A DNA stretch of 64,000 nt from Clostridia bacterium. Lineage in GTDB: Bacteria > Bacillota > Clostridia > UBA1381. The stretch lies in assembly GCA_045657705.1 (NCBI GenBank), contig JAZOTP010000045.1:9539-73538 (forward strand). The letters are read 5' to 3'. The notes beneath the pieces are model-generated. The model was not told where the DNA came from and did not search any database. It saw only the letters and a list, made by a program, of their open reading frames with translations. Below are positions 1 through 64,000 of the stretch, in pieces; within the stretch, counting starts at the first letter, position 1, and each line of letters opens with the position of its first letter. A program made the translations under genes and the position numbers.

Positions 1-741
1 ATTAAGTGTACATTTAATCTGGTTGGCTCAAATGTTGAAAATGAATGGGGTTTAACGAAAGATTTTATAAGGGAAAACATTATTGCAAAAGGTCATGAGA
101 TAGCAAATCACGGATATAACCACAGGGGATTGGAAGCAGCACGTCCCATTGAAGGAATTCAGGATACTTTAAATTCAAGACTTACCCTGGAAAGAGAATT
201 TGGTATAATAGTAAGGGGAATGGCATTTCCGGACAAAAGTGTCAATCGTTTTTTAAAACCTAAAACCTATGAAAGGGTTAGAAATTATCTTGAAGAACTT
301 GACGTTGCATATACTCGTTGTACTACGACAAATGAAACCGGTAAATTTGAACTCCCTGAAGATTGGCATAACTGGTATGTGACAGCTCATCATAAAAATC
401 CCAAACTTATGGAATATATAGATGAATTTATTCAACTTGATTTGTCAAAGCTTTATATTTCAAGTCGAAGTCCAAAGATATTTTTCTTGTGGGGACACAG
501 CTTTGAATTTGAGAGAAATCAAAATTGGGAGCTACTTGAAAGTATATGTGAGAAAATATCAGGTAAAGAAGATATTTGGTATGCAACCAATATTGAAATA
601 TATGATTATGTACAGGCATACAATTCGCTTGTTTACAGTGCAGATGGTACAATTGTTTATAATCCGACATTGATAGATGTGTGGTTTGACATTGACGGTC
701 AGTTATATTGTATAAAATCAGGTGAAACTAAGAGGATATAA
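1..741 (+). CDS. polysaccharide deacetylase (CE4/NodB-like) family protein, 5' end cut by window edge
   Basis: Frame 1 is open from base 1 (IKCTFNLVGSNVENEWG...GHEIANHGYNH) and runs into the listed 130..741 ORF. It has a deacetylase-like HxxxH region. Stop at 739-741. Confidence 0.7.
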   Translation: MKCTFNLVGSNVENEWGLTKDFIRENIIAKGHEIANHGYNHRGLEAARPIEGIQDTLNSRLTLEREFGIIVRGMAFPDKSVNRFLKPKTYERVRNYLEELDVAYTRCTTTNETGKFELPEDWHNWYVTAHHKNPKLMEYIDEFIQLDLSKLYISSRSPKIFFLWGHSFEFERNQNWELLESICEKISGKEDIWYATNIEIYDYVQAYNSLVYSADGTIVYNPTLIDVWFDIDGQLYCIKSGETKRI

Positions 742-827
742 CCGGATGTTTTTGAAAAATTGTTAAGCTGTGCATTGATAAGTTATATAATCAATAAAAG
801 TAATTCACGATGAAAAAGGAGAAAAAT

Positions 828-2783
828 ATGCTAAAATTTAAAGAATGGGAAGATGTTATTTCTTCAAACACAAAGGAAAGCTTTGAATGTGAGGTAGTAG
901 GAAGAAAATACATATTTGATAAATCAATATTTCCGACATCTGTTAAAGTTGATTCGCAGGAGATTTTATATGCTCCGATTAAATTGACAGCGATGTTTGG
1001 TGATAAAGAGGGAGTATGGGAAAAACAAAATGTTATTCTGATTGAAAAGAATGAAGAAAAGGCAGTATATTCACTTTCCCAATCATGTGAAAACCTGATT
1101 GTAAATGCTGATATTGTGGTTGAATTTGATGGATTTATCAGAGTCAATTTCAGGCTTATACCTTTCTGGAGCTTCCATGAAGACAATAAGCCGAGACTTA
1201 CAAAATTATATATTGATATTCCCGTAAAAAATGAATACTCAACATTAATGCATTTCTGGCCTAACTGTGACAGTGGTGTCTGCTTGTCAGGTAAGGTGTT
1301 AAACAGCTATGAAACACCAAAGGGAACATCTGATTTCAAATTCAAGCCCTATATGTGGACAGGCTGGGAGTATGGCGGATTAGGAATTTGCTGTGAAAGC
1401 GATAAGGGGTTTGAACTGGACAATCCCCAAAAGTGTACGTCAGTTACAAGAGGAGAAGAATTTACAAATATACATATTTCAATTCTTGACCATACACCGG
1501 ATGACTGGAAAGACAGAGCAGATGAATGGGGGAACAATATAAACCCATTAACATATACTTTAGGTTTTCAGGCAACTCCCGTTAAGCCTTTTAATTATAA
1601 AAATCTTGATAATTGGAGAGCATTTCATTTATATGATGTTCCAAAGTTCCCTATATTTGAAAAGGTCGAGGGTACGGGAGAAACTCTTCTTGAAAAGATT
1701 GCATCAAAGGGAATTAACTGGATAATTCTTCATGAGGACTGGACTGTAATTCAGAATTACGGTATGCCTGAAAATGAAGAAAAATTCAAGACATTTGTAA
1801 AAGACTGTCACAGACTTGGAATTAAGGTGATGGTTTATTTCGGATATGAAGTGTCATCGCTTTATCCTGATTTTAATGAAAAATGTGATAATTATCTGAA
1901 TAAAAATCTTAACGGTAATTTTGTGGGCGGCTGGCAGAGAGAGCCTATGCAAAGAGATTATACTGTTTGCTATGCAGGCGGTTACAGTGATGTTATGATA
2001 GAGCGTGTAAAGCACGTTATGGATGACTTTGGTGTTGACGGAATTTATACAGACGGTACATATGTTCCATGGGAATGTGCAAATGAAGATCATGGTTGCG
2101 GCTATCGTGATAAAAACGGTGAATTAAAATTCAGATATCCTATATTTGCAGTTCGTGAACACGTTAAAAAACTGTACATGGCAGTGCATGAGCGAGGTGG
2201 TGTTATTGATACACATCAAAGCTCTATGTGTCTGATGCCTACCCTGGCTTTTGCGGACAGCTATTTTGACGGTGAAAATATTCAGGGTATGCTCATGAAA
2301 GACATAAGTGCATTAAAAATGGATTCTTTCAGAACTGAATTTATGGGCTTGAATATGGGTATTCCGTGTAACTTTATCTCATATACAAATGAAGGATTTA
2401 CAATGCGTTTGATTGCCGGAATAACATTACATCACAATGTTTATCCGAGACCGAGAGTTTATGAGGATCTTGATTTTTCAGCACACATCTGGAAAATATA
2501 TGATGATTTCAAGTTAACATCAGCAAAATGGCATCCGTATTGGGAGCAGAACAGCATAACAGCAAATACAAATGCATATATAACATATTACGAAAAGGAT
2601 AATGAAATCTTGCTGTTGGTGACATCATTTGACAAGAATGCCGATAAGGTGGAATTAACATTGGACAAAGAATATACAACAGCAATAGATTTATTGGATA
2701 ATGACAAGGAATGCAGACTTGACGGCAATAAGCTGACTTGCGGAATTGATTACTGTAATATAAAAATTATAAGATTGAGATAA
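828..2783 (+). CDS. putative glycoside-hydrolase-like TIM-barrel protein (DUF4091/GH123-like), family uncertain
   Basis: Long ORF. AAGGAG at 816-821 lies 6 nt before the ATG at 828, whereas the ATG at 810 has no RBS. Family assignment is by eye only. Confidence 0.55.
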   Translation: MLKFKEWEDVISSNTKESFECEVVGRKYIFDKSIFPTSVKVDSQEILYAPIKLTAMFGDKEGVWEKQNVILIEKNEEKAVYSLSQSCENLIVNADIVVEFDGFIRVNFRLIPFWSFHEDNKPRLTKLYIDIPVKNEYSTLMHFWPNCDSGVCLSGKVLNSYETPKGTSDFKFKPYMWTGWEYGGLGICCESDKGFELDNPQKCTSVTRGEEFTNIHISILDHTPDDWKDRADEWGNNINPLTYTLGFQATPVKPFNYKNLDNWRAFHLYDVPKFPIFEKVEGTGETLLEKIASKGINWIILHEDWTVIQNYGMPENEEKFKTFVKDCHRLGIKVMVYFGYEVSSLYPDFNEKCDNYLNKNLNGNFVGGWQREPMQRDYTVCYAGGYSDVMIERVKHVMDDFGVDGIYTDGTYVPWECANEDHGCGYRDKNGELKFRYPIFAVREHVKKLYMAVHERGGVIDTHQSSMCLMPTLAFADSYFDGENIQGMLMKDISALKMDSFRTEFMGLNMGIPCNFISYTNEGFTMRLIAGITLHHNVYPRPRVYEDLDFSAHIWKIYDDFKLTSAKWHPYWEQNSITANTNAYITYYEKDNEILLLVTSFDKNADKVELTLDKEYTTAIDLLDNDKECRLDGNKLTCGIDYCNIKIIRLR

Positions 2784-2820
2784 AATTACGGTGAAGAGAG
2801 ATTCTCTTCACCGTAATTTT

Positions 2821-3582
2821 TTAGTTTATTGAATCTACCAGCTCTTTCATTGAATAATAACCCGGCTCTTTTGAAGCTATAAATTTTGCTGCCCTTACTG
2901 CACCTACTGCAAAAACTTCTTTGCTTTGTGCAGAGTGAGAAAGTGTAATTACTTCGTTGTGACCTGCAAAAATTATTTCGTGTTCTCCAACTATTGTTCC
3001 GCCTCTTACTGCGTGAAGTCCGATTTCGGTTTTTGAACGCTGTGTTCTCTTTGAATGTCTGTCATAAACATATTCTGCATTATATGACAGGACATCTGAA
3101 ATTTCATCTGCAATTGCCAGTGCAGTGCCTGAAGGAGCATCAATTTTTTGATTGTGATGTTTTTCGATTATTTCAATATCATAATCATTTTCAAGTAATA
3201 CTGCAGCCTTTTTTGCAAGGTTAATCAAAAGATTGATACCTAAGCTCATATTAGCAGAAAAGAATACAGGGATTTTTTCTGAAAGTTTTTTTAAATTGGT
3301 TTTTTGTTCATCGCTGAGCCCTGTGGTTGAAACGACTATCGGTGTTTTTGTATTTTCAGCATACTTTAATAAATTATCAACAGCACTTGGGTGTGAAAAA
3401 TCTATTATTACATCTGCTTTTTCAGTGCAGGTAAAAATATTTGTAAATACGGGATAGTCATTCTCAAGACTGTCATTTATATCAAATCCGGCAACAATTT
3501 TACAGTCTTTGTCATTTTCAACAAGATTTGTAATTACTCTCCCCATTTTGCCGTTGCAGCCGTTTAAAATTATTTTTATCAT
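2821..3582 (-). CDS. dapB: 4-hydroxy-tetrahydrodipicolinate reductase
   Basis: N-terminal MIKIILNGCNGKMGR Rossmann motif and EKHHNQKIDAPSGTA motif. Last gene of the asd-dapA-dapB operon. Confidence 0.93.
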   Translation of the reverse strand: MIKIILNGCNGKMGRVITNLVENDKDCKIVAGFDINDSLENDYPVFTNIFTCTEKADVIIDFSHPSAVDNLLKYAENTKTPIVVSTTGLSDEQKTNLKKLSEKIPVFFSANMSLGINLLINLAKKAAVLLENDYDIEIIEKHHNQKIDAPSGTALAIADEISDVLSYNAEYVYDRHSKRTQRSKTEIGLHAVRGGTIVGEHEIIFAGHNEVITLSHSAQSKEVFAVGAVRAAKFIASKEPGYYSMKELVDSIN

Positions 3583-3601
3583 TTGAAATGCACCCTTTCA
3601 A

Positions 3602-4495
3602 TCAGATAAGTTTTTTTGCACCGAATGCTTCCAATGCCTCCATAAGAACTTGTAAATTCTTATCATCCATAGGTCCTAACGGAAGTCTTAAATCTCCCAC
3701 CCTGTAGCCTAATGCTTTCATGGCTGATTTAACAGGTACAGGATTAACCTCGATAAATAATTTATTTATCAAATCAAGCATTTCGAGCTGAAGCTTTCTT
3801 GAACCCTCAACGTCGCCGTTTGAATACATTTCACAAATATCGTGAGTTTCATCAGGGAAAATATTTGCAACAACCGATATAACGCCGACGCCGCCTAAGG
3901 ACATAACAGGGACAATCATGTCGTCATTACCTGAATAGATATGTAATTCGGGTACTTCAGCGGCAACCTGTGCAAGATAGCTGATATTTCCACTTGCTTC
4001 TTTAAGTCCTACAATGTTATCAATCTTTGAAAGCTCTTTTAAAACATCAATTGAGAATGTCATACCTGTTCTTGAGGGGACGTTATATAAAATTATAGGG
4101 ATGTTTACAGCCTCAGCAATTGCCCTAAAGTGGGCAATTACACCGCTTTTGTTTGCTTTGTTGTAGTACGGAGTAACCGAAAGGAGCCCGTCTGCGCCTA
4201 ACTGTGCTGCTCTTTTTGAAAGATTTATTGCGTGAGCCGTATCGTTACTTCCTGTTCCTGCAATTACAGGGATTCTGTGATTAACCTGCTTAACTGTATA
4301 TGCAATAGCTGCAAGGTGTTCATCATCAGGCATTGCAGACGCTTCACCTGTAGTTCCACATATAACTATAGCATCAGTTTTATGTGCAATGTGCATTTCA
4401 ATAAGTTCACTTAATGAATCGTAATCTATTTCGTGATTGTCAGTAAAGGGTGTTACAATTGCAACGCCCGAACCGGTAAATGGCAATGTTTTCAT
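3602..4495 (-). CDS. dapA: 4-hydroxy-tetrahydrodipicolinate synthase
   Basis: DapA-like translation (GSGVAIVTPF, GTTGE, GLKEASG). The ATG at 4495 is preceded by AAAGGA with a 9-nt spacer. The track start at 4513 is a TTG with no RBS. Confidence 0.93.
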   Translation of the reverse strand: MKTLPFTGSGVAIVTPFTDNHEIDYDSLSELIEMHIAHKTDAIVICGTTGEASAMPDDEHLAAIAYTVKQVNHRIPVIAGTGSNDTAHAINLSKRAAQLGADGLLSVTPYYNKANKSGVIAHFRAIAEAVNIPIILYNVPSRTGMTFSIDVLKELSKIDNIVGLKEASGNISYLAQVAAEVPELHIYSGNDDMIVPVMSLGGVGVISVVANIFPDETHDICEMYSNGDVEGSRKLQLEMLDLINKLFIEVNPVPVKSAMKALGYRVGDLRLPLGPMDDKNLQVLMEALEAFGAKKLI

Positions 4496-4523
4496 ATTTA
4501 ATTTTCCTTTCAAATTAATTATA

Positions 4524-5606
4524 TTAGTCCATATAACCCTGTGCTGTTAATAATTCTGCCATAAGAACAGCTCCGCCTGCAGCACCTCTTAATGTGTTAT
4601 GTGAAAGACATACAAACTTATAGTCGTACTGTGAATCAGCACGTAATCTTCCGATTGATACAGCCATTCCGCCCTCAAGATTTCTGTCAAGCTTTGTCTG
4701 GGGTCTTGTCGGGTCTTCAAAATAGTTTAAGAACTGCTTTGGAGCGTGAGGTAAATTAAGCTCCTGAGGAACGCCTGAGAAATCCTTCCATGCCTTTAAG
4801 ATTTCTTCTTCTGACGGCTTGTTTTCAAAGCTTACAAATACAGCAGCCATGTGACCGTTTGAAACAGGAACTCTTAAGCACTGTGTTGTGATTGCAGGAC
4901 TTGTTGCATCAACAATTTTGTCGCCGTCAACCTTACCCCAGATTTTTAACGGTTCAACTTCACTCTTTTCTTCCTCTCCGCCGATGTAAGGAATAAGGTT
5001 ATCTACCATCTCAGGCCATGTTTCAAAGGTCTTACCTGCACCGGAGATTGCCTGATATGTTGTTGCAAGACACTTGGTGATACCATACTTCATTAATGGG
5101 TGGAGTGCAGGTACATAGCTCTGAAGTGAACAGTTTGACTTTACAGAGATAAATCCTCTCTTTGTTCCTAAACGCTTTTTCTGTGCTTCAATGATTTTTG
5201 AATGCTCGGGGTTGATTTCCGGAATAATCATTGGGACGTCCGGGGTGTGTCTGTGAGCTGAGTTGTTTGAAACTACAGGACATTCAGCCCTTGCATATGC
5301 TTCTTCAAGTGCTTTGATTTCGTCTTTCTTCATATCAACAGCACAGAACACAAAATCAACCATAGATGCAATCTTTTCAACATCTGCAGTTGCATCCATA
5401 ACAACCATGTCTGCAACGCTTGCTGGAATATCTTCATCCATAGCCCATTTTGCACCCACTGCTTCTGTATATTTTTTGCCTGCACTTCTTGGAGAAGCAG
5501 CCAAAACCTCAATTGTGTACCATGGATGGTCGTGAAGAAGTGTTATAAATCTCTGACCAACCATTCCTGTTGCACCAATAATACCAACCTTGTAATTTTC
5601 TTTCAT
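4524..5606 (-). CDS. asd: aspartate-semialdehyde dehydrogenase
   Basis: GIIGATGMVGQR NAD(P) motif and the SNCSLQ active-site cysteine region. The ATG at 5606 lies 8 nt after AAAGGA, whereas the ATG at 5615 abuts the RBS. Confidence 0.93.
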   Translation of the reverse strand: MKENYKVGIIGATGMVGQRFITLLHDHPWYTIEVLAASPRSAGKKYTEAVGAKWAMDEDIPASVADMVVMDATADVEKIASMVDFVFCAVDMKKDEIKALEEAYARAECPVVSNNSAHRHTPDVPMIIPEINPEHSKIIEAQKKRLGTKRGFISVKSNCSLQSYVPALHPLMKYGITKCLATTYQAISGAGKTFETWPEMVDNLIPYIGGEEEKSEVEPLKIWGKVDGDKIVDATSPAITTQCLRVPVSNGHMAAVFVSFENKPSEEEILKAWKDFSGVPQELNLPHAPKQFLNYFEDPTRPQTKLDRNLEGGMAVSIGRLRADSQYDYKFVCLSHNTLRGAAGGAVLMAELLTAQGYMD

Positions 5607-5649
5607 GTTTAACATCCTTTCGTGTTATAATTAATATATGTTTTTTGTA

Positions 5650-5680
5650 TACAAAAAACAATAGCCCGAAAAGCTATTGC
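5650..5680 (-). terminator. intrinsic terminator forming the expression platform of the lysine riboswitch
   Basis: Minus strand reads CAATAGC-TTTTCGG-GCTATTG followed by TTTTTTG, between the aptamer and the asd start. Confidence 0.75.
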
Positions 5681-5707
5681 TAATTTTACATATGTAAATG
5701 AAAATTT

Positions 5708-5876
5708 GCAGTAGCCCTCCATCATTTGTAATGATGACAGTCGCAATGCTGTTAACATTACAACCAGCAGCAAACCGACGGCACGGTTTACAACTTCGGC
5801 ATCGTCCCCTTTTGTAACAGAATACAGCTGCCGTTGCCTGTCTGAAACTACTATTGGAAAATGCGCCTCTACCTTT
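5708..5876 (-). promoter_or_regulatory. lysine riboswitch (L-box) aptamer
   Basis: Minus strand reads GGTAGAGGCGC...AATAGTAG...GGGGACGATGCCGAAG...GATGGAGGGCTACTGC, matching conserved L-box blocks (AGAGGCGC, GCCGAAG, GGAGxGCTAC). It lies upstream of lysine-pathway genes. Confidence 0.85.
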
Positions 5877-5885
5877 TACAGTATT

Positions 5886-5914
5886 ATATTAACATTATTA
5901 AAGTAAGATGTCAA
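5886..5914 (-). promoter_or_regulatory. sigmaA-type promoter of the L-box/asd-dapA-dapB transcript
   Basis: Minus strand has TTGACA, a 17-nt spacer and TAATAT, just upstream of the aptamer. Confidence 0.6.
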
Positions 5915-6002
5915 TATATTTTAGTGTTATTTTGTCACATTTCAATAAAAAACACAAAAATATTAATAAAAAGACTTGATTTTATATAAATAATGTGATA
6001 TG

Positions 6003-6075
6003 CTATAACAGTTAAATTACAAACGGTCCTCTGCCTTGGTCGGCACGAACGTTTAAGATATGAGAGGAGGGCTTA
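6003..6075 (+). promoter_or_regulatory. possible ribosomal protein L19 leader (autoregulatory hairpin)
   Basis: Hairpin AAACG..CCTCTGCC-TTGGTC-GGCA..CGTTT sits just 5' of the rplS SD. Its CCTC segment could pair with GAGAGGAGG. No covariance check is possible here. Confidence 0.3.
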
Positions 6076-6429
6076 ATGATGAATGCAAATGAAATCATTA
6101 GTGCTTTGACAAAAGACCAAATCAGAACAGATTTACCTGAACTTAAGGTTGGTAATAACGTAAAGGTTTACCAGAAGATAGTTGAAGGAAATCGTACAAG
6201 AACACAGATGTTCGAAGGAACCATTATAAAGGTTCAGGGCGGCGGAATTGCCAAGACTTTCACTGTTAGACGTTTGTCATACGGTGTTGGTGTTGAAAAG
6301 ACATGGCCTGTAAATTCACCTAACATTGAAAAGATTGAAATTTCAAGATTGGGTAAGGTTAGAAGAGCAAGATTGTTCTATCTCCGTGACAGAGTTGGTA
6401 AGGCTGCCAAGGTTAAGGAAAAGATTTAA
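6076..6429 (+). CDS. rplS: 50S ribosomal protein L19
   Basis: L19-like translation ([20 protein letters not shown]...FTVRR). GGAGG lies 5-8 nt upstream. Confidence 0.95.
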
Positions 6430-6451
6430 TTTTCCTGTGACATATGAGTTT

Positions 6452-6480
6452 AAAGGGGACAGTTCATGTCCCTTTTTGCT
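6452..6480 (+). terminator. intrinsic terminator after rplS
   Basis: AAAGGGGACA-GTTCA-TGTCCCTTT stem-loop followed by a T run. Confidence 0.8.
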
Positions 6481-6579
6481 TATTATGTTATATTCTGTGA
6501 AAGTTTACTTGTTGATAATAAACTGTTAATAAGTATATAGTATAATAGTAAATAATGTATTTAAAGGAGATATGAAAAA

Positions 6580-7338
6580 ATGAATGATGTGCCTGAAAAT
6601 ATGAATGAAGCAAATCAGGAAAATACAGAAAATGAAGTAATTAAGGGTGCGGCAGAGGGAAGCATTGAAGAAGAAAAGGTCACTGAAGAAAGTGTAACAG
6701 AAGAGGACGAAAAGGATGCATTTTCACTCAAAAAAGAAGTGTTTGAATGGATTTATACAATAGTAATTGCTCTTTTGATTGCATTCTTTATTAAAGGCTT
6801 TATTTTTGATATTGTAAAGGTTGACGGAGATTCGATGTATTCAACCCTCATAAATAATGACAGACTGATTATAACAAAGCTTGGATATCAGCCTGAACAA
6901 CAGGATATAATAATACTTGATTCTTCATATAAAAACAGGGAAGAATATTATGAAATGCTCTCATTGTCAGGTAAGGAATATAATTGGCTACAAAAAACGG
7001 TTAATTATTTCAGCTTGCCGGATAATTTAAAAAGACGTTATTACGTTAAAAGAATAATTGCTCTTCCGGGACAGACTGTTAATATTGTTGACGGTAAGGT
7101 ATTTGTTGATGGTGAGGTTCTTGAAGAAGAATATTATGACGGAATTACAACAATTACAGACCGTTCGGTTGAGTATCCGATAACAGTTGAAGAGGATCAT
7201 GTGTTTGTCATGGGTGATAACCGTCCTCACAGTAAGGACAGCAGATCATCGGATTTGGGTCAGGTACCGTTTGATGCAATATTGGGTAAGGCACAAATCA
7301 GAATATTACCAATAACTTCATTTGGTTTTGTTGAATAA
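6580..7338 (+). CDS. lepB: signal peptidase I
   Basis: Has a TM segment, the catalytic-serine box GDSMYSTL, and GDNRPHSKDSR. Confidence 0.9.
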   Translation: MNDVPENMNEANQENTENEVIKGAAEGSIEEEKVTEESVTEEDEKDAFSLKKEVFEWIYTIVIALLIAFFIKGFIFDIVKVDGDSMYSTLINNDRLIITKLGYQPEQQDIIILDSSYKNREEYYEMLSLSGKEYNWLQKTVNYFSLPDNLKRRYYVKRIIALPGQTVNIVDGKVFVDGEVLEEEYYDGITTITDRSVEYPITVEEDHVFVMGDNRPHSKDSRSSDLGQVPFDAILGKAQIRILPITSFGFVE

Positions 7339-7346
7339 TTACTAAC

Positions 7347-7382
7347 AGGAAACCGTTATTTTTGATTACGGTTTCTTGTTGT
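7347..7382 (+). terminator. intrinsic terminator after lepB
   Basis: GAAACCGT...ACGGTTTC stem followed by TTGTTGT. Confidence 0.7.
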
Positions 7383-7546
7383 ACTTTCAGGAAAAAAACG
7401 AAGGAAAGGTCTGAATAAAATTGTCGGTATTGTCCATTTGGACGGATTTGAGTATAAACATATATGACGTTCGGCTATATGCATAATCTGATTGATTTTT
7501 TCAGCTTTGTTTAGTGTCTGAGACACGGAAAGGAATGGTTATAAAT

Positions 7547-8242
7547 ATGTTTGAAGAATTTAAATTTAAGAGTGAGTTGCACGCACATACAACCCCTGCA
7601 AGCGGATGCAGTCAGATTACACCTGAATATATGGTTGAAGTATATAAGAATAAAGGTTATGACTCTGTTGCAATTACAAATCATTTTTTGTATACGGAAA
7701 ATGAGGATGCGGAAGAAAAGATAAACAAATATCTTGATGATTATTACAAAACTGCCGAACTGGGGGAAAAGGTCGGTTTAAATGTTATTTTGGGTTCTGA
7801 AATACGTTTTTCGGAAAATAATAATGATTATCTTATATATGGTATTTGTCCAGAAGATTTATATGAAATAAACTCATTGCTTGGAGATGGTATTGATAAC
7901 TTTTATAAAAAATACAAAAATAACAGAAATATAATAATCCAGGCACATCCTTTCAGAGACAATATAGTTTTGGCAAATCCTGAAAGTATTGACGGTGTGG
8001 AGGCTTTTAATATGCATCCGGGACATAATTCAAGGATTGGATTTGCTGCTCAATATGCAAAGGAGCACGATTTTATAATTATGACAGGAACTGATTATCA
8101 CCATTTCGGACATGAAGGATTGTGTTCAATTTTAACAAAAGAACCTGTTTGTGATTCATATAAGCTTGCTGAAATTTTAAAATCCGGAGATTATCTGATT
8201 GATATTGGTGGATATAAAGTGTTACCACGTCAACAGATGTAA
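7547..8242 (+). CDS. PHP-domain (histidinol-phosphatase-like) metal-dependent phosphoesterase
   Basis: [14 protein letters not shown]-terminal PHP motif and AHPFR. The start at 7547 is chosen because GGAAAGGAA lies upstream. 7535 and 7514 are alternatives. Confidence 0.75.
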
Positions 8243-8249
8243 TATAAAA

Positions 8250-10091
8250 ATGTATACTGAAAGTAAAGAAGAAATTTTAAAAAAATATTTTGGACATTCA
8301 GAATTCAGAAACGGACAGGGAGAAATTATCGATTCAATTCTTTCGGGGAGAGATGCTCTTGGGATTATGCCTACAGGATCGGGAAAATCTATATGTTTTC
8401 AGATACCTGCGCTTATGATGAGGGGAATTACAATTGTAATATCTCCGTTAATATCTCTTATGATAGATCAGGTAAGAGCACTTGTTCATTCGGGAGTCAG
8501 GGCTGCATATCTTAACAGCTCGCTTACATACGGTCAATATATTGAGGCATTAAGGCGTGCGAAGCTTGGTACATATAAAATCATCTATGTTGCACCTGAG
8601 AGATTGTCAACAGAAAGCTTTTTGGATTTTGTCAGAACGGTTGATATTTCGATGATAATTGTTGACGAAGCTCACTGTATTTCTCAATGGGGACATAATT
8701 TCAGACCTGAATACAGAAAAATAAAGGATTTTATCGATTGTTTTGAAAAAAGACCTGTTGTATGTGCATTTACTGCTACTGCAACAAAAGAGGTGAAGAA
8801 AGATATAATCGACATTCTTGAATTGGAAAATCCTTTTGAGATGACAACGGGATTTAACAGGGAAAATTTATATTTTGAGGTTATTGCTTCAAAAGAAAAA
8901 TTTGCAAACTTATATAATATTGTTAAAGATAATGAAGATAAGGCAATAATTGTTTATTGTGCAACTAAAAACCTGGTTGAAGAAGTTTGTGAAAAACTTT
9001 GTGATAAGGGTTTTTCTGCTACAAGATACCATGCAGGACTTGAGGATGAAGAAAGACGCCGGAATCAGGAGGATTTTCAGAACGATTTGAAAATGATAAT
9101 GGTTGCAACAAATGCCTTTGGTATGGGAATAGATAAGTCTAATGTTTCTGTGGTTGTTCATTATAATATGCCGAAAAGCATTGAAGCGTATTATCAGGAA
9201 GCAGGCAGAGCAGGGCGTGACGGAAGCCCGTCGAAATGCATAATGCTTTATTCGCCGCAGGATATACGAATTAATTCTTTTCTTATTGAAAAGACAAAAC
9301 TCGATTCGGAGCTTTCAAAGGCAGAAAATGATTTTATTAAAAACTGTGATATAGCAAGATTAAAAAAAATGATAAGCTATGCCAATACCACCGATTGTCT
9401 GAGACAAAGACTTCTTGATTATTTTGAAGATAAAACAAAAGTGAAATGTGATAACTGCTCAAACTGCAGAAGTATATTTACGAGTGTGGATATTACTGCA
9501 TATGCATCAAAAATTTTTTTATGCGTATCTGAGCTTGAAAAAATAGGCAGAGCTTTTGGAAAAAAGATGATATGTAAAATATTAAGGGGTAACGGCAACG
9601 ATGAAAAAATTATTGGAATGGGAGCAGATGAATTTAAAAGCTTTGCATCGCTTTCGGTTATTTCTGAAAAAAATGTAATGATATATATTGATTCATTAAT
9701 TGAAATGAAATATTTGGTTCAGCTTCCTGAGGTGTATAATGTAATTAATCTGACTAAGCTTGGTGAAGAGGCTTTTAATAATAACCTTAACATTACAATT
9801 AAAATTAAAGAGCAGGAAAAAATTTTGCCTGAGAAAAAGAGCAGAAAAAAGAATTTATCGGATGAAGATATTGATATAAATTTATTTAATCAACTCAAAA
9901 AATGGAGGACGCACCTTGCAAGTAAAATGTGTGTACCGCCGTATGTCATCTTTTCGGATATGTCTTTAAGAGAAATGGCAGACAAATTGCCTGTTACCGA
10001 CGAGGAATTTCTTGCAATTTCAGGTGTGGGTAATTTAAAACTTCAAAAATATGGAAAAGAACTGATGACAATAATAAAACTGTATAAATAA
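8250..10091 (+). CDS. recQ: ATP-dependent DNA helicase RecQ
   Basis: [18 protein letters not shown] (Walker A), DEAH, a zinc-binding CxxC region and a C-terminal HRDC-like domain. The start at 8250 gives the canonical RecQ N-terminus. The track start at 8199 overlaps the PHP gene. Confidence 0.92.
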
Positions 10092-10111
10092 CAAACAATG
10101 AGGATATAGTT

Positions 10112-10756
10112 ATGAATGAGACAAAATTTATTATTATAAGACATGGGCAAAGCATAGGAAATCTTCAAAGAAAATTTCTCGGACATACCGATTTGGATAT
10201 TACGGAATTGGGATATAAACAGGCTGATGCGGTGGCAGAATATCTGAAAGATGAAAAAATAGATGCTGTTTATTCAAGTGATCTGCAAAGAGCATTTCAT
10301 ACCGTTGAGCCGATTGCAAACAAAAGAGCTTTAAAGGTTATTCCGATGCAAGGTTTAAGAGAAATATTTGCCGGCGACTGGGAAAATGAATATGCTGATG
10401 TTTTAAAAAATGAATTTGAAAAAGATTACAGTATCTGGAAAAATGATATTGGAAATGCACGTTGTACAAACGGTGAAAGTGTATTGGAGCTTCAGCAGAG
10501 GGTACTTGATGAAATTATAAAAATAGCCGAAGAAAACCCGGGAAAAACTGTTTGTATAGGAACTCACGCAACGCCTATAAGAGTTTTAAATGCAGCAGCC
10601 AGAGGCATATCAAAGGATGAAATTAAAGATATTCCATGGGCATCCAATGCATCTGTCACCCGTGTAATATATAAAGACGGCAAATTTGAGATGCTTTCCT
10701 ACAGTGAAGATGAATATCTTGGTGATTTTAGAACTGTTATGTTTAAGGGTGTGTGA
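10112..10756 (+). CDS. histidine phosphatase (phosphoglycerate mutase-like) family protein
   Basis: IIRHGQSIGN catalytic RHG motif and a GTHATP motif. GAGGA RBS. Confidence 0.85.
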   Translation: MNETKFIIIRHGQSIGNLQRKFLGHTDLDITELGYKQADAVAEYLKDEKIDAVYSSDLQRAFHTVEPIANKRALKVIPMQGLREIFAGDWENEYADVLKNEFEKDYSIWKNDIGNARCTNGESVLELQQRVLDEIIKIAEENPGKTVCIGTHATPIRVLNAAARGISKDEIKDIPWASNASVTRVIYKDGKFEMLSYSEDEYLGDFRTVMFKGV

Positions 10757-10793
10757 TTTCAATATATTACCAAACGTTATTTTTCAGAAAATA

Positions 10794-10822
10794 TTGAATT
10801 TTAAATGCCAAAGTGATATAAT
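10794..10822 (+). promoter_or_regulatory. near-consensus sigmaA promoter with no downstream ORF
   Basis: TTGAAT, a 17-nt spacer and TATAAT. The only thing downstream is about 45 nt plus the terminator at 10871-10905. Confidence 0.4.
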
Positions 10823-10870
10823 AAAAGAGTAGGGAATTGAAACTTTCCGAACAATACATATCATGGATAA

Positions 10871-10905
10871 GACGCTGTTCCAAATATCGGGACAGCGTCT
10901 TTTCG
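10871..10905 (+). terminator. intrinsic terminator
   Basis: GACGCTGTTCC-AAATATC-GGGACAGCGTC (11-bp stem with one G:U) followed by TTTTCG. Confidence 0.8.
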
Positions 10906-10959
10906 TGATAAATTATGATTTGTTTGTGAAATCTCTTTGTATTGATTGTGAAAACCTGA

Positions 10960-10988
10960 TTGACAAATTAAATATCTGATGATATAAT
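10960..10988 (+). promoter_or_regulatory. consensus sigmaA promoter for the NlpC/P60 gene
   Basis: TTGACA, a 17-nt spacer and TATAAT, about 70 nt before the ATG at 11058. Confidence 0.65.
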
Positions 10989-11057
10989 AATCTGGAAAAT
11001 ATTAATATAGCTGTATATAAGTGTTTTTTATACTTTTACGGCAGAACGGAGATTTTT

Positions 11058-12821
11058 ATGAAGAAAAAAATTTTATCTTTGATGTTGACTTTTATATTTG
11101 TATTGTCAACAATTTTTACTGTTGCTGTAGAAGCTGCAGGTTCTGCTACAGGTCAGCAGCTTGTTGACTGTGCCATGCAATACATAGGAAAGGTTCCTTA
11201 TGTGTGGGGCGGTGAAACAATTGACGGTGCAAACCCCGGAGCGGATTGTTCAGGTTTTATTTGCAGAATATATGAAAAATATGGTTTTAATTTTTGGGCA
11301 TACAGAACGGCATTGCGTAATTACGGTACAAATCTGGGAACTGATATGAGTGTGGCACAATTAGGAGATATTATATGGTTTGAAGGTCATGTTGCTATCT
11401 ATGCAGGACTTAATAGCAAGGGAGAGCATATGATTGTTCACGAAACCGGAGGAAAATATCAGAATGTTGCCTACACCAGAGTAAAAGATGTAAATGCGGC
11501 ATTAAAAGGAATTATAAGAATTCCCGGTGTTGTAAATAATGGTGAAACTATTACAATCAGCAAAGCAACTTTTAGCGCCCCTATCGACAATGAATATCTT
11601 AGCAAGCAGTATATTGGAGAAACAAATGCGGTTGTAGTTAATCAGGTTAATAAGCTTGAAGGTGTAAGTGTAACTCAAATGGGACTTTGTCTTTATGATG
11701 CAAACGGCAATCTTATAAAAAAGCATTATGAAAATGTAACCAATGTAAGTGCATCGTTGCAAAAATATCATTCATGGTATGATATTAATTCTGAACTGGG
11801 AATAACACTTACACCGGGAACAATGTATCAGTATCGTTTTTTTGGTGTGTTTGACGGACAGGAAATAAGCGCAAAGGATAGTTATTCGTTTGTGACTTAT
11901 GGAACAGCACCTCAGGTGACACCGACTCCGGAAAGATATGAAATTACATTCATTACGGATATGCCGGGGTCAAGCATGACAATTCATGAAATTTCCCGGG
12001 GTGAAATACTTGAAACACTTCCGAAGGCTACTGATTATGAGGGTTATGTTTTTGAGGGGTATTATACAGCGCAAACAGGTGGAAGCCTGATAACTGCAGG
12101 TATGGTATTTAATGAAACACACAACGTGACATATTATCCACGCTATACAAGAACAGAAGAAGAAATTGAGATTGATGATACATATGAACACGGATATGAA
12201 GTTTTCATCATAAATTATTTCGTAGATGGTGATTTGGTTAAAGTAGATGAATTAGTAGCAGGAGAAAAATATAATCTTGATGCCGTTGTGGAAAAGAAAG
12301 GTTATGTTTTTGACGGGTGGTATACAGAAGAAAACGGCGGAACGAAATTAAATAAATATAATGTTGTTTCAAAAGACAGTCCCCGTGATTTATATGCCCA
12401 TTATACAAAGCAAGCAGCAGACGAAAATGAAGTTATTCTTACAATTGGTATGTCTGCTATGAGAGTAAACGGTTATAAGAAAAAAATTGACAATGAAGGA
12501 ACTGTACCTGTTATTAGAAATGGACGCACATTAATTCCTGTCAGAGCTGTATTCGAAGCAATGAATGGTACTGTAGGCTGGGACGGCAATGCAAGAGTTG
12601 TGTCGCTGAAAAAAGATAACAGGACACTGTTTTTAAAGATTGACAGTAATACTGCATGGGATTCAGAGGGTAATTATTATACTCTTGATTCTATGCCTGT
12701 GATAATTAATGGACGCACAATGTTGCCAATTCGTTTTGTTGTTGAGTATTTTGACGGTAATGTTGAATGGGATGCAGATACAGAAAGCGTAATTATAACA
12801 TATTTTACTGAGAGAGATTAA
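11058..12821 (+). CDS. secreted NlpC/P60 cell-wall hydrolase with Listeria-Bacteroides (Flg_new) repeats and a C-terminal copper-amine-oxidase-N-like domain
   Basis: Signal peptide. DCSGFICRIY catalytic-cysteine motif with a downstream His. Two GYVF(E/D)GxYT repeat modules. C-terminal VPVIRNGRTLIPVRAVFEAMNG...INGRTMLPIRFV. Confidence 0.85.
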   Translation: MKKKILSLMLTFIFVLSTIFTVAVEAAGSATGQQLVDCAMQYIGKVPYVWGGETIDGANPGADCSGFICRIYEKYGFNFWAYRTALRNYGTNLGTDMSVAQLGDIIWFEGHVAIYAGLNSKGEHMIVHETGGKYQNVAYTRVKDVNAALKGIIRIPGVVNNGETITISKATFSAPIDNEYLSKQYIGETNAVVVNQVNKLEGVSVTQMGLCLYDANGNLIKKHYENVTNVSASLQKYHSWYDINSELGITLTPGTMYQYRFFGVFDGQEISAKDSYSFVTYGTAPQVTPTPERYEITFITDMPGSSMTIHEISRGEILETLPKATDYEGYVFEGYYTAQTGGSLITAGMVFNETHNVTYYPRYTRTEEEIEIDDTYEHGYEVFIINYFVDGDLVKVDELVAGEKYNLDAVVEKKGYVFDGWYTEENGGTKLNKYNVVSKDSPRDLYAHYTKQAADENEVILTIGMSAMRVNGYKKKIDNEGTVPVIRNGRTLIPVRAVFEAMNGTVGWDGNARVVSLKKDNRTLFLKIDSNTAWDSEGNYYTLDSMPVIINGRTMLPIRFVVEYFDGNVEWDADTESVIITYFTERD

Positions 12822-12835
12822 AAAATAATCATAAA

Positions 12836-12881
12836 TAAAAAACAGAAATCCGGTTTAAAGAACGGGATTTCTGTTTTTTTA
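12836..12881. terminator. bidirectional intrinsic terminator between convergent genes
   Basis: A run, then AACAGAAATCCG...CGGGATTTCTGTT, then a T run. Confidence 0.8.
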
Positions 12882-12940
12882 CATTATTATCCTAATAAAA
12901 TTTATCATTGGTAAGCAGAAAATAAATTTTAAAATATTTA

Positions 12941-14134
12941 TTATTTAATATCTTCTATAGATAATAATGCCTGCTGAGGAGGAAGACTTCTTGTCTTCAT
13001 CGCTGATGCTGTGGCTTTAATTGTCTTTCCTTTTTCAGCCTTTAACTCAATAGCTTTTGCAGCTAATTCCTCAGAAAGATTTAAAACTGTCTGAGTCATC
13101 GGAGCATTTTCATCTCCGATTATAATCTGAGTTAATTTTTCATCTTCATAAACCAAGTCACAAATTGTACCCTCAATCGGCTCTGTTGAAACAGAATCAG
13201 ATGTTTTTTCAGCTATTTCAATACTTACAGGAATCATCTGAGGAGGAATACTTAATGTTGCAAGATCCTGAGTTTGTGCTGTAATTTCTGTACCGACTTC
13301 AATGCCAAGCTCCTTAACCGTTGCGGCAATTTCTTCTGTGAGATTTAAAATTGTCTGAGTTTCAGGGTTTTCTTTTTCTCCGAGAACAAGCTTTACAAGC
13401 TTTTCATCTTCATAAATTATGTCGGCAACTGTACCTGAGATTGTCGGCAATACTGCTTTTTCTGAAAGTGAAAGAGAAACAGGAGTCATCTGAGGAGGTA
13501 TGCTCATTGTCTGAGTACCTGTTGTTTCAGCTACAATTTCTGTACCGATAACTATGTTTAATTCTTCAGCAATTTTTGAAATTTCATCTGTTAAGTTTAA
13601 TTCGATATGTGTATCAATGTTGTCTGGTTCACCGATAACAATCTTAACAATTTTATCATTTTCAATAACTAAATCACATACAGTACCTGTAATAGTATTG
13701 GTCTGTTCTCCATATGTGATATAATAATCGCCATTTTCTTTAACAAGAGTTCCTTGTAATATTTCGTTTATAAAGTTTTCAGGAACGTATGTTGTATCAT
13801 CTATCAGTAATGGTGAAGTTCCAAGCTTTTGAGGTGCCATTTTAGAAAAAGTATAGCCGTCATAATCAGGTGAACAGGTTATGTATATTGGAAGCTTAAC
13901 TAATTCAATTGTTCTTGATTCCTCAATCCAGTTAACTGTAAAGCCTAAGTTTTCGCAGATTGCACGAAGAGGAACTAAAGTTGTGTCATTATTTTGCTTT
14001 AATTCAGCACTTTCAAGTACAGTATTGTTTATATATATTTTACCTCCTTCCTCACCGTTTGCCATGGTAACAAGAGATAAAAGCAGTGCTGCTGCAGAAG
14101 TTACCGAAATAATTTTTTTGTTTGTGTTTTTCAT
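12941..14134 (-). CDS. secreted protein with an N-terminal copper-amine-oxidase-N-like domain and three tandem ~84-aa repeats of unknown type
   Basis: Signal peptide and LVPLRAICENLGFTVNW. Three repeats share GT(V/I)xD(L/I)(V/I)YEDEK(L/I)...LNL(T/S)EE(I/L)...SIPPQM. Confidence 0.8.
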   Translation of the reverse strand: MKNTNKKIISVTSAAALLLSLVTMANGEEGGKIYINNTVLESAELKQNNDTTLVPLRAICENLGFTVNWIEESRTIELVKLPIYITCSPDYDGYTFSKMAPQKLGTSPLLIDDTTYVPENFINEILQGTLVKENGDYYITYGEQTNTITGTVCDLVIENDKIVKIVIGEPDNIDTHIELNLTDEISKIAEELNIVIGTEIVAETTGTQTMSIPPQMTPVSLSLSEKAVLPTISGTVADIIYEDEKLVKLVLGEKENPETQTILNLTEEIAATVKELGIEVGTEITAQTQDLATLSIPPQMIPVSIEIAEKTSDSVSTEPIEGTICDLVYEDEKLTQIIIGDENAPMTQTVLNLSEELAAKAIELKAEKGKTIKATASAMKTRSLPPQQALLSIEDIK

Positions 14135-14266
14135 TTAATTCACTTACCTTTCTGTTTATAAAATTATCGGGTTTTTTGCCCTTTCAAAACTAATATGGTC
14201 GCATATAACCTTTTGGTTCATTTTTATTTAAAATTTTTTTTATCAGCTATAATTATGATAAAAATA

Positions 14267-14296
14267 TTGACAAAATATAGTGTTTTGATGTATAAT
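14267..14296 (+). promoter_or_regulatory. sigmaA-type promoter of the 54-codon ORF
   Basis: TTGACA, an 18-nt spacer and TATAAT. Confidence 0.5.
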
Positions 14297-14337
14297 ATCT
14301 GTAGTTATTCAATATATGTATGATTGAGGTTTAATGT

Positions 14338-14502
14338 ATGAAGTCAATTTTTAAGAATTATACTATACTTAAAAATGCAGTAAGCAGCAGATTCGGAATA
14401 AAAACAGAAAAAAGATTACAGATTGTGGCTCCGGGTTTGATAAAAAGAAAATTTGATTTTGAAGCAATTGAAACAAGAGTCAAAAATAAAGCGTTTTGTT
14501 AA
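14338..14502 (+). CDS. small basic hypothetical protein (54 aa), below the ORF-track cutoff
   Basis: GAGG lies 8 nt before the ATG. Translation is MKSIFKNYTILKNAVSSRFGIKTEKRLQIVAPGLIKRKFDFEAIETRVKNKAFC. It has its own promoter and terminator. Confidence 0.35.
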   Translation: MKSIFKNYTILKNAVSSRFGIKTEKRLQIVAPGLIKRKFDFEAIETRVKNKAFC

Positions 14503-14525
14503 AAAAATAACAAAACGCTTTTTTG
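14488..14525 (+). terminator. strong intrinsic terminator
   Basis: AAAGCGTTTTGTTA-AAAAAA-TAACAAAACGCTTT followed by TTTG. The stop codon of the small ORF lies inside the stem. Confidence 0.85.
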
Positions 14526-14645
14526 TATATTACTTGATTTAAAGGCAGTAATATGATATTATATATTGTATAATGGAATGATTTAGAAGTTATTTTAATA
14601 CAATATACAGTTATTATTATTTTTTTTAACGAAAGGATGATAAAA

Positions 14646-15965
14646 ATGGCACAAACATTTAAGGGCGGAATGCACATCGATGACCACAAGGAATTAACAT
14701 CATCAGTTCCGATAAAGGTTGTAGGCGGAAGTAATATTCATGTTTATCCGCTTCAGCAGCATATAGGTGCACCGCTTGAGGTAAAAGTAAAAATAGGTGA
14801 GCTTGTGAAAGTAGGAGATTTGCTGGCTGATAATAAGGAGGCTTTTATTTGTGCACCGTTACACAGTTCTGTTTCGGGCACTGTTAAAGCAATTGAACCA
14901 CGGCTTCATCCGTCAGGAACTAAAGTGATGTCTGTAGTGATTGAAAATGACGGACTATATGAGATTTCGGAAAAAGTATGTCCGAAAGATCCTGATAAAA
15001 TGACAGCAAAAGAGATTGTTAATGTTATAAGAGAAGCAGGAATTGTAGGAATGGGCGGTGCAGGATTCCCGACTCATGTAAAATTGTCGCCTGCTCCGGA
15101 CAAGAAGATAACTCATGTTATTGTAAACGGTGCAGAGTGTGAACCGTATCTTACATCGGATCATAGAAGAATGCTTGAGATTCCTGAAGAAATTATCGAC
15201 GGGTTACAAATAGCTATGAATGCATTGGGATTAAATGAGGGATATATAGGAATAGAATTAAATAAAGCCGATGCAATTGAGGTGCTTAAAAACAAGACGG
15301 CAGGTATTTCGAATATAAATATTATTGAACTAAAAACAAAGTATCCTCAGGGAGCTGAAAAACAGCTTATTTATGCTGTTACCGGAAAACAGGTTCCATC
15401 AGGCGGACTTCCTGCAGATGTTGGTGCAGTTGTTATGAATATAGATACAATTGTACAAATATCAAAAGCTTTCAGAACAGGAATGCCTTTAATTGAGAGG
15501 ATTGTTACCATGTCCGGGGACTGCATAAAAGAACCGAAAAATGTACAGGTTCGTACAGGTATGCTCTTTTCTGATTTAATTGATGTTTGCGGAGGACTTT
15601 CAAAAGAGCCCAAAAAGCTTATTATGGGTGGACCGATGATGGGAATTGCACAGTTTACTGCGGAGGTTCCTGTTATTAAAACTACCTCCGGAATTATAGC
15701 ACTCGGTGATTCGGGTGATACATTTGAAGATGATTCTCCTTGTCTGAGATGCGGAAAATGCGTGGAATGCTGTCCGATGAATTTAATGCCGTTGTATCTT
15801 AATAAGTATGCAAGAAATAATGATTTTGAAATGGCTGAAAAATATAATATTCTGGATTGCATTGAATGCGGAATATGTTCATATCTGTGTCCGGGAATGC
15901 AAAGCCCGCTGCACAGTATAAGAGTAGCAAAGCAGAAAATTATTGAGAATCGAAGAAAAAAATAA
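14646..15965 (+). CDS. rnfC: Rnf electron-transport complex subunit C
   Basis: GMGGAGFPTHVK motif and two CxxCxxCxxxCP ferredoxin motifs. The ATG at 14646 lies 8 nt after GAAAGGA. Confidence 0.93.
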   Translation: MAQTFKGGMHIDDHKELTSSVPIKVVGGSNIHVYPLQQHIGAPLEVKVKIGELVKVGDLLADNKEAFICAPLHSSVSGTVKAIEPRLHPSGTKVMSVVIENDGLYEISEKVCPKDPDKMTAKEIVNVIREAGIVGMGGAGFPTHVKLSPAPDKKITHVIVNGAECEPYLTSDHRRMLEIPEEIIDGLQIAMNALGLNEGYIGIELNKADAIEVLKNKTAGISNINIIELKTKYPQGAEKQLIYAVTGKQVPSGGLPADVGAVVMNIDTIVQISKAFRTGMPLIERIVTMSGDCIKEPKNVQVRTGMLFSDLIDVCGGLSKEPKKLIMGGPMMGIAQFTAEVPVIKTTSGIIALGDSGDTFEDDSPCLRCGKCVECCPMNLMPLYLNKYARNNDFEMAEKYNILDCIECGICSYLCPGMQSPLHSIRVAKQKIIENRRKK

Positions 15966-15992
15966 TTTAATATAACGAAAGGACGAGTTAAA

Positions 15993-16955
15993 ATGGATTA
16001 TAAATTTATTGTTTCATCATCACCGCATATTCATCAGAAAGAAAAAACCGCTGATATTATGCTTGACGTAATTATTGCAATGATTCCGACAACTTTTATG
16101 GGTGTATACTTTTTCGGACTTCGTGCGGCGATGATTATGTTAACAGCAGTGGCTGCTTGTGTATTGTTTGAATATGCATATGAATATTTTATGAAAAAGA
16201 AAAATACCGTTCGTGATTTATCGGCAGTTGTAACGGGGATGCTTATCGGATTGAATATGCCTCCGTCAATTCCTTTGTGGATGGTAGTTGTCGGAAGTGC
16301 ATTTGCAATTATCATAGTAAAACAGCTTTATGGGGGATTAGGAAAGAATTTTTTAAATCCTGCAATGGCGGCAAGATGTTTTATGGTTGTTGCATGGGCA
16401 GGAGCAATGACTACATATTCAGAACCCCTGATGGGAATTGATGCTATCTCTTCTGCAACCCCCCTCTCTGTTTTAAAGGGAAGTTCGGAGGGAAGTGTGC
16501 CAACGGTGTTTCAGGCACTGTTCGGAGCAACTCCCGGCTGTATTGGTGAAACATCTGCTATAATGATTATTGCAGGCGGAATATATCTGCTGGTAAAACG
16601 AGTTATTAACTGGAAAATACCTGTTACATATATTGCAGTATTTGCAGTTCTTGAACTATTATTTGGAAAAAATCCTACAGATATGCCGGCATTTGAGTTT
16701 GTTACAATTCATGTTTTGTCGGGCGGTCTTATGCTTGGTGCATTCTTTATGGCTACCGATTATACTACAACTCCGACCACGAAAACAGGTCAGTTTATAT
16801 TTGGTGCAGGCTGTGGTATATTAACATTTCTGATCAGAACCTTCGGAGGGTATCCTGAGGGAGTATCTTTTGCAATATTGCTGATGAACATTCTTACGCC
16901 GCTTATTGACAGATATACAGTGCCGAAAAAATTCGGATATATCAAGAAAAAGTAG
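15993..16955 (+). CDS. rnfD: Rnf complex subunit D
   Basis: Polytopic membrane protein with an SGGLMLGAFFMATD FMN-attachment-type motif. Operon position fits. Confidence 0.92.
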   Translation: MDYKFIVSSSPHIHQKEKTADIMLDVIIAMIPTTFMGVYFFGLRAAMIMLTAVAACVLFEYAYEYFMKKKNTVRDLSAVVTGMLIGLNMPPSIPLWMVVVGSAFAIIIVKQLYGGLGKNFLNPAMAARCFMVVAWAGAMTTYSEPLMGIDAISSATPLSVLKGSSEGSVPTVFQALFGATPGCIGETSAIMIIAGGIYLLVKRVINWKIPVTYIAVFAVLELLFGKNPTDMPAFEFVTIHVLSGGLMLGAFFMATDYTTTPTTKTGQFIFGAGCGILTFLIRTFGGYPEGVSFAILLMNILTPLIDRYTVPKKFGYIKKK

Positions 16956-16996
16956 TCGGTAAATATTTATTTCTGATACGGAAAGGAATGAAAAAT

Positions 16997-17578
16997 ATGT
17001 TAAATAAAAAAGAGATAACAGATATTTTTAAAATTGGATTTACATTATGTGCAATTACCGCAGTATCTGCATTTGTGCTTGCACTTGTTAATGATATTAC
17101 TGCTCCTGTAATAGCTGCTAACGTTGCCCGAAAGCAGACAGCAGCGATGCAAAAGGTATTGCCTGAGGCGACAGGATTTACCGAAACAGAACAGTTGGAT
17201 GAAAAAATAAACACAATAGTAAAATCCATGTATGAAGCAAATGATGAAAACGGAAATACAATCGGATATGCCGTTATGGTTTCACCCTACGGTTACGGCG
17301 GCGAAATTTCGCTGGCTGTAGGTGTTGACAATGATTTAAAGGTTACAGGAGTTGATGTTATATCACAGACTGAAACAGCAGGTCTTGGAAATAAGTGTAC
17401 GGAAGATGAGTTTAAAAATCAGTACATAGGAAAAACCTTAGGGATTGACGTTGTAAAAAAGGACCCGAAAGAAAATGAAATAGATGCTATTTCAAGTGCT
17501 ACAGTAACATCCAAAGCGGTTACATCAGGCGTGAATGCAGCAATCGAAGCTGCTCAGATAATGAAGGGGGACAAGTAA
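16997..17578 (+). CDS. rnfG: Rnf complex subunit G
   Basis: Single TM segment plus an FMN-binding domain (IDAISSATVTS). The ATG at 16997 lies 8 nt after GAAAGGAA. Confidence 0.9.
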   Translation: MLNKKEITDIFKIGFTLCAITAVSAFVLALVNDITAPVIAANVARKQTAAMQKVLPEATGFTETEQLDEKINTIVKSMYEANDENGNTIGYAVMVSPYGYGGEISLAVGVDNDLKVTGVDVISQTETAGLGNKCTEDEFKNQYIGKTLGIDVVKKDPKENEIDAISSATVTSKAVTSGVNAAIEAAQIMKGDK

Positions 17579-18187
17579 ATGAGTAAAAATTTAAAAGTAG
17601 TATTAAACGGAATTATCAATGAAAATCCTACCTTCGTTCAGTTGCTGGGAATGTGTCCGACTCTGGCGGTAACCACAAGTGTTAAAAACGGAATAGGAAT
17701 GGGATTGTCTGCAACAGCTGTGTTAGTTGCATCAAATGTGCTTATTTCATTGCTACGCAAAATAATTCCGGATAAGGTGAGAATTGCTGCGTATATTGTT
17801 ATAATTGCCGCATTTGTTACGATTATTGATATGCTTCTGAATGCGTATTTGCCGTCACTTGCAGAACAGCTTGGAATATTCATTCCGCTTATTGTTGTAA
17901 ACTGCATTATTCTTGCAAGAGCAGAAGCGTATGCATCAAAAAATTCTGTCGGAAAATCTGCTCTGGACGGATTGGGTATGGGTCTTGGATTTACAGCGGC
18001 ACTTACAATAATTTCTGCAGTTCGTGAATTTTTTGGTGCAGGAACACTGTTTGATATTAAAATATACGGTGATGTTATTACACCGCCGTCAATCCTTACA
18101 ATGGCTCCGGGAGGATTTATTGTACTTGGATTACTTATTGCATTGATTAATTACATAACTTCAAAAAGAAAGGCAGGGGATAAGTAA
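17579..18187 (+). CDS. rnfE: Rnf complex subunit E
   Basis: RnfE/NqrD-like membrane protein (LLGMCPTLAVT). Confidence 0.92.
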   Translation: MSKNLKVVLNGIINENPTFVQLLGMCPTLAVTTSVKNGIGMGLSATAVLVASNVLISLLRKIIPDKVRIAAYIVIIAAFVTIIDMLLNAYLPSLAEQLGIFIPLIVVNCIILARAEAYASKNSVGKSALDGLGMGLGFTAALTIISAVREFFGAGTLFDIKIYGDVITPPSILTMAPGGFIVLGLLIALINYITSKRKAGDK

Positions 18188-18756
18188 TGAGTTATTTGTC
18201 TTTAATTATTACAGCTTTGTTTACTCAAAACTTTGTTATGGTTAAGTTTATGGGAATTTGTCCGTTTCTGGGTGTTTCCAAAAAGCTTGATACTGCCGCA
18301 GGAATGGGAATGGCAGTTACATTTGTAATGGCAATCGCTTCCGCTATTACTTATCTTGTAAATTTGCTTTTGGGAGATTCATTGCAGTATCTTCAGACAA
18401 TTGTATTTATACTGATAATTGCAGGTCTGGTTCAGTTTGTTGAAATGTTTGTTAAAAAATCCATGCCTTCATTATATAGCGCATTGGGTATATATCTTCC
18501 TCTTATAACAACTAACTGTGCAGTACTTGGTGTTGCACTGCTTAATGTGCAGAGTGGATATAACTTCATTGAATCTGTATTATTCGGTACATTTGCGGCA
18601 CTTGGATTTACTATGGCAATCATTATTTTTGCAGGTATAAGGCAAAATATTGATGAGGCTGATATTCCTGTAAGTTTCAGAGGATTCCCGATAGCATTGG
18701 TTACTGCCGGACTTATGGCAATAGCCTTTATGGGATTTTCCGGTTTTACGGTATAA
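18187..18756 (+). CDS. rnfA: Rnf complex subunit A
   Basis: RnfA/NqrE-like (FMGICPFLGVS). TAATG overlap with rnfE. Confidence 0.92.
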   Translation: MSYLSLIITALFTQNFVMVKFMGICPFLGVSKKLDTAAGMGMAVTFVMAIASAITYLVNLLLGDSLQYLQTIVFILIIAGLVQFVEMFVKKSMPSLYSALGIYLPLITTNCAVLGVALLNVQSGYNFIESVLFGTFAALGFTMAIIIFAGIRQNIDEADIPVSFRGFPIALVTAGLMAIAFMGFSGFTV

Positions 18757-18768
18757 GGAGGGAAATCA

Positions 18769-19569
18769 ATGAATATTAATGGAATTATATTAGCGGTTGT
18801 AATTGTAGGCGTAACAGGATTAATATTCGGCTGTCTGCTTGCGTTTGCTTCTGTTATATTTGCAGTAAAAACGGATGAAAGAGAAGAATTAATTGCAGAG
18901 GTACTTCCGGGAGCTAATTGCGGAGCGTGCGGATATGCAGGATGTTCTGCATATGCTTCGGCGGTGGTAAATGACGGAGCACCGGTAAACAGCTGTTCAG
19001 TCGGAAAAAATCAGGTTGCAGAAAAAATTGCCGCAATTATGGGTGTGAAGGCTGAAGTAGTAGAGCCTAAGATTGCAAAGATTATGTGTGCAGGTGACTG
19101 TACAAAAGCATCTGATAAATATGAATATAGCGGTATTAATGACTGTGCAGCGGCTGCAAAGCTTGCGGGTGGTGCAAAAGCCTGCCCTGATGGATGTCTT
19201 GGATTGGGAAGTTGTGCAAAAGCCTGTTCTTTTAATGCTATTTCAATAAAAAACGGTGTAGCCATTGTTGATGAGGAAAAGTGTGAAGGTTGCGGAGTTT
19301 GTATAAGTAAATGTCCTAAAAACATAATTGAATTTGTACCTAAAAAGAATAATACATTTGCCTTATGTTCAAATAAAGAAAAAGGTGCAATTACAAACAA
19401 ATATTGCACGGTTGGATGTATTGGCTGTAAGATGTGTGAAAAAGCCTGCCCTACAGGTGCGATTAAAGTGGAAAACAATTTTGCAAAAATCAATTATGCC
19501 CTGTGTATTGATTGTGGTGAATGTGTTCAGAAATGCCCTAAAAAGGTTATTGTATCAAGAGGTGCATGA
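18769..19569 (+). CDS. rnfB: Rnf complex subunit B (polyferredoxin)
   Basis: N-terminal TM segment, a CGACGYAGC motif and several CxxCxxCxxxCP motifs. Confidence 0.92.
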   Translation: MNINGIILAVVIVGVTGLIFGCLLAFASVIFAVKTDEREELIAEVLPGANCGACGYAGCSAYASAVVNDGAPVNSCSVGKNQVAEKIAAIMGVKAEVVEPKIAKIMCAGDCTKASDKYEYSGINDCAAAAKLAGGAKACPDGCLGLGSCAKACSFNAISIKNGVAIVDEEKCEGCGVCISKCPKNIIEFVPKKNNTFALCSNKEKGAITNKYCTVGCIGCKMCEKACPTGAIKVENNFAKINYALCIDCGECVQKCPKKVIVSRGA

Positions 19570-20477
19570 TGAAAAAAACAGGTATTTATGCACTGGCTGC
19601 AATTCTTGCGATTGCCTTTTCATGGCTGGGGATTGACAGTGATGAACTTGATATATTTGAATATTTTAATAAATATTTTTCCAGATACGAAAACTTTACT
19701 AAAAGAAAAGAAGGAGAACTTGAAGTAAATATTGTCGATGTGGGTCAGGGGGACTGCATTGTTACAATACTTCCCGATAATAAGATATTAATGATTGATT
19801 CAGGGGACAACGGACATGAAAATGAAGTTTTTGAATTTCTTGATTCCAAAAATATTACAACTATAGATTATCTTGTGGCAACACATCCTCACAGTGACCA
19901 TATCGGTTCAATGCCGGAAGTAATTGAAAAATATGAAATTGTCAATTTTTATATGCCGAAAGCCATTCACACTTCTTCTACATACAAAAAAATGATTGAA
20001 AACCTGCAGAAAAAAAGTCTTAAAATCAACACTGCAAGAGCAGGGAAAACATTTATAGACGAATCAGGTGTTACCGCCCGGTTCATTGCACCTGTAGAAG
20101 AGTCATATGAAGATTTAAATTATTATTCGGCTGTAATAAGACTTGATTTTGGCGAAACCTCTTTTCTTTTTACAGCAGATATGGAAGAACCAAATGAAAA
20201 TGAGCTGCTCGAATATGATAAAAACAGTCTTGATGCGGATGTTTTGAAGGTTGCTCATCACGGCAGCAGTACATCATCAACAAAAAAGTTTTTAGATGCA
20301 GTTTCGCCTGAATATTCTGTTATTTCCTGCGGTAAAAATAATGATTATAATCACCCGCACAGGGAAATATTAGAAAGGTTGGAGAATTTAGATACAGAGG
20401 TTTACAGAACAGATACTCACGGAACTGTTACTTTTGTAAGTGACGGTGATGATATAAGAGTAAATACAGTAAATTAA
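19566..20477 (+). CDS. ComEC-C-terminal-like MBL-fold metallo-hydrolase, membrane anchored
   Basis: VDVGQGD and ATHPHSDHIG metallo-beta-lactamase motifs. The ATG overlaps the rnfB stop (ATGATGA). Confidence 0.85.
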   Translation: MMKKTGIYALAAILAIAFSWLGIDSDELDIFEYFNKYFSRYENFTKRKEGELEVNIVDVGQGDCIVTILPDNKILMIDSGDNGHENEVFEFLDSKNITTIDYLVATHPHSDHIGSMPEVIEKYEIVNFYMPKAIHTSSTYKKMIENLQKKSLKINTARAGKTFIDESGVTARFIAPVEESYEDLNYYSAVIRLDFGETSFLFTADMEEPNENELLEYDKNSLDADVLKVAHHGSSTSSTKKFLDAVSPEYSVISCGKNNDYNHPHREILERLENLDTEVYRTDTHGTVTFVSDGDDIRVNTVN

Positions 20478-20497
20478 AGTGAATGGGATGTGTTTGG

Positions 20498-20683
20498 ATG
20501 TATGTTATTATAGACCGCTTTGAGGGAGAGTTTGCTGTTGTTGAAACACCGGAGAGAAATATGTACAACATTCCCAGGCAGTTATTGCCGGGTTGCGGCG
20601 AGGGTGACAGAATTCTTATAAAAAAATCAGTAGATGACAATGAAGAATTTGAAACTGCAGTAAGGGATATGTTTGTTGATTAA
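20498..20683 (+). CDS. DUF3006 family protein
   Basis: MYVIIDRFEGEFAVVE is a typical DUF3006 N-terminus, and this family is a usual partner of ComEC-like MBL genes. The start could also be 20483. Confidence 0.7.
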   Translation: MYVIIDRFEGEFAVVETPERNMYNIPRQLLPGCGEGDRILIKKSVDDNEEFETAVRDMFVD

Positions 20684-20810
20684 ACAGTTAAATCTTTATT
20701 AATTAATTGTTGTTAATTTGTAAATTTATTTATTTGTTTTGTTAAATTATTGACAATTTAATTAAAATATGATAAGCTATCTCAAAATAAAATAACAGGA
20801 GTTATATTTA

Positions 20811-22832
20811 ATGGATAACAACAAAAAGAAAAAAAATAACAATGGGAATATATTTAAAAATCCATTTTTTACTTTTATTATCCTTTCGATAATAGCGACG
20901 GTTGGATTGAATTATTTGTTGTCGATGGTTACAGCACCGCGTGAAAAGGAAATATATTACAGTGAATTTATGGATATGCTTGAAAATGATGAAATTGATT
21001 CAGTTACCATCACCGGTGAAAAATTAACAATCATTTCTAAGGAAAGCAAAAAAGCAAGTGAAGAATTTGAAAATGCTGTTGAGAATGCCCAAAGTATTAC
21101 TGATATTTTAGGCGTCGGAGCTTTAGGTGAAAAATATGTCGAAAAGGATGTAATTTATTATACAGGTTATATTAATGACGGTGATTTGATTAAGCTTCTG
21201 GAAGAGCATAATGTGAAATACACAAGACCTGTTACCGAAACAAATGTATTTATGGATTTTATACTTGCATGGATACTGCCTTTTGCTATAATGTATTTAT
21301 TCCTTGCCGTTATCATGAAGGTTGTCTCAAAGAAAATGGGCGGCGGCGGTGGATTTATGTCTGTCGGTCAAAGTAATGCAAAAATTTATCTTGAAAATAA
21401 AACGGGTGTGACCTTTTTAGATGTTGCCGGTCAGGAGGAAGCAAAGGAGTCGCTTGATGAAATTGTGGATTTTCTGCATAATCCTGCAAAGTACACAGCA
21501 ATCGGTGCAAAACAGCCGAAAGGAGCTTTATTGGTAGGCCCTCCGGGAACAGGTAAGACATTGCTTGCAAAGGCAGTTGCAGGAGAGGCAAATGTTCCGT
21601 TTTTCTCACTGTCCGGTTCTGATTTTGTTGAAATGTTTGTCGGTGTTGGTGCATCAAGAGTAAGAGATTTGTTTAAACAGGCAGCAGCAAAAGCTCCTTG
21701 TATTATCTTTATAGATGAGGTAGATGCAATAGGTAAGAGCCGTGATAATCATTATGGCGGAGGAAATGATGAAAGAGAACAGACTCTGAATCAGTTACTT
21801 GCAGAAATGGACGGTTTTGATTCTTCAAAGGGTGTTGTTATTTTGGCGGCAACTAACAGACCTGAAATACTTGATAAAGCACTTCTTCGTCCGGGAAGAT
21901 TTGACAGACGTATTATTGTTGAAAAGCCTGACTTAAAGGGAAGAGAAGAAATATTAAAGGTTCATGTTAAGAATGTAAAAATGTCACCGACTGTTGATTT
22001 ACATGAAATTGCACTTTCAACAAGTGGTGCGGTTGGTGCCGACCTTGCAAATATGGTAAATGAAGCGGCATTAAGGGCAGTTAGAATGAAGCGGACAGAA
22101 GTGCTCCAGGAGGACTTGATGGAGGCTGTTGAAGTTATTATTGCAGGTAAGGAAAAGAAGGACAGAATACTGTCTGAACGTGAAAAGAAAATTGTTGCAT
22201 ATCATGAGGTTGGTCACGCCCTGGCAGCTGCACTGCAAAAAAATACAGACCCTGTTCAGAAAATTACCATTGTTCCACGTACTATGGGTGCATTGGGTTA
22301 TACGATGCAGATGCCGGAGGAAGAAAAGTATCTTTTATCAAAAGACGAAATACTTGATGATTTGACAGTATTTGTTGCAGGACGTGTTGCAGAGGAGCTT
22401 GTGTTTAATGTTCAGACAACAGGTGCTTCAAATGATATAGAAAGAGCAAGTAAACTTGCAAGAGCTATGATAGCACAGTATGGGATGAGCGATACTTTTG
22501 GAATGACAGCACTTGAAAGTATTGAAAGTAAATATCTTGATGGCAGAAATGTGTCAAATTGTTCTGATGAAACTATGACAAAGCTTGATAATGAGGTTAT
22601 CAAAGTGTTAAAGAATGCACATGAAAAAGCTAAGGAGCTTTTAACTTCAAATTCTCAGGCTTTACATGAGATTTCTGATTATCTGATTGAAAAAGAAACT
22701 ATAACCGGTACAGAGTTTATGAAAATTTTGAGAAAAATTCAAAACGGTGAAGGGGACTCTGTTAAAGATGATAAAGATAATCAAAATGCAGAAAACCCGG
22801 AAAATGCTGATATGTCGGAAAATAATGAATAA
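20811..22832 (+). CDS. ftsH: ATP-dependent zinc metalloprotease FtsH
   Basis: GPPGTGKT Walker A, DEVDA Walker B, the SRH region and the HEVGHAL zinc motif. Confidence 0.96.
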
Positions 22833-22838
22833 ATAACA

Positions 22839-22870
22839 GGCTGTCCTATTTTGGGGACAGCTTTGTCTTT
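22839..22870 (+). terminator. intrinsic terminator after ftsH
   Basis: GCTGTCC-loop-GGGACAGC followed by TTTGTCTTTT. Confidence 0.65.
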
Positions 22871-22888
22871 TACAGGAGGTATGCAAAA

Positions 22889-23836
22889 ATGAGTGCTATA
22901 GTAAGCTTTGTAGTTCCATGCTATAACGAAGAAGAGGTTCTTGCAGAAACCAATAAAAGATTAACTGCTTTTATTGCTGAAATGACAGAAAAAGGAAAGA
23001 TAAAACCGGACAGTAAAATTCTTTATGTAGATGATGGCTCGGTTGATAATACATGGAATATTATTGAAAATCTTGCATCCCAAAACAGTTGTGTGACAGG
23101 AATTAAGCTTGCTCATAATAAAGGGCATCAGAATGCACTTTTAGCGGGATTAATGAGTTCAAAAAACAATTCAGATGCTGTAATTTCGATGGATGCTGAT
23201 TTACAGGATGATATATATGCATCTGAAGAAATGATTGATAAATTTAATGAAGGATATGATATTGTATTCGGAGTCAGGAGTTCAAGAGAAAAGGATACCT
23301 TTTTTAAGAAGAATACAGCTATGTTTTTTTATTCACTAATGAATAAGCTTGGTGCAGATGTTGTAAAGAACCATGCAGATTACAGACTTATGAGCAAAAA
23401 AGCACTTGAGGGACTTAGTGAATATTCTGAAGTTAATTTATTTTTGCGAGGAATTGTAAAGGATTTGGGCTTCAAAAGTTGTGAGGTATATTATGAGCGT
23501 GGTGAAAGATTTGCAGGCGTTTCAAAATATCCTTTGAGGAAAATGCTGTCCTTTGCGGTTGAGGGGATTACATCATTTAGTATCAAGCCTATAAAAATTG
23601 CGGCTTTTTTAGGTTCTGTTTCAATTCTTATCAGTATAGCCATGCTGATTTATTGTATTTGTCAGAAGGTTGCGGGAGAAACAGTACCGGGCTGGTCGAG
23701 TCTTGGGGTTTCAATCTGGGCTGTTGGCGGTATGCAGCTTTTTATAATGGGAATTATCGGAGAATATATCGGCAAAATATATCTTGAAACAAAGAATAGA
23801 CCGAGATTTATTATAGACAAAACAGTAAATTTATGA
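22889..23836 (+). CDS. family 2 glycosyltransferase (GtrB-like polyprenyl-phosphate glycosyltransferase)
   Basis: VVPCYNEE and VDDGSVD motifs, a DADLQDD motif and two C-terminal TM helices. Confidence 0.85.
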   Translation: MSAIVSFVVPCYNEEEVLAETNKRLTAFIAEMTEKGKIKPDSKILYVDDGSVDNTWNIIENLASQNSCVTGIKLAHNKGHQNALLAGLMSSKNNSDAVISMDADLQDDIYASEEMIDKFNEGYDIVFGVRSSREKDTFFKKNTAMFFYSLMNKLGADVVKNHADYRLMSKKALEGLSEYSEVNLFLRGIVKDLGFKSCEVYYERGERFAGVSKYPLRKMLSFAVEGITSFSIKPIKIAAFLGSVSILISIAMLIYCICQKVAGETVPGWSSLGVSIWAVGGMQLFIMGIIGEYIGKIYLETKNRPRFIIDKTVNL

Positions 23837-23985
23837 GGAATTGCACAAAAATAAATTTTTTATGAGTATAAATTGCAGATTTTAATTAAAAATTTAAAAA
23901 AAGTATTGCAAAATCGGGTCAATGAGTGTAAAATATAACATTAGAATTATTCTGTATTTTTAAGTAGTATTCATGGGGGATAGAC

Positions 23986-24546
23986 ATGAAAAATTATTAT
24001 TCTATTGAGGTTGCCGGAGTTGAGCGTAACTTGCGTTTATTCAGTGTAAATGAAAATTTGAAGATAGCTGCATTTATCTTATTCGGAGATGTGGAGCTGA
24101 CAGTTGCGTGTGCCCAAAAATTATTGGAAAAAGCACCGGAATTTGATATTTTAGTAACTGCTGAAGCTAAGAGTATCTCTTTAATTCACGAAATGGCAAG
24201 ACAGGCAGGTAATAATACTTATATTGTTGCAAGAAAAGCACCAAAGGTATACATGGAGAATTTATTGGAAGCAACGGTGAATTCAATGACAACAAAAAAT
24301 ACACAAAAATTGTATATCGGTGATGAAGAAGTCTCAAAAATGAGAGGCAAGCGTTGCCTGATTGTAGATGATGTAATCAGCACAGGTGAATCGCTTGAGG
24401 CTCTGGAAACTCTTGTCAACAAAGCAGGCGGGATTATAGTTGGAAAAATGGCTGTGCTTGCAGAAGGTGATGCAATATCAAGAGATGATATTATCACTTT
24501 GGGCGAGTTACCACTGTTTGATAAAGAAGGTAATCTGTTAAAGTGA
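23986..24546 (+). CDS. phosphoribosyltransferase family protein (adenine/xanthine PRT-like)
   Basis: CLIVDDVISTGES PRPP-binding motif. Confidence 0.75.
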   Translation: MKNYYSIEVAGVERNLRLFSVNENLKIAAFILFGDVELTVACAQKLLEKAPEFDILVTAEAKSISLIHEMARQAGNNTYIVARKAPKVYMENLLEATVNSMTTKNTQKLYIGDEEVSKMRGKRCLIVDDVISTGESLEALETLVNKAGGIIVGKMAVLAEGDAISRDDIITLGELPLFDKEGNLLK

Positions 24547-24684
24547 GTTTTTCAGATTGAGTGCAGATATATATGCAATTTGTTCTTTTTGGAGTTATAA
24601 CCCAATCTGCAAAGATGATACACACATAACATTATTAATGAGATTTTTAAAGAGATTATAATATAAAGGAGAGAATAATACATC

Positions 24685-26388
24685 ATGAAAAAAATTACAT
24701 TTGGCACACCTGAAAAGATTGTTCCGTCAAATTTTTGTAAGGGACTGAACTACAATGAAACAGAAATAAAATACGATTGTTCTCAGTTTAAATTTAAAGA
24801 AACTGCACGAGGATGTCTTTTAGAATTTCCTCTGGAGTATGGAGAAGAAGTTTTTGGATTTGGTTTACAGCTGAAGGGATTTAATCACAAAAATCATAAG
24901 CTGACCTTAAGAACAAATTCAGACCCTGTTGCAAATACAGGTGATTCCCATGCCCCTGTTCCATTTTTTGTAACAAACAAGGGTTACGGAATGTATTTTG
25001 ATACTGCAAGATATATTGAGGTTTGTTGTGGATACGGTAAGAATAAAAACAGGCCTCCTGTTGAAAATAATACTATAATTGCAACTGCAGAAGATTTGTA
25101 TAACAAATGTGGTTTAAAAGAAACTACTGTAATGTCAGTGGAAATACCTGTTGCAAAGGGAATAGATGTATATATTTTTGAGGGTGATAGTATATGTGAT
25201 ATTGTTTCTCAGTACAATATGTTCTCTGGCGGAGGATGCGATGTACCTGAATGGGGATTAGGCGTTCTTTACAGAGCCTATGCTAAATATACAGGTGACA
25301 AGGTTATTGAGCTTGCAAAATATTTCAGAGAAAATGATATTCCGTGTGATATAATGGGATTGGAACCGGGCTGGCAGTCGAGCAGTTATTCCTGCTCATA
25401 TGTATGGGATAAGGAAAGATATCCGAATTATGAAGAAGTTATAAAGTATTTGAGAGAAAATGATTTCCATATCAACTTATGGGAGCACGCTTTTATAAAT
25501 TCAACATCTCCTATTTACAAAGAAATGCATGATTATAGTGGTGATTATGAAGTATGGCAGGGATTAATTCCTGATTTTGGCTTGGAGAAAGCACAGGAAA
25601 TTTTTGCCCGTCATCATAGGGAATATCTTATAGATAAAGGTATTGACGGATTTAAGCTTGATGAATGTGACAACAGTGATTATGTACATGACTGGAGCTT
25701 CCCAAATTGTACTGAATTTCCGTCCGGAATGGATGGAGAACAGTATCATCAAATGTTCGGCACATTATATATGCAGACAATACTGAGGGCTTTGGGTGAT
25801 ACACCTACATTGTCTGAGGTAAGAAATGCAGGAGCATTGTGTGCATCCTATCCGTTTGTACTTTACAGTGATTTATATGACCATAATGATTTTATAAGAG
25901 GTATGGTCAATTCGGGATTTTCAGGTATTCTCTGGACTTCTGAATTAAGAGATGCTAAAAGCAAGACTGATTTGATAAGACGTTTGCAGTCAACAGTGTT
26001 TTCAGTTCAGTGTCTGATAAATGCATGGTATTGTCCTGAAGTGCCATGGAAACAGTTTGAATGTGAAGAAGAAGTTAAAGAATTATTGAATGTGAGAAAA
26101 TCACTTGTTCCTATGCTTAAAAAGGCATTTTCAGAATACAAAACAACAGGAAAACCGCCTGTAAGAGCTTTAGTTTGTGATTATACAGACGATAAAGAAA
26201 CTTATGCTATTGATGATGAATATATTTTCTGTGATAATCTTATCGTTGCACCTCTGACTGCTCAGAGTGATAAGAGAATGGTATATCTGCCTGAGGGTGA
26301 ATGGGTGGATTACTGGACAAACGAAAAGGTTAATTCAGGTTGGTTTGAAGTAGAAACACAAAATATTCCGGTATTTAAGAAAGGGTAA
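24685..26388 (+). CDS. glycoside hydrolase family 31 (alpha-glucosidase/alpha-xylosidase-like)
   Basis: GIDGFKLDECDN nucleophile-region motif and overall GH31-like translation. Confidence 0.8.
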   Translation: MKKITFGTPEKIVPSNFCKGLNYNETEIKYDCSQFKFKETARGCLLEFPLEYGEEVFGFGLQLKGFNHKNHKLTLRTNSDPVANTGDSHAPVPFFVTNKGYGMYFDTARYIEVCCGYGKNKNRPPVENNTIIATAEDLYNKCGLKETTVMSVEIPVAKGIDVYIFEGDSICDIVSQYNMFSGGGCDVPEWGLGVLYRAYAKYTGDKVIELAKYFRENDIPCDIMGLEPGWQSSSYSCSYVWDKERYPNYEEVIKYLRENDFHINLWEHAFINSTSPIYKEMHDYSGDYEVWQGLIPDFGLEKAQEIFARHHREYLIDKGIDGFKLDECDNSDYVHDWSFPNCTEFPSGMDGEQYHQMFGTLYMQTILRALGDTPTLSEVRNAGALCASYPFVLYSDLYDHNDFIRGMVNSGFSGILWTSELRDAKSKTDLIRRLQSTVFSVQCLINAWYCPEVPWKQFECEEEVKELLNVRKSLVPMLKKAFSEYKTTGKPPVRALVCDYTDDKETYAIDDEYIFCDNLIVAPLTAQSDKRMVYLPEGEWVDYWTNEKVNSGWFEVETQNIPVFKKG

Positions 26389-26391
26389 ATT

Positions 26392-27501
26392 ATGAAATAC
26401 TTAATTGATGAGGCAACAGTATTTGCCATAGGACATGAATATAATATAATTTTCAATACCGAGGAAAAAGGTCTTGCGTGGGTTGAAATCGGTAATGAAA
26501 AATATTGCGACGACGATAACGGTAATATAAAATCTGAGGAATGTGTACACAAGATTGCAGTTCCGATGAGTGTGCTTGACAAAGAAAAGGGCTATACAAT
26601 ATGTTTTTGCAGAGCATATGAGCGATTGGCGTATTTCCCCAAAAGCGATGAAGAGATACAAAAAAAGACATATAAATTCTATCCGGTTGAGAAAAAAGAA
26701 TCATATAAGGTATATATGATATCCGATACACACTGTGAATGTGAAAACTCAGTGAAATCAGGAAAATATTGGGCTGATAATCTTGATTTTCTTATTTTAA
26801 ACGGTGATATAGGTGATGCGTGTGTGGATGTGGATATGATATTGACACTCCACAGGATTGCATCAGGTGTTACAAAAGGAGAAAAACCTGTTGTATATGT
26901 AAGAGGTAATCACGACACAAGAGGTCAGTTGGCAGTAGAATTATCAAAATATATACCGACACAAAATAATAAAACTTACTATACATTTGCATTGGGCGAT
27001 ATATTCGGTATTTGTCTTGATTGCGGTGAGGATAAGGTTGACACTCATCCCGAATACGGCAATATGGCAAATTTTGAGCCATTTCGTAAAAAACAGATTG
27101 AATTTCTTGATGATGTAATTGACAAGGCTGAATTTATTAATTATAAGCACGTCATTGTTATATCCCATGTAAGAGTAAATGAAAAAGGCAACGAAGTTTT
27201 TAAGGATGTTTATGTGCAGTGGCTTGAAAGATTAAATGAAATAGCTCCTGATGTTATGATTTGCGGACATGAGCATAAGTATTACATCATAGACAAGGAC
27301 GATAAAATATTTGATACAGAAAAGACTGTTAATTATCCTATGATTGTCGGTTCACAGGTGAGAGGAAATAAGAGAACCAGCAATGCGGATTTACCTGCAG
27401 ATTACATTGGTACTGCACTTAATATTAAAGATGATGAATTTGAAGTTTTATTTACGAACAGCAACAACGAAGTTATAGAAAAACATACAATAAATAGATA
27501 A
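26392..27501 (+). CDS. metallophosphoesterase
   Basis: MISDTH, NGDIGD, GNHD and GHEH motifs. It starts 3 nt after the GH31 stop. Confidence 0.8.
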   Translation: MKYLIDEATVFAIGHEYNIIFNTEEKGLAWVEIGNEKYCDDDNGNIKSEECVHKIAVPMSVLDKEKGYTICFCRAYERLAYFPKSDEEIQKKTYKFYPVEKKESYKVYMISDTHCECENSVKSGKYWADNLDFLILNGDIGDACVDVDMILTLHRIASGVTKGEKPVVYVRGNHDTRGQLAVELSKYIPTQNNKTYYTFALGDIFGICLDCGEDKVDTHPEYGNMANFEPFRKKQIEFLDDVIDKAEFINYKHVIVISHVRVNEKGNEVFKDVYVQWLERLNEIAPDVMICGHEHKYYIIDKDDKIFDTEKTVNYPMIVGSQVRGNKRTSNADLPADYIGTALNIKDDEFEVLFTNSNNEVIEKHTINR

Positions 27502-27528
27502 AACTCTTGAAATTGAAAGGGATTAAAA

Positions 27529-28545
27529 ATGATTTATAGAAATGTTGAACTGTTTAATGTTGAAGAAGTAAAAGAAACAGCTGACAAAACAGGTGTTATC
27601 CTGTACCGTTTTCCGTCTGATGTTGTTGATGCAATTAAAGACAGAGGAGCATATATGTCAAGAGCCAATACAGGTTGTGAAATAAGATTTGTTTCAAGTG
27701 CAAAAACGATTTGGCTTACAATGGGGGCAATTGCTCATAATGTAGGTGTTACGGTTTTCTGCGGAGATATGGTTTATGAAAAAAGAATTATAGAAGCAGG
27801 AAAAAGAACAACTCTTGAATTAAAATATAATACCTGCTTTGATAAAATTGATGAGGAAATTCTTTCCGATATGGATGGAAGATTTCCGCTTAATCTTTGG
27901 AGAGTGTATATAAACAGTGAAGAATCTCATTGTATTTTTTATGATATTGAGGGTCTTGATGGAATTATCCGTCCGCCGCTCGCAACAGAGGTGCCTGAAA
28001 AAAAATGGCTTGCATACGGTTCTTCAATAACACACGGTTGCTGGACTATAGATACTTCAAATTCGTATATTCAGCACGCAGCAAAAAAACTGGGTGTTGA
28101 CGTTATGTGTAAGGGCATGGCAGGGGCTTGTCAGTGCGAGAGGGAAATGGCAGATTATATTAAAAATGCAGATTGGGATTTTGCAACACTTGAATTGGGC
28201 GTTAATATGATGGGAAGAAAAACAAAGGACTTTAAAAAGCGTGTGGATTATATGATTCATTCTGTTCATGAATCCAATCCCGGTAAAAAAGTCTTTATAA
28301 TTACACCGTTCCCGAATTGCCATAGTGCGGGTAAAGACAAGGATAGTTTTGACAAACATAATGATTATACAAAAATTCTGAAAGAAATTGTTAATGAAAT
28401 TAACAGTGAAAATCTTATTGTGATTGACGGTGGGAGTATTCTTGATTCGTATTCATATTTATGCTATGATTTTGTACATCCGTCTGAATACGGTCATGTA
28501 AGAATGGGTGAAAATTTAAGTGAAATTTTAAAAAAATATCTTTAA
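27529..28545 (+). CDS. SGNH/GDSL-type esterase with an N-terminal accessory domain
   Basis: YGSSITHG block I and DFVHPS block V motifs. Confidence 0.7.
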   Translation: MIYRNVELFNVEEVKETADKTGVILYRFPSDVVDAIKDRGAYMSRANTGCEIRFVSSAKTIWLTMGAIAHNVGVTVFCGDMVYEKRIIEAGKRTTLELKYNTCFDKIDEEILSDMDGRFPLNLWRVYINSEESHCIFYDIEGLDGIIRPPLATEVPEKKWLAYGSSITHGCWTIDTSNSYIQHAAKKLGVDVMCKGMAGACQCEREMADYIKNADWDFATLELGVNMMGRKTKDFKKRVDYMIHSVHESNPGKKVFIITPFPNCHSAGKDKDSFDKHNDYTKILKEIVNEINSENLIVIDGGSILDSYSYLCYDFVHPSEYGHVRMGENLSEILKKYL

Positions 28546-28555
28546 AATATAATAA

Positions 28556-28596
28556 AGACAGTTCGAAACCATCCTGTCTATAAACAAAACTACGGG
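28556..28596 (+). promoter_or_regulatory. preQ1-I riboswitch aptamer
   Basis: AGACAG-TTCGAAACCATC-CTGTCT stem-loop followed by the A-rich tail ATAAACAAAACTACGGG, which is the same architecture as the B. subtilis queC aptamer. It sits upstream of a queuosine-precursor transporter. Confidence 0.7.
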
Positions 28597-28609
28597 AAAA
28601 GCTTTTTTT

Positions 28610-28636
28610 GGCATACTCGTGTAGTATGCCTTTTTC
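28610..28636 (+). terminator. riboswitch-associated intrinsic terminator
   Basis: GGCATACT-CGTG-TAGTATGCC followed by TTTTT. Confidence 0.75.
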
Positions 28637-28679
28637 CTTGTTTTGTAATAATAAAATAAAAACAAAGGAATGAATTATT

Positions 28680-29375
28680 ATGACAAATGAATTATTATTA
28701 ATTATAAACCTGATTATTATTTATAGTTTAACATTGGTGTTTTATCTGATATATGGAAAAAAAGGACTTTTTTGCTGGAATGTGCTTGCAACGGTTTGTG
28801 CAAATATTGAGGTGATGATACTTGTTGATGCTTTTGGAATAGAGCAGACGCTGGGGAATATTTTGTTTGCCTCAACATTTCTTACAACAGATATTTTGTC
28901 TGAAAATCACAAAAAAAGTGATGCTTCTTTTGCAGTTAAAACAGGAATTATTGTATCGCTTGCATTTATAATTATTTCAAGATTCTGGATATGGTTTACT
29001 CCCTCTGAAAACGATTTTGTGAGTGAATCAATTAAAACGGTATTTTCAAATACACCGAGAGTAATGTTTGCAGGATTTTTTGTTTATGCAATGATTCAGT
29101 TTTTTGATGTGTGGGCATATCATAAAATCTGGGAATTTACAACACAAAAATTCGGAGAAAAGAAAAAATTTTTATGGCTTAGAAATAATCTTGCAACGAT
29201 ACTTTCACAACTGCTTAATGCAATTTTATTTAATGTTGCGGCCTTTGCCGGAAGCTATGATACATCTACATTAATAAGTATTATTATATCAACCTTTATC
29301 GTGTATATATTTACATCATTACTTGATACACCTATAGCATATCTTGCGAGAAAATTCAGGAAAAATGACGATTAA
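28680..29375 (+). CDS. yhhQ: queuosine precursor transporter (YhhQ/DUF165, VUT family)
   Basis: Polytopic membrane protein with YhhQ-like blocks (FASTFLTTDILSE). Preceded by a preQ1 riboswitch. Confidence 0.8.
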   Translation: MTNELLLIINLIIIYSLTLVFYLIYGKKGLFCWNVLATVCANIEVMILVDAFGIEQTLGNILFASTFLTTDILSENHKKSDASFAVKTGIIVSLAFIIISRFWIWFTPSENDFVSESIKTVFSNTPRVMFAGFFVYAMIQFFDVWAYHKIWEFTTQKFGEKKKFLWLRNNLATILSQLLNAILFNVAAFAGSYDTSTLISIIISTFIVYIFTSLLDTPIAYLARKFRKNDD

Positions 29376-29396
29376 TAAATAAATTTTTGGAAAATA

Positions 29397-29410
29397 TAAA
29401 CATTTGTTTG
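29397..29410. promoter_or_regulatory. candidate LexA (SOS) box overlapping the lexA -35 element
   Basis: TAAACATTTGTTTG is an AAAC-N4-GTTT palindrome related to the Firmicute CGAAC-N4-GTTCG consensus. It overlaps TTGATT, a 17-nt spacer and TATAAT (29408-29436). Confidence 0.35.
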
Positions 29411-29471
29411 ATTTTTTTGTGAGAGTGTGATATAATATTCTTGTAAACTAACTATAGTGAGAGGTATTAAA

Positions 29472-30098
29472 ATGTCAAAGCTTACACAAAAGGATTTTGA
29501 AATTCTTGAATTTATAAAACAGCAGCAACTATTAAAAGGATTTCCACCGTCGGTGAGAGAAATATGCGATGCTGTGGGACTTAAATCTACAGCTACAATA
29601 CATGCACGTTTAAGAAAACTGGAGCTTCACGGTAAAATAGTAAGAGATTCAGCAAAAAACAGATCTATTAAAATTGTTGAAATGTCTGACGTGAACAGTA
29701 CAGTTACATACAATGAGGATAAATATCTTGATGTTCCTGTATACGGCAAGGTTACTGCAGGTGTTCCGATAACAGCGGTTGAGGATGTTTCGGATACATT
29801 TCCGCTTCCGATGGATTTTGCCCGAAATAAAGATTTGTTTATGCTTAAGGTTTCGGGAGATTCAATGATTAATGCAGCAATACTTGATAACGATTACATT
29901 ATTGTTCAAAAGCAAAGTATTGCGAGCAACGGTGATATAGTTGTTGCATTGATTGATAATGAAAATGCCACGGTTAAAACCTTTTATAAGGAAAACGGAT
30001 ATATACGTCTTCAGCCTGAAAATGACAGCTTTGAACCTATTATTGTAAAAGATGTGTCGATTTTAGGAAAAGTTGTAGGAGTTTTCCGTAAACTATAG
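29472..30098 (+). CDS. lexA: LexA repressor
   Basis: N-terminal winged HTH, an AG cleavage site (VTAGVPI), and the GDSM serine and KTF lysine motifs. GAGG lies 7 nt before the ATG at 29472. Confidence 0.93.
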   Translation: MSKLTQKDFEILEFIKQQQLLKGFPPSVREICDAVGLKSTATIHARLRKLELHGKIVRDSAKNRSIKIVEMSDVNSTVTYNEDKYLDVPVYGKVTAGVPITAVEDVSDTFPLPMDFARNKDLFMLKVSGDSMINAAILDNDYIIVQKQSIASNGDIVVALIDNENATVKTFYKENGYIRLQPENDSFEPIIVKDVSILGKVVGVFRKL

Positions 30099-30192
30099 AC
30101 TTTTTTGTATTTATGTGTTATAATGTAAAAGTTATATGAAAAAGCTCTGCGGGAGCGCAGATTAAAATTTTTATGAAATGGAGATAATACGA

Positions 30193-31383
30193 ATGTCAAG
30201 AAGACTTTTTACATCTGAATCGGTTACAGAAGGACATCCCGATAAGATTTGCGACAGGATTTCGGATGCAATACTGGATGAAATATTAAAAAATGACCCG
30301 AATGCGAGAGTTGCCTGTGAAACGACCTGTACAACAGGCATAGTTTCGATTATGGGCGAAATAACAACAACCTGTAATGTTGATTATCCGAAGCTTGTAA
30401 GGGAAGTTGTTGTTGATATCGGATATGATAGAGCTAAGTACGGTTTTGACGGAAATACCTGTGCGGTTGTTACATCAATAGACAAGCAGTCACCTGATAT
30501 TGCTATGGGTGTTAATGAAGGCCTGGAGAATAAAACAGGTGAAGCTGATGAAGGTAATTCTACAGGTGCAGGTGACCAGGGAATGATGTTTGGTTATGCG
30601 TGCAATGAAACTCCTGAATTAATGCCGTTACCTATTTCACTTGCTCATAAGCTCGCAATGAAGCTTACTGATGTAAGAAAGAAAGGAGTACTTGGTTATT
30701 TAAGACCGGACGGAAAAACACAGGTTACCGTTATATATGAAGATAATAAGCCGGTTGCGGTTGATACTGTAGTTGTTTCAACACAGCACTCCCCTGATGT
30801 TACGCTTGAACAAATCCGTGAAGATTTAATAAGAGAGGTAGTAAAAACTACAATACCTGCTGATTTATTAACGGAAGAAACAAAGTATTTTATAAATCCT
30901 ACAGGAAGATTTGTAGTTGGAGGACCGCAGGGTGACAGTGGATTGACAGGAAGAAAGATTATTGTTGATACATATGGTGGATATGCCCGTCACGGAGGCG
31001 GTGCTTTTTCAGGAAAAGACCCGACTAAGGTTGACAGATCTGCAGCGTATGCGGCACGTTGGGTTGCAAAAAATGTAGTTGCGGCAGGATTGGCTGAAAA
31101 ATGTGAAATACAATTAGCATATGCAATAGGTGTTGCACGTCCTGTTTCAATTATGGCTGACACATTCGGTACAGGAATTGTATCTGATGAAATGATTGAA
31201 AAAGCAATTGATAAGGTGTTTGATTTAAGACCGAATGCTATCATTAATTCTCTTGAATTAAGAAAACCGATATATAAACAGTTGTCTGCATACGGACATC
31301 TCGGACGTGAGGATATTGGTGTTAAATGGGAAGAAACAAACAAGATTGATGAATTAAAAGAAGCTGTTAATGCTTTGAGATAA
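30193..31383 (+). CDS. metK: S-adenosylmethionine synthase
   Basis: [20 protein letters not shown] and [16 protein letters not shown] motifs. GGAG lies 9 nt before the ATG at 30193. Confidence 0.96.
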
Positions 31384-31403
31384 AAAACGAACAATCTAAG
31401 TTA

Positions 31404-31691
31404 TTGACAATTACAATAATCCAGAGGAAAAATATAAAATGTTTTTATACTCAAGACCTGATGACAGAACTCCGTTTATTGATGCCAAGTCATGATAAAA
31501 ACATCTGGGACTGCGGATATTTTCACTCAAATAATGGAATAGTTATAATAGACGGTGATGAGTTAAGATTTAAGTTTAAGGTGAAAGAAGGAGATATTTA
31601 TTCTTTCTGGATAAGTAAAAGTAAAAGCGGAGGTTACCTCGGTGCCGGAGGAATAGGAAAGAAAACTTATATCGACGAAGATAATAAATGA
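31404..31691 (+). CDS. hypothetical protein, start unresolved (possible frameshift)
   Basis: The ORF is open from 31404. The only good RBS (AGAGGAAAA at 31424-31432) serves an out-of-frame ATG at 31439 that stops after 18 codons. Confidence 0.3.
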   Translation: MTITIIQRKNIKCFYTQDLMTELRLLMPSHDKNIWDCGYFHSNNGIVIIDGDELRFKFKVKEGDIYSFWISKSKSGGYLGAGGIGKKTYIDEDNK

Positions 31692-31718
31692 AATATTATT
31701 GTAAAATCATTAACAAGG

Positions 31719-32318
31719 ATGGTTAAGGATATGTATAAAATAAAAAATACCGACATTGATTCTGCCCGGAAGCTTTATGTGGATAAGGCACTTTGGGGAT
31801 ATAATAAATACATACCGCAGGTTTATGCTCAGATAGTACATGATGATGAAAATTTTTATGTAAAGTTTACTGTGCATGAAAAAAATCCCACAAGAACAAA
31901 AACAAAGAATTTTGAATATGTTCATCTTGACAGTTGTGTCGAATTTTTTGCAAATTTCATGCCTGAAAAATCCGATTATTACATAAATTTTGAAATGAAT
32001 GCAAATGGTGTTGTAAATTTTGCGTTTAAAAAAGACAGGTATAATTCTATAGAATTGACTGAAGAGGACGCTTTAGGGCTTGAAATAAAGTCTGATATTT
32101 TTGAGGATTATTGGACGGTTTCGTACAAAATCACATCAGAATTTTTGAAAAAATACTATAAAGACTTTGAAATGAACGAATGTAAGCGTATAAAAGGGAA
32201 TCTTTATAAATGCGGAGATGAAACACCGATTGAGCATTATTTATGTCATTTTGAAGTTAAATGTGAAAATCCCGATTTTCACAGACCGGAATATTTCGGA
32301 GAAATTGAAGTTGAGTAA
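31719..32318 (+). CDS. carbohydrate-binding family 9-like (DOMON-like) protein
   Basis: CBM9-like pattern (ALWGYN...FYVKFTVHE...HLDSCVEFF). The start may be 31731. Confidence 0.6.
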   Translation: MVKDMYKIKNTDIDSARKLYVDKALWGYNKYIPQVYAQIVHDDENFYVKFTVHEKNPTRTKTKNFEYVHLDSCVEFFANFMPEKSDYYINFEMNANGVVNFAFKKDRYNSIELTEEDALGLEIKSDIFEDYWTVSYKITSEFLKKYYKDFEMNECKRIKGNLYKCGDETPIEHYLCHFEVKCENPDFHRPEYFGEIEVE

Positions 32319-32320
32319 AT

Positions 32321-32359
32321 AAAAATCAGCAGTCCAGTTTTTAAGGACTGCTGATTTTT
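32321..32359. terminator. bidirectional intrinsic terminator
   Basis: AAAAATCAGCAGTCC...GGACTGCTGATTTTT. Confidence 0.85.
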
Positions 32360-32368
32360 AAAGTTTGA

Positions 32369-34180
32369 TTACTTTACATTAAGCCAAACTAACATATCTG
32401 TTTCACCTCTGTTTGCAAAACAGCTGTAAGGAATAAGCTTGATTGTTGTTTTTTCAAATGTATCGGAGTATTTGTAATACAGCTCGGTTGACGGCATTCT
32501 TCTCAAGCCATCAATTGAAAGTGTATTTAAACCGAATTCTTCTGAATATTTAATGTCAAAATTTGTGTTGCTGCTGTCAAGGAAAAGTGCCTGAAGAATT
32601 TCTCCGTTATCTACAGCTTCAGCACAGTAAACAATAGGACCGTAACATACTGCTGCTTTTGCATTTACGTTATATACTCTGCTGTCTGCACAGATAAGCT
32701 GAGGTGTCATTACAAAGCTTACATTAATTGTTTCAGACGGATTGGTAATCTTAATATATCCGTTTTCCAATTCATATTCGGCATTGATTTTGAATTCGTC
32801 GCACCAATAAGGTTTTCTGATCATGAGAGTTTTGACATTATTGGTTTTGATTGTAATATCTCCGGAAACAGGATAATTTGTAATTTGCTCTATATATGCA
32901 CCGTTATGCTCCATTTTGCTTGATGTAAACTGATTTATATAATAAGTGTCATTATCAGCACCGTAAATGTAATCATCAAGACTTGATAAGAAACGGTTAA
33001 TGTTCGGAGGACAGCATGAACACCAGAATACTTCAACTCTTTGGGTGATAGGGAAGTGGAGATGTGGATAATCATTGTTTTCGTGTTCTTCCTTGTGATG
33101 GTTCTGAACATTTATTGCAAGCGGATTTTCATAGAAAAATTCCTTGCCGTTTAAGGAAATCCCTGAGAATGTTGCATTGTATAGTGTTCTTTCGATTATA
33201 TCGGCATATTTTGCATTATTTTCGAGTGTTAACATTCTCTGCATGAAGAAAATTAAAGAAATTGCCGCACATGTTTCATTATATGCAGTCTCATTCGGCA
33301 AATCATACGGGAAAGAGAATGCCTCTCCTCTGTGAGTTGAACCTATACCGCCTGTTATGTACATTTTCTTTGTGATAATATCATCAGCTAATTCTTTGCA
33401 TACAGAAATCAATTCTTCATCATTGTATGCTTTTGCAATATCAACCATTCCGCTGTAAAGATATGCAGCTCGTACACAGTGACCGATAGCCTTTTTTTGT
33501 TCTCTTACAGGAATATGTGACTGCCACATATAACTGTCAAAAGGCTTATCCTTTTCATTATTTCCTCTTTGGTCGATGAAAAATTTGGAAAGATCAAGAT
33601 ACTTTTTCTTTCCTGTTGCTTCGTAAAGGCGAACTAAAGCAAGCTCTATTTCTTCATGACCGGGGGTCTGGAATACTGCAGAATTTTCCTTTACAAAAAC
33701 TTTTTCGATGTAGTCTGCATATTTTTCCATTAACTTCAAAAATCTGTCACGGCCTGTTGCATCGTAATATGCAACTGCTGCTTCCATAAGATGTCCTGCA
33801 CAGTATAATTCGTGATCATGTCTGTTAGTATAGCGTTTTGACGGCTCAATAGCCTGAAAGTATATATTAAAATAACCGTCGTCACATTGATTTTTTTCAA
33901 TGTCGTCGATTATGCTTTCAACCTTATCAAGCAATTCTTTGTTTTCGTGTTTTTTTAGAATGTTTGCAGCACCCTCAATCCATTTTGCAACATCGGAATC
34001 CCAAAATACATGAGGCTTGTTTTCCATACCCTCACGCCAGTTGAATTTGAAAGCGTTTACTCTGCCTGTGTTATAAAACTGATTATAAACGGCATTAATT
34101 GTTATTTTCCGATTTAGCTCCGATTTGTCAAAAAGATATCCTGAGGTGAGGTCTACGTTTGATTTTTTAATTAGTTCCAT
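32369..34180 (-). CDS. glycoside hydrolase family 127 (beta-L-arabinofuranosidase-like, DUF1680)
   Basis: GH127-like translation (HEEIELALVRLYEATG, cysteine-rich FWCSCCPPN region). AAGGAGAG RBS. Confidence 0.8.
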   Translation of the reverse strand: MELIKKSNVDLTSGYLFDKSELNRKITINAVYNQFYNTGRVNAFKFNWREGMENKPHVFWDSDVAKWIEGAANILKKHENKELLDKVESIIDDIEKNQCDDGYFNIYFQAIEPSKRYTNRHDHELYCAGHLMEAAVAYYDATGRDRFLKLMEKYADYIEKVFVKENSAVFQTPGHEEIELALVRLYEATGKKKYLDLSKFFIDQRGNNEKDKPFDSYMWQSHIPVREQKKAIGHCVRAAYLYSGMVDIAKAYNDEELISVCKELADDIITKKMYITGGIGSTHRGEAFSFPYDLPNETAYNETCAAISLIFFMQRMLTLENNAKYADIIERTLYNATFSGISLNGKEFFYENPLAINVQNHHKEEHENNDYPHLHFPITQRVEVFWCSCCPPNINRFLSSLDDYIYGADNDTYYINQFTSSKMEHNGAYIEQITNYPVSGDITIKTNNVKTLMIRKPYWCDEFKINAEYELENGYIKITNPSETINVSFVMTPQLICADSRVYNVNAKAAVCYGPIVYCAEAVDNGEILQALFLDSSNTNFDIKYSEEFGLNTLSIDGLRRMPSTELYYKYSDTFEKTTIKLIPYSCFANRGETDMLVWLNVK

Positions 34181-34406
34181 TGATTTTCTCTCCTTTTTGT
34201 TGTTTATAGAAATATTTTTAATGTAGCTATTGTATCATAAGTTTAAAATATTTTCAATATATAAAAACAGACAAGAAGTGTAAAAATCTGACCTATATAT
34301 ACTATTACAATTTATCAGGTTTAAGGAGCTAAAGTAAAAAGAATTGTTTTATATGAAATTTACATATAATAAACAGCTGCCACATTAACTGCAGCAGCTA
34401 CATAAA

Positions 34407-35561
34407 TTATTTAATTTTTTTTCCGTCAATAAATGTCATTTTAGCTTGTGCTTCAAATTCATAAGGTAATTTATCAAAAACAACAATATCAGCGTCCTTG
34501 CCAATTTCAAGCGTTCCCACTCTGTCATAAATACCGCAGTTTTTTGCAGGATTTACTGTGAGAGCTTCGAGTGCTTTTTGTTTATCCATGCCATGTTTAA
34601 CAGCAAGGGCTGCACATAAAGGAAGATATTCAATTGTTGTTTCGGGATGGTCTGTAATTATCGCAAGACTTATTCCTATATCGGATAGTTTTTTGTATGT
34701 AGAAAAGCTCATGTTTTTAAGCTCCGGTTTTGACCTGTCTGTCATTGTCGGACCTATCATAACTCCCACATTTTCATCCTTTAAAATTTCTGCCACAATA
34801 TCGCCCTCGGTACAGTGTTCAATAGTATATTTAATATCAAACTCCTTTGCAATTCTTATCGCTGTACAGATGTCATCTGCTCTGTGGGCATGAAATTTAA
34901 CGGGAATTTCTTTTTTAAGAACAGGGAGTAGGGCTTCATATTTAATATCATATTCCGGCTTGTCATTTTCTTCGGGGTCTTTTTTGTAATCTTCAAGAGC
35001 CTCTTTATAATCTTTTGCCTTATACAGAGTTTCTCTGATTAGTGAAGCGGTGCCCATTCTCGTCAGCGGCATCTGATTTTTTTGATGATAAACCGATTTT
35101 GGATTTTCTCCGAGAGACATTTTCATTGCACAAGGTGCTTTTACTATCATATGGTCAATACATACGCCATGAGTTTTAATAGCTACAAACTGTCCGCTGA
35201 TTGGATTTGCACTTCCGGGACCTGTTACAACCGTTGTAATACCTGCGTTAACCGCATCAACAAAACATCTGTCTAATGGGTTTATTGCGTCAATTGCACG
35301 AAGCTGTGGTGTTACAGGGTCTGAATCATCGTTTGTGTCATCCCCCTCAAATCCGAGCGAATCCTCCACCATGCCGATATGGCAATGTGCATCAATTAGT
35401 CCTGGCATTATATATGCTCCGTTTGCATCATATTCTTCTTCTATATCAAAGTCATTAAAATCATTTCCGACATATCTGATTTTGTCATCAAAAACTATAC
35501 CGCCATCAATAATTTTATTATCTGTCATTGTTACGATTTTTCCGTTTTTTATTAATTTCAA
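34407..35561 (-). CDS. amidohydrolase family protein
   Basis: PGLIDAHCHIG metal-binding motif. AAGGAG overlaps the track GTG at 35570. The TTG at 35561 lies 8 nt downstream and gives MKLIKNGKIVT. Confidence 0.8.
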   Translation of the reverse strand: MKLIKNGKIVTMTDNKIIDGGIVFDDKIRYVGNDFNDFDIEEEYDANGAYIMPGLIDAHCHIGMVEDSLGFEGDDTNDDSDPVTPQLRAIDAINPLDRCFVDAVNAGITTVVTGPGSANPISGQFVAIKTHGVCIDHMIVKAPCAMKMSLGENPKSVYHQKNQMPLTRMGTASLIRETLYKAKDYKEALEDYKKDPEENDKPEYDIKYEALLPVLKKEIPVKFHAHRADDICTAIRIAKEFDIKYTIEHCTEGDIVAEILKDENVGVMIGPTMTDRSKPELKNMSFSTYKKLSDIGISLAIITDHPETTIEYLPLCAALAVKHGMDKQKALEALTVNPAKNCGIYDRVGTLEIGKDADIVVFDKLPYEFEAQAKMTFIDGKKIK

Positions 35562-35573
35562 AATACGCACTCC

Positions 35574-36485
35574 TTACCCGTTAATATAATTGATTGCAGA
35601 GGTGGCGGCAATTGCTCCGTCTGCGGCTGCAGTAACTATTTGTCTTAAAGGTGTGTCACGCACATCACCTGCGGCATAAATCCCTTTTACATTTGTCTGC
35701 ATATATCTGTCGGTTGCAATAAAGCCATGCTGATTGAGATTTACATACTGACCTGCAAGGTTTGAGTTTGCAATTCTTCCGACCGCAACAAATACACCGC
35801 TTAATTCGATTTTTGACTTTTCATTTGTTTTTACATTTTCGACTATTATATCGCTTACTGTGGTGTCGCCGTTAATCTGCTTTACAACTGTATCGGTAAG
35901 TATTCTGATTTTGGGATTCTGTTTTACCTTTGTAACAAGGCTTGCGGCAGCTCTGAATGTATCACGTCTGTGAATTAATGTAACGCTTTTACAAAATCTT
36001 GCAAGATATAAAGCGTCTTCAAATGCCACATTTCCGCCGCCGATTACTGCTGTGTCCTGACCTTTGAAAAAAGCTCCGTCGCAGGTTGCACAGTATGAAA
36101 CACCCATTCCGTAAAATCTGTCCTCACCTGCCGCACCGCATTTTCTCGGATTTGCACCGGTAGCAAAAATAATTGCTTTTGTCTCGTAGGAATTTCTTCG
36201 GGTTTTAACGATTTTTATATCCTTGTGGGCGTCTATGATTTCTCTTACTGCCTCTGTTTTAAATTCAGTACCGAACATATCTGCATGAGCTTTCATTTTT
36301 TCAGAAAGCTCTGCACCTGTCGGAGTGTCTGAGATTCCGGGATAATTGTCAACTTCATAGGTGTAATTCATCTGACCGCCTGCACTCAGTTCTTCAAGTA
36401 CAAGCGTTTTCATTTCACTTCTTCCGGCATATATTGCGGCACTCATTCCGGCAGCACCGCCCCCTATTATAATTATATCGTACAT
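35574..36485 (-). CDS. trxB: thioredoxin-disulfide reductase
   Basis: GGGAAGMSAAIYAGR FAD motif and the CATCDG redox-active disulfide. The ATG at 36485 lies 9 nt after AGAGGA. Confidence 0.92.
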   Translation of the reverse strand: MYDIIIIGGGAAGMSAAIYAGRSEMKTLVLEELSAGGQMNYTYEVDNYPGISDTPTGAELSEKMKAHADMFGTEFKTEAVREIIDAHKDIKIVKTRRNSYETKAIIFATGANPRKCGAAGEDRFYGMGVSYCATCDGAFFKGQDTAVIGGGNVAFEDALYLARFCKSVTLIHRRDTFRAAASLVTKVKQNPKIRILTDTVVKQINGDTTVSDIIVENVKTNEKSKIELSGVFVAVGRIANSNLAGQYVNLNQHGFIATDRYMQTNVKGIYAAGDVRDTPLRQIVTAAADGAIAATSAINYING

Positions 36486-36665
36486 TAAATACATTCCTCT
36501 CATATGTTTGTATTATTATCGTAATATCCGTTTTCAGATAAGTTATATATATTATATAACAAAATTCAGTTTAAAACAAGTATTAGTTAAATAATTGTTT
36601 ACAAAATTTTCGTTTTATGATAGAATATGAATATACTATTATGATAAACAGAAGGGACGATATTT

Positions 36666-37487
36666 ATGTTTAACCGTGCTGAATTAAAATCAAGAGCTAA
36701 GGAGGTGTTGAGCGATACGCATACATATTGGCTTAGCTTTGCGGTATGTCTTATAATCGGACTGGTTGGGGGAACCACCTCTTTTACTGCAAATTTTTCT
36801 ACAGGAACTAATATGGAAGATGATTTGACTTCCTTGTTGACACTAAACTCTCTAAATATGCAAAATATTATAATTGTAGGTATTATTCTGTCAGGAATTA
36901 TTGTGCTTGCAATATGCTTTTCGATTTTTCTGATTACACCGCTGAATGTCGGGGGAAAGAGATTTTTTATAAAATCAGCATTGGGTGAGACGGAATTTTC
37001 AAATCTTGGAGTTGTATTTAAAAGCAGTTATTATTTAAATGTTGTAAAAGTAATGTTTATGAGAAATTTATTTCTGATTTTATGGGCATTGATAGCTTTA
37101 GCTCCTTATTGCGGTTCTTTGGTGCTGATGGCGGTATTGCCTCATAAATTTATTTTAGAAACATCGATTTTACTTTTAGTTTCGGTTTTTGCGTTTATTC
37201 CGTTTATTATGAAGTCATATTCATATCTTATGGTGGATTATATAGTTGCCCAAAATCCGGAAATTGACTGGCGTGAAGCAATCAATAGGAGCAAAGAAAT
37301 GATGAGGGAATGCAGATTCCAGACGTTTATTTTAGAGCTTTCGTTTTTAGGCTGGCAGATACTTGGAGTTATGTTGTGTGGAGTGGGTGTGCTGTTTATT
37401 GCTCCGTATATGCAGGCAACATTTGCACAGCTTTATCTTGAAAGAAAAAACAAGGTTGATTCATATGGATTTTGTTATGAAAATTGA
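36666..37487 (+). CDS. DUF975 family membrane protein
   Basis: MFNRAELKSRAKEVL N-terminus followed by multiple TM segments, typical of DUF975. Confidence 0.7.
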   Translation: MFNRAELKSRAKEVLSDTHTYWLSFAVCLIIGLVGGTTSFTANFSTGTNMEDDLTSLLTLNSLNMQNIIIVGIILSGIIVLAICFSIFLITPLNVGGKRFFIKSALGETEFSNLGVVFKSSYYLNVVKVMFMRNLFLILWALIALAPYCGSLVLMAVLPHKFILETSILLLVSVFAFIPFIMKSYSYLMVDYIVAQNPEIDWREAINRSKEMMRECRFQTFILELSFLGWQILGVMLCGVGVLFIAPYMQATFAQLYLERKNKVDSYGFCYEN

Positions 37488-37596
37488 TTATTAAAAATGT
37501 ATTATTTTAGTAAAAAAATATATTGCTAAATTTTGTATGTTGTGATAAAATAGAAAATGGATTAATATTTGTTTTATAACAGAAAGGATGACATAA

Positions 37597-38238
37597 ATGG
37601 ATAAGGAAAAAGTAATCACAAAATTAACAGATGCAGGTCTTGTTGCAGTTGTTCGTGCAAGCAATGCAGAGGAAGCAATAAGAATTTCTGATGCGTGTTT
37701 AGAGGGAGGATGTCCATCAATAGAGCTGACATTTACAGTTCCGGGCGCACACAAGGTTATTGAAGCATTGGCTGCAAAGTATAATAACGGTGAAATGCTT
37801 TTAGGTGCAGGAACAGTTCTTGATTCAGAAACCGCAAGAATTGCAATATTATCAGGTGCAAATTATATAGTTAGTCCGGGATTTAACTTAGAGGCTGCAA
37901 AGCTCTGTAACCGTTACAGAGTTCCGTATATGCCGGGATGTATGACAATTACAGAAGTTCTGACAGCAATGGAGGCAGGTGCCGATATTATTAAGATTTT
38001 CCCTGCAGATCTTTACGGACCTACAATAATAAAGGATATTAAAGGACCTCTTCCTCATGCAAAATTAATGCCTACAGGCGGAGTTGATGTATCAAACGTT
38101 GATCAGTGGATTAAGGCAGGTGCTGTAGCGGTAGGTGCAGGCTCATCATTGACAGCGGGTGCAAAAACGGGGGACTATGCTAAGATTACCGAAACTGCAA
38201 AAGAATTTATTAAAAAGATAAAAGAAGCAAGAGCTTAA
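37597..38238 (+). CDS. eda: 2-dehydro-3-deoxyphosphogluconate / 4-hydroxy-2-oxoglutarate aldolase
   Basis: Eda-like translation (GLVAVVR, IELTF, GAGTVL, KIFPA, MPTGGV). Confidence 0.9.
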   Translation: MDKEKVITKLTDAGLVAVVRASNAEEAIRISDACLEGGCPSIELTFTVPGAHKVIEALAAKYNNGEMLLGAGTVLDSETARIAILSGANYIVSPGFNLEAAKLCNRYRVPYMPGCMTITEVLTAMEAGADIIKIFPADLYGPTIIKDIKGPLPHAKLMPTGGVDVSNVDQWIKAGAVAVGAGSSLTAGAKTGDYAKITETAKEFIKKIKEARA

Positions 38239-38267
38239 AATATACATAATCGAAAGGAATAATTAAA

Positions 38268-39299
38268 ATGGCTAAGGTTGTTACAATGGGAGAAATTATG
38301 TTAAGATTATCAACTCCCAATAATGAAAAATTTATGCAGGCAGATGAGTTTGATGTATGCTACGGAGGCGGTGAGGCAAATGTTGCCGTATCGCTTGCAA
38401 ATTACGGTCATGATGCCGAATTTATCACAAAGGTTCCTGAAAATCCGATCGGAGAATGTGCGGTTGCGGCATTGAGAAAACTGAATGTTGAAACAAAGCA
38501 CATTGCAAAGGGCGGAGAAAGACTGGGAATATATTTTCTTGAAACAGGAGCTGCAATGAGAGCTTCAAATGAAGTATATGACAGAGCTCATTCTTCAATT
38601 TCAACAGCAACAGCTGATGATTTTAATTTTGATGAAATATTTGACGGTGCAGACTGGTTCCACTTTACAGGAATTACCCCTGCAATTTCAGATGCTGCAG
38701 CGGAGCTTACAGAGGTTGCTCTGAAAGCTGCAAAAGCTAAAGGCATTACCGTTTCTGTTGACCTTAACTTCAGAAAGAAGCTCTGGTCAAGTGAAAAAGC
38801 ACAGAAGGTTATGACAAATTTAATGCAATATGTTGATGTATGTATCGGAAATGAGGAAGATGCTGAAAAGGTACTTGGATTTAAGCCGGGTAATACCGAT
38901 GTTACAAGCGGAGAATTAGAGCTTGCAGGATATCGTGATATTTTTGAACAGATGGTTGCAAAGTTTAACTTCAAGTATGTAATAAGCTCACTTCGTGAAA
39001 GCTTCTCAGCTTCAGATAACGGCTGGTCAGCTTGTATCTATTCAAGAGATGACAAGGAATTCTATCATTCAAGAAAATACAGAATTTCTCCAATTGTTGA
39101 CAGAGTGGGCGGCGGCGATTCATTTGCAGGCGGTGTAATCTGCGGTTTTGTTGACGGTAAGAATTATAAAGAAGCACTTGAATTTGGTGTTGCAGCATCA
39201 GCTCTTAAGCACACAATTCCTGGAGACTTTAACCTTGTCAGCCGTTTAGATGTAGAAAATCTTGCAGGCGGAGACGGTTCAGGAAGAGTACAGAGATAA
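38268..39299 (+). CDS. kdgK: 2-dehydro-3-deoxygluconokinase (PfkB family)
   Basis: GGGEANVAV and GGGDSFAGG motifs. Adjacent to eda. Confidence 0.88.
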   Translation: MAKVVTMGEIMLRLSTPNNEKFMQADEFDVCYGGGEANVAVSLANYGHDAEFITKVPENPIGECAVAALRKLNVETKHIAKGGERLGIYFLETGAAMRASNEVYDRAHSSISTATADDFNFDEIFDGADWFHFTGITPAISDAAAELTEVALKAAKAKGITVSVDLNFRKKLWSSEKAQKVMTNLMQYVDVCIGNEEDAEKVLGFKPGNTDVTSGELELAGYRDIFEQMVAKFNFKYVISSLRESFSASDNGWSACIYSRDDKEFYHSRKYRISPIVDRVGGGDSFAGGVICGFVDGKNYKEALEFGVAASALKHTIPGDFNLVSRLDVENLAGGDGSGRVQR

Positions 39300-39389
39300 T
39301 TATTGTTTTATGTATAATTGGTTTTTAATTGGAAACAATATTATTACAGCACCCTATAGCTGTAATATACCCTTTTATCATAATACAAA

Positions 39390-39430
39390 ATGACAGGAGA
39401 AACGAGTGTTCTTCTGTCATTTTTCTCTTT
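39390..39430 (+). terminator. intrinsic terminator downstream of kdgK
   Basis: ATGACAGGAGAA-ACGAGTG-TTCTTCTGTCAT followed by TTTTCTCTTTT. Confidence 0.75.
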
Positions 39431-39709
39431 TAAAACAAAATTTTTTCGTCAAATTAAAGTACGAAAATTTGGCTTAAAACCTATAAAACTGGGGGTTAAA
39501 ACTGAAAGAATGGTATTTTTTTTGAAAAATGGCTTAAAATTTTGTAAAAGTTTACGGAAAATTTTTTTTGAAAATCTATTGACTTTTTGGCAAAATTAGT
39601 CTAAAGTTTGTATAATGTAGGGGTATTCTCTCAATTTTGAAAAATCCCTGTATAAATTATATAAAACATTATATAATTTGATTTTATTTTACAGATTGGA
39701 GGTAGACAG

Positions 39710-40750
39710 TTGGAAAAAATCATCAGTCTCGAAAATGTAGCTTTAGCCTTTGACGGAGAGAACATTTTAAATAACATTAATCTTGATATTTACGACAAGG
39801 AATTTGTCACCCTTCTCGGTCCTTCGGGATGCGGTAAAACTACAACTCTTCGTATCATCGGCGGTTTTTTGGAACCTGATTCGGGAGATGTTATTTTTGA
39901 CGGTGCAAGAATTAATAATCTTCCGCCGCATAAAAGAAACATAAATACCGTATTTCAGCGTTACGCTCTCTTTCCGCATCTTAATGTATATGACAACATT
40001 GCATTCGGCCTGAGAGTAAAAAAATTGCAGGAAGCAGAAATACGAACGCGTGTAACCGAAATGCTTAAGCTTGTAAATCTTACAGGCTTTGAGAAGCGTC
40101 CTGTTCAGCGTTTGTCAGGCGGACAGCAGCAGCGTGTTGCTATTGCACGTGCTCTTATTAACCGTCCCAGAGTATTACTTCTTGATGAACCTCTGGGTGC
40201 TCTTGATTTAAAGCTTAGAAAGGAAATGCAGATCGAGCTGAAGAAAATCCAGCAGAGTCTTGAAATAACCTTTATATATGTCACTCATGACCAGGAGGAG
40301 GCTCTTACAATGAGTGATACCGTTGTTGTAATGAACAACGGAGATATTCAGCAGATAGGAACGCCGCAGGATATTTATAACGAACCTGTTAATGCATTCG
40401 TTGCCGATTTTATTGGTGAAAGTAATATTATAGACGGAGTAATGAAAGAGGATTACTGTGTTATAATAAGCGGAAATGAATTTGAATGTGTGGATAAGGG
40501 ATTTGAAATGAATGAAAATGTTGATGTGGTTATAAGACCTGAGGACATTAAAATCACATCTCCCCAAAATGCAAAAATTACCGGAACAGTCGATACTGTA
40601 ACCTTTAAGGGTGTACATTATGAAATGCTTGTCAAATCTGAGCATTTTGACTGGCTCATACATTCAACAAAAGCAGCGGAGCCGGGTTCTGTAATAGGCA
40701 TGACCTTTGACCCCTTTGACATTCACATTATGAAGAAAACCGATAAATAG
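39710..40750 (+). CDS. potA: spermidine/putrescine ABC transporter ATP-binding protein
   Basis: GPSGCGKTT Walker A, the LSGGQQQR signature and LLLDEP. TTG start lies 7 nt after GGAGG. Confidence 0.92.
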
Positions 40751-40762
40751 GGGGTGGGTGAA

Positions 40763-41602
40763 ATGAATAATAATTCTGCATCAAAAAAGACACTTTGGCA
40801 ATATCTCATTTCTGCACCTTATATCTTGTGGATGATAATTTTTATTTTGGTGCCTCTGGCAATGGTTGTATATTTTGCATTGACAACCGCAGACGGTGCT
40901 TTTACACTTGAAAACGTAAAGGCGGTAGGTCAGTATACAAATATTTTTGTACGCTCGATTTATCTTGCACTTATTGCGACTGTGATATGTCTTGTTGTTT
41001 CATATCCCGTTGCATTTATACTTACAAGAATGGAAAGAAGTGTTCAGAGCACAATGCTTATGCTTGTAATGCTGCCCATGTGGATGAACTTTCTTTTAAG
41101 AACATACGCATGGATGACACTTTTGGGAAATAACGGAATTATTAATGTTATTCTTGAGCTTGTCGGAATAGGACCGCTTAAGCTTTTAAACACACAGGGA
41201 GCTGTTGTTCTGGGAATGGTTTACAATTATATTCCGTATATGATTTTGCCGCTTTATTCGGTAATGGTAAAGATAGATAAAAGTGTGATGGAGGCTGCAC
41301 AGGATTTGGGCTGTAACAGTATTGGAGTTTTGGCAAAGGTTGTAATACCGTTGAGTGTACCTGGTATCATTTCGGGTATTACCATGGTTTTTGTACCTGC
41401 TATAAGCACATTTATTATTTCCAAAATGCTCGGAGGCGGTTCGGAGCTATTAATCGGTGACCTGATTGAAATGCAGTTTTTAGGTACTGCGTATAATCCG
41501 AATCTTGGTGCTGCTATCTCGCTTGTGCTTATGGTTATTGTGCTTATTATTATGGCTGTAATGAACAAGTTCGGTGACAGTGATGAGACGGCATTGATAT
41601 AG
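40763..41602 (+). CDS. potB: spermidine/putrescine ABC transporter permease
   Basis: Six-TM permease with an EAAxDLG motif (MEAAQDLGC). Confidence 0.9.
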   Translation: MNNNSASKKTLWQYLISAPYILWMIIFILVPLAMVVYFALTTADGAFTLENVKAVGQYTNIFVRSIYLALIATVICLVVSYPVAFILTRMERSVQSTMLMLVMLPMWMNFLLRTYAWMTLLGNNGIINVILELVGIGPLKLLNTQGAVVLGMVYNYIPYMILPLYSVMVKIDKSVMEAAQDLGCNSIGVLAKVVIPLSVPGIISGITMVFVPAISTFIISKMLGGGSELLIGDLIEMQFLGTAYNPNLGAAISLVLMVIVLIIMAVMNKFGDSDETALI

Positions 41603-41614
41603 GGGGTATAGAAA

Positions 41615-42430
41615 ATGAAAAAATTGTCAAAATTATATCTTGCATTGGTATTTTTGTTTTTATACGCACCTATTTTTGTATTAGTGGTATTTTCTTTCAA
41701 TACTACAAAAAGCAGAACTGTATTTGAAGGCTTTACCCTTGATTGGTATATAAAGCTTTTTAATAATGAATTGATATTGGTTTCTTTGAGAAATACAATA
41801 ATTATAGCAACTATAGCATCGGTGGTTTCAACTATATTGGGAACGGCGGCGTCAATCGGATTTTCAAAGATGAAAAAGCTTCCTAAAACGCTTGCCATGA
41901 ATGTAAATAATATTCCTATTATTAATCCTGAAATAGTAACCGGTGTGTCACTTATGCTTCTTTTTGCTTTTTTCAGGGCAAGAATGCATTTTGAATTTGG
42001 ATTTGTAACCTTGCTTTTGGCTCATATAACCTTTGATGTTCCTTATGTGGTATTAAATGTTATGCCGAAGCTAAGACAGCTTGACCCTCATATTTATGAG
42101 GCTGCACAGGATTTGGGATGTAATCCCTTAAAAGCCTTTTTAAAGGTTGTAATGCCGGAAATATTACCGGGTGTTCTGTCGGGATTTCTGATGTGCTTTG
42201 CATATTCTCTTGACGATTTTGTAATAAGTTATTTTACAAGCGGTTCAAATTCACAGACGTTACCTATTACAATTTATTCTATGACCAGAAAAAAGGTAAG
42301 TCCTGAAATAAACGCACTTTCAACGATAATATTTATTGTTGTGGTAACGGTTCTTGTGATTAAGAATATTATTGAAAGAAAAAGCTTAAAACGTGTGAGT
42401 ATGATTACCTCGGGAGAGGAAAAAATATAA
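41615..42430 (+). CDS. potC: spermidine/putrescine ABC transporter permease
   Basis: Permease with a YEAAQDLGC motif. Confidence 0.9.
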   Translation: MKKLSKLYLALVFLFLYAPIFVLVVFSFNTTKSRTVFEGFTLDWYIKLFNNELILVSLRNTIIIATIASVVSTILGTAASIGFSKMKKLPKTLAMNVNNIPIINPEIVTGVSLMLLFAFFRARMHFEFGFVTLLLAHITFDVPYVVLNVMPKLRQLDPHIYEAAQDLGCNPLKAFLKVVMPEILPGVLSGFLMCFAYSLDDFVISYFTSGSNSQTLPITIYSMTRKKVSPEINALSTIIFIVVVTVLVIKNIIERKSLKRVSMITSGEEKI

Positions 42431-42433
42431 TTT

Positions 42434-43576
42434 ATGAAAGGGTTGATTTTATTGAAAAAATTTATTTCATTGACAATGTGTGCATTAATGACAGTCGGTG
42501 TACTTTCAGGCTGTGGAGGAAGCGGTAATGAACCTACAGTAACGGTTGAGGATACTGCATATTATGAAATATTCAAGGAACAGAATATATCAATTAATGT
42601 ATATAACTGGGGTGAATATATATCTGACGGAAGTGATCTGGATTTAATAGACGTAAATAAAGAGTTTGAGGCATTAACAGGGATTAAGGTTAATTATACT
42701 ACTTATGCCACAAATGAAGAGCTGTACGCAAAAATGAAGGGCGGAGCGGCTGATTATGACATTATAATCCCGTCTGACTATATGATTTCAAGAATGATTA
42801 AAGAAGATATGTTAGCTACTCTTGATTACAGTGAAATTCCTAATACTAAATATATAATGGACAACTTTAAAAATCTTGAATATGATCCTGATAATTCATA
42901 TTCTGTTCCGTACACATGGGGAACTGTTGGAATTATATATGACAAAAATGTTATAACCGATGAAAATATCGGATGGGATATTCTCTGGAATGAAGAATAT
43001 GCAGGAAATATTCTTATGTTCGATAACCCAAGAGATGCATTTGCAATTGCTGAAAATATGCTTGGATATTCATTGAACACTGAAAATCCTGATGAATTAA
43101 AGGCAGCCGCAGAAAAGCTTAAGGAACAAAAACCGCTGGTTCAGGCATATGTAATGGATCAGGTGTTTGATAAAATGGGAGCAGGGGAGGCTGTTGTTGC
43201 ACCGTATTATGCAGGTGATGCAGTAACACTTATGAATGATTATGACAATCTCGGATTTGCAATTCCTGAAAGCGGAACAAATATATTTGTTGATGCAATT
43301 TGTATTCCAAAAACATCACAGAATCAGGAAGCTGCAAAGATGTATATAAATTTCCTTTGTGAGCCTGAGGTTGGACTTTCAAACTGTGAAGCCATCGGAT
43401 ATTCAACGCCTAACTCAAAAACCTTTGAAATGCTTGATGATGATGTAAAAAACGATGGTATCTCATATCCCGATGAAGAATTCCAGAAGACAAAATGTAC
43501 TACATTTATAAATCTTTCAGATGAAGCGAATAAGCTTATGCAGGATTTATGGACTGAAATGAAGTCATCACAGTAA
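42434..43576 (+). CDS. potD: spermidine/putrescine-binding lipoprotein
   Basis: Lipobox LSGC and PotD-like translation. The TTG at 42452 (AAAGGG 9 nt upstream) is an alternative start giving MKKFISL. Confidence 0.88.
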   Translation: MKGLILLKKFISLTMCALMTVGVLSGCGGSGNEPTVTVEDTAYYEIFKEQNISINVYNWGEYISDGSDLDLIDVNKEFEALTGIKVNYTTYATNEELYAKMKGGAADYDIIIPSDYMISRMIKEDMLATLDYSEIPNTKYIMDNFKNLEYDPDNSYSVPYTWGTVGIIYDKNVITDENIGWDILWNEEYAGNILMFDNPRDAFAIAENMLGYSLNTENPDELKAAAEKLKEQKPLVQAYVMDQVFDKMGAGEAVVAPYYAGDAVTLMNDYDNLGFAIPESGTNIFVDAICIPKTSQNQEAAKMYINFLCEPEVGLSNCEAIGYSTPNSKTFEMLDDDVKNDGISYPDEEFQKTKCTTFINLSDEANKLMQDLWTEMKSSQ

Positions 43577-43582
43577 TAAATA

Positions 43583-43618
43583 AAAAAACTGTCAAGATTT
43601 TCTTTGACAGTTTTTTTA
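43583..43618. terminator. bidirectional intrinsic terminator between potD and spo0A
   Basis: AAAAAAA-CTGTCAA...TTGACAG-TTTTTTT. Confidence 0.85.
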
Positions 43619-43670
43619 TTTTTTGTAAACTTTTTTTATGTCAACGCAAAAATAAGTAAGTGATAGATTA

Positions 43671-44450
43671 TTACTTAATCTGAAGGCGGATTCGATCTGC
43701 TACCATGGCAATAAACTCGGAATTGGTAGGTTTGCCCTTTCCGTTGTCTATGGTATAGCCAAAAATTTCATCCATTGTTTCAGGTTTGCCTCTGTTCCAG
43801 GCAACTTCGATTGAATGTCTTATGGCACGTTCTACTCTTGAAGAGGTTGTACCATATTTCTTTGCAATTGCAGGATAAAGCTGTTTAGTTATATAGTTAA
43901 GCAGCTCCATATTATCGACAACCATCATTATTGCGGTTCTGATATACTGATAGCCTTTAATATGAGCAGGAACTCCAAGCTCGTGTATAAAGCCTGTTAC
44001 CAAAGATTCAAGATCAACCTTTTTGGCTGACGCCGTATCTTGCGCAAAAGCGGCTTTTTGTACAGATTTCGGTACATTGGCAAATGCTTTTAATGTATCT
44101 GCTATAGCTTCATTGCTTTGAGGCTTTAAGAGAAAATACTTAGCACCAAGTCTTGTTGCCGATTCTGTTATCCATGCACTTTCGGTAACCGAAACAGTGA
44201 TTACTGCAGGAGTTTTATCCAGTCTGATTTCCTGAAGTCTTTTTAAAACACTCAGTCCGTCACGTTTTGGCATAATAATATCGAGCAGTACAATATCAGG
44301 CTTTGTTTCTAAAATCATACCTAATGCTTCTTCACCGTCATACGCACAACCAACTACATTGAATTCTTTCTGACCTCTCAGATAATTTGCTACACCGTCC
44401 GAAAATGCTTTGTTGTCGTCTGCAATTAATACAGAAATTTTTTCATTCAT
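43671..44450 (-). CDS. spo0A: sporulation master regulator Spo0A
   Basis: Receiver domain (VLIADDN...DIIMPKRDG) plus the Spo0A-specific C-terminal domain ([16 protein letters not shown]...[19 protein letters not shown]). Confidence 0.96.
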
Positions 44451-44573
44451 CCCATGAACACTCCTTATTTTATTGTTGAAATAAAAAGGTATCCATTTGC
44501 GGCTTTTCTATATTCAGTTGTAAATGAACACGAAAAAGTATCAAATCAAACAGATACTCTTTTCTTGTCTTAT

Positions 44574-44602
44574 ATTTTAACACAATTATTCAAATAATGC
44601 AA
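44574..44602 (-). promoter_or_regulatory. sigmaA-type promoter upstream of spo0A
   Basis: Minus strand has TTGCAT, a 17-nt spacer and TAAAAT with an upstream TG. Confidence 0.45.
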
Positions 44603-44669
44603 TAGTTTTTATGAAAAAAGTTTAATATTTTATTAATTTTTTTAAAACATATTAAATTTCGTTACAAAA

Positions 44670-44686
44670 TTCGACATTTTTCGACA
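44670..44686 (-). promoter_or_regulatory. two tandem perfect 0A boxes (TGTCGAA) upstream of spo0A
   Basis: Minus strand reads TGTCGAAAAATGTCGAA (boxes at 44680-44686 and 44670-44676, 10 bp centre to centre). Matches the TGNCGAA Spo0A-binding consensus. Confidence 0.65.
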
Positions 44687-44714
44687 AAGTTTAAATTTTA
44701 ATGTGAATAAAAAA

Positions 44715-45593
44715 CTATTCATTATAAAATTTGTTGAATATTTTATTTGTCAGTGACATTTGTGTATCATCCGGAATGTGTTTTGGTAAATGATTTTCTA
44801 TTTCCAATGCCTCATATTTAGAACCTGCATAGTTGTGGTACGGTAACACCCGTACCTTTGTAAGGTTTTTAATTTCTGATAAGAATTTTGCGATTTGTTC
44901 TGCTTCATGGTCATTATATCCGGGAACGTACGGATATCTTACTTCAATTTTACAATTATTTTCATCAAGATATTTAATATTTTCAAGTATTTGTTCATTT
45001 GACTGTCCTGTACACTTGATATGCGTCTGTTCATCTATTGCTTTTATGTCATAAAGGAATATGTCTGTATAGGGAATAACCTTATCAAGCGCAGTTTTGG
45101 AAATAAAACCGCAGGTATCAACCGCAGTATGTATACCGTTTTCTTTAAGCTTTTTTAAAAGCTCTGCACAAAAATCCGCATGTAAAAGGCACTCGCCGCC
45201 CGAAAGGGTGACACCTCCGTTTGAATTGTCGTAAAAATCCTTATCTTCTAAAAGAATTGAAAGCAGTTCATCTACAGTCATTTCTTTTCCGTAAAAAGTC
45301 AGAGCATTACCTAAACATACATCAGCACATTTTCCGCAGGCAATACACTTGTTTCTGTCAAATGAATGCATATTTTCAGATATGCTGTGAGCAGAAACGG
45401 GACAAATACTTATACATTCTCCACAGCCTATGCACTTATATTCATAATATGCAATCTGAGGCTCCGGACTTATACCTTCGGGATTATGACACCATACGCA
45501 TTTTAAAGGACAGCCTTTAAAGAATACAGTGGTTCTTATCCCGTCACCGTCATGGACGGCAAATCTTTTTATTTCAAAAATTTTTGTTTTCAT
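44715..45593 (-). CDS. glycyl-radical enzyme activating protein (radical SAM)
   Basis: CPLKCVWCHNPE CxxxCxxC motif plus two ferredoxin-like clusters (CIGCGECISICP, CIACGKCADVC). The start overlaps the upstream stop (ATGA). Confidence 0.92.
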   Translation of the reverse strand: MKTKIFEIKRFAVHDGDGIRTTVFFKGCPLKCVWCHNPEGISPEPQIAYYEYKCIGCGECISICPVSAHSISENMHSFDRNKCIACGKCADVCLGNALTFYGKEMTVDELLSILLEDKDFYDNSNGGVTLSGGECLLHADFCAELLKKLKENGIHTAVDTCGFISKTALDKVIPYTDIFLYDIKAIDEQTHIKCTGQSNEQILENIKYLDENNCKIEVRYPYVPGYNDHEAEQIAKFLSEIKNLTKVRVLPYHNYAGSKYEALEIENHLPKHIPDDTQMSLTNKIFNKFYNE

Positions 45594-46297
45594 TTGTTAA
45601 CTCCTATTGTTTTTAAATATGCTTCAAAATAACGTTTTCCCAAAATTCTGTATGATTTTGAATCAAAGTGAATATCATCGCCTCTGTGAGTTAAATCTTT
45701 CGATTCTGCAAATCCACAATACGGAATTTTATCTGGCATATCGGAAAGTGCTGTATTTACAATGTCAAGATATTTAAGCGCTCCGTCCTGATATTTTTTT
45801 GCAAATGAACCCAGCTCTCCGACAATAACAGGAAGATTTTCATTTCCAAGCTCTTTTCTGAGAGTTGTAATCATCTTAATGAATCTTTGACTGTAGGTTT
45901 GTGCTTTTTCAATACAACGTGAATCATTTTCACCCTGATGCCACAGAATGCCAACAATTTCAGATGTTCGCTGAGCAAGCTTTGCATGAAATACAGCATT
46001 GTCATATAAAATCTCACCCGGCATCCACATAGATAACTCTGTTCCGCCGTCTGCACACGGTATTAGACCAATGTGTTCATTAAAACATTTTGCATATTCA
46101 TCAGCAAAAGAAGCAGAAAGTCCGACACCACTGTGAAAGTAACTGAATATTGCTCTGTCAGTGTTTATTGGTTCGCTCATCGGAATCCATTTTCCGTTTC
46201 TCATCATAAAACAGTTGTCGTTAATAATTTCGGGAACTTCGCCAAAATCCCCTCGTCCCGCCATGTTTGACTGTCCGATTAATAAAAATGATTTCAT
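45590..46297 (-). CDS. SASA/DUF303-type carbohydrate O-acetylesterase (sialate O-acetylesterase-like)
   Basis: LIGQSNMAGRG catalytic-serine motif and WHQGEND. AGGAGG RBS. Confidence 0.8.
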   Translation of the reverse strand: MKSFLLIGQSNMAGRGDFGEVPEIINDNCFMMRNGKWIPMSEPINTDRAIFSYFHSGVGLSASFADEYAKCFNEHIGLIPCADGGTELSMWMPGEILYDNAVFHAKLAQRTSEIVGILWHQGENDSRCIEKAQTYSQRFIKMITTLRKELGNENLPVIVGELGSFAKKYQDGALKYLDIVNTALSDMPDKIPYCGFAESKDLTHRGDDIHFDSKSYRILGKRYFEAYLKTIGVNK

Positions 46298-46310
46298 AAT
46301 TATATACCTC

Positions 46311-47207
46311 CTAATTACGGTTTCCTAAAATAATTCCCGATGAAATAAGTATAAATGCAATAAGATATTGAGGTTTTAAAATATCTTCACCAAGTAGAAC
46401 TGCACTGAATACGCAAGCAAAGAGCGGTTCTGAAAATTTAATTATAAACAGTTTGGAAAGGCTGCTGTTTTTAAGTACATAGTACCAGAGAATATAACCG
46501 GTAATTGATGCTGTACAGATATATGCAAATACCAAAAATGATTTTAAATTAAAGGTAAGCATATCCGCACCCATTGCATAAGCGCAGGCAACCAGCACTA
46601 TACCGCCGGTAAACTGCGACATGCCTGTAATCCGGAACGGTGAAGTTTGCTCTAACTTCAGCTTTGTGATTAAACTTGCAATTACTGTACATACAGATGC
46701 AAGGATTATAACTGTTTCGCCTACAGAAAAACTAAATCCTCCTGAACCGATATTTATAGCTATGATGCCGGTAAAGCCTATTAAAGCACCTATGATTTTA
46801 AGTACACTGAATTTTTCGCTCCTTATAAAAAGAAATGAAAAGCATACATAAAGCAATGTGCCGAGTTGTTTTATGATGGACGTCTTTGAACCGTCTGCCA
46901 GTGCTAAACCTATATATGTAAAAGTATAGTGAAGTACGATAGTGAACAGTCCGACGAGAAGTATATATTTAATATCTTTTTTGTCACCGGGCTTTTCTTT
47001 TTTTAAAATGCTGAAACCACCTACAAGTATTCCACATAGTGTAAAGCGAACTCCTGCAAACATTAGTATGTCGGGTATTGAGGATGAATCTATTTCAAAC
47101 ACCTGATACCCTATTTTGATAAATGGGAAGAGTGACCCCCAAAGTGCCATAACAATTAAAGCTAAAATTAATGATGTTATGTTTTGATTTTTTTTAGTTA
47201 TTTCCAT
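46311..47207 (-). CDS. DMT-superfamily (EamA-like) transporter
   Basis: Ten predicted TM helices in two EamA-like halves. Confidence 0.8.
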   Translation of the reverse strand: MEITKKNQNITSLILALIVMALWGSLFPFIKIGYQVFEIDSSSIPDILMFAGVRFTLCGILVGGFSILKKEKPGDKKDIKYILLVGLFTIVLHYTFTYIGLALADGSKTSIIKQLGTLLYVCFSFLFIRSEKFSVLKIIGALIGFTGIIAINIGSGGFSFSVGETVIILASVCTVIASLITKLKLEQTSPFRITGMSQFTGGIVLVACAYAMGADMLTFNLKSFLVFAYICTASITGYILWYYVLKNSSLSKLFIIKFSEPLFACVFSAVLLGEDILKPQYLIAFILISSGIILGNRN

Positions 47208-47265
47208 TTGTTTTCTCCTGTAAAAAATAGTTTGTATTCTCAGTAGCTAATGATTAACTTAATAA

Positions 47266-47901
47266 TCAAATTCCTATAGTATTTTCGGGAAGATTGAACA
47301 GTGCATTATAGTCAAGATTTTTAGCTTTTAAATTTAATGTATTTTCAATATGGGCTATAACATGATTTGTTATTGCTTCTGTTCCTTCTCTGGTATAATA
47401 ATGTGTTAAATCAGAGTGATACTCTACAGGTAAATTCACCATAAGAGAATATAAATCGTTTATCTCGCCGCCGAACTTTTTTACTATTTCGACTGCGGCA
47501 ACATTATATGCTTCGGTATCTTTATTATATCTTTTATGAGATGTAAACAATTCTTCCTGAACGGGTGTACTTGTTGCAAATATCATTTTTGCTTGAGGGA
47601 GAATAATTTTGATTAAATTGCATATTCTCTCAATATTGTTTTTATATTCGTCAAGAGAAACCAAATGCTTGCCGTCAAGCATGATAAGATCATCCCAAAG
47701 ACCGGCATTCCAGTGTATTAAATCAATATCATTCCCGCATTCTGTTTGGTTAACCCAATCTCGCAGATTTCTTATTATATATGAAGAAAATCTGCAGTTT
47801 TCTTGCGGATAATATACATTTGCAATATCCTCAAATGCCATTTTTACATATTTGTCATATCCTAATCTTATTGAATCGCCTATTAATAATATATTTTTCA
47901 T
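47266..47901 (-). CDS. SGNH/GDSL hydrolase
   Basis: LLIGDSIRLGY block I, a GLWD block and DLTHY block V. Confidence 0.75.
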   Translation of the reverse strand: MKNILLIGDSIRLGYDKYVKMAFEDIANVYYPQENCRFSSYIIRNLRDWVNQTECGNDIDLIHWNAGLWDDLIMLDGKHLVSLDEYKNNIERICNLIKIILPQAKMIFATSTPVQEELFTSHKRYNKDTEAYNVAAVEIVKKFGGEINDLYSLMVNLPVEYHSDLTHYYTREGTEAITNHVIAHIENTLNLKAKNLDYNALFNLPENTIGI

Positions 47902-47918
47902 AACTTGTAATTCCTTCT

Positions 47919-48779
47919 TTAAAATAAATAAGGCTTCCTGCCAGAACAGTTCATTTCTTTCAATATTAAAAAGCCTGAATTTTTATCGTTTATAATATCA
48001 GCGCTATAGCTGGCTGTAGTGATTGCAAGTATATCCATGTTCTGACCGCAAAATGCACAGCTTGTCGGTATTGTCGTCGGAACAGGGATATGTTCAACCA
48101 CCGACATTGAACAAGTATCAACAATAGCTACATGTCCTTTTCCCCAACAGCCAACATACAGATTATCATTGTTATCAATTGTAAAACCATCAACGCCCGG
48201 CACATTTAGTTCTCTGCCTGTAAAAGATATTTCACCGCTTATTTTATCAAAATTATATTCCTTTATAATCCGGGTATCGCTGTCTGTATGATAAAACCGT
48301 TTTTCATCAATCGACCATTCGAGTCCGTTGGATAAAATTAGATTATCCAATAAAACACGGACATTGCCGTTCTTGTCAATAGAATAGAGTTTGCCGTCTG
48401 TTTTATCCGAAACGCCTTTTCTTTTACCGCTTTGTGTTCCTACATAAATCCTGCCGTCGGGACCTACTTTCATATCATTGGCATATAAAATACTATATGC
48501 GGCGGTATTGTATAATTCTTCGGTGGTATCATCGTCTTTCAATATAAACACACCATCGGGGCGGGATACAATCAAACGATTTTCTTTATCAAATGCAAAG
48601 GCGGCAGCACCTGTTTTTAAAGATCTAACCTCAATTTTTTTTGTATCAATATCAAGCATACATATTTCGTTTCCGCCCATGCCATTTGTATAATATAAAC
48701 GGTTTTCGTACTGGTTCCATATAGGACCTTCTCCGATTATACATCTTTTGTCGGTTATAACTTTTATATCATTAAACAT
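47919..48779 (-). CDS. SMP-30/gluconolactonase/LRE-like beta-propeller protein
   Basis: IGEGPIWNQYENRLYYTN and repeated propeller blades. The ATG at 48779 lies 7 nt after an AGGAGC that overlaps the GRE stop. Confidence 0.8.
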   Translation of the reverse strand: MFNDIKVITDKRCIIGEGPIWNQYENRLYYTNGMGGNEICMLDIDTKKIEVRSLKTGAAAFAFDKENRLIVSRPDGVFILKDDDTTEELYNTAAYSILYANDMKVGPDGRIYVGTQSGKRKGVSDKTDGKLYSIDKNGNVRVLLDNLILSNGLEWSIDEKRFYHTDSDTRIIKEYNFDKISGEISFTGRELNVPGVDGFTIDNNDNLYVGCWGKGHVAIVDTCSMSVVEHIPVPTTIPTSCAFCGQNMDILAITTASYSADIINDKNSGFLILKEMNCSGRKPYLF

Positions 48780-48789
48780 AGTTTTGCTC

Positions 48790-51012
48790 CTATTGCAGGC
48801 TTTCTGCCTGCCGGATAAAGCCGTCCTGTTCAACCTTATTTATGTTATTCCAGAGCACGTTCCAGCCGCAGACTCTTATCTGCAAATCCTGATATTTTTC
48901 AGGATGTTTTTGTGCATCACGGAGCGTTTCGGCATCAAATACATTTATATGCATTGCGTGACCGCCACGTTTTATAAAGGTCATAAGTAATCCGTACATT
49001 GCATCTAATCCGTCATCTCCTTTAACTGCTGACGGAAGAAGTCCCAAATCAAGGCAGGCATCACCTGTAAATGCTGTTGCATCAATTTTTGTAACTGACA
49101 GGATTGCAGCAGTTGCACCCTCGCGGTTTTGTCCCATTGAAGCGGAACAGTTTTTTGAAAGCTCTTCACCTAATAATCTTCCGTTGGGCGATGCTGCTGT
49201 AACAGCTCCTTGTGTATATGACATTCTTGCTACATGAAAATTGCAGTTCCATTTTCCGCCTCTTTGTTTTGCGTTTGGTTTTCCGCATACATACGAGACA
49301 ACAAAATCTGAAATATCCTTAGCAAAGAAATCGGGTAAATCCTTATTGTTTCCGTATTTGTCCTTGTCATTGAAGAGTTGTTTTTGGAATTCTTCATATC
49401 CCTCAAAGTTTTTATCAAGAATATTCACAAATTCAGATAATGTAAGTATTTTTTTGTCATACACATATTTTTTTATTATTGTAAGTGAATCGGAAATATC
49501 TGCAATAAATCCAAAAGATATTACTGTGTTATTTGAGATTGCACCGCCGCCAAGAGCGTCTTTTGCCTTTTTGATACAGCTTGGATATGTAGCAGAAAGC
49601 ATAGACTGCGGATTGATATAGGTCAGGTAATCCTCATAACAGTTTACTATATCCATTGTACAGTCCACGATATAACATAACTGTTTTTTATATTCCTTAT
49701 AAAATTCTTCAAATGTTGCAAAACTTTCGGGTGCAGGACTTTTTAAGCCTGCGAAGTGTCCTGTTACTCCATCACAACCCTCATGGAGAGCGTATTCCAA
49801 TGGCTTTAGTAAATTCAGATAATTCATTCCGCAGCCCATTGAGCCCTGAGTTGAGTATTCATAACAACCTTTTACATTACAAAGTCTGGCCTGCTCTTCG
49901 GTAGCACCTGCATTAACAAGTGCTTTTCTGATTGTTGAGTCTGATACAAATACTATACAGTTATTTCCGCGGCGTATCATATCAAGAGCCTTTAGAGTGA
50001 AATCCTTTGGTGTACTGTCTGCAAGCTTAATCTGAATTTTAGGATTGTAAATCTTCATTTTGTCATATACATCTAAAAATAGATAAGAAAGTTCATTTAT
50101 TTCTGTTTCTTCATTTTCTTTACAACCTCCTAAAAATACAGGTTGATTCCAGTAATTTCCAATGGCTGTAAATTGAAGGAAAAAATAAGCAAGGTCAGTG
50201 CGGATTTCTTCTTCCGTAACACCGTTTTTAATATCGTCTAAATAAAACTTATAAAAAAGTCTGTCAAAATTTGAAAGTGAGCGCACCTGCAGTCCCTCAA
50301 TATGCTCTGAAATCATAAAATAAATATAATCAACGAGCAAGGCTTCATAAAAAGTGGATGGAGGATTGTTTTTTATATTTTTTAAAGCCTCTGCCATTCT
50401 TTCAGAACCGGAAGTTTTTTGTGCAAGGGAGGAAAGACGGTCAATAAAATCAATAATTGCTGTGTATGTAATTTTAATTCCCTCAAAAAATGCTTCTTCT
50501 TCGTTTGTAAGTTTTCTTGCCAAACGAGCATTTTGGCTTTCTTCAAGTAAGCCCGAAAAGCCTAAATCAAAAATTCTGTCCCAAACAGGTACACTGTGGT
50601 CGAAATCAGGCCACATGGTTACAATCCCCGCACTTTCAAAATAATTACGTTTTTCTCCTGTTTCGGGAATGATTTCACAAAAAACTTCATGACTCCATAA
50701 GTTAATTAATGTGGAGTTCAGTGGTCTGTCAATCATATTAATTGCAGGAAAACGGTCATGCATATCGCATGATATTTTTGTGTTTTCCAAAATGTATGAA
50801 AAAGCCTTTGCTTTTCGTATTGAGTGTGGCAAATCACTTATTTCTTTATCGTTTAATAAAATATTTTCTTTTATTTTTTCGCCGTCAATGCCTGTTTCAT
50901 CAGAGAAGATTTCATCTCTTCTCATAAATCTCTGAAAGCTGTTAAAAGGCTTTGACTGGTCATGGTATTTATTCATAATATACTCATAATCTGAATTTTT
51001 GATGTATTCCAT
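48790..51012 (-). CDS. glycyl radical enzyme of the C-x-E (1,2-eliminase-like) type, substrate unknown
   Basis: C-terminal glycyl-radical motif IRVCGWNV, a thiyl loop KGCYEYS (Cys-x-Glu), 740 aa. AGGAG lies 8 nt before the ATG. Confidence 0.9.
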   Translation of the reverse strand: MEYIKNSDYEYIMNKYHDQSKPFNSFQRFMRRDEIFSDETGIDGEKIKENILLNDKEISDLPHSIRKAKAFSYILENTKISCDMHDRFPAINMIDRPLNSTLINLWSHEVFCEIIPETGEKRNYFESAGIVTMWPDFDHSVPVWDRIFDLGFSGLLEESQNARLARKLTNEEEAFFEGIKITYTAIIDFIDRLSSLAQKTSGSERMAEALKNIKNNPPSTFYEALLVDYIYFMISEHIEGLQVRSLSNFDRLFYKFYLDDIKNGVTEEEIRTDLAYFFLQFTAIGNYWNQPVFLGGCKENEETEINELSYLFLDVYDKMKIYNPKIQIKLADSTPKDFTLKALDMIRRGNNCIVFVSDSTIRKALVNAGATEEQARLCNVKGCYEYSTQGSMGCGMNYLNLLKPLEYALHEGCDGVTGHFAGLKSPAPESFATFEEFYKEYKKQLCYIVDCTMDIVNCYEDYLTYINPQSMLSATYPSCIKKAKDALGGGAISNNTVISFGFIADISDSLTIIKKYVYDKKILTLSEFVNILDKNFEGYEEFQKQLFNDKDKYGNNKDLPDFFAKDISDFVVSYVCGKPNAKQRGGKWNCNFHVARMSYTQGAVTAASPNGRLLGEELSKNCSASMGQNREGATAAILSVTKIDATAFTGDACLDLGLLPSAVKGDDGLDAMYGLLMTFIKRGGHAMHINVFDAETLRDAQKHPEKYQDLQIRVCGWNVLWNNINKVEQDGFIRQAESLQ

Positions 51013-51133
51013 ACAAAACTCTCCTTTTATTTTTTTTAATAATTATAGTACAATCCTAAAAAAAAGTAAATGGAATAAACAAAACACTTGACGAAAACAA
51101 AACAGTATTATATAATAAAAACGGTGATTTGTT

Positions 51134-51922
51134 ATGAATGATAATTGGAAAAACGCAATAGTGACAAAAATTGCACTTGCAGTATATGTTGCACCGGGAA
51201 CGGGGAGCGATGTACATAACAACCGTCCTTTTCACGGATTGGTTATAAATACAGATAATTCGGTAAAGGAATATTTATTTTCTGACGGTACTGTTTTAAA
51301 AACAGAGTCATATGATGTTTTCTACCTACCTAAAGGTTCAAGCTACAAGGTAAATTCTTTGGTAAAAAGCGGATGCTATGCTATAAATTTTGATATGGCA
51401 CAACCGTTTTGCGATAAGCCGTTTGTAATCAGTTTCAGAAACAGTGAAAATATATTGAAGCTTTTTAAGGAATCGGAAAATATGTGGAGACAACAGTCAT
51501 CATTTTATAATGCGACTGTAATAAGGAATGTTTATGATATAATTTTACTGATGAACAGAGAAGTGCAGAAAAAATATATGCCGGGTGAGCATGAGATGAT
51601 TATACAGCCGGCTGTGGAAAAAATCAAAAATGAATTTACTAAAAGTGAACTTTCGGTAAAAGAGCTTGCTGATGTCTGCTCAATAAGTGAAGTATATTTT
51701 CGCAAGCTTTTTATAAACAAATTCGGAGTTACTCCTAAAGAATATATAATTATGATGCGTATTAATTATGCGAAGCAACTACTTGAGTCGGGTCAGTTTT
51801 CGGTAAGTGAGACGGCAGGTCTTTGCGGATATTTTGAACCATGTCATTTTTCAAGAGAGTTTGCAAAAAGAGAGGGAATTCCTCCTGCTAAGTATAAAAA
51901 GAAGAGTATTTTATTAAACTGA
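51134..51922 (+). CDS. AraC-family transcriptional regulator, divergent from the GRE operon
   Basis: N-terminal cupin-like domain and C-terminal double HTH (SVKELADVCSISEVYFRKLF...GYFEPCHFSREF). Confidence 0.88.
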   Translation: MNDNWKNAIVTKIALAVYVAPGTGSDVHNNRPFHGLVINTDNSVKEYLFSDGTVLKTESYDVFYLPKGSSYKVNSLVKSGCYAINFDMAQPFCDKPFVISFRNSENILKLFKESENMWRQQSSFYNATVIRNVYDIILLMNREVQKKYMPGEHEMIIQPAVEKIKNEFTKSELSVKELADVCSISEVYFRKLFINKFGVTPKEYIIMMRINYAKQLLESGQFSVSETAGLCGYFEPCHFSREFAKREGIPPAKYKKKSILLN

Positions 51923-51951
51923 GTATTTATACTCGCAAAAAATATATAAAC

Positions 51952-52008
51952 AGCCTCAACTGCAAAGGTTCTGTTACAGAAAGAACTTTGCGGATGAGGC
52001 TTTATTTA
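51952..52008 (+). terminator. long-stem intrinsic terminator after the AraC gene
   Basis: AGCCTCAACTGCAAAGGTTCT...AGAACTTTGCGGATGAGGCT followed by TTATTT. Confidence 0.7.
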
Positions 52009-52187
52009 TGTAAAATTTGACAACAACTCTAAATATTCAGCAGCAAAATTGACAGTGCAGTGTTTTTTTTCACTCTTGACTCTTAATATAAGCGTATTAA
52101 AGTCAACTAAATCTGGTTGTATTAAGAAGATTGCAGATACCAAAGCACAGACACATACCGCCGGACATTAACTAATGCGGTGATATT

Positions 52188-52612
52188 ATGAGTATTCAAA
52201 TTACATATACCGCGGACGGAGTAAAAATATATCCTCTTCATAGACATAAAAATTATGAAATTATGCTTTAGTTGTGGGGAACAGAGAATCTTAAAACTCC
52301 CGTGGAAGACTTGAGTCGACCCCCCCAAAAAAAAGTAAAACTTTGTATTGGAAAAGTTGAAAATATGAATTTCCGCATTAGAGGGTTGTTCTATTTGCTT
52401 TTAGACTCTGTTTTAAGTACAGACAAAGCTACAGAATCTACCCATGATATTGCCTTCAAAAAAGCTAAACTTCTGTTAAAAAAACCAGAAGATATTCCCA
52501 TAAGCCAAATTGCGCGTGAGTGCTCTGTCAGCGAAAGTGGACTGCGTAAAATTTTCGGTGATAAAATCGGAATGTCTCCAACGCAATTCAGATTAAAAGA
52601 AAAATTTAATCA
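52188..52612 (+). pseudogene. AraC-family regulator remnant with an in-frame TAG and 3' truncation
   Basis: MSIQITYTADGVKIYPLHRHKNYEIML then TAG (52269-52271), then the same frame continues to ISQIARECSVSESGLRKIFGDKIGMSPTQFRLKEKFNQ. The second HTH is missing, and beyond about 52612 the frame is antisense to the neighbouring gene. Confidence 0.8.
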
Positions 52613-53929
52613 AATGCGGATACTTTCTTTTTGCCAAGGATTTATACCATTTGCATTAAGGTTTGAAACCGCTTCACCATATGCAGAGCCATGCTCCGAA
52701 TGGAGAAGAGCAATGCCCGAATGCATTCTTTCGGAAAGTACAAGTTCAGTGGAGTAACGATTAAGCATAGGGAAAAGTTTTTTCTTTTCTTCTAACTCCA
52801 GCGAAGGAGTCCCATCATAGTGATAAAACCCGCAATTGTCAGGGATAGGAGTCCCTTCATACGGGTAGTCACCCTTCCATGCATAATAGCATATACCCTT
52901 AAATCCTGCTCCAAGTGTCATATAGGTTTGTGCATATATTTTTCTTGCGGGTGCTTTAACGCGGGCATCTGCCTCAATCATCCAAACACGTTCGCCCTTT
53001 ACTTCTGCCGCAGATGCTGCTGAGTCAAGAGCGTATAAAGCCGAATAAATGTCTGAACCCACTAAATTTATATAGTGTGTCAGGCCTAAAACATCCATAT
53101 CATCATCAAAATAACTCACTCCCATAGAAATAGGTTTGTTGCCTGCCTCCACACAGGTGTAGCAAGTATAAGTTTCAATTGCAGGAGCAGCTTCTTTTGC
53201 GAAAGCTGATGTTTTGTTTAAAAAGTCTGACAGTGCATTCATTGAAAATATTCTGAAACGAATCTATTCCTCTATACTATCCATATCCGTAGGCTTTTCA
53301 GACGGGGGAACGTAGCTTTCAGCTTCGTTTTCGGACATATATCCCTTTTCAACAAGCCACTTGCGATAAGCGTTAAGCGCCAGGGGGTGATAATCAAAAA
53401 CATCATTTCTCGGATAGTGAGGTTCATTATATATTTGGTATGATACTACAGCAGGAAATTGAGTAAAGTGCTTGGCAAGAGCCTTTGTAGCATCTCGGTC
53501 ATCCCTTAGTATCCCTTTGTGGTGTAAACAGAACTCAATAAAAACACTCCAAGCCTTTTTAGATTCTTCGCCTTTGTGATTTATCATTTCGTAACCCGTA
53601 TTGCCTCTTAAATTTGTAATATACCCGTTCAGACGAACACTCAGGGCAATGTTTCTTTTTTCACATTCATTTGCCATATCATCTATAAAGTGTGTGTTGG
53701 TTTTCACTTCGTTATTATCCAAAAAAACTTCTCCTAATGCCGCTGTGCGCAAAAAGTTAAAGCCCATTTGTTCCATCTGCTTTAAATCTTTTTTCATTTC
53801 CCAAAGTCTGTCTCCTTCGGGGGGAACGGGGAATTTAGCCGGATGGAAAGACGGGTAGTAAGATACCCCGAGTGCTAATTTCGGAATACCATTATCATAC
53901 AAAATTCCATTTTTCATTGTATACGACAT
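52610..53929 (-). pseudogene. clan GH-A (GH42-like beta-galactosidase) gene, frameshifted and 3'-truncated
   Basis: The two ORFs (53264-53929 and 52610-53242) are in different frames. The first carries YQIYNEPHYP (acid/base region) and the second VWMIEADA (nucleophile region). Only about 430 codons remain, against roughly 650 or more expected for GH42. Confidence 0.7.
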
Positions 53930-53940
53930 AATTTAACCTC

Positions 53941-54840
53941 CTATTTCAGTAAAAGAATTGCAATAAACGCAATACACATACCAATTATACATCGTTTAGT
54001 AATTTTTTCTTTAAAAAAGATGGCAGACATCAAAGCGCTTAAAATCAGACCGCCGGACTGATAAACCGGGTAAATTTGTGTTGCCAGCAGATATTTGGTG
54101 GCCAAAGCTTTGAAATATGAATTTAAAAACAGACAGACTGACATTGCAAAAATCACCAAAAAGGTTCCTTTAAAAAGATTCTTATATTGAACAGAAGCAT
54201 CCTTTCTGGAAAAACCGATAAAATATGCACCCAGCAAAATAGTGGCAGAAACGTATGTAATAAAGTTCAAAAGAGCCACACTGCCTTCTGAATAGTGAGT
54301 AAAAAGCTTTTGTGAAAAATCAAGTAAGCCGCTTGACAGACCGCAAAGGAAAAGGAAAATTGATGCAGTTTTTGTAAGTTTCCCTTTCGTGGTGTTGTTA
54401 TATGAAATCATGATTAAAATAGCAATTACCACAAGAATAACACCGAGCATTTGTAGGGCGGATGCCTTTTCACCGAAAAGAACAAAACTGAGAAGCAATG
54501 TAACAATAACACCAAACATTTGAGCAATACTGACTAACATAAAAGCTCCATATTTAATTGCTAAAAGCCAGGTTATCACAAATACCTATATACTTATTCC
54601 GGCAAGAATACCAAAAATAAGACCAGATGTATCCACCTTTACAGCTTGTTCTGTTATCAGAATACCAAACCCTATAAAAATACAAATCAGCATTCTTATT
54701 AAATTCATAAATACTGAACTGTTATAGTTTGAAGCGTGCTTGCTTAAAAGCTTCCCTAAAAAACCTTTTGTTGAGCCCGCAAGCAGAGAAATTAACACAA
54801 AACAGTAGCCCATAACATCACCTCCTTTATTGCACTGCAA
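53941..54840 (-). pseudogene. DMT/EamA-like sugar transporter split by a frameshift
   Basis: ORFs 54586-54840 (about 3 TM) and 53941-54579 (about 7 TM) together make one 10-TM protein but lie in different frames, 7 nt apart. Confidence 0.65.
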
Positions 54841-54941
54841 GTAATGATTTGTAACTTTATTTCATTATAATACAAACTATTGACAATATCAATAAAATAT
54901 TGTATCATAAACATATAAAATTGTATCATCAGGAGGAGTGT

Positions 54942-55691
54942 ATGGATCGTATAAAGCTTTTAGTATGTGTTAAGGCTTTTCGGGGAAAATTTAAGATGGA
55001 ATCATTCTGTGGTTCTGACGATATTTTTGTTCTTGTGCAAGATGGTTCTTTTTCTTTCGAAAGCTCGTCGGGAAAACAAATTGTTCAAAAAAATGAGGGA
55101 GCCCTGTTTCGCCGTAATGTGTTTTATCAAAGGAAGGTTTTAACACCGGTGACAATGTATTTATTCCGATATCATTCGGATATGTTGTGCTTTAATGATG
55201 AAAAGGTAGTTTTTCATAATGTCGAAAGGATATTATCCACTCTGGACTTGCTTGATAAAATGGAGAAGATACCGTTTACAGACCTTCATATGTACAGAAA
55301 GATGCTGTTTTGCGATATAGTTATGCAACATCATATAGAAAGCGGAATCATACATTTGGATGTTCAGCCTCAGGATAAAACAGTTAATAAAGCTATTGCA
55401 ATAATGAATCAAAATTATGGTAAAAAACTTAATATGGATGAACTTGCTGATGTATGCGAACTTTCTCACGCGCAATTTTACAGACGGTTTTATCGTTCAA
55501 TGAGTTGCTCACCGTATAACTATATTTTAAAATTGAGATTGCAAAAAGCCAAAGACTTGCTTGCAAATAGTAGCTTGCCCATCTATGAAGTAGCGTCTTT
55601 CTGCGGTTTTGAAGATGAATATTATTTCAGTAATTTTTTTAAGAAACATATGGGAATTTCGCCAACTGCGTTCAGAAAGTCGTTGTTTTAA
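54942..55691 (+). CDS. AraC-family transcriptional regulator
   Basis: AGGAGG lies 5 nt before the ATG at 54942. C-terminal double HTH (MDELADVCELSHAQFYRRF...GFEDEYYFSNFFKKHMGISP). Confidence 0.85.
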   Translation: MDRIKLLVCVKAFRGKFKMESFCGSDDIFVLVQDGSFSFESSSGKQIVQKNEGALFRRNVFYQRKVLTPVTMYLFRYHSDMLCFNDEKVVFHNVERILSTLDLLDKMEKIPFTDLHMYRKMLFCDIVMQHHIESGIIHLDVQPQDKTVNKAIAIMNQNYGKKLNMDELADVCELSHAQFYRRFYRSMSCSPYNYILKLRLQKAKDLLANSSLPIYEVASFCGFEDEYYFSNFFKKHMGISPTAFRKSLF

Positions 55692-55770
55692 TATTTAGCT
55701 TGAGAATTCAATAGCTTTTGTCACATTTTAAGAATTCACTTAAACAGTAAAAATAACTTTTTACAAAGAA

Positions 55771-55962
55771 ATGCTCGCCCATAATTAATATAGGCGAGCA
55801 CTCTTTTATTTATTTTTCTCCGCCTCAGCTAACATATTCTCAATAAATATGCCGTATCCTCTGGTTGGATCATTCACAAACACGTGCGTTACAGCTCCCA
55901 CAATTCGGCCATTTTGAAGTATCGGCGAACCCGACAGGATTGATGTCAACATGGGACAACAA
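55771..55962 (-). repeat. spoIVB 3'-end fragment, copy 1 (last ~50 codons plus terminator hairpin)
   Basis: Encodes [51 protein letters not shown] then stop (55806), followed by hairpin GCTCGCC..GGCGAGC. There is no N-terminal S55 or PDZ part. Confidence 0.8.
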
Positions 55963-56153
55963 TTTTTTCTTATAACTTTTTCAAATTCAATCTGTTTTGT
56001 TGACAAAATTACCTATATAGATGATGAAATGAGTAAATTTGTCAACAGATTTTAGCTTCGGATTACAGGACTGCCTGACTGAATAACAGGAAAGCCGCAT
56101 ATCTTGTCCGTTGACTTTTATATTAAAATCGGATATGAAATTAATATCAAAGT

Positions 56154-56183
56154 AACAAAAAAGACAGGACTTTAATCCTGCCT
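56154..56183 (-). terminator. intrinsic terminator after the DUF4926 gene
   Basis: Minus strand GGCAGGA-TTAAAG-TCCTGTC followed by TTTTTTG. Confidence 0.65.
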
Positions 56184-56199
56184 TAATTGGTTTAGCAAC

Positions 56200-56385
56200 T
56201 TAGTATGACTGTACCAACTCTAATAACTCAATTGGTGTTGTAACAACATCAATGGTATCTCCTTTTTCATCAAAAAATTCAACCTCAAAGCATTTTCCGT
56301 CATATTCCAATACAATTGTTCCGGTCGTACCAGCCGTCAAATCGCTAAAGTCTCTTTTCAATCTTACAACATCTAATTCTTTCAT
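56200..56385 (-). CDS. DUF4926 family protein (putative immunity/antitoxin-like partner)
   Basis: MKELDVVRLKRDF...GTTGTIVLEY...FEVEFFDEKGDTI is a typical DUF4926 pattern. It starts 4 nt after the upstream stop. Confidence 0.7.
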   Translation of the reverse strand: MKELDVVRLKRDFSDLTAGTTGTIVLEYDGKCFEVEFFDEKGDTIDVVTTPIELLELVQSY

Positions 56386-56389
56386 AGTA

Positions 56390-56788
56390 TCAATCCTTCT
56401 TTCTCGGATATACCGTTACAATTTTATAGGTAACTCGTCCGTTATCTTTTTGAATAACAACCACTACATTTGCTTTAACTTTTCCACCGTTTTTGCCTAT
56501 AAGTTCTGTGTTATACGTATGTTTTGTTCCATACGGAGTGGTAGATGTTTTTGTTGGGGTTTTACCTTTTATAGATTCAACAACATTTTTATGAAAAATC
56601 TTTGAATCATTTTTGCCATACACCAATACATCTTTCATAAACTTTGCTTTCGGTCCGCCTTGAGGATGGTTTGAATTTAGCAAATATCCTTGTGTTTTCT
56701 TTTGGCTATATCTTACGTCGCCAGCTTTTGAAACAGGCGGATTACTTCCTTTTGTATTTGCATAATTCCCTGAAATTCCGGCACCCAT
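56390..56788 (-). CDS. DUF6883 family protein (putative toxin/adaptor-like partner)
   Basis: GYLLNSNHPQGGPKAKFM...YGTKHTY...VVVIQKDNG...KIVTVYP matches the DUF6883 pattern by eye. The ATG at 56788 overlaps the DUF4417 stop (TAATG). Confidence 0.6.
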   Translation of the reverse strand: MGAGISGNYANTKGSNPPVSKAGDVRYSQKKTQGYLLNSNHPQGGPKAKFMKDVLVYGKNDSKIFHKNVVESIKGKTPTKTSTTPYGTKHTYNTELIGKNGGKVKANVVVVIQKDNGRVTYKIVTVYPRKKD

Positions 56789-57459
56789 TAAGCAGACCTC
56801 CTTTTTTGAATGGAAGTCCAATCGGGATAGTGAACAAACTTTGCTCTATCCTTAACCTTTGTAAAAATACTGTCAGGCATACCACCATAAACAATTACAA
56901 CTTCGGGTTCGAGTTCTTCAAGCATTGCTTCTAAACCTTCGGCAAAATATATTTTGTTTTCTTTACTCTTTATACATCCGTAAGTGCCGATTGAAACAAT
57001 GCTGTGTTTTGGAACGCCTAAAAAAGCAAATTTTTCGGGTAGTTCTATGGTTGTGTAACTTCTTTCATCGCCCCAACGTATATTAGGAATAACATAAAGC
57101 CCCTTTGATTGAAGATAATGCCCAATTGCACGATTCATATATGTATTTGCAATCTGTAATACAAGTGGCATATCTCTGTAAAGTGAGCAATCAGGAGAAA
57201 TAACTCCTTGAAATTTCTTTAAGCAATCAAAATGTTCTTTTGCAGCAGTTAATACTGTTGCGAAATTTTTGTCGTGCTCATAGAAATGAACAAACTCATT
57301 GTAATTGTTACTGCGATTCTTTTTCGAAAAAGGAATTAACTCGGATGGTATAATTATCTTGTCCGATTTTTTAATGTGAGGGATTTCTAAAAGCCCATCA
57401 AAGAAAGCACCGCACACAAGTTCGGGATTAAACCCATCATCAATCTTATTTTTTAACAT
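56788..57459 (-). CDS. DUF4417 family protein (phage/mobile-element associated)
   Basis: AAAGGA lies 6 nt before the ATG at 57459. Has a FVHFYEHDKNF-type motif. Confidence 0.6.
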   Translation of the reverse strand: MLKNKIDDGFNPELVCGAFFDGLLEIPHIKKSDKIIIPSELIPFSKKNRSNNYNEFVHFYEHDKNFATVLTAAKEHFDCLKKFQGVISPDCSLYRDMPLVLQIANTYMNRAIGHYLQSKGLYVIPNIRWGDERSYTTIELPEKFAFLGVPKHSIVSIGTYGCIKSKENKIYFAEGLEAMLEELEPEVVIVYGGMPDSIFTKVKDRAKFVHYPDWTSIQKRRSA

Positions 57460-57533
57460 AATTAATCCTTTCTGCTGCTTTTTGTAGCTAAAAAATTTGA
57501 TTTTTTTACCTTGCCTGATTGACAAAGTGGAAA

Positions 57534-57582
57534 GGATATGTTAAAATATACATACGCTAATAGGTATATGTTTAACATATCC
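57534..57582. repeat. 18-19 bp inverted repeat (hairpin or operator)
   Basis: GGATATGTTAAAATATAC, a 12-nt spacer, then GTATATGTTTAACATATCC (one indel). It lies between the ImmA remnant and DUF4417. Confidence 0.6.
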
Positions 57583-57669
57583 AAGATTGAACACATGGAT
57601 TAGTTGCTGGTAACAACTTTTCTGATGTGTTTTTTCTTTTTTATCAAAACAATCATAAGCATCATCCTT

Positions 57670-58236
57670 TCAATCGTTCAAATAGTTAAGTAATTCTTTT
57701 TCATATTTCTTTTTAATGCGATACTTTATCCAATTTTGATAACTGTTAAATCGCCAGTATGCACATTCATCAGAAATATTAAAAACGACAGATATATCAC
57801 CAAAATCCTCACAATTATATTTTTGTATCAATGGTGAAGGGGCTAATGCATATTCGGCATAATGATTTGCAATTACTTCAGCAAGCTGACTTCCGTGTTT
57901 ATGCCCCATATCAATATGACCAATTTCGTGCATAATTGTAAATCTCTGTCGCTCAATACACTGTTCATCGTCATAGCAGATTACATGAGTTTGTTGATTT
58001 GGATCAAAATAGCTTGTGCCATCTTGTTCCTTATTTTTTAATAAAGCATAAGCCTCACTTTTTAAATTTGAATATGGGCGTACTATGTATCCTTATGCTT
58101 TTGTTATTTCAAAAGGATCTAAAGGTACAGAGTTTATATTGTGTCTAAAATAAAGTGATACTGCCTTTTCTTCGATAGCATCATACAGTTTTCTTGGCAA
58201 TATAAGATTTGTTAAATATTCTTGGTCTTTTCTCAT
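57670..58236 (-). pseudogene. ImmA/IrrE-family zinc metallopeptidase interrupted by an in-frame TAA
   Basis: The ATG at 58236 overlaps the XRE stop (ATGA). The frame reads MRKDQEYL...PFEITKA, then TAA (58093-58095), then GYIVRPYS...MHEIGHIDMGH (HExxH). Confidence 0.7.
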
Positions 58237-58538
58237 TTATCAAGAAGCAATTTCATCAACTTCATTTTTTCATCCGGTGTCATTGTAACTGTACTTCTTG
58301 ATACCAAATGATAAACCTCGTCAAAGGTATTGCTTTCACTCCTTCCGCTTATAAGATAATCTACGGTAGTATTTAATGCAGTTGCTAAATTAGCAACAAC
58401 TTCTATTTTCGGCTCTCGTTCATTTTTTAAATACCTACTCATAGCTGCCTCTGTAACACCAACCATTGATGCTAATTCCTTTTGTGAATACCCACTTTGT
58501 TTTAATAAGCTAAGTATCCTGTCTCCTATTTTTGTCAT
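58233..58538 (-). CDS. XRE-family helix-turn-helix regulator
   Basis: GYSQKELASMVGVTEAAMSRYLKNEREP HTH. AAAGGAGG RBS. Confidence 0.88.
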   Translation of the reverse strand: MTKIGDRILSLLKQSGYSQKELASMVGVTEAAMSRYLKNEREPKIEVVANLATALNTTVDYLISGRSESNTFDEVYHLVSRSTVTMTPDEKMKLMKLLLDK

Positions 58539-58562
58539 AGTATAACCTCCTTTATTACCAAT

Positions 58563-58591
58563 ATTATAACATTAAATTATAACTTTGTCAA
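58563..58591 (-). promoter_or_regulatory. consensus sigmaA promoter for the XRE/ImmA pair
   Basis: Minus strand has TTGACA, a 17-nt spacer and TATAAT, overlapping the 3' end of the upstream gene. Confidence 0.6.
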
Positions 58592-58968
58592 GTATTTTGT
58601 TTTAAATCTTTTAATGCATTTTCTCTATATCTGTTATACACATCTAAATTCATAATAACAAGCTCTGATACTCCGTTTTTTAATATATGTACAGCTTGTT
58701 TACTTTCTGCAACTTTTTTACTTACTTCACCTGTATTTTTTAAATCCTTGATATTTATAAATAAAGGGAAGTATTCTAAAACTTTATTAATATCAATTTC
58801 ACCATATAGCATATAAGGCTCAAAATATTTGTCATAAAAATCCGAATCCATAATAACCATTTCGGGTGTACTGTTACGCGTTACAAAAATTGGAATTTTA
58901 CATTCCTTACAATAATTTACTGTTGCTGTCGTATTTTTAAGAGTTGATAAAGGGATAAATTTTGTCAT
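58588..58968 (-). CDS. protein with two tandem Phd/YefM-like antitoxin-type domains
   Basis: The N-half (IPLSTLKNTTATV...IPIFVTRNSTPEMVIMDSDFYDKY) and C-half (IKDLKNTGEVSKKV...AVHILKNGVSELVIMNLDVYNRY) both fit the Phd/YefM pattern by eye. Confidence 0.5.
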   Translation of the reverse strand: MTKFIPLSTLKNTTATVNYCKECKIPIFVTRNSTPEMVIMDSDFYDKYFEPYMLYGEIDINKVLEYFPLFINIKDLKNTGEVSKKVAESKQAVHILKNGVSELVIMNLDVYNRYRENALKDLKQNT

Positions 58969-59007
58969 ATTTTTTCAGTTCCTTTCATATTTTATTTTTA
59001 TATTAAA

Positions 59008-59197
59008 ATGCCCGCCTATTATTTTATAGACGAGCATTTTTGCTACTTTATTTTTCTGCCTCTGCCAGCATGTTTTCTATAAATATCCCATAACCTCTCG
59101 TAGGATCGTTTACGAAAACATGAGTCACAGCTCCGATGAGTTTGCCATTCTGAACGATAGGACTACCGCTCAGGACTGATGTCACTAAGGGACAACA
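59008..59197 (-). repeat. spoIVB 3'-end fragment, copy 2
   Basis: Encodes [49 protein letters not shown] then stop (59048), followed by a hairpin with G:U pairs in the minus-strand RNA. Confidence 0.8.
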
Positions 59198-59210
59198 GGA
59201 TTTAAAAATA

Positions 59211-60767
59211 TTATTTTGTGAACTCGTTAGATTCACCTTTAATGACAACAGCTTTATTTCTATATTCCGGATTAGGATATCTTTCATCGTGATTAATGGA
59301 CACAGCATCTACACCTTCAATCTCCCGCATTGACTGACCGATATTACAGCCTGTGGATATCAGTTCCGATTGAAGTGCTTTTACATTTATTTCTCTTGGC
59401 GTGATATTTTCAGCAAGGGAAATACAGGTAGCAACCCCTGCCGCCTCTCCCATAGAAAGACAGCACAATATCAATCTCGCGCCGGACTGTGCATACACGT
59501 CAGACGAAAGATTTCTGCCTGCCGCCAAAAGATTTTCTACTTGCACCGGAAGCAAGCATCTGTATGGAATATCGTAACATCTGTTAGGCTCAAATTCTGC
59601 AAATTCTGCCCTTTGTCCTTTGACGTTAACAACCGGTTTCCCATCAGGAGGCGGAGTGGTGGTACCGAAGCCGCCTGAGTTACTGATGACATATTGAAGT
59701 TCGCCATTCAGCATAATGGGGGCCCATTTGATATTGCCCGTCTCCTCAAAATTATGTATATCGTATCCGTGGTTGGATATAGCAATAACATCATCGTGCT
59801 TGCGACAGAAGGCTATATCTTCTGCTGTCAATCGATATTCACCTACAATTCGTCGGCTTTCTCTGACTCCAAGCAAACTTGCCGTGGTGGTAAGAAAAGA
59901 GTTTTCAAAACCGGGAACTCTCTTTTTGATGTATTCCGCCAGCATAGTTGCTTGCTCTCTGCCTTCAAAATACATTCGGGTAAGATCTGCGTTATCAATC
60001 GGGAAGCACTTTCTAGAGTGCACAAAACAAATGCTGACCTCGTCCATACCACAGTGTTGAGGCCTGCCGGGGATGTGTGTAATCCAATTCAAATGATTGT
60101 CAGATTCAAATGGAAGAAGTCCGCTTGCAAGGTCTTCCTTAATCATTTTTGTCCAACGGCCATCGTTTTTCTTTAAATCCGAGTTTTGATAAGCCTCCCA
60201 GTTTACTCCGCCAAGAATGAACTCCAACGAACAAGCCTGGCTCATTCCATCCTCAGGGCGTCCGCTTTCGGTTTTGGCATCGGCATAATATGCAAGATCG
60301 GAGTCGCCTGTGGCATCGATAAACCGCTTGGCTGTTATATATTTTCTGCCTGTCTTTGTTTGTATAACAACGCCTTTTACAGTATCTCCATCCATCACTG
60401 CATCTACAATACTTGTAACAAGGAGCACCTCAACATTATACTTTTTTACCATTCTGTCAAGTACCAGCTTGTGCTTTTCTATATTGGTGTTTCTGTGCCA
60501 GTGTCCCTCAATCTTTTCCAATTCATCCATCATTTCTCTTCCTATTCCCGAAACGAAGTCAAGAGGAATGTTTACAAGCCCCATAGTTGCAAGACCGCCA
60601 AGGGCAGAGGTTGCTTCAATCAGCAATACCTTATAGCCTCTTTTTCCAACGGCAACAGCCGCACCAAAGCCCGCAACCCCGCCACCGGCTACAACAACGT
60701 CGTAATCGCCGTAAAACGGGATTTCTTTTACCTTTTCCATAATTTTTCCATTGTTAAAATCTATCAT
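59211..60767 (-). CDS. FAD-dependent oxidoreductase (FAD_oxidored/PF12831-like)
   Basis: [17 protein letters not shown] dinucleotide-binding motif. AAGGAG RBS. 518 aa. Confidence 0.8.
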
Positions 60768-60783
60768 TTTTATTTTCTCCTTT

Positions 60784-60969
60784 TTAAATTTCTATTTTTA
60801 TAATTGCCTCAGATGCGCAATTTTTTGCACACATTCCGCACCCAATGCATTTTTCCCGGTCAATGTGTGCACCATCTTTATCCATCGTAATTGCTGCCAC
60901 AGGACAGCTGTATTGACATTCCTGACAAAAGCAGCACCCAGCTTCAACGCTGTATTTTACCACAAACAT
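60784..60969 (-). CDS. small 2x[4Fe-4S] ferredoxin
   Basis: CxxCxxCxxxCP and CIGCGMCAKNC motifs. AGGAGG lies 2 nt before the ATG at 60969 and 8 nt before the GTG at 60963, so the start is probably the GTG. Confidence 0.75.
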   Translation of the reverse strand: MFVVKYSVEAGCCFCQECQYSCPVAAITMDKDGAHIDREKCIGCGMCAKNCASEAIIKIEI

Positions 60970-61105
60970 CACCTCCTTTGTAAAAGAGTATATCAAAATG
61001 TATAAAAAAAGCAATGGAGATATTTGACCAAAAATAGCATTATTTTTACCTTTCTATTGACATAAAAAACTTTTATGCTATAATTTTATCAAAGAGGGTG
61101 AGAGA

Positions 61106-61969
61106 ATGAATTTGGCGGAAGACATAACGTCTTTTATAAATGCTGTACGTACTTTGTGCAATGCAGGAATATGCTTTTATGACTTAAAGGATTTTTTTAA
61201 TTATGGCAGCTACGGGGAGAAGATGAACAAGGGTCATTATTGCTCATTTTGTAAAAAGGCACGCACTTTACCTATAGGTCGCCAAAAATGTGATGAAAGT
61301 GATAGGGAAAATGCTGTCTTGCTTGCAAAACAATACAAAAAACCCTTTTTCCACGAATGTCATCTTGGAATGAGAGAACTTGTTGTTCCCTTGATAGAAA
61401 ACGATGTGCTGATTGGCATTATTTTTGTTGGACAATGCAGATTAGATGAAAATTACGAAGCTACCATCTTTGAAAAGGCAAAAAAAATAACAAATGACCC
61501 ATCAGATATAGTTCGTCTTTATAACCAATTACCTGTTGTATCAAGAGAAATCATTACGAATGTGGGGGAAATTATTTTTCATTATTTTTCTACCCAAATT
61601 CAAAATATAGAACTCCTCTTCGGCGAATTAAGAAAGAAAGAATTTACAGGCACAAGTCTGGCAGACGGCATCCGTGATTTTATAGAATTAAATTTTCAAT
61701 CCCGAATATCCACAAAAGAAATAGCTCAGGTATTTCATGTAAATTTATCATATGCTTCGCGATGCTTCAGCAAAAAATTTGGCATCACAATAACGAATTT
61801 TATATTGCAAACACGTATAGATTATGCCAAATTGCTTTTGACACAGACAAAAGCATCCATAAACGACATATCGTTCAACGTTGGTTTTGAGGATAGTAAT
61901 TATTTTTCCAGACTGTTTAAAAAGAATGTCGGGTGCTCTCCCAAGCAATACCGAGAACAATTAAAATAA
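61106..61969 (+). CDS. PocR-sensor / AraC-family HTH transcriptional regulator
   Basis: N-terminal PocR-like domain (CSFCKK...FHECHLGMRELVVPL) and C-terminal AraC double HTH. Its promoter is TTGACA, a 16-nt spacer and TATAAT. Confidence 0.85.
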   Translation: MNLAEDITSFINAVRTLCNAGICFYDLKDFFNYGSYGEKMNKGHYCSFCKKARTLPIGRQKCDESDRENAVLLAKQYKKPFFHECHLGMRELVVPLIENDVLIGIIFVGQCRLDENYEATIFEKAKKITNDPSDIVRLYNQLPVVSREIITNVGEIIFHYFSTQIQNIELLFGELRKKEFTGTSLADGIRDFIELNFQSRISTKEIAQVFHVNLSYASRCFSKKFGITITNFILQTRIDYAKLLLTQTKASINDISFNVGFEDSNYFSRLFKKNVGCSPKQYREQLK

Positions 61970-62159
61970 TGCCCGCCTATTATTTTATAGACGAGCATTT
62001 TTGCTACTTTATTTTTTCTGCCTCTGCCAGCATGTTTTCTATAAATATCCCATAACTTCTCGTAGGATCGTTTACGAAAACATGAGTCACAGCTCCCACA
62101 ATTCGACCATTTTGCAGGATGGGCGAACCTGACACGACTGTTGTCAATGGGGGATAACA
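61968..62159 (-). repeat. spoIVB 3'-end fragment, copy 3 (chimeric)
   Basis: Encodes [51 protein letters not shown] then stop. Bases 61968-62096 nearly equal copy 2, while 62097-62159 resemble copy 1. Confidence 0.8.
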
Positions 62160-62164
62160 AAAGG

Positions 62165-63460
62165 TTATATGCTGATAGTCAAAGAATCTGTACCTTTTAC
62201 TAATGATTTACGGTATTCCTTTTCGTAAAATCCTTCAGCGTCAACAGTTATATCGTAATCTCCATAAAACCCGGAAAACTCAAATATACCGTTGCTGTCG
62301 GTTTCGGAAGTGATGCATGTATTCCATTTGCGTTTTATTAAATGTTCCAAGGTGTAGTAGGATTTCTTTTTACGCATATATTCATCGATCAGGCAACCGA
62401 GACAATCTCCCTCATTTTCCCAGGCATCTCCGTCCTTAAGATTCCAGTATATGATGCCTTGCATATTGGGAATGCTGAACCATAGCCTGTATAATTTTTC
62501 AAGGATTTCTGCCTGAAGATCTTCGCCTTCCTCCTTGTTTATCCCTTCATAAACCGAAGGAATGGTTATTTCGGATATATACATTGGAACACCGAGTGTG
62601 GACATCTGATGATATGTATTATAGATGTTTTCAAGACTTGCTTCTCCTGAAATGTGCCTTTCGATGCAACTTTTCCCATTAAAGAAATGGAACTGAAAAC
62701 CGATTGAATCAAGACGAATTCCTTCTTCGAGAAGTTTTTTGTTTTCATCATAATATTTCTTGGCATATTCGCCGTAGTTTACGTGCGTTGTTTCGTTTCG
62801 TTCCATGATACAATTAGCAGAAAAAATTTCTCCGGCTGTTTTAAGCATCCACTTAACAAAATCCTCTACGGGCATAGGAAGCCACGACATATTCTTCCAG
62901 CTTCCATTAGTCTGATAGGATTCATTTACAACATCAAACAGATAATATTTTCCGTCGTACCTTTTTGCAACCTCTTTTACATAGGAAATCCACTTTTCCT
63001 TAAGACTATCAATGTCCTGATGCACCCAGTCGGGAACCCAACGTCCGCAAAACAACGGCTGTCCTTTTGCTTTCATATTGTTTGCTTTTGCAAATTCCAG
63101 CACACGGTCTGACGGTGGTCTGCGATAGATTTCCTCACTGCCTTCTTCAAATCTGAATTTTCCGGGTTCTGTTTCCATTACGCCCCAACAAAAAGTTGTT
63201 GTTATTAAGTTGAACAAATTTGAAACAGCATCGCGATATTCGTGCTCTTTTTCGCCCATATCACCTATCATCAGTGCACTTGTACCAAAATCAAATGCGT
63301 GCTTTTTCTGTTCAACTTTAATTTTTGCTTGAACAGGCACACCTTCTTTGTTTATAACCTTGATTTTGAAGGTGCCTTTTCTGTATTTATCAATGTTCTC
63401 ATTAATCTCCGGCAACAATCTGTTAAAGGTTTCTCTGTAAATTCTGATTTTTTCTTTCAT
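62165..63460 (-). CDS. glycoside hydrolase family 10-like (endo-1,4-beta-xylanase-like), no signal peptide
   Basis: FDVVNESY (acid/base) and YISEITIPS (nucleophile) motifs. AGGAGG lies upstream of the ATG at 63460. Confidence 0.75.
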
Positions 63461-63470
63461 AACATCCTCC

Positions 63471-64000
63471 TTAAAGCGCAGTCTGGGTGTCATTAGGGTC
63501 GCCGTTTATTGCAAGATCATATTCAAGAGACCAATCGAGTCCACGATATTCCTCACCGCGAGGATCGTTTTTAATAAATTCCATAAGCATATCAAGCATT
63601 TCTGCCGTCCATGTGTTTCTGTCAATCTGTGCAGTAGTGAATTTATTCTGAGTAATCATCTCAAATCCGAATATATCTTTAACCTGAGTTTTTGATGCTC
63701 CGTCTACAACCTCTGCCACAAGATGACTTGGTATAAATAACACTCCACCGCCTGCACCGAATACAATATCTCCGGGCAGTACTATGGCATTGCCTATTCT
63801 TGTGGGTGTATTAAAGCCTGTCATGATAAAATCACGTATAGGTGTCGGGTCAATACCACGGTAATAAACCTGAACATCTTCAACCTTTTTCATCTGCTCA
63901 ACATCTCTTACCCCACCCCAAATTACACCTCCGCCGGTTTTGGTCTTAGTTTTTATGGCGGTAGTTAAATTTCCGCCTAAAAATGTGCCTTTATATATTT
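63471..64000 (-). CDS. RraA-family protein (RraA / 4-hydroxy-4-methyl-2-oxoglutarate aldolase-like), N-terminus beyond the window
   Basis: The frame stays open from 63893 to base 64000 (…GGNLTTAIKTKTKTGGGVIWGGVRDVEQM…). It has RraA-like GG...GxVxDGxxRD-type and GDIVFGAGGGV motifs. Confidence 0.7.
   Translation of the reverse strand, partial: IYKGTFLGGNLTTAIKTKTKTGGGVIWGGVRDVEQMKKVEDVQVYYRGIDPTPIRDFIMTGFNTPTRIGNAIVLPGDIVFGAGGGVLFIPSHLVAEVVDGASKTQVKDIFGFEMITQNKFTTAQIDRNTWTAEMLDMLMEFIKNDPRGEEYRGLDWSLEYDLAINGDPNDTQTAL

Follow-up and report, generated by a model that had tools for sequence, protein, structure and literature searches.

A glycyl radical enzyme cassette of uncultured gut Clostridia appears to point to undescribed carbohydrate chemistry

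Introduction

A seven-gene locus from an uncultured herbivore-gut Clostridium encodes a glycyl radical enzyme (GRE) with its activase, a lactonase-like protein, two esterases, a membrane transporter and a divergent AraC-family regulator. We interpret the cassette, with a probability of roughly 0.55, as an AraC-controlled, self-contained catabolic unit in which a radical 1,2-eliminase acts on a carbohydrate and is accompanied by optional helper modules. The locus appears to point to carbohydrate chemistry that has not yet been described. Some of the most consequential anaerobic reactions of the gut depend on GREs, among them those that form TMA, H2S, p-cresol and skatole and that ferment Hyp, and only a few dozen GREs have been characterised. 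Whole GRE clades are without validation according to a June 2026 review, and full-text literature searches returned no description of the GRE family reported here.

Organization of the locus

The window, which is the whole 64,000-nucleotide stretch of DNA that was analysed, contains the operon on its minus strand from 51012 to 44715 (Table 1). All seven genes, including that for AraC, are intact at the positions given in the sequence-only reading; translations of the open reading frames (ORFs) retain the catalytic motifs, and the locus is a real, intact operon. Its tight spacing is borne out by gaps of 7, 17, 58 and 13 nt along the minus strand, followed by a 4-nt overlap between the SASA and activase genes. 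A second overlap, between the GRE and SGL genes, probably does not exist. The SGL ORF as listed spans 47919–48833, up to a TTG at 48833; its most likely start is the ATG at 48782, which gives 287 aa, in line with relatives of 282–289 aa, and the gene would therefore begin 7 nt past the GRE stop. The divergent intergenic region, previously put at about 120 bp, measures 121 nt and has sigma-70-like hexamers on both strands, which are consensus matches only. Hallmark partners of characterised GREs had been reported missing, and neither the operon nor the scanned window ORFs of at least 150 aa yielded a gene for a microcompartment, an aldehyde dehydrogenase, a sulfite reductase or a P5C reductase. 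The cassette sits in the spoIVB–spo0A gap, where islands pile up.

Table 1. Features of the cassette, with window coordinates and the evidence for each assignment
Feature	Coordinates	Strand	Evidence
AraC-family transcription regulator	51134..51922	+	HTH_18 E 3.9e-18; HTH_AraC 8.8e-11; divergent from operon
AraC–GRE divergent intergenic (promoter) region, 121 nt	51013..51133		sequence read
Glycyl radical enzyme (GRE), 740 aa	48790..51012	-	PFL-like E 1.7e-93; Gly_radical 3.3e-22
SMP-30/gluconolactonase-like six-bladed propeller hydrolase (SGL), 287 aa	47919..48782	-	Pfam SGL E 6.9e-49
SGNH/GDSL-type esterase, cytoplasmic, 211 aa	47266..47901	-	weak Pfam; PDB 4H08 E 5.7e-9
DMT/EamA-family membrane transporter, 298 aa	46311..47207	-	two EamA repeats, E 7e-35
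SASA (DUF303) carbohydrate O-acetylesterase, cytoplasmic, 235 aa	45590..46297	-	Pfam SASA (PF03629) E 5.4e-55
Radical-SAM GRE-activating enzyme, 292 aa	44715..45593	-	TIGR02494, 341 bits vs cut-off 174

The glycyl radical enzyme

Both the PFL-like barrel (PF02901) and the C-terminal glycyl radical domain (PF01228) are present in the GRE, which is assigned by sequence to the PFL-like division of the glycyl radical enzyme superfamily. The thiyl loop KGCYEYS carries Cys383 and Glu385 (GCYE being residues 382–385), and the glycyl loop IRVCGWNV carries Gly716; both motifs were read in the 740-aa translation, and alignment agrees with the Cys-x-Glu eliminase type to which the enzyme had been assigned. 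A Cys-x-Glu motif on the Cys loop defines GRE 1,2-eliminases/isomerases (PMC13450708). Among clade representatives, Cys383 is invariant (118/118) and the Gly716, His139 and Glu385 positions are kept in 117, 115 and 111 of the 118, respectively. His139 aligns with what would be the general-acid His of glycerol dehydratase (GD; His164) and propanediol dehydratase (PD; His166), and the same column holds His in alignments of PD and A. fulgidus PFL2 and in E. coli YbiW (His165) and PflD (His156). The YbiW/PflD alignment reproduces the published YbiW Cys441/Glu443. Cys383-x-Glu385, His139 and Gly716 make up a predicted C–O-cleaving apparatus that is kept in the GRE.

An AF2 model of the GRE (pLDDT 92.4) matches solved GREs in Foldseek with a probability of 1.00, TM values of 0.82–0.87 and 20–25% identity; the matches are C–O and C–N eliminases and sugar isomerases and include HypD, PD, GD and CutC. 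With the eliminases GD (1R8W), PD (5I2G) and HypD (6VXC), the window GRE has in common the ten-stranded barrel, the Gly loop, the Cys-x-Glu loop, the general-acid His column and an activase of the two-auxiliary-cluster type, and the same radical elimination mechanism is expected. In contrast to these enzymes, it is about 50–100 residues shorter, has a 14-residue deletion before GNYWNQP (MAFFT alignment with YbiW, PflD and canonical representatives), has a Cys loop GCYE instead of GCVE and a Gly loop RVCGW, bears an extra clade-wide Arg244 and, as far as alignment indicates, has all substrate-contact positions replaced. Its genomic partners are also different, with esterase, lactonase and DMT genes and no microcompartment or aldehyde-processing genes. 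The predicted pocket is polar, with many Asn, Gln, His, Tyr and Trp residues, as sugar-binding sites have. Pocket residues were assigned by sequence alignment to solved GREs, and their orientations towards the pocket, especially those of Arg244 and Arg596, are putative.

It is hardly credible that the GRE is a divergent member of a characterised type, such as a Hyp, glycerol or propanediol dehydratase, a choline or isethionate lyase, or an anhydro-sugar-phosphate isomerase. The GRE and its activase find their best NCBIfam and PDB matches in HypD and the HypD activase, and Cys-x-Glu and His are held in common, but the GRE falls far under every NCBIfam equivalog cut-off (HypD NF043068, 305 vs 1100 bits; CutC, 203 vs 1050; HpsG, 215 vs 1000; PFL2-3 TIGR01774, 314 vs 678; PRK09983 for YbiW/PflD, 213 vs 1109), as expected of an enzyme that had been called uncharacterised. 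The activase likewise stays under the equivalog cut-offs for the HypD, CutC and HpsH activases. By score, some 140 clusters at 50% identity are nearer to the window GRE than HypD is, and the GRE does not cluster with HypD, PD or any characterised enzyme. Substrate-contact residues are replaced as well: the columns that we take to be GD contacts (Ser282, Tyr339, Asp447 and Tyr640) hold Gln242, Asn289, Gly395 and His593 in the window GRE, and those that presumably bind Hyp in HypD (Asp278, Phe340 and Thr645) hold Gln242, Asn289 and Ala595. The context of known types is also missing: neither the cassette nor 80 related loci contain a PTS or an aldolase, and microcompartment and P5C-reductase genes were not found. 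Glycerol, propanediol and hydroxyproline dehydratase readings of the GRE were rejected on NCBIfam scores and residues.

YbiW and PflD, the only characterised sugar-ring GREs outside ribonucleotide reductases, are 1,5-anhydroglucitol-6-P and 1,5-anhydromannitol-6-P C–O lyases in which H is abstracted at the carbinol carbon and the vicinal C–O bond is broken via Cys-x-Glu (PMC13450708). They share with the window GRE a His at the His139 column and are 21–22% identical to it, whereas every compared pocket column differs except the catalytic ones. In E. coli their context is a PTS and fructose-6-P aldolase with phosphorylated substrates, whereas PTS, kinase and aldolase are all missing from the window cassette.

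Family and conservation of the cassette

The window GRE family is represented in at least 80 species-level genomes, nearly all of them from uncultured Clostridia of animal guts, with within-family GRE identities of 50–81%. No characterised GRE matched it, and on sequence grounds the family is new. Its predicted pocket signature is nearly invariant in 78 members, with accessory genes present or absent, and it is apparently one isofunctional family. It falls within a large clade of short GREs that bears the signature GCYE / R(V/L)CGW and is abundant among the Clostridia of ruminants and hindguts; the GCYE signature is found in at least about 105 clusters at 50% identity.

The conserved core of the cassette is the divergent AraC gene, the GRE and the activase, and the other four genes are optional modules. 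The idea of a conserved seven-gene unit must be abandoned: among the 55 species whose flanking sequence suffices, 26 have at least one accessory gene (SGL, SGNH, EamA or SASA), and the remaining 29, which include the closest relative (GRE 81% identical), have none. A divergent AraC orthologue (31–58% identity) lies upstream of the GRE in 40 of the 55 well-flanked species loci, and the activase lies downstream of it in 44/55. Where accessory genes are present, they are on the GRE strand within the GRE–activase interval, in shuffled order, and are orthologues with 40–76% identity; SGL is directly downstream of the GRE in most SGL-bearing loci. One locus, L087, holds all four, with identities to the window of 67% for the GRE, 56% for SGL, 65% for EamA, 63% for SASA, 48% for SGNH and 69% for the activase. 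An HMM search also places SMP-30-like genes after GRE–activase in three loci of other subfamilies, with GREs that are only 34–43% identical to that of the window. Neighbour clustering of the 80 loci and a Pfam census of 113 flanking proteins revealed no conserved downstream-pathway genes, and SpoIVB synteny was the only exception to this lack of conserved neighbours; Zn-ADH/PIG3, SDR, FAD_oxidored and AP_endonuc_2 genes occur in only 3–7 loci each and are heterogeneous.

An island pile-up site in the spoIVB–spo0A gap, together with helper genes that are missing from 29/55 loci, could suggest that the four genes between GRE and activase are unrelated passengers that were inserted by chance in a recombination hot spot. 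This is very unlikely. The gene association noticed in the window is not peculiar to it: the same four families recur with the GRE in other species, with divergence similar to that of the GRE (as in L087), and they do so on the GRE strand and inside the GRE–activase interval in many species and in different orders. We estimate the chance expectation of a lactonase there at far under one locus. There is also a clade GRE with a fused SASA domain, and SGL genes reappear beside GREs of distant subfamilies.

Partner enzymes and gene fusions

The activase has the motif CPLKCVWC (Cx3Cx2C) and two CxxCxxCxxxC motifs of the auxiliary ferredoxin-type clusters that had been attributed to it. SGL has regucalcin as its best PDB match (E 3.4e-25) and, relative to regucalcin 4GNB/3G4E, keeps the metal-ligand columns Glu (GEGP), Asn (SNGLEW) and Asp (VDGFTID), which in SMP30 we take to be Glu18, Asn154 and Asp204; it is assigned to the SMP-30/gluconolactonase family, with divalent-metal ligands, as a putative lactonase. 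The proposed SGNH hydrolase scores 21.7 bits in Pfam, under the cut-off of 32.9, and its predicted assignment is instead secured by the PDB 4H08 match and by the blocks GDS, HWN-G-WD and D-x-x-H, which are invariant in 11 orthologues (G8-D9-S10, N65 and D164-x-x-H167). SASA is a full-length domain with a GQSN nucleophile and a C-terminal DDIH (DxxH) motif, has 1ZMB, an "acetylxylan esterase related enzyme", as its best PDB match (E 5.4e-51), and shares 38% identity with the SASA part of P0184, a fusion with a clade GRE. In both esterases and the lactonase the predicted catalytic or metal-binding residues are retained, and no signal peptides were seen in their translations. The DMT/EamA protein received no NCBIfam equivalog assignment; its named matches, all far under cut-off, are exporters such as YedA and YddG.

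GREs that share a pocket core with the window GRE (Gln242, Arg244, NYW(G/N)Q and His593-x-Ala-Arg596) are fused to AXE1/CE7, SASA, PF06439 and GH5-like domains, and in split versions an AXE1 gene adjoins the GRE. When metagenomes were scanned with the SASA–GRE fusion P0184, only the GRE part matched at the DNA level; the same scan contains an uninterrupted GH5-like–GRE ORF (L094). Metagenome scanning also gave L104, in which a GRE and an AXE1 gene adjoin, and L137, where the P0208 fusion is split. These SASA–GRE, AXE1–GRE and GH5–GRE fusions and adjacencies strengthen the link of the GRE to esterases and carbohydrates that was drawn from the window. Several of the CAZyme–GRE fusions start with signal-peptide-like segments, which are hard to square with a cytoplasmic activase and weaken the fusions as simple Rosetta stones. 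Signal-peptide-free SASA and SGNH esterases are likewise found in intracellular deacetylation of imported acetylated xylo-/manno-oligosaccharides (by CE7 AXE1, SGNH Axe2-type and SASA/1ZMB-type enzymes), and CE7 and SASA domains occur fused to sub-clade GREs. Known intracellular deacetylation systems supply the usual sugar pathways of isomerases and kinases; no such system coupled to a GRE is described in the June 2026 review or in the literature covered by full-text searches.

Proposed function

The GRE substrate is most likely a small carbohydrate-derived molecule, either a free monosaccharide or a sugar acid from acetylated plant glycans, given the partners, the fusions and the polar predicted pocket. 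The acetylated lactone or polyol put forward in the sequence-only reading is a conjecture. The DMT permease would carry substrate or product across the membrane, and the two cytoplasmic O-acetylesterases would strip acetyl groups that block the vicinal diol. The radical-SAM activase would install a glycyl radical on Gly716. Judging from the conserved catalytic residues, the Cys383 thiyl radical would take H from an OH-bearing carbon, Glu385 would deprotonate the OH on that carbon, His139 would protonate the vicinal oxygen leaving group (OH or OR), and the alpha-carbonyl radical formed would regain the H atom. The overall reaction would be a C–O-cleaving 1,2-elimination comparable with those of glycerol, propanediol and hydroxyproline dehydratases, YbiW and PflD. 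A metal-dependent SMP-30 lactonase would interconvert lactone and open acid.

We favour a lactonase that acts after the GRE, which in this variant would abstract the anomeric H and eliminate the 2-OH to give a 2-deoxy-aldonolactone. The sequence-only reading had lactone opening precede radical dehydration; the reverse is at least as likely because the sugars that come from the glycosidase and esterase partners are neutral and reducing, and the cassette lacks a lactone-making dehydrogenase. Lactones hydrolyse spontaneously, in keeping with a lactonase that is dispensable. Glucose C1 radicals are known from carbohydrate radiation chemistry to lose water and give 2-deoxy-gluconolactone. A broader possibility, which we regard as doubtful, is that the GRE and the "Gln242 / NYW(G/N)Q / His-x-Ala-Arg" sub-clade are radical carbohydrate-active enzymes, with C1-H abstraction, loss of the 2-OH and a 2-deoxy-aldono-lactone that is opened by SMP-30; the sugar would be freed and deacetylated by adjoining or fused esterases and glycosidases. 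If true, a sugar would be turned into a 2-deoxy sugar acid by a redox-neutral route, and we have found neither this route nor such a type of GRE reaction described in biology.

An SMP-30-family lactonase also lies beside a water-removing enzyme in oxidative sugar pathways (gluconolactonase/xylonolactonase plus aldonate dehydratase). In such pathways a sugar dehydrogenase acts first and the dehydratases are of the enolase superfamily or the IlvD type, whereas the window cassette has no dehydrogenase, a radical dehydrating enzyme and a strict anaerobe as host. SMP-30 lactonases precede dehydratases in non-phosphorylative Entner-Doudoroff-type pathways, and on this model it may tentatively be supposed that a sugar-acid lactone with O-acetyl groups is imported, loses these groups and is opened by SMP-30, after which the GRE would dehydrate the aldonic or uronic acid so formed to a 2-keto-3-deoxy acid for KDG kinase and KDPG aldolase encoded elsewhere. 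Invariant Arg596 and His593, on a pocket-lining strand of solved GREs, could bind a carboxylate, which would favour a sugar-acid substrate and this lactone-first order; one or the other might correspond to Arg678 of IslA, which binds a sulfonate. Arg596 need not mark a carboxylate, however, because the column is also Arg in CAZyme-fused sub-clade GREs, and sub-clade relatives that share the pocket core are fused to or lie beside CE7, SASA and GH5-like domains, whose products are neutral reducing sugars and not acids. A KDPG aldolase (37597–38238) and a KDG-kinase-like PfkB (38268–39299) do lie 5–7 kb from the operon, but they are parted from it by spo0A and an ABC transporter and are not conserved as neighbours of the cassette in the 80 related loci. 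The cassette contains no lactone source, and no abundant supply of O-acetylated aldonolactones as substrates in the gut is known.

It is also unlikely that the cassette serves to detoxify or modify a secondary metabolite of plants or fungi that is not a carbohydrate and bears acetyl-ester and lactone groups, with the DMT protein as exporter. Herbivore-gut hosts, the exporter identity of the named (far under cut-off) DMT matches, the many non-sugar lactones cleaved by SMP-30/PON-type enzymes and the lack of conserved assimilation genes beside the cassette would all suit such a role. Against it, the esterases belong to carbohydrate esterase families, and their closest solved relative is annotated as acetyl-xylan-esterase-related, the sub-clade fusions involve CAZyme domains, and the Asn/Gln/His/Tyr/Trp-rich predicted pocket resembles sugar-binding sites.

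Implications

The locus marks one GRE clade that lacks validation, and the clade is approachable through a minimal three-gene cassette, four recurring helpers and natural acetylesterase/glycosidase fusions. If the substrate is a plant-derived sugar, radical C–O cleavage would join the reactions of fibre degradation, which would bear on rumen and hindgut carbon flow and affect the annotation of many MAG proteins that now carry the label "pyruvate formate lyase family" or "hypothetical". To enzymology, the clade could supply a new oxygen-free sugar deoxygenation reaction.

Operon organization

The ORF list holds six intact genes on the minus strand, from 51012 down to 44715, and one divergent gene on the plus strand, with the coordinates and strands that the sequence-only reading had assigned; Pfam and NCBIfam support its gene identities, weakly for the SGNH hydrolase in Pfam. 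The SGNH assignment is secured because GDS, HWN-G-WD and D-x-x-H blocks are invariant in 11 orthologues. The motifs reported earlier for the glycyl radical enzyme (GRE), KGCYEYS (Cys383, Glu385) and IRVCGWNV (Gly716), are present in its translation. The activase contains CPLKCVWC plus two CxxCxxCxxxC motifs, in line with the two auxiliary ferredoxin clusters read earlier. In alignment, the SMP-30 (SGL) protein keeps the columns of the regucalcin metal ligands. Its start is probably the ATG at 48782, which would give 287 aa, a length matching relatives, and lies 7 nt past the GRE stop; the genes after it are spaced by 17, 58 and 13 nt, and the last pair overlaps by 4 nt. Between AraC and GRE lie 121 nt, and spo0A (Pfam, NCBIfam) sits 264 nt downstream of the activase. 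As had been claimed, neither the operon nor the larger ORFs of the window included a gene for a microcompartment, an aldehyde dehydrogenase, a sulfite reductase or a P5C reductase.

Features of the GRE operon and its surroundings
Feature	Position	Strand	Evidence
GRE, 740 aa	48790-51012	-	Pfam PFL-like E 1.7e-93; Gly_radical 3.3e-22
SMP-30/SGL protein	47919-48833 (as listed ORF)	-	Pfam E 6.9e-49
GDSL/SGNH, weak match	47266-47901	-	Pfam 21.7 bits, below gathering score
EamA/DMT transporter	46311-47207	-	Pfam E 7e-35
SASA esterase	45590-46297	-	Pfam E 5.4e-55
GRE activase	44715-45593	-	NCBIfam TIGR02494, 341 bits vs cut-off 174
AraC regulator	51134-51922	+	Pfam HTH_18 E 3.9e-18
Truncated AraC HTH piece	52272-52757	+	
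Second divergent AraC	54900-55691	+	
spoIVB 3' end copies	55815-55961, 59051-59197, 62013-62159		DNA level
Exact 49-nt repeat	59007-59055, 61968-62016		
DUF4417	56788-57525		
XRE-type HTH protein	58233-58538		by eye
PF12831 FAD-dependent oxidoreductase	59211-60767	-	
PocR-AraC regulator	61106-61969	+	
GH10 xylanase	62165-63493	-	
GH127 beta-L-arabinofuranosidase	32369-34180	-	
KDPG/KHG aldolase and KDG-kinase-like PfkB	37597-39299		
ABC transporter	39710-43576		

Relationship to characterised GREs

All NCBIfam equivalog scores of the window GRE fall far under their cut-offs (HypD 305/1100, HpsG 215/1000 and CutC 203/1050 bits), and its PFL2-3 subfamily score is also under the cut-off (314 against 678). 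The best solved relative by sequence is hydroxyproline dehydratase, HypD (PDB search, E 6.7e-75), with a match that spans only residues 291-737. A confident AlphaFold2 model (pLDDT 92.4, pTM 0.91) superposes on HypD, the propanediol (PD) and glycerol (GD) dehydratases, A. fulgidus PFL2, HpzG, CutC and PflD, as well as on HplG, IseG, HpsG, IslA and YbiW. TM-scores to these solved GREs are about 0.8-0.87 at only 20-25% identity, which places the window GRE about equally far from every characterised eliminase and isomerase. It does not cluster with a characterised enzyme; tight clustering of that kind would have spoken against the earlier proposal.

Residues were mapped by aligning the window GRE to solved GREs with HMMER and to E. 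coli YbiW and PflD with MAFFT; the MAFFT alignment reproduced the published Cys441/Glu443 of YbiW (PMC13450708). His139 aligns with the His of PD and PFL2 (by offset GD His164/PD His166), YbiW His165 and PflD His156. A Cys/Glu/His set marks C-O-cleaving GREs (PMC13450708). Elsewhere in the pocket, Gln242 corresponds to GD Ser282 (HypD Asp278 and CutC Thr334), Asn289 to GD Tyr339, Gly395/Met396 to the GD Asp447 region, Tyr398 to HypD Tyr450, His593 to GD Tyr640 and Ala595 to HypD Thr645; Arg244 is a one-residue insertion without equivalent in solved GREs. The roles of the GD, PD, HypD and CutC pocket residues follow the literature on these enzymes. Judged by alignment, Asn, Gln, His, Tyr and Trp abound in the predicted pocket. 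This mapping suggests that the window GRE keeps the C-O-cleaving set and has a different substrate pocket; it supports the eliminase-type assignment that had been based on the Cys-x-Glu arrangement.

Family and clade

The window GRE shares 69-81% identity with more than 120 clusters built at 90% identity. Their proteins, almost all of 732-757 aa, belong to uncultured Clostridia or Ruminococcaceae and bear the names "hypothetical" or "PFL family". Scanning species-representative genomes gave 80 loci at 50-78% identity, nearly all in Clostridia MAGs, many of them obtained from gut samples of goats, sheep, roe deer, water deer, yak and buffalo. Because the predicted pocket signature (His139, Gln242, Arg244, Asn286-Tyr-Trp-(Asn/Gly)-Gln290, Cys-Tyr-Glu, Met396-Asn-Tyr398, His593-Val-Ala-Arg596, Ser598 and Tyr599) is near-invariant in 78 full-length members, the alignment points to one isofunctional family.

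When the 50%-identity representatives were searched exhaustively, the top 150 matches scored 255-875 bits; HypD scores 256 bits in the separate PDB search. GCYE occurs in 105, and R(V/L)CGW in 96, of the representatives of at least 650 aa among these best 150 matches. His139, Arg244 and Asp250 are clade-wide in 118 representatives of 650-810 aa, in which positions 241-242, 286-290, 386-398 and 592-599 differ between subfamilies. Judged from these alignments, the clade is a large, diversified group of uncharacterised short GREs. Two or three paralogues lie side by side in several genomes, each with its own AraC regulator, which suggests that substrate specificity is diversifying rapidly. Such tandem paralogues (27-60% mutual identity) occur at the related loci L001 (14437-19523), L053/L054, L045, L064/L065, L118 and L121, and they often share one activase.

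Neighbour conservation

To count neighbours, the window proteins were compared with the ORFs of every locus, using our own simple ORF caller and BLAST thresholds; the counts are for the 55 species loci whose sequence continues for 4.5 kb or more downstream of the GRE. An activase lies downstream in 44 and a divergent AraC in 40 of the 55, whereas SGL (17), EamA (15), SASA (8) and SGNH (7) are less frequent. None of these four accessory genes is found in 29 loci, one in 11, two in 10, three in 4 and all four in a single locus (L087, ordered GRE-SASA-SGL-EamA-SGNH-activase). Where found, they lie on the GRE strand inside the GRE-activase interval, in varying order, and encode proteins 40-76% identical to their window counterparts; the closest relative (81% identity) has AraC, GRE and activase only. 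The conserved unit is therefore AraC, GRE and activase; lactonase, esterases and transporter are modules that may be missing but are tied specifically to this core. The neighbour conservation expected by the sequence-only reading thus holds for the regulator and activase, and the accessory genes recur, but more than half of the loci lack them all. No conserved genes beyond the cassette were found among the neighbours of related loci. A 95-aa ORF between GRE and activase in L001 (12225-12512; also in L002, L003 and L018) matches 31 residues of the window EamA transporter at 65% identity. Apparently it is what remains of an accessory gene that was lost, a sign that accessory modules are being gained and lost.

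Fusions with carbohydrate-active domains

Long clade members carry N-terminal carbohydrate-active domains: AXE1/CE7 acetyl-xylan esterase (P0168, P0176), SASA (P0184, 38% identical to the window SASA), PF06439 (P0189), GH2 beta-mannosidase-like (P0207) and GH78 rhamnosidase-like (P0229). At the DNA level, locus L094 has a single uninterrupted 1537-aa ORF joining a GH5-like domain to a GRE, L104 has an AXE1 gene directly after the GRE, and L137 has the P0208 fusion in split form. The pocket core of Gln242, Arg244, NYW(G/N)Q and His593-x-Ala-Arg596 is common to the window family and the AXE1-, SASA-, PF06439- and GH5-fused GREs, with P0176 deviating at two columns; these fused GREs differ from the window family at peripheral pocket positions, and the His-x-Ala-Arg core is absent from the GH2 and GH78 fusions. 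In three loci of other subfamilies (L091, L114, L117), GRE and activase are followed by divergent SMP-30-like genes, and EamA genes also recur there. The sub-clade's tie to acetylesterases, glycosidases, an SMP-30 hydrolase and DMT transporters therefore predates the window family. These fusions and adjacencies add weight to the earlier proposed link with esterases and carbohydrates. Signal-peptide- or lipoprotein-like N-termini were seen on the fusions P0168, P0176, P0184, P0189, P0207, P0208 and L094:2438-7051 (e.g., MKRYFLAAVGLGLVGAAVAAACGE); they are puzzling, as an exported GRE would be cut off from the cytoplasmic radical-SAM activase.

Genomic surroundings

Three copies of the spoIVB 3' end (S55 peptidase, last ~36-45 codons), with 73-87% mutual identity at the DNA level, are separated by ~3-kb islands and accompanied by the 49-nt repeat. 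The window has no full-length spoIVB, though spo0A follows the activase directly; in relatives the order is SpoIVB > AraC < GRE ... activase, and in L001 a full S55 gene and a 48-aa fragment flank another AraC-regulated island. AraC-regulated catabolic cassettes seem to gather between spoIVB and spo0A, as at an integration hot spot. In the region 52272-55691, the second AraC faces minus-strand genes that seem to be broken (an EamA transporter in two pieces of 84 and 212 aa, a 221-aa GH42-like fragment, then a 210-aa ORF without Pfam match); the region looks like a decaying sister cassette, or possibly reflects assembly frameshifts. The island 56200-59000, between two spoIVB 3' repeats, holds DUF4417, the ORF resembling an XRE-type HTH protein and several small ORFs, and looks like a mobile-element or prophage remnant, with no integrase seen in it. 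The surroundings are carbohydrate-rich, and 7 related loci encode FAD-dependent proteins, seemingly of the PF12831 family by sequence, at distances of up to about 8 kb from the cassette. The aldolase and PfkB genes lie 5-7 kb from the operon and precede the ABC transporter, which comprises an ATPase with TOBE domain, two permeases and one solute-binding protein. This pair could take up a product of the 2-keto-3-deoxy acid type, but it is not conserved beside the cassette in relatives.

Proposed pathway and novelty

The cassette of GRE, activase and regulator is intact, with predicted C-O-cleaving-type catalytic residues, recurrent, putatively cytoplasmic esterases and a lactonase whose presumed metal-ligand columns are intact. 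The substrate would be a small molecule of carbohydrate origin that derives from acetylated plant glycans. Pentoses or hexoses of acetylated xylan or mannan are among the candidates, as are uronic acids, sialic acids and the rarer sugars of pectin. Esterases would release hydroxyls from acetyl groups, the GRE would carry out a radical 1,2-elimination and the lactonase would deal with a lactone. The GRE may act first, taking the anomeric H of a free sugar with elimination of the 2-OH to form a 2-deoxy-aldonolactone that the lactonase would then open; this radical chemistry has precedent in glucose radiolysis. The sequence-only reading had the lactonase open a lactone to an acid that the GRE then uses, a possible order that matches classical lactonase-dehydratase modules and is consistent with the invariant Arg596/His593. 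We slightly prefer the GRE acting first, because fused or neighbouring CAZyme partners supply neutral reducing sugars, the cassette has no other lactone-forming enzyme, and a lactone that hydrolyses spontaneously accounts for a dispensable lactonase.

A June 2026 GRE review lists as characterised the eliminases GD, PD, HpfG, HypD, HpyG, HpzG, CutC, IslA/IseG and HpsG, the isomerases HplG, YbiW and PflD, and decarboxylases, X-succinate synthases, formate lyases and AAREs, with whole clades still unvalidated (PMC13450708). None of these types is like the window family by sequence or context, and a full-text literature search turned up no publication that connects a GRE to lactonases, carbohydrate esterases or glycosidase fusions. 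The window GRE would therefore be an enzyme of the eliminase type whose predicted substrate class and partner set are new.

Follow-up and report, generated by a model that had tools for sequence, protein, structure and literature searches.

How did three copies of the end of one sporulation gene, spoIVB, come to lie in the 64-kb stretch of DNA analysed here (the window), none of them with the rest of the gene? The copies are direct and located on the minus strand, in units at 55771-55962, 59008-59197 and 61968-62159, where a sequence-only reading had placed them. Each unit holds the last 42-44 codons of the SpoIVB (S55) peptidase and a strong terminator hairpin accompanied by a U-run (Table 1). 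Copy 1 matched the Pfam Peptidase_S55 profile at positions 175-210 of 210 (E 5e-19) and copy 2 at 174-210 (E 1e-19). The translation of copy 3 has 43 residues, and a 1-nt deletion in copy 2 makes its reading frame two codons shorter than that of copy 3. The earlier description of the units as spoIVB end plus terminator agrees with the Pfam matches and the hairpins; it fails for the ~28 nt with which each unit begins (peptide C[CY]PxLT[ST]xx), which are foreign to spoIVB and stand where intact genes encode GGIVQGM. No further portion of spoIVB, 5′ or 3′, was found in the 64-kb window, in line with the previous remark that no intact gene is visible there. In 13 related species, intact spoIVB lies less than 600 nt from spo0A. 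These are unoccupied sites with the canonical spoIVB-spo0A adjacency, to which the earlier reading had pointed as a check.

Table 1. Features of the spoIVB-derived array and its surroundings (positions within the window)
Feature	Position	Strand	Basis or comment
spo0A, conserved downstream neighbour of spoIVB, locus anchor	43671-44450	-	Spo0A_C E 2.8e-46
Terminator hairpin, unit 1	55764-55803	-	-26.2 kcal/mol, z -7.6 vs shuffles
spoIVB 3′ end copy 1 (SGSP...AEAEKNK + stop)	55806-55934	-	Pfam
TG, unit 1, putative crossover dinucleotide	55935-55936	-	junction comparison
P arm, unit 1, TTGTTGTCCCATGTTGACATCAATCC, closes cassette A	55937-55962	-	pattern match
Cassette A cargo	55963-59004	-	profile searches
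Cassette A: DUF4926	56200-56385		
Cassette A: DUF6883	56390-56821		
Cassette A: DUF4417, matches PHROG nuclease family	56788-57525		
Cassette A: decayed M78/CapP-like peptidase, 87-aa ORF	57670-57933		intact version in L173
Cassette A: Xre/CapH-like HTH	58233-58538		
Cassette A: Phd-like antitoxin	58588-58968		
Terminator hairpin, unit 2	59005-59040	-	-19.4 kcal/mol, z -7.5 vs shuffles
spoIVB 3′ end copy 2 (SGSP...AEAEK + stop)	59048-59170	-	Pfam, translation
TG, unit 2, putative crossover dinucleotide	59171-59172	-	junction comparison
P arm, unit 2, CTGTTGTCCCTTAGTGACATCAGTCC, closes cassette B	59173-59198	-	FAD gene stop 13 nt upstream
Cassette B cargo	59199-61967		Pfam
Cassette B: FAD-dependent oxidoreductase	59211-60767	-	Pfam; plus small ferredoxin ORF
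Cassette B: PocR/AraC regulator	61106-61969	+	Pfam
Terminator hairpin, unit 3	61968-61999	-	-17.6 kcal/mol, z -6.0 vs shuffles
spoIVB 3′ end copy 3 (SGSP...AEAEKIK + stop)	62004-62132	-	translation; mosaic measured
TG, unit 3, putative crossover dinucleotide	62133-62134	-	attL, attR and intact genes compared
P arm, unit 3, TTGTTATCCCCCATTGACAACAGTCG, element-side half-site closing cassette C	62135-62160	-	GH10 stop 5 nt upstream
Cassette C cargo, cut by window end	62161-64000	-	
Cassette C: GH10 glycosidase	62165-63493		
Cassette C: 140-aa ORF	63471-63893		

The shared arm and the TG junction

The 5′ limit GGGA(C/T)AACA that had been noticed in all three units, and its short distances to the cargo stop codons, were confirmed. 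The limit is part of a 26-nt arm, TTGTTGTCCCnnnnTGACAnCAnnnn, which is followed by TG; the junction lies at this TG, 26 nt inside the limit. The TG is that of the Met codon preceding the catalytic SGSP motif in intact spoIVB, where intact genes read GGNATG-TCN/AGY. The change from arm to spoIVB occurred at TG in 3/3 window units and in all sites matching a 38-nt pattern that includes the shared limit. This pattern occurs 3 times in the window, where 0.00 occurrences would be expected even at three mismatches, and it matched 85 metagenome stretches, nearly all continuing with SGSP.

The arm was located beside large serine recombinase (LSR) genes. In ~63 metagenomic or viral contigs it follows the last of three tandem LSR genes by 6-105 nt and connects the element with spoIVB at the TG within the Met codon that precedes SGSP. 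Together with the window and further loci, these 85 stretches make 92 sites. At 59 of them the arm is closely preceded by the end of an LSR3 homologue (27-100% identity), and 4 additional sites have the LSR triplet slightly farther from the arm. In the IMG/VR contig L083, the arm lies 18 nt after the third LSR gene (Resolvase, Recombinase, Zn_ribbon_recom and DUF4368 domains), is fused to the host spoIVB end, and is identical to the arm of window unit 1 at 22/23 positions. Judging from these matches, the shared 5′ limit is the outer arm of the P half-site of attP of triple-LSR elements. Since the same arm stands beside LSR genes and is joined to spoIVB at TG, the window units are best read as attR-type junctions (P arm-TG-gene end). 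This bears out the earlier view of them as hybrid att-type sites that arose when elements inserted site-specifically in the 3′ part of spoIVB.

The substitution pattern indicates that the P arm is under constraint. Between copies 1 and 2, the arm differs at 5/28 positions, compared with synonymous differences in 19/28 codons (Fisher p = 3e-4). In 23 cassette sites, the arm positions left free in the search pattern were also conserved, and the upstream flank was not. Moreover, the arm was intact in all three sites located via a cargo protein (L173, L176, L177).

Autonomous elements and recombinase-less cassettes

Both ends of an 8.7-kb element splitting spoIVB are visible in a single contig, L127. 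At the left end, the spoIVB codons run up to Met and TG and are followed by TGAGTGATATATAATAGGGACAACA; the element encodes ParA, ParB, an AAA ATPase and three LSRs, and ends with the P arm, TG and SGSP. From the attL and attR of L127 we deduced attP as TGTTGTCCC-N17-TG-N16-GGGACAACA, a dyad-symmetric site whose inverted outer arms flank a central dinucleotide, as is usual for LSR sites; a search of IMG/VR yielded neither a free attP nor a circle. Autonomous elements such as L127 divide spoIVB and carry no replacement gene end.

The identity of the arm, the position of TG and the inverted-arm attP deduced from L127 all agree with an attR-type assignment of the window units; a recombinase gene inside the element that owns the junction was lacking in the window. 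No LSR gene was detected in the window (tblastn) or, as far as the available context extends, in any recombinase-less locus, and the window units are therefore considered non-autonomous derivatives. The sequence-only reading was right about the missing machinery, but one of its options, machinery of an unrecognised kind, does not hold, since the arm belongs to triple-LSR elements. The inverted GGGACAACA P′ arm was found neither in the cassettes nor in the window, and the metagenome JAEIGA01 yielded nine cassette-type or undetermined contigs and zero LSR-linked sites with the 38-nt pattern.

A recombinase-less cassette consists of TG with the last 42-44 spoIVB codons and the terminator, followed by the cargo and the 26-nt P arm. 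The distance from cargo to arm is tight (2-64 nt), and the cargo is often a co-directional operon with a convergent AraC regulator. Such cassettes also occur in L034 and L151 (two sites each), L008, L089, L104, L120, L160 and others; the one in L120 (AraC and GH10) occupies the same type of position as cassette C. The cargo of cassette A is a defence-like module. A Logan contig (L001) is 99% identical to cassette B and breaks at both flanking repeats.

Within the species, the left neighbour of cassette A takes four forms across samples. In the window, cassette A follows cassette B (FAD). It follows another, unrelated gene in L176, and stands right after intact spoIVB in the same-species contigs L174, L175 and L182. 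Intact spoIVB followed by cargo was also observed in L104, L120 and L008, with a displaced fragment beyond; these six contigs uphold the earlier proposal that the elements bring a replacement gene end. In L173 and L177, the end of cassette A is joined to its own start via arm and fragment, a junction at which a putative circle and a tandem copy cannot be told apart. Allele X is nearly identical from end to end in L175 (B-TG-X) and L177 (P-TG-X).

Allele differences and mosaic copies

The previous hand counts, from which different source alleles had been proposed, hold: copies 1 and 2 differ by 20 nt in 19/28 codons, all synonymously. Copy 3 is chimeric, as claimed. Its distal part differs from copy 2 by 1 substitution and 2 gap columns (126/129 positions identical), and between TG and the switch block it matches copy 1 at 30/36 positions and copy 2 at 21/36. 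The 8-nt block ACAGCTCC, previously described as the shared switch point, is not the site-specific crossover; the arm and the gene meet at the TG right after the 26-nt P arm, about 36 nt upstream. Exchanges near this block occurred in other contigs too (L173 vs L176), and such switches are consistent with gene conversion or homologous exchange between the ~190-nt repeats.

The gene-end pairs of L104 and L120 are identical over 54 and 88 nt after TG, respectively, and divergent beyond, and window copy 2 differs from the gene ends joined to cassette A in L174 and L175. By these comparisons, allele shuffling is more extensive than TG crossovers explain, which counts against the serial-insertion model set out below; homologous recombination is therefore clearly active and could have caused some of the rearrangements. 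Copy 1 is nearest to the allele of the closest relative (81.7%, vs 79.2% and 77.1% for the other two copies), and in its proximal part it agrees with the intact genes that the same-species contigs L174 and L175 carry. Copy 1 is probably the oldest, displaced resident end, for which the model predicts this resemblance.

Origin of the array

We consider it likely that the units are attR-type junctions derived from the LSR family, and that recombinase-less cassettes were stacked serially in spoIVB, each with a spare gene end. Elements of the family would target the TG in the Met codon immediately 5′ of the SGSP motif, with each insertion hitting the live gene. The incoming cassette would give a new gene end, so that spoIVB stays intact, and the previous end would be pushed downstream as an orphan bearing the P arm of the incoming cassette. 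At least three rounds would produce the order ...cassette C - unit 3 - cassette B - unit 2 - cassette A - unit 1 - 11 kb - spo0A, with the youngest cassette nearest the 5′ part of spoIVB, which would lie beyond the window. The orphan terminators would now end cargo operons, and later homologous exchange between the ~190-nt repeats would have given rise to the mosaic copy 3. We observed directly the identity of the arm, the position of the junction and the variable contexts of cassette A, including an intact gene followed by the cassette. The sequence comparisons support serial insertion in which each element brings a replacement gene end. As for mobilisation, we infer that LSRs supplied in trans act through P-TG-B′ x B-TG-B′ recombination; the attR-type x attB reaction that this requires is not normally carried out by canonical single LSRs, which counts against this explanation. 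None of the contrary situations listed in the sequence-only reading was encountered (an unrelated spoIVB 3′ end, a conserved array, another gene family, or no empty site).

It is unlikely, in our view, that one or a few ancient LSR insertions made the unit and that all later changes (growth of the array, order of the cassettes, circles or tandems) came from homologous recombination between the ~190-nt repeats, both inside one strain and across strains, with the P arm as a passive passenger. Exchange points off TG (window copy 2 vs 3; L173 vs L176), the proximal identity tracts in L104 and L120 and the lack of a recombinase gene near any array would agree with it, and the L173/L177 junction could be a product of loop-out or unequal exchange. 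Nevertheless, a passive arm would not be expected to be far better conserved than the synonymous sites of the adjoining fragments, to remain intact in 5/6 sites located without using it, or to form subtypes with covarying positions that recur across genomes. In many unrelated cargos the distance to the arm is 2-18 nt, which is hard to achieve by homologous exchange alone, and how new cargo first came between gene end and arm is left without an account.

The existence of autonomous elements with the same arm, together with the repressor/protease pair of cassette A, typical of mobile-element control and with its peptidase gene decayed in the window, could instead suggest decayed remains of three complete LSR elements that lost the recombinase genes and the left end through deletions. 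We regard this as very improbable. Neither tblastn nor short-word blastn detected an LSR remnant beside any arm, no P′ arm is left, and the stop codons of intact cargo genes lie 5 and 13 nt away from the arm. Moreover, an autonomous element interrupts spoIVB without supplying a gene end, so a series of such insertions cannot yield three extra 3′ ends. Chance similarity, local duplication or an assembly artefact has a negligible probability; short-read assemblies do break at the repeats (L001, L178), but chance alone would give 0.00 occurrences of the 38-nt pattern in the window, synonymous changes in 19 codons separate the copies, and recurrence of the same architecture in independent MAGs and metagenomes refutes this option.

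Beyond the serial-insertion model, we tentatively suggest that the spoIVB end in gut Clostridia may be a serine-recombinase cassette platform, at which hybrid P-TG-B′ cassettes recombine reversibly with the live B-TG-B′ gene. Cassettes with AraC-controlled catabolic operons and defence modules would pass through circular forms, for which L173 and L177 are candidates. As substrates and products would have the same site types, no directionality factor would be needed.

Comparison with known systems

SCC elements form tandem composite arrays, with some members lacking recombinase genes. In SCCmec/SCC and the Enterococcus cassette chromosome (CcrAB, 3′ region of rlmH), a serine recombinase likewise inserts elements while leaving a conserved gene functional, and direct repeats at element boundaries and highly variable cargo are common to both systems. 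At spoIVB, insertion near the 3′ end restores the reading frame, direct repeats mark the boundaries, and the tandem arrays include members without a recombinase. CcrA/B/C and rlmH are replaced by a recombinase triplet with DUF4368 tails and by spoIVB as the target. By analogy, the spoIVB system would work like SCC; we do not class it as SCC, and claim no homology to Ccr or rlmH. It also differs in that the site within spoIVB is the catalytic-serine codon, with about 43 codons left before the stop, and a ~190-nt gene end with terminator is therefore duplicated, as opposed to ~50 bp in SCC. The autonomous elements have three LSR genes and interrupt spoIVB, and the cassette site is a hybrid P-TG-B′ without the P′ arm. 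Carbohydrate genes are among the cargo of Enterococcus cassette chromosome elements (PMC6222049).

In Streptococcus, some integrative (conjugative) elements end in a tandem triplet of serine integrase genes and insert site-specifically in mutT, traG and hsdM, disrupting them (PMC4701971). The autonomous L083 and L127 behave like these triplet modules, with a sporulation gene as the target. In contrast, the complete example L127 is small (8.7 kb, ParA/ParB) with no conjugation genes seen, and the window holds recombinase-less derivatives only.

Non-autonomous cassettes stacked at one site, with the recombinase presumably acting in trans, are also typical of CIME/IME accretion at ICE sites and of integron arrays. 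The spoIVB system differs from both in using a serine instead of a tyrosine recombinase. None of tyrosine integrase IntI, attI and promoterless attC cassettes was found. Regulators (AraC) and promoter regions are part of the cassettes, which lack an attC-like hairpin; in place of an integrase gene and its attI, the platform gene encodes a housekeeping developmental protease. If the platform reading is true, spoIVB would be a functional serine-recombinase analogue of the integron.

Sporulation genes are known to harbour gene-intervening elements, namely skin in sigK, SPbeta in spsM, and vfbin, vrin, gin and yin (PMC4191935, PMC5595907, PMC10747680). As in L127, a serine-recombinase element lies within the coding sequence. 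In the known cases, the interrupted genes are mother-cell genes and excision occurs only in the mother cell, whereas SpoIVB signals from the forespore (PMC6242693, PMC6581720). Mother-cell excision could not rescue such a forespore-expressed protease, which, if the platform reading is correct, would never be inactivated. The window cassettes replace the end of spoIVB and do not interrupt the gene. Splitting with rejoining by excision applies to L127 and not to the cassettes, ahead of which spoIVB is intact in six contigs.

Three spoIVB gene ends in the window

Each of the three units consists of a 26-nt element-side half-site (P arm), a TG dinucleotide, the 3′ end of spoIVB (copies 1–3) and a terminator. 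The coding part comprises the last 42–44 codons of the S55 peptidase, and a strong hairpin with a U-run closes each unit (z-scores −6.0 to −7.6 versus shuffles). The three minus-strand gene ends had been reported from the sequence alone, and they were confirmed here by Pfam for copies 1 and 2, which match the end of the profile (E 5e-19 and 1e-19), and by translation for copy 3. No further spoIVB pieces were found in the window beyond these units.

Positions of the repeat units and neighbouring features in the window
Feature	Position	Strand	Content
Unit 1	55762-55962	minus	spoIVB 3′ end and terminator, direct repeat
Unit 2	59005-59198	minus	spoIVB 3′ end and terminator, direct repeat
Unit 3	61968-62160	minus	spoIVB 3′ end and terminator, direct repeat
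Cassette A	55963-59004		Cargo closed by the arm of unit 1
Truncated-looking ORFs	51900-54600		GH42-like, EamA and AraC ORFs
Glycyl-radical operon	44715-51012		Glycyl-radical enzyme and activase
spo0A	43671-44450

An earlier hand count of copies 1 and 2 proved accurate: 20 nucleotides differ, all synonymously, and 19 of the 28 codons are affected. Copy 3 is indeed a chimera: its distal part equals copy 2 (126/129), while the proximal part, from TG to the block GGAGCTGT, is closer to copy 1 (30/36) than to copy 2 (21/36). Copy 1 is the nearest to the allele of the closest relative (81.7%, versus 79.2% and 77.1% for the other copies) and is the copy to which intact genes of the same species are most similar in the proximal part; on these grounds, it would fit the displaced resident gene end.

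Sequence constraint on the P arm

Directly before SGSP, the units read C[CY]PxLT[ST]xx and the intact genes GGIVQGM. The unit stretch is not spoIVB sequence; its differences between units fall on first codon positions, so it is the DNA that is conserved and not the peptide. The window has three occurrences of the motif TGTTRTCCC-N4-TGACANCA-N4-TG-N3-GG-N4-CC (0.00 expected with ≤ 3 mismatches). It also precedes orphan spoIVB ends in two related MAGs found via Spo0A: L034 has two intact motif sites and a truncated relic adjoining spo0A, and L008 has, in order, an intact spoIVB, a glycyl-radical enzyme cassette and a decayed motif site.

Between copies 1 and 2, only 5 of 28 arm positions differ, against 19 of 28 synonymous codons in the gene end (p = 3e-4). 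Across 23 unique cassette sites, the pattern-free arm positions were informative and the upstream flank was not; the arms fall into subtypes whose positions covary, and these subtypes recur in different genomes. Six sites were found without using the arm, and it is intact in five of them (two in L034, and the contigs L173, L176 and L177), only L008 being decayed. The low divergence, the conserved free positions and these arm-independent sites together argue that the P arm is under constraint.

Autonomous elements with three serine recombinases

On the IMG/VR contig L082/L083, an identical arm lies 18 nt past the stop codon of the third of three tandem large serine recombinase (LSR) genes, with Resolvase, Recombinase, Zn_ribbon_recom and DUF4368 domains, and at TG this AT-rich arm gives way to the GC-rich spoIVB end of a host. 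We assembled 92 sites from a pattern scan of metagenomes (85 stretches), other loci and the window; in 59, an LSR3 homologue (27–100% identical) ends 6–30 nt, rarely up to 88 nt, before the arm, and four more have the LSR triplet slightly farther upstream. Both element ends are present in L127 (928–10546 of the oriented minus strand). At the left end, spoIVB codons 111–377 run to ...GGIVQGM, followed by TG and TGAGTGATATATAATAGGGACAACA; the 8.7-kb interior holds ParA, ParB, an AAA ATPase (AAA_14/DUF4143) and three LSRs; the right end reads P arm, TG, SGSP... The attP deduced from these ends, TGTTGTCCCATATTGACATCAACCG-TG-TGAGTGATATATAATAGGGACAACA, has inverted outer arms flanking a central dinucleotide, the usual anatomy of serine-integrase sites. 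The L127 junctions and the deduced attP indicate that the family targets the TG of the Met codon directly before the catalytic serine. The latter corresponds to Ser378 of SpoIVB (PMC6581720). Autonomous elements of this family split spoIVB.

The sequence-only reading had allowed for mobilising machinery of an unrecognised kind. Instead, the arm is a half-site of the triple-LSR family, which can thus be identified, from the shared sites, as the machinery behind the repeats; an LSR gene itself is absent from the window. A tyrosine-recombinase core, TGTTGTC-N7-GACAACA, can also be written into the 5′ limit of the units, and was ruled out by the position of the arm beside serine recombinase genes and by its inverted partner GGGACAACA at the opposite element end. 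As for TTGACA in the arm being a −35 box, no −10 box was found at 16–18 nt, and the promoter scan did not rise above shuffles.

Split-spoIVB elements occur in GC-rich human-gut bacteria (L127, also L083, L086–L170 and GenBank MT836038.1), and LSR3 copies ~ 92% identical adjoin at least four different host alleles. MT836038.1, considered as a free circular element, turned out to be an integrated copy; neither a free attP nor a circular element was found in IMG/VR. A divergent LSR subfamily (L093 7445–7680, L095, L096; L172 5520–5650) carries a second site, x-TG-P′ (GTGTGAGTAATAATAGGGACAACA), between the last LSR gene and the terminal arm, 70–170 nt away. A nested miniature element is one possible reading and a tandem attP-like junction another; the outer site of L172 is not joined to spoIVB.

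Recombinase-less cassettes

Cargo genes in the window stop close to the arms, GH10 at 5 nt and an FAD oxidoreductase at 13 nt, and the defence-like module of cassette A lies ~ 240 nt from its arm. No LSR remnants were detected beside the window arms, including that of unit 1, by short-word blastn or tblastn, and no P′ arm (the inverted arm of the other element end) was found in the window. Cassette A encodes a CapH-like HTH protein and a CapP-like M78 peptidase (PADLOC, E 3e-11 and 3e-9), a DUF4417 protein matching a PHROG nuclease family (E 7e-43), a Phd-like antitoxin, DUF6883 and DUF4926; judged by this content, it looks like a defence island. Its M78 gene is decayed in the window, and L173 282–3339 holds the intact version.

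A layout of gene end with terminator, convergent AraC gene, co-directional operon and arm, with no recombinase, recurs in L034, L008, L089, L104, L120, L151, L160, L100, L119, L168, L145 and others. The cargos are unrelated (glycyl-radical enzyme, EamA, histidine phosphatase, GH10, SIS, cupin, AIPR and BNR genes). A common AraC backbone was considered and rejected, since the regulators are just 22–36% identical and thus cargo-specific. Intact spoIVB stands at the head of the array in L104, L120 and L008, which implies that the inserted unit supplies a working gene end. Three orphan fragments (L008 7447–7524, L034 9716–9784 and the second fragment of L151) share the same His-to-Tyr change (TYVF) in THV (Thr393-His-Val395), which serves SpoIVB as its C-terminal PDZ-recognition motif (PMC6581720); common descent or relaxed selection may lie behind the shared change.

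The spo0A locus and its relatives

The ~ 11 kb between spo0A and unit 1 contain the glycyl-radical enzyme and activase, transporters, esterases and AraC regulators, several of which look truncated. The GH42-like ORF (221 aa) covers only the first ~ 160 of 376 profile positions, and an EamA ORF (212 aa) and an AraC C-terminal fragment (161 aa) also appear shortened. These may be older, eroded cassettes; no arm or spoIVB relics were found between unit 1 and spo0A. The glycyl-radical operon is a recurrent cargo of the locus (also L034 1218–4177, L008 3871–7409 and L089). In the window, it ends 265 nt from spo0A, directly upstream of a conserved Spo0A-box-like promoter region, and no spoIVB fragment follows it.

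The empty sites expected in relatives exist: usable upstream sequence of 1.5 kb or more was available for 71 related species, and in 13 of these an intact spoIVB lies no more than 600 nt from spo0A. Genes lie between spoIVB and spo0A in nine, one (L034) retains only a truncated relic near spo0A, and in 48 the adjoining 10 kb or less contain no spoIVB. The best Spo0A match among GTDB species representatives is 86% identical, and exact-protein look-ups gave no match for 10 of 12 window proteins, including GH10, Spo0A, a 140-aa ORF, two AraC regulators, DUF4417, DUF4926 and Phd. The MAG CAKSJF01 has three contigs (L009, L010, L012), each with a spo0A homologue 66–68% identical to that of the window, which suggests a mixed bin or paralogues.

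Mosaic copies and proposed mobilisation in trans

The sequence-only reading was largely right in proposing site-specific insertion. Its switch point, the 8-nt block ACAGCTCC common to all three copies, has to be rejected as the site-specific crossover, as the junction between element and gene is the TG ~ 36 nt upstream. L173 and L176 have the distal part in common and differ in the proximal part; the gene-end pairs in L104 and L120 are identical for 54 and 88 nt past TG and then diverge; the gene end of cassette A in the window differs from that in L174/L175, with terminator and cargo 93–96% identical. The most likely source of such mosaics is homologous exchange or gene conversion, frequent among the ~ 190-nt repeats and superimposed on the site-specific events.

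From the constraint on the arm, we infer that LSRs provided in trans use the cassettes as substrates, or did so until recently. Recombination of P-TG-B′ with B-TG-B′, where B and B′ are the target-gene sides, would regenerate the same two site types. Canonical single LSRs are not known to act on an attR-type site together with attB; hybrid P-B′ × attB recombination, if true, would bear on the serine-integrase directionality rules used in genome engineering. No helper LSR was seen in the cassette-rich metagenome JAEIGA01.

The closest functional analogue of the cassettes is SCC, or the Enterococcus cassette chromosome, at rlmH (PMC6222049). The autonomous elements resemble streptococcal ICEs, in which triplet serine-integrase modules disrupt target genes (PMC4701971), and the gene-intervening elements of sporulation genes. 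However, known gene-intervening elements hit mother-cell genes (PMC4191935), whereas SpoIVB signals from the forespore (PMC6242693, PMC6581720), so that mother-cell-only excision of the skin or SPβ type would not rescue the split gene. In the literature searched, spoIVB was not linked to attB or serine recombinases in any paper. An odd repeat is hereby tied to a widespread triple-LSR family whose 53-bp attP and target, the catalytic-serine codon of spoIVB, are both defined. Two lifestyles would share this site: autonomous elements break a forespore-expressed gene, and cassettes preserve spoIVB via a spare end. The site offers a testable case of non-autonomous cargo cassettes exploiting serine recombinases, and the locus, beside the master sporulation regulator, is a hotspot of catabolic and defence gene turnover.

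Contexts of cassette A and array history

A look-up with the HTH protein of cassette A (33 blocks on record in the collection) revealed four states of its left boundary. The cassette lies directly behind an intact 415-aa spoIVB (L174, L175 and L182, the last showing the locus head with a divergent polysaccharide deacetylase gene), behind cassette B and arm 2 (window), behind an unrelated ORF with a different arm subtype (L176), or behind its own last gene, spacer and arm (L173 and L177, two samples). The last junction would be a circular form or an A-A tandem. A gene-end allele near-identical over its whole length occurs as B-TG-X in L175 and P-TG-X in L177, as would be expected for exchange at TG. 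The contigs with spoIVB next to cassette A match the state predicted before the arrival of cassettes B and C, and the decayed M78 gene of the window fits an older date of insertion for cassette A. When the pattern-derived loci were compared for shared cargo with different flanks, orthologous pairs were all that emerged.

Two short-read contigs of this species, L001 (SRR27608105) and L178 (ERR11635919), end at or just inside the repeats. L001 is cassette B, with one end 5 nt past the stop codon of the FAD oxidoreductase and the other midway through unit 3, and L178 begins at the GGAGCTGT block; such arrays would be systematically fragmented in published assemblies.
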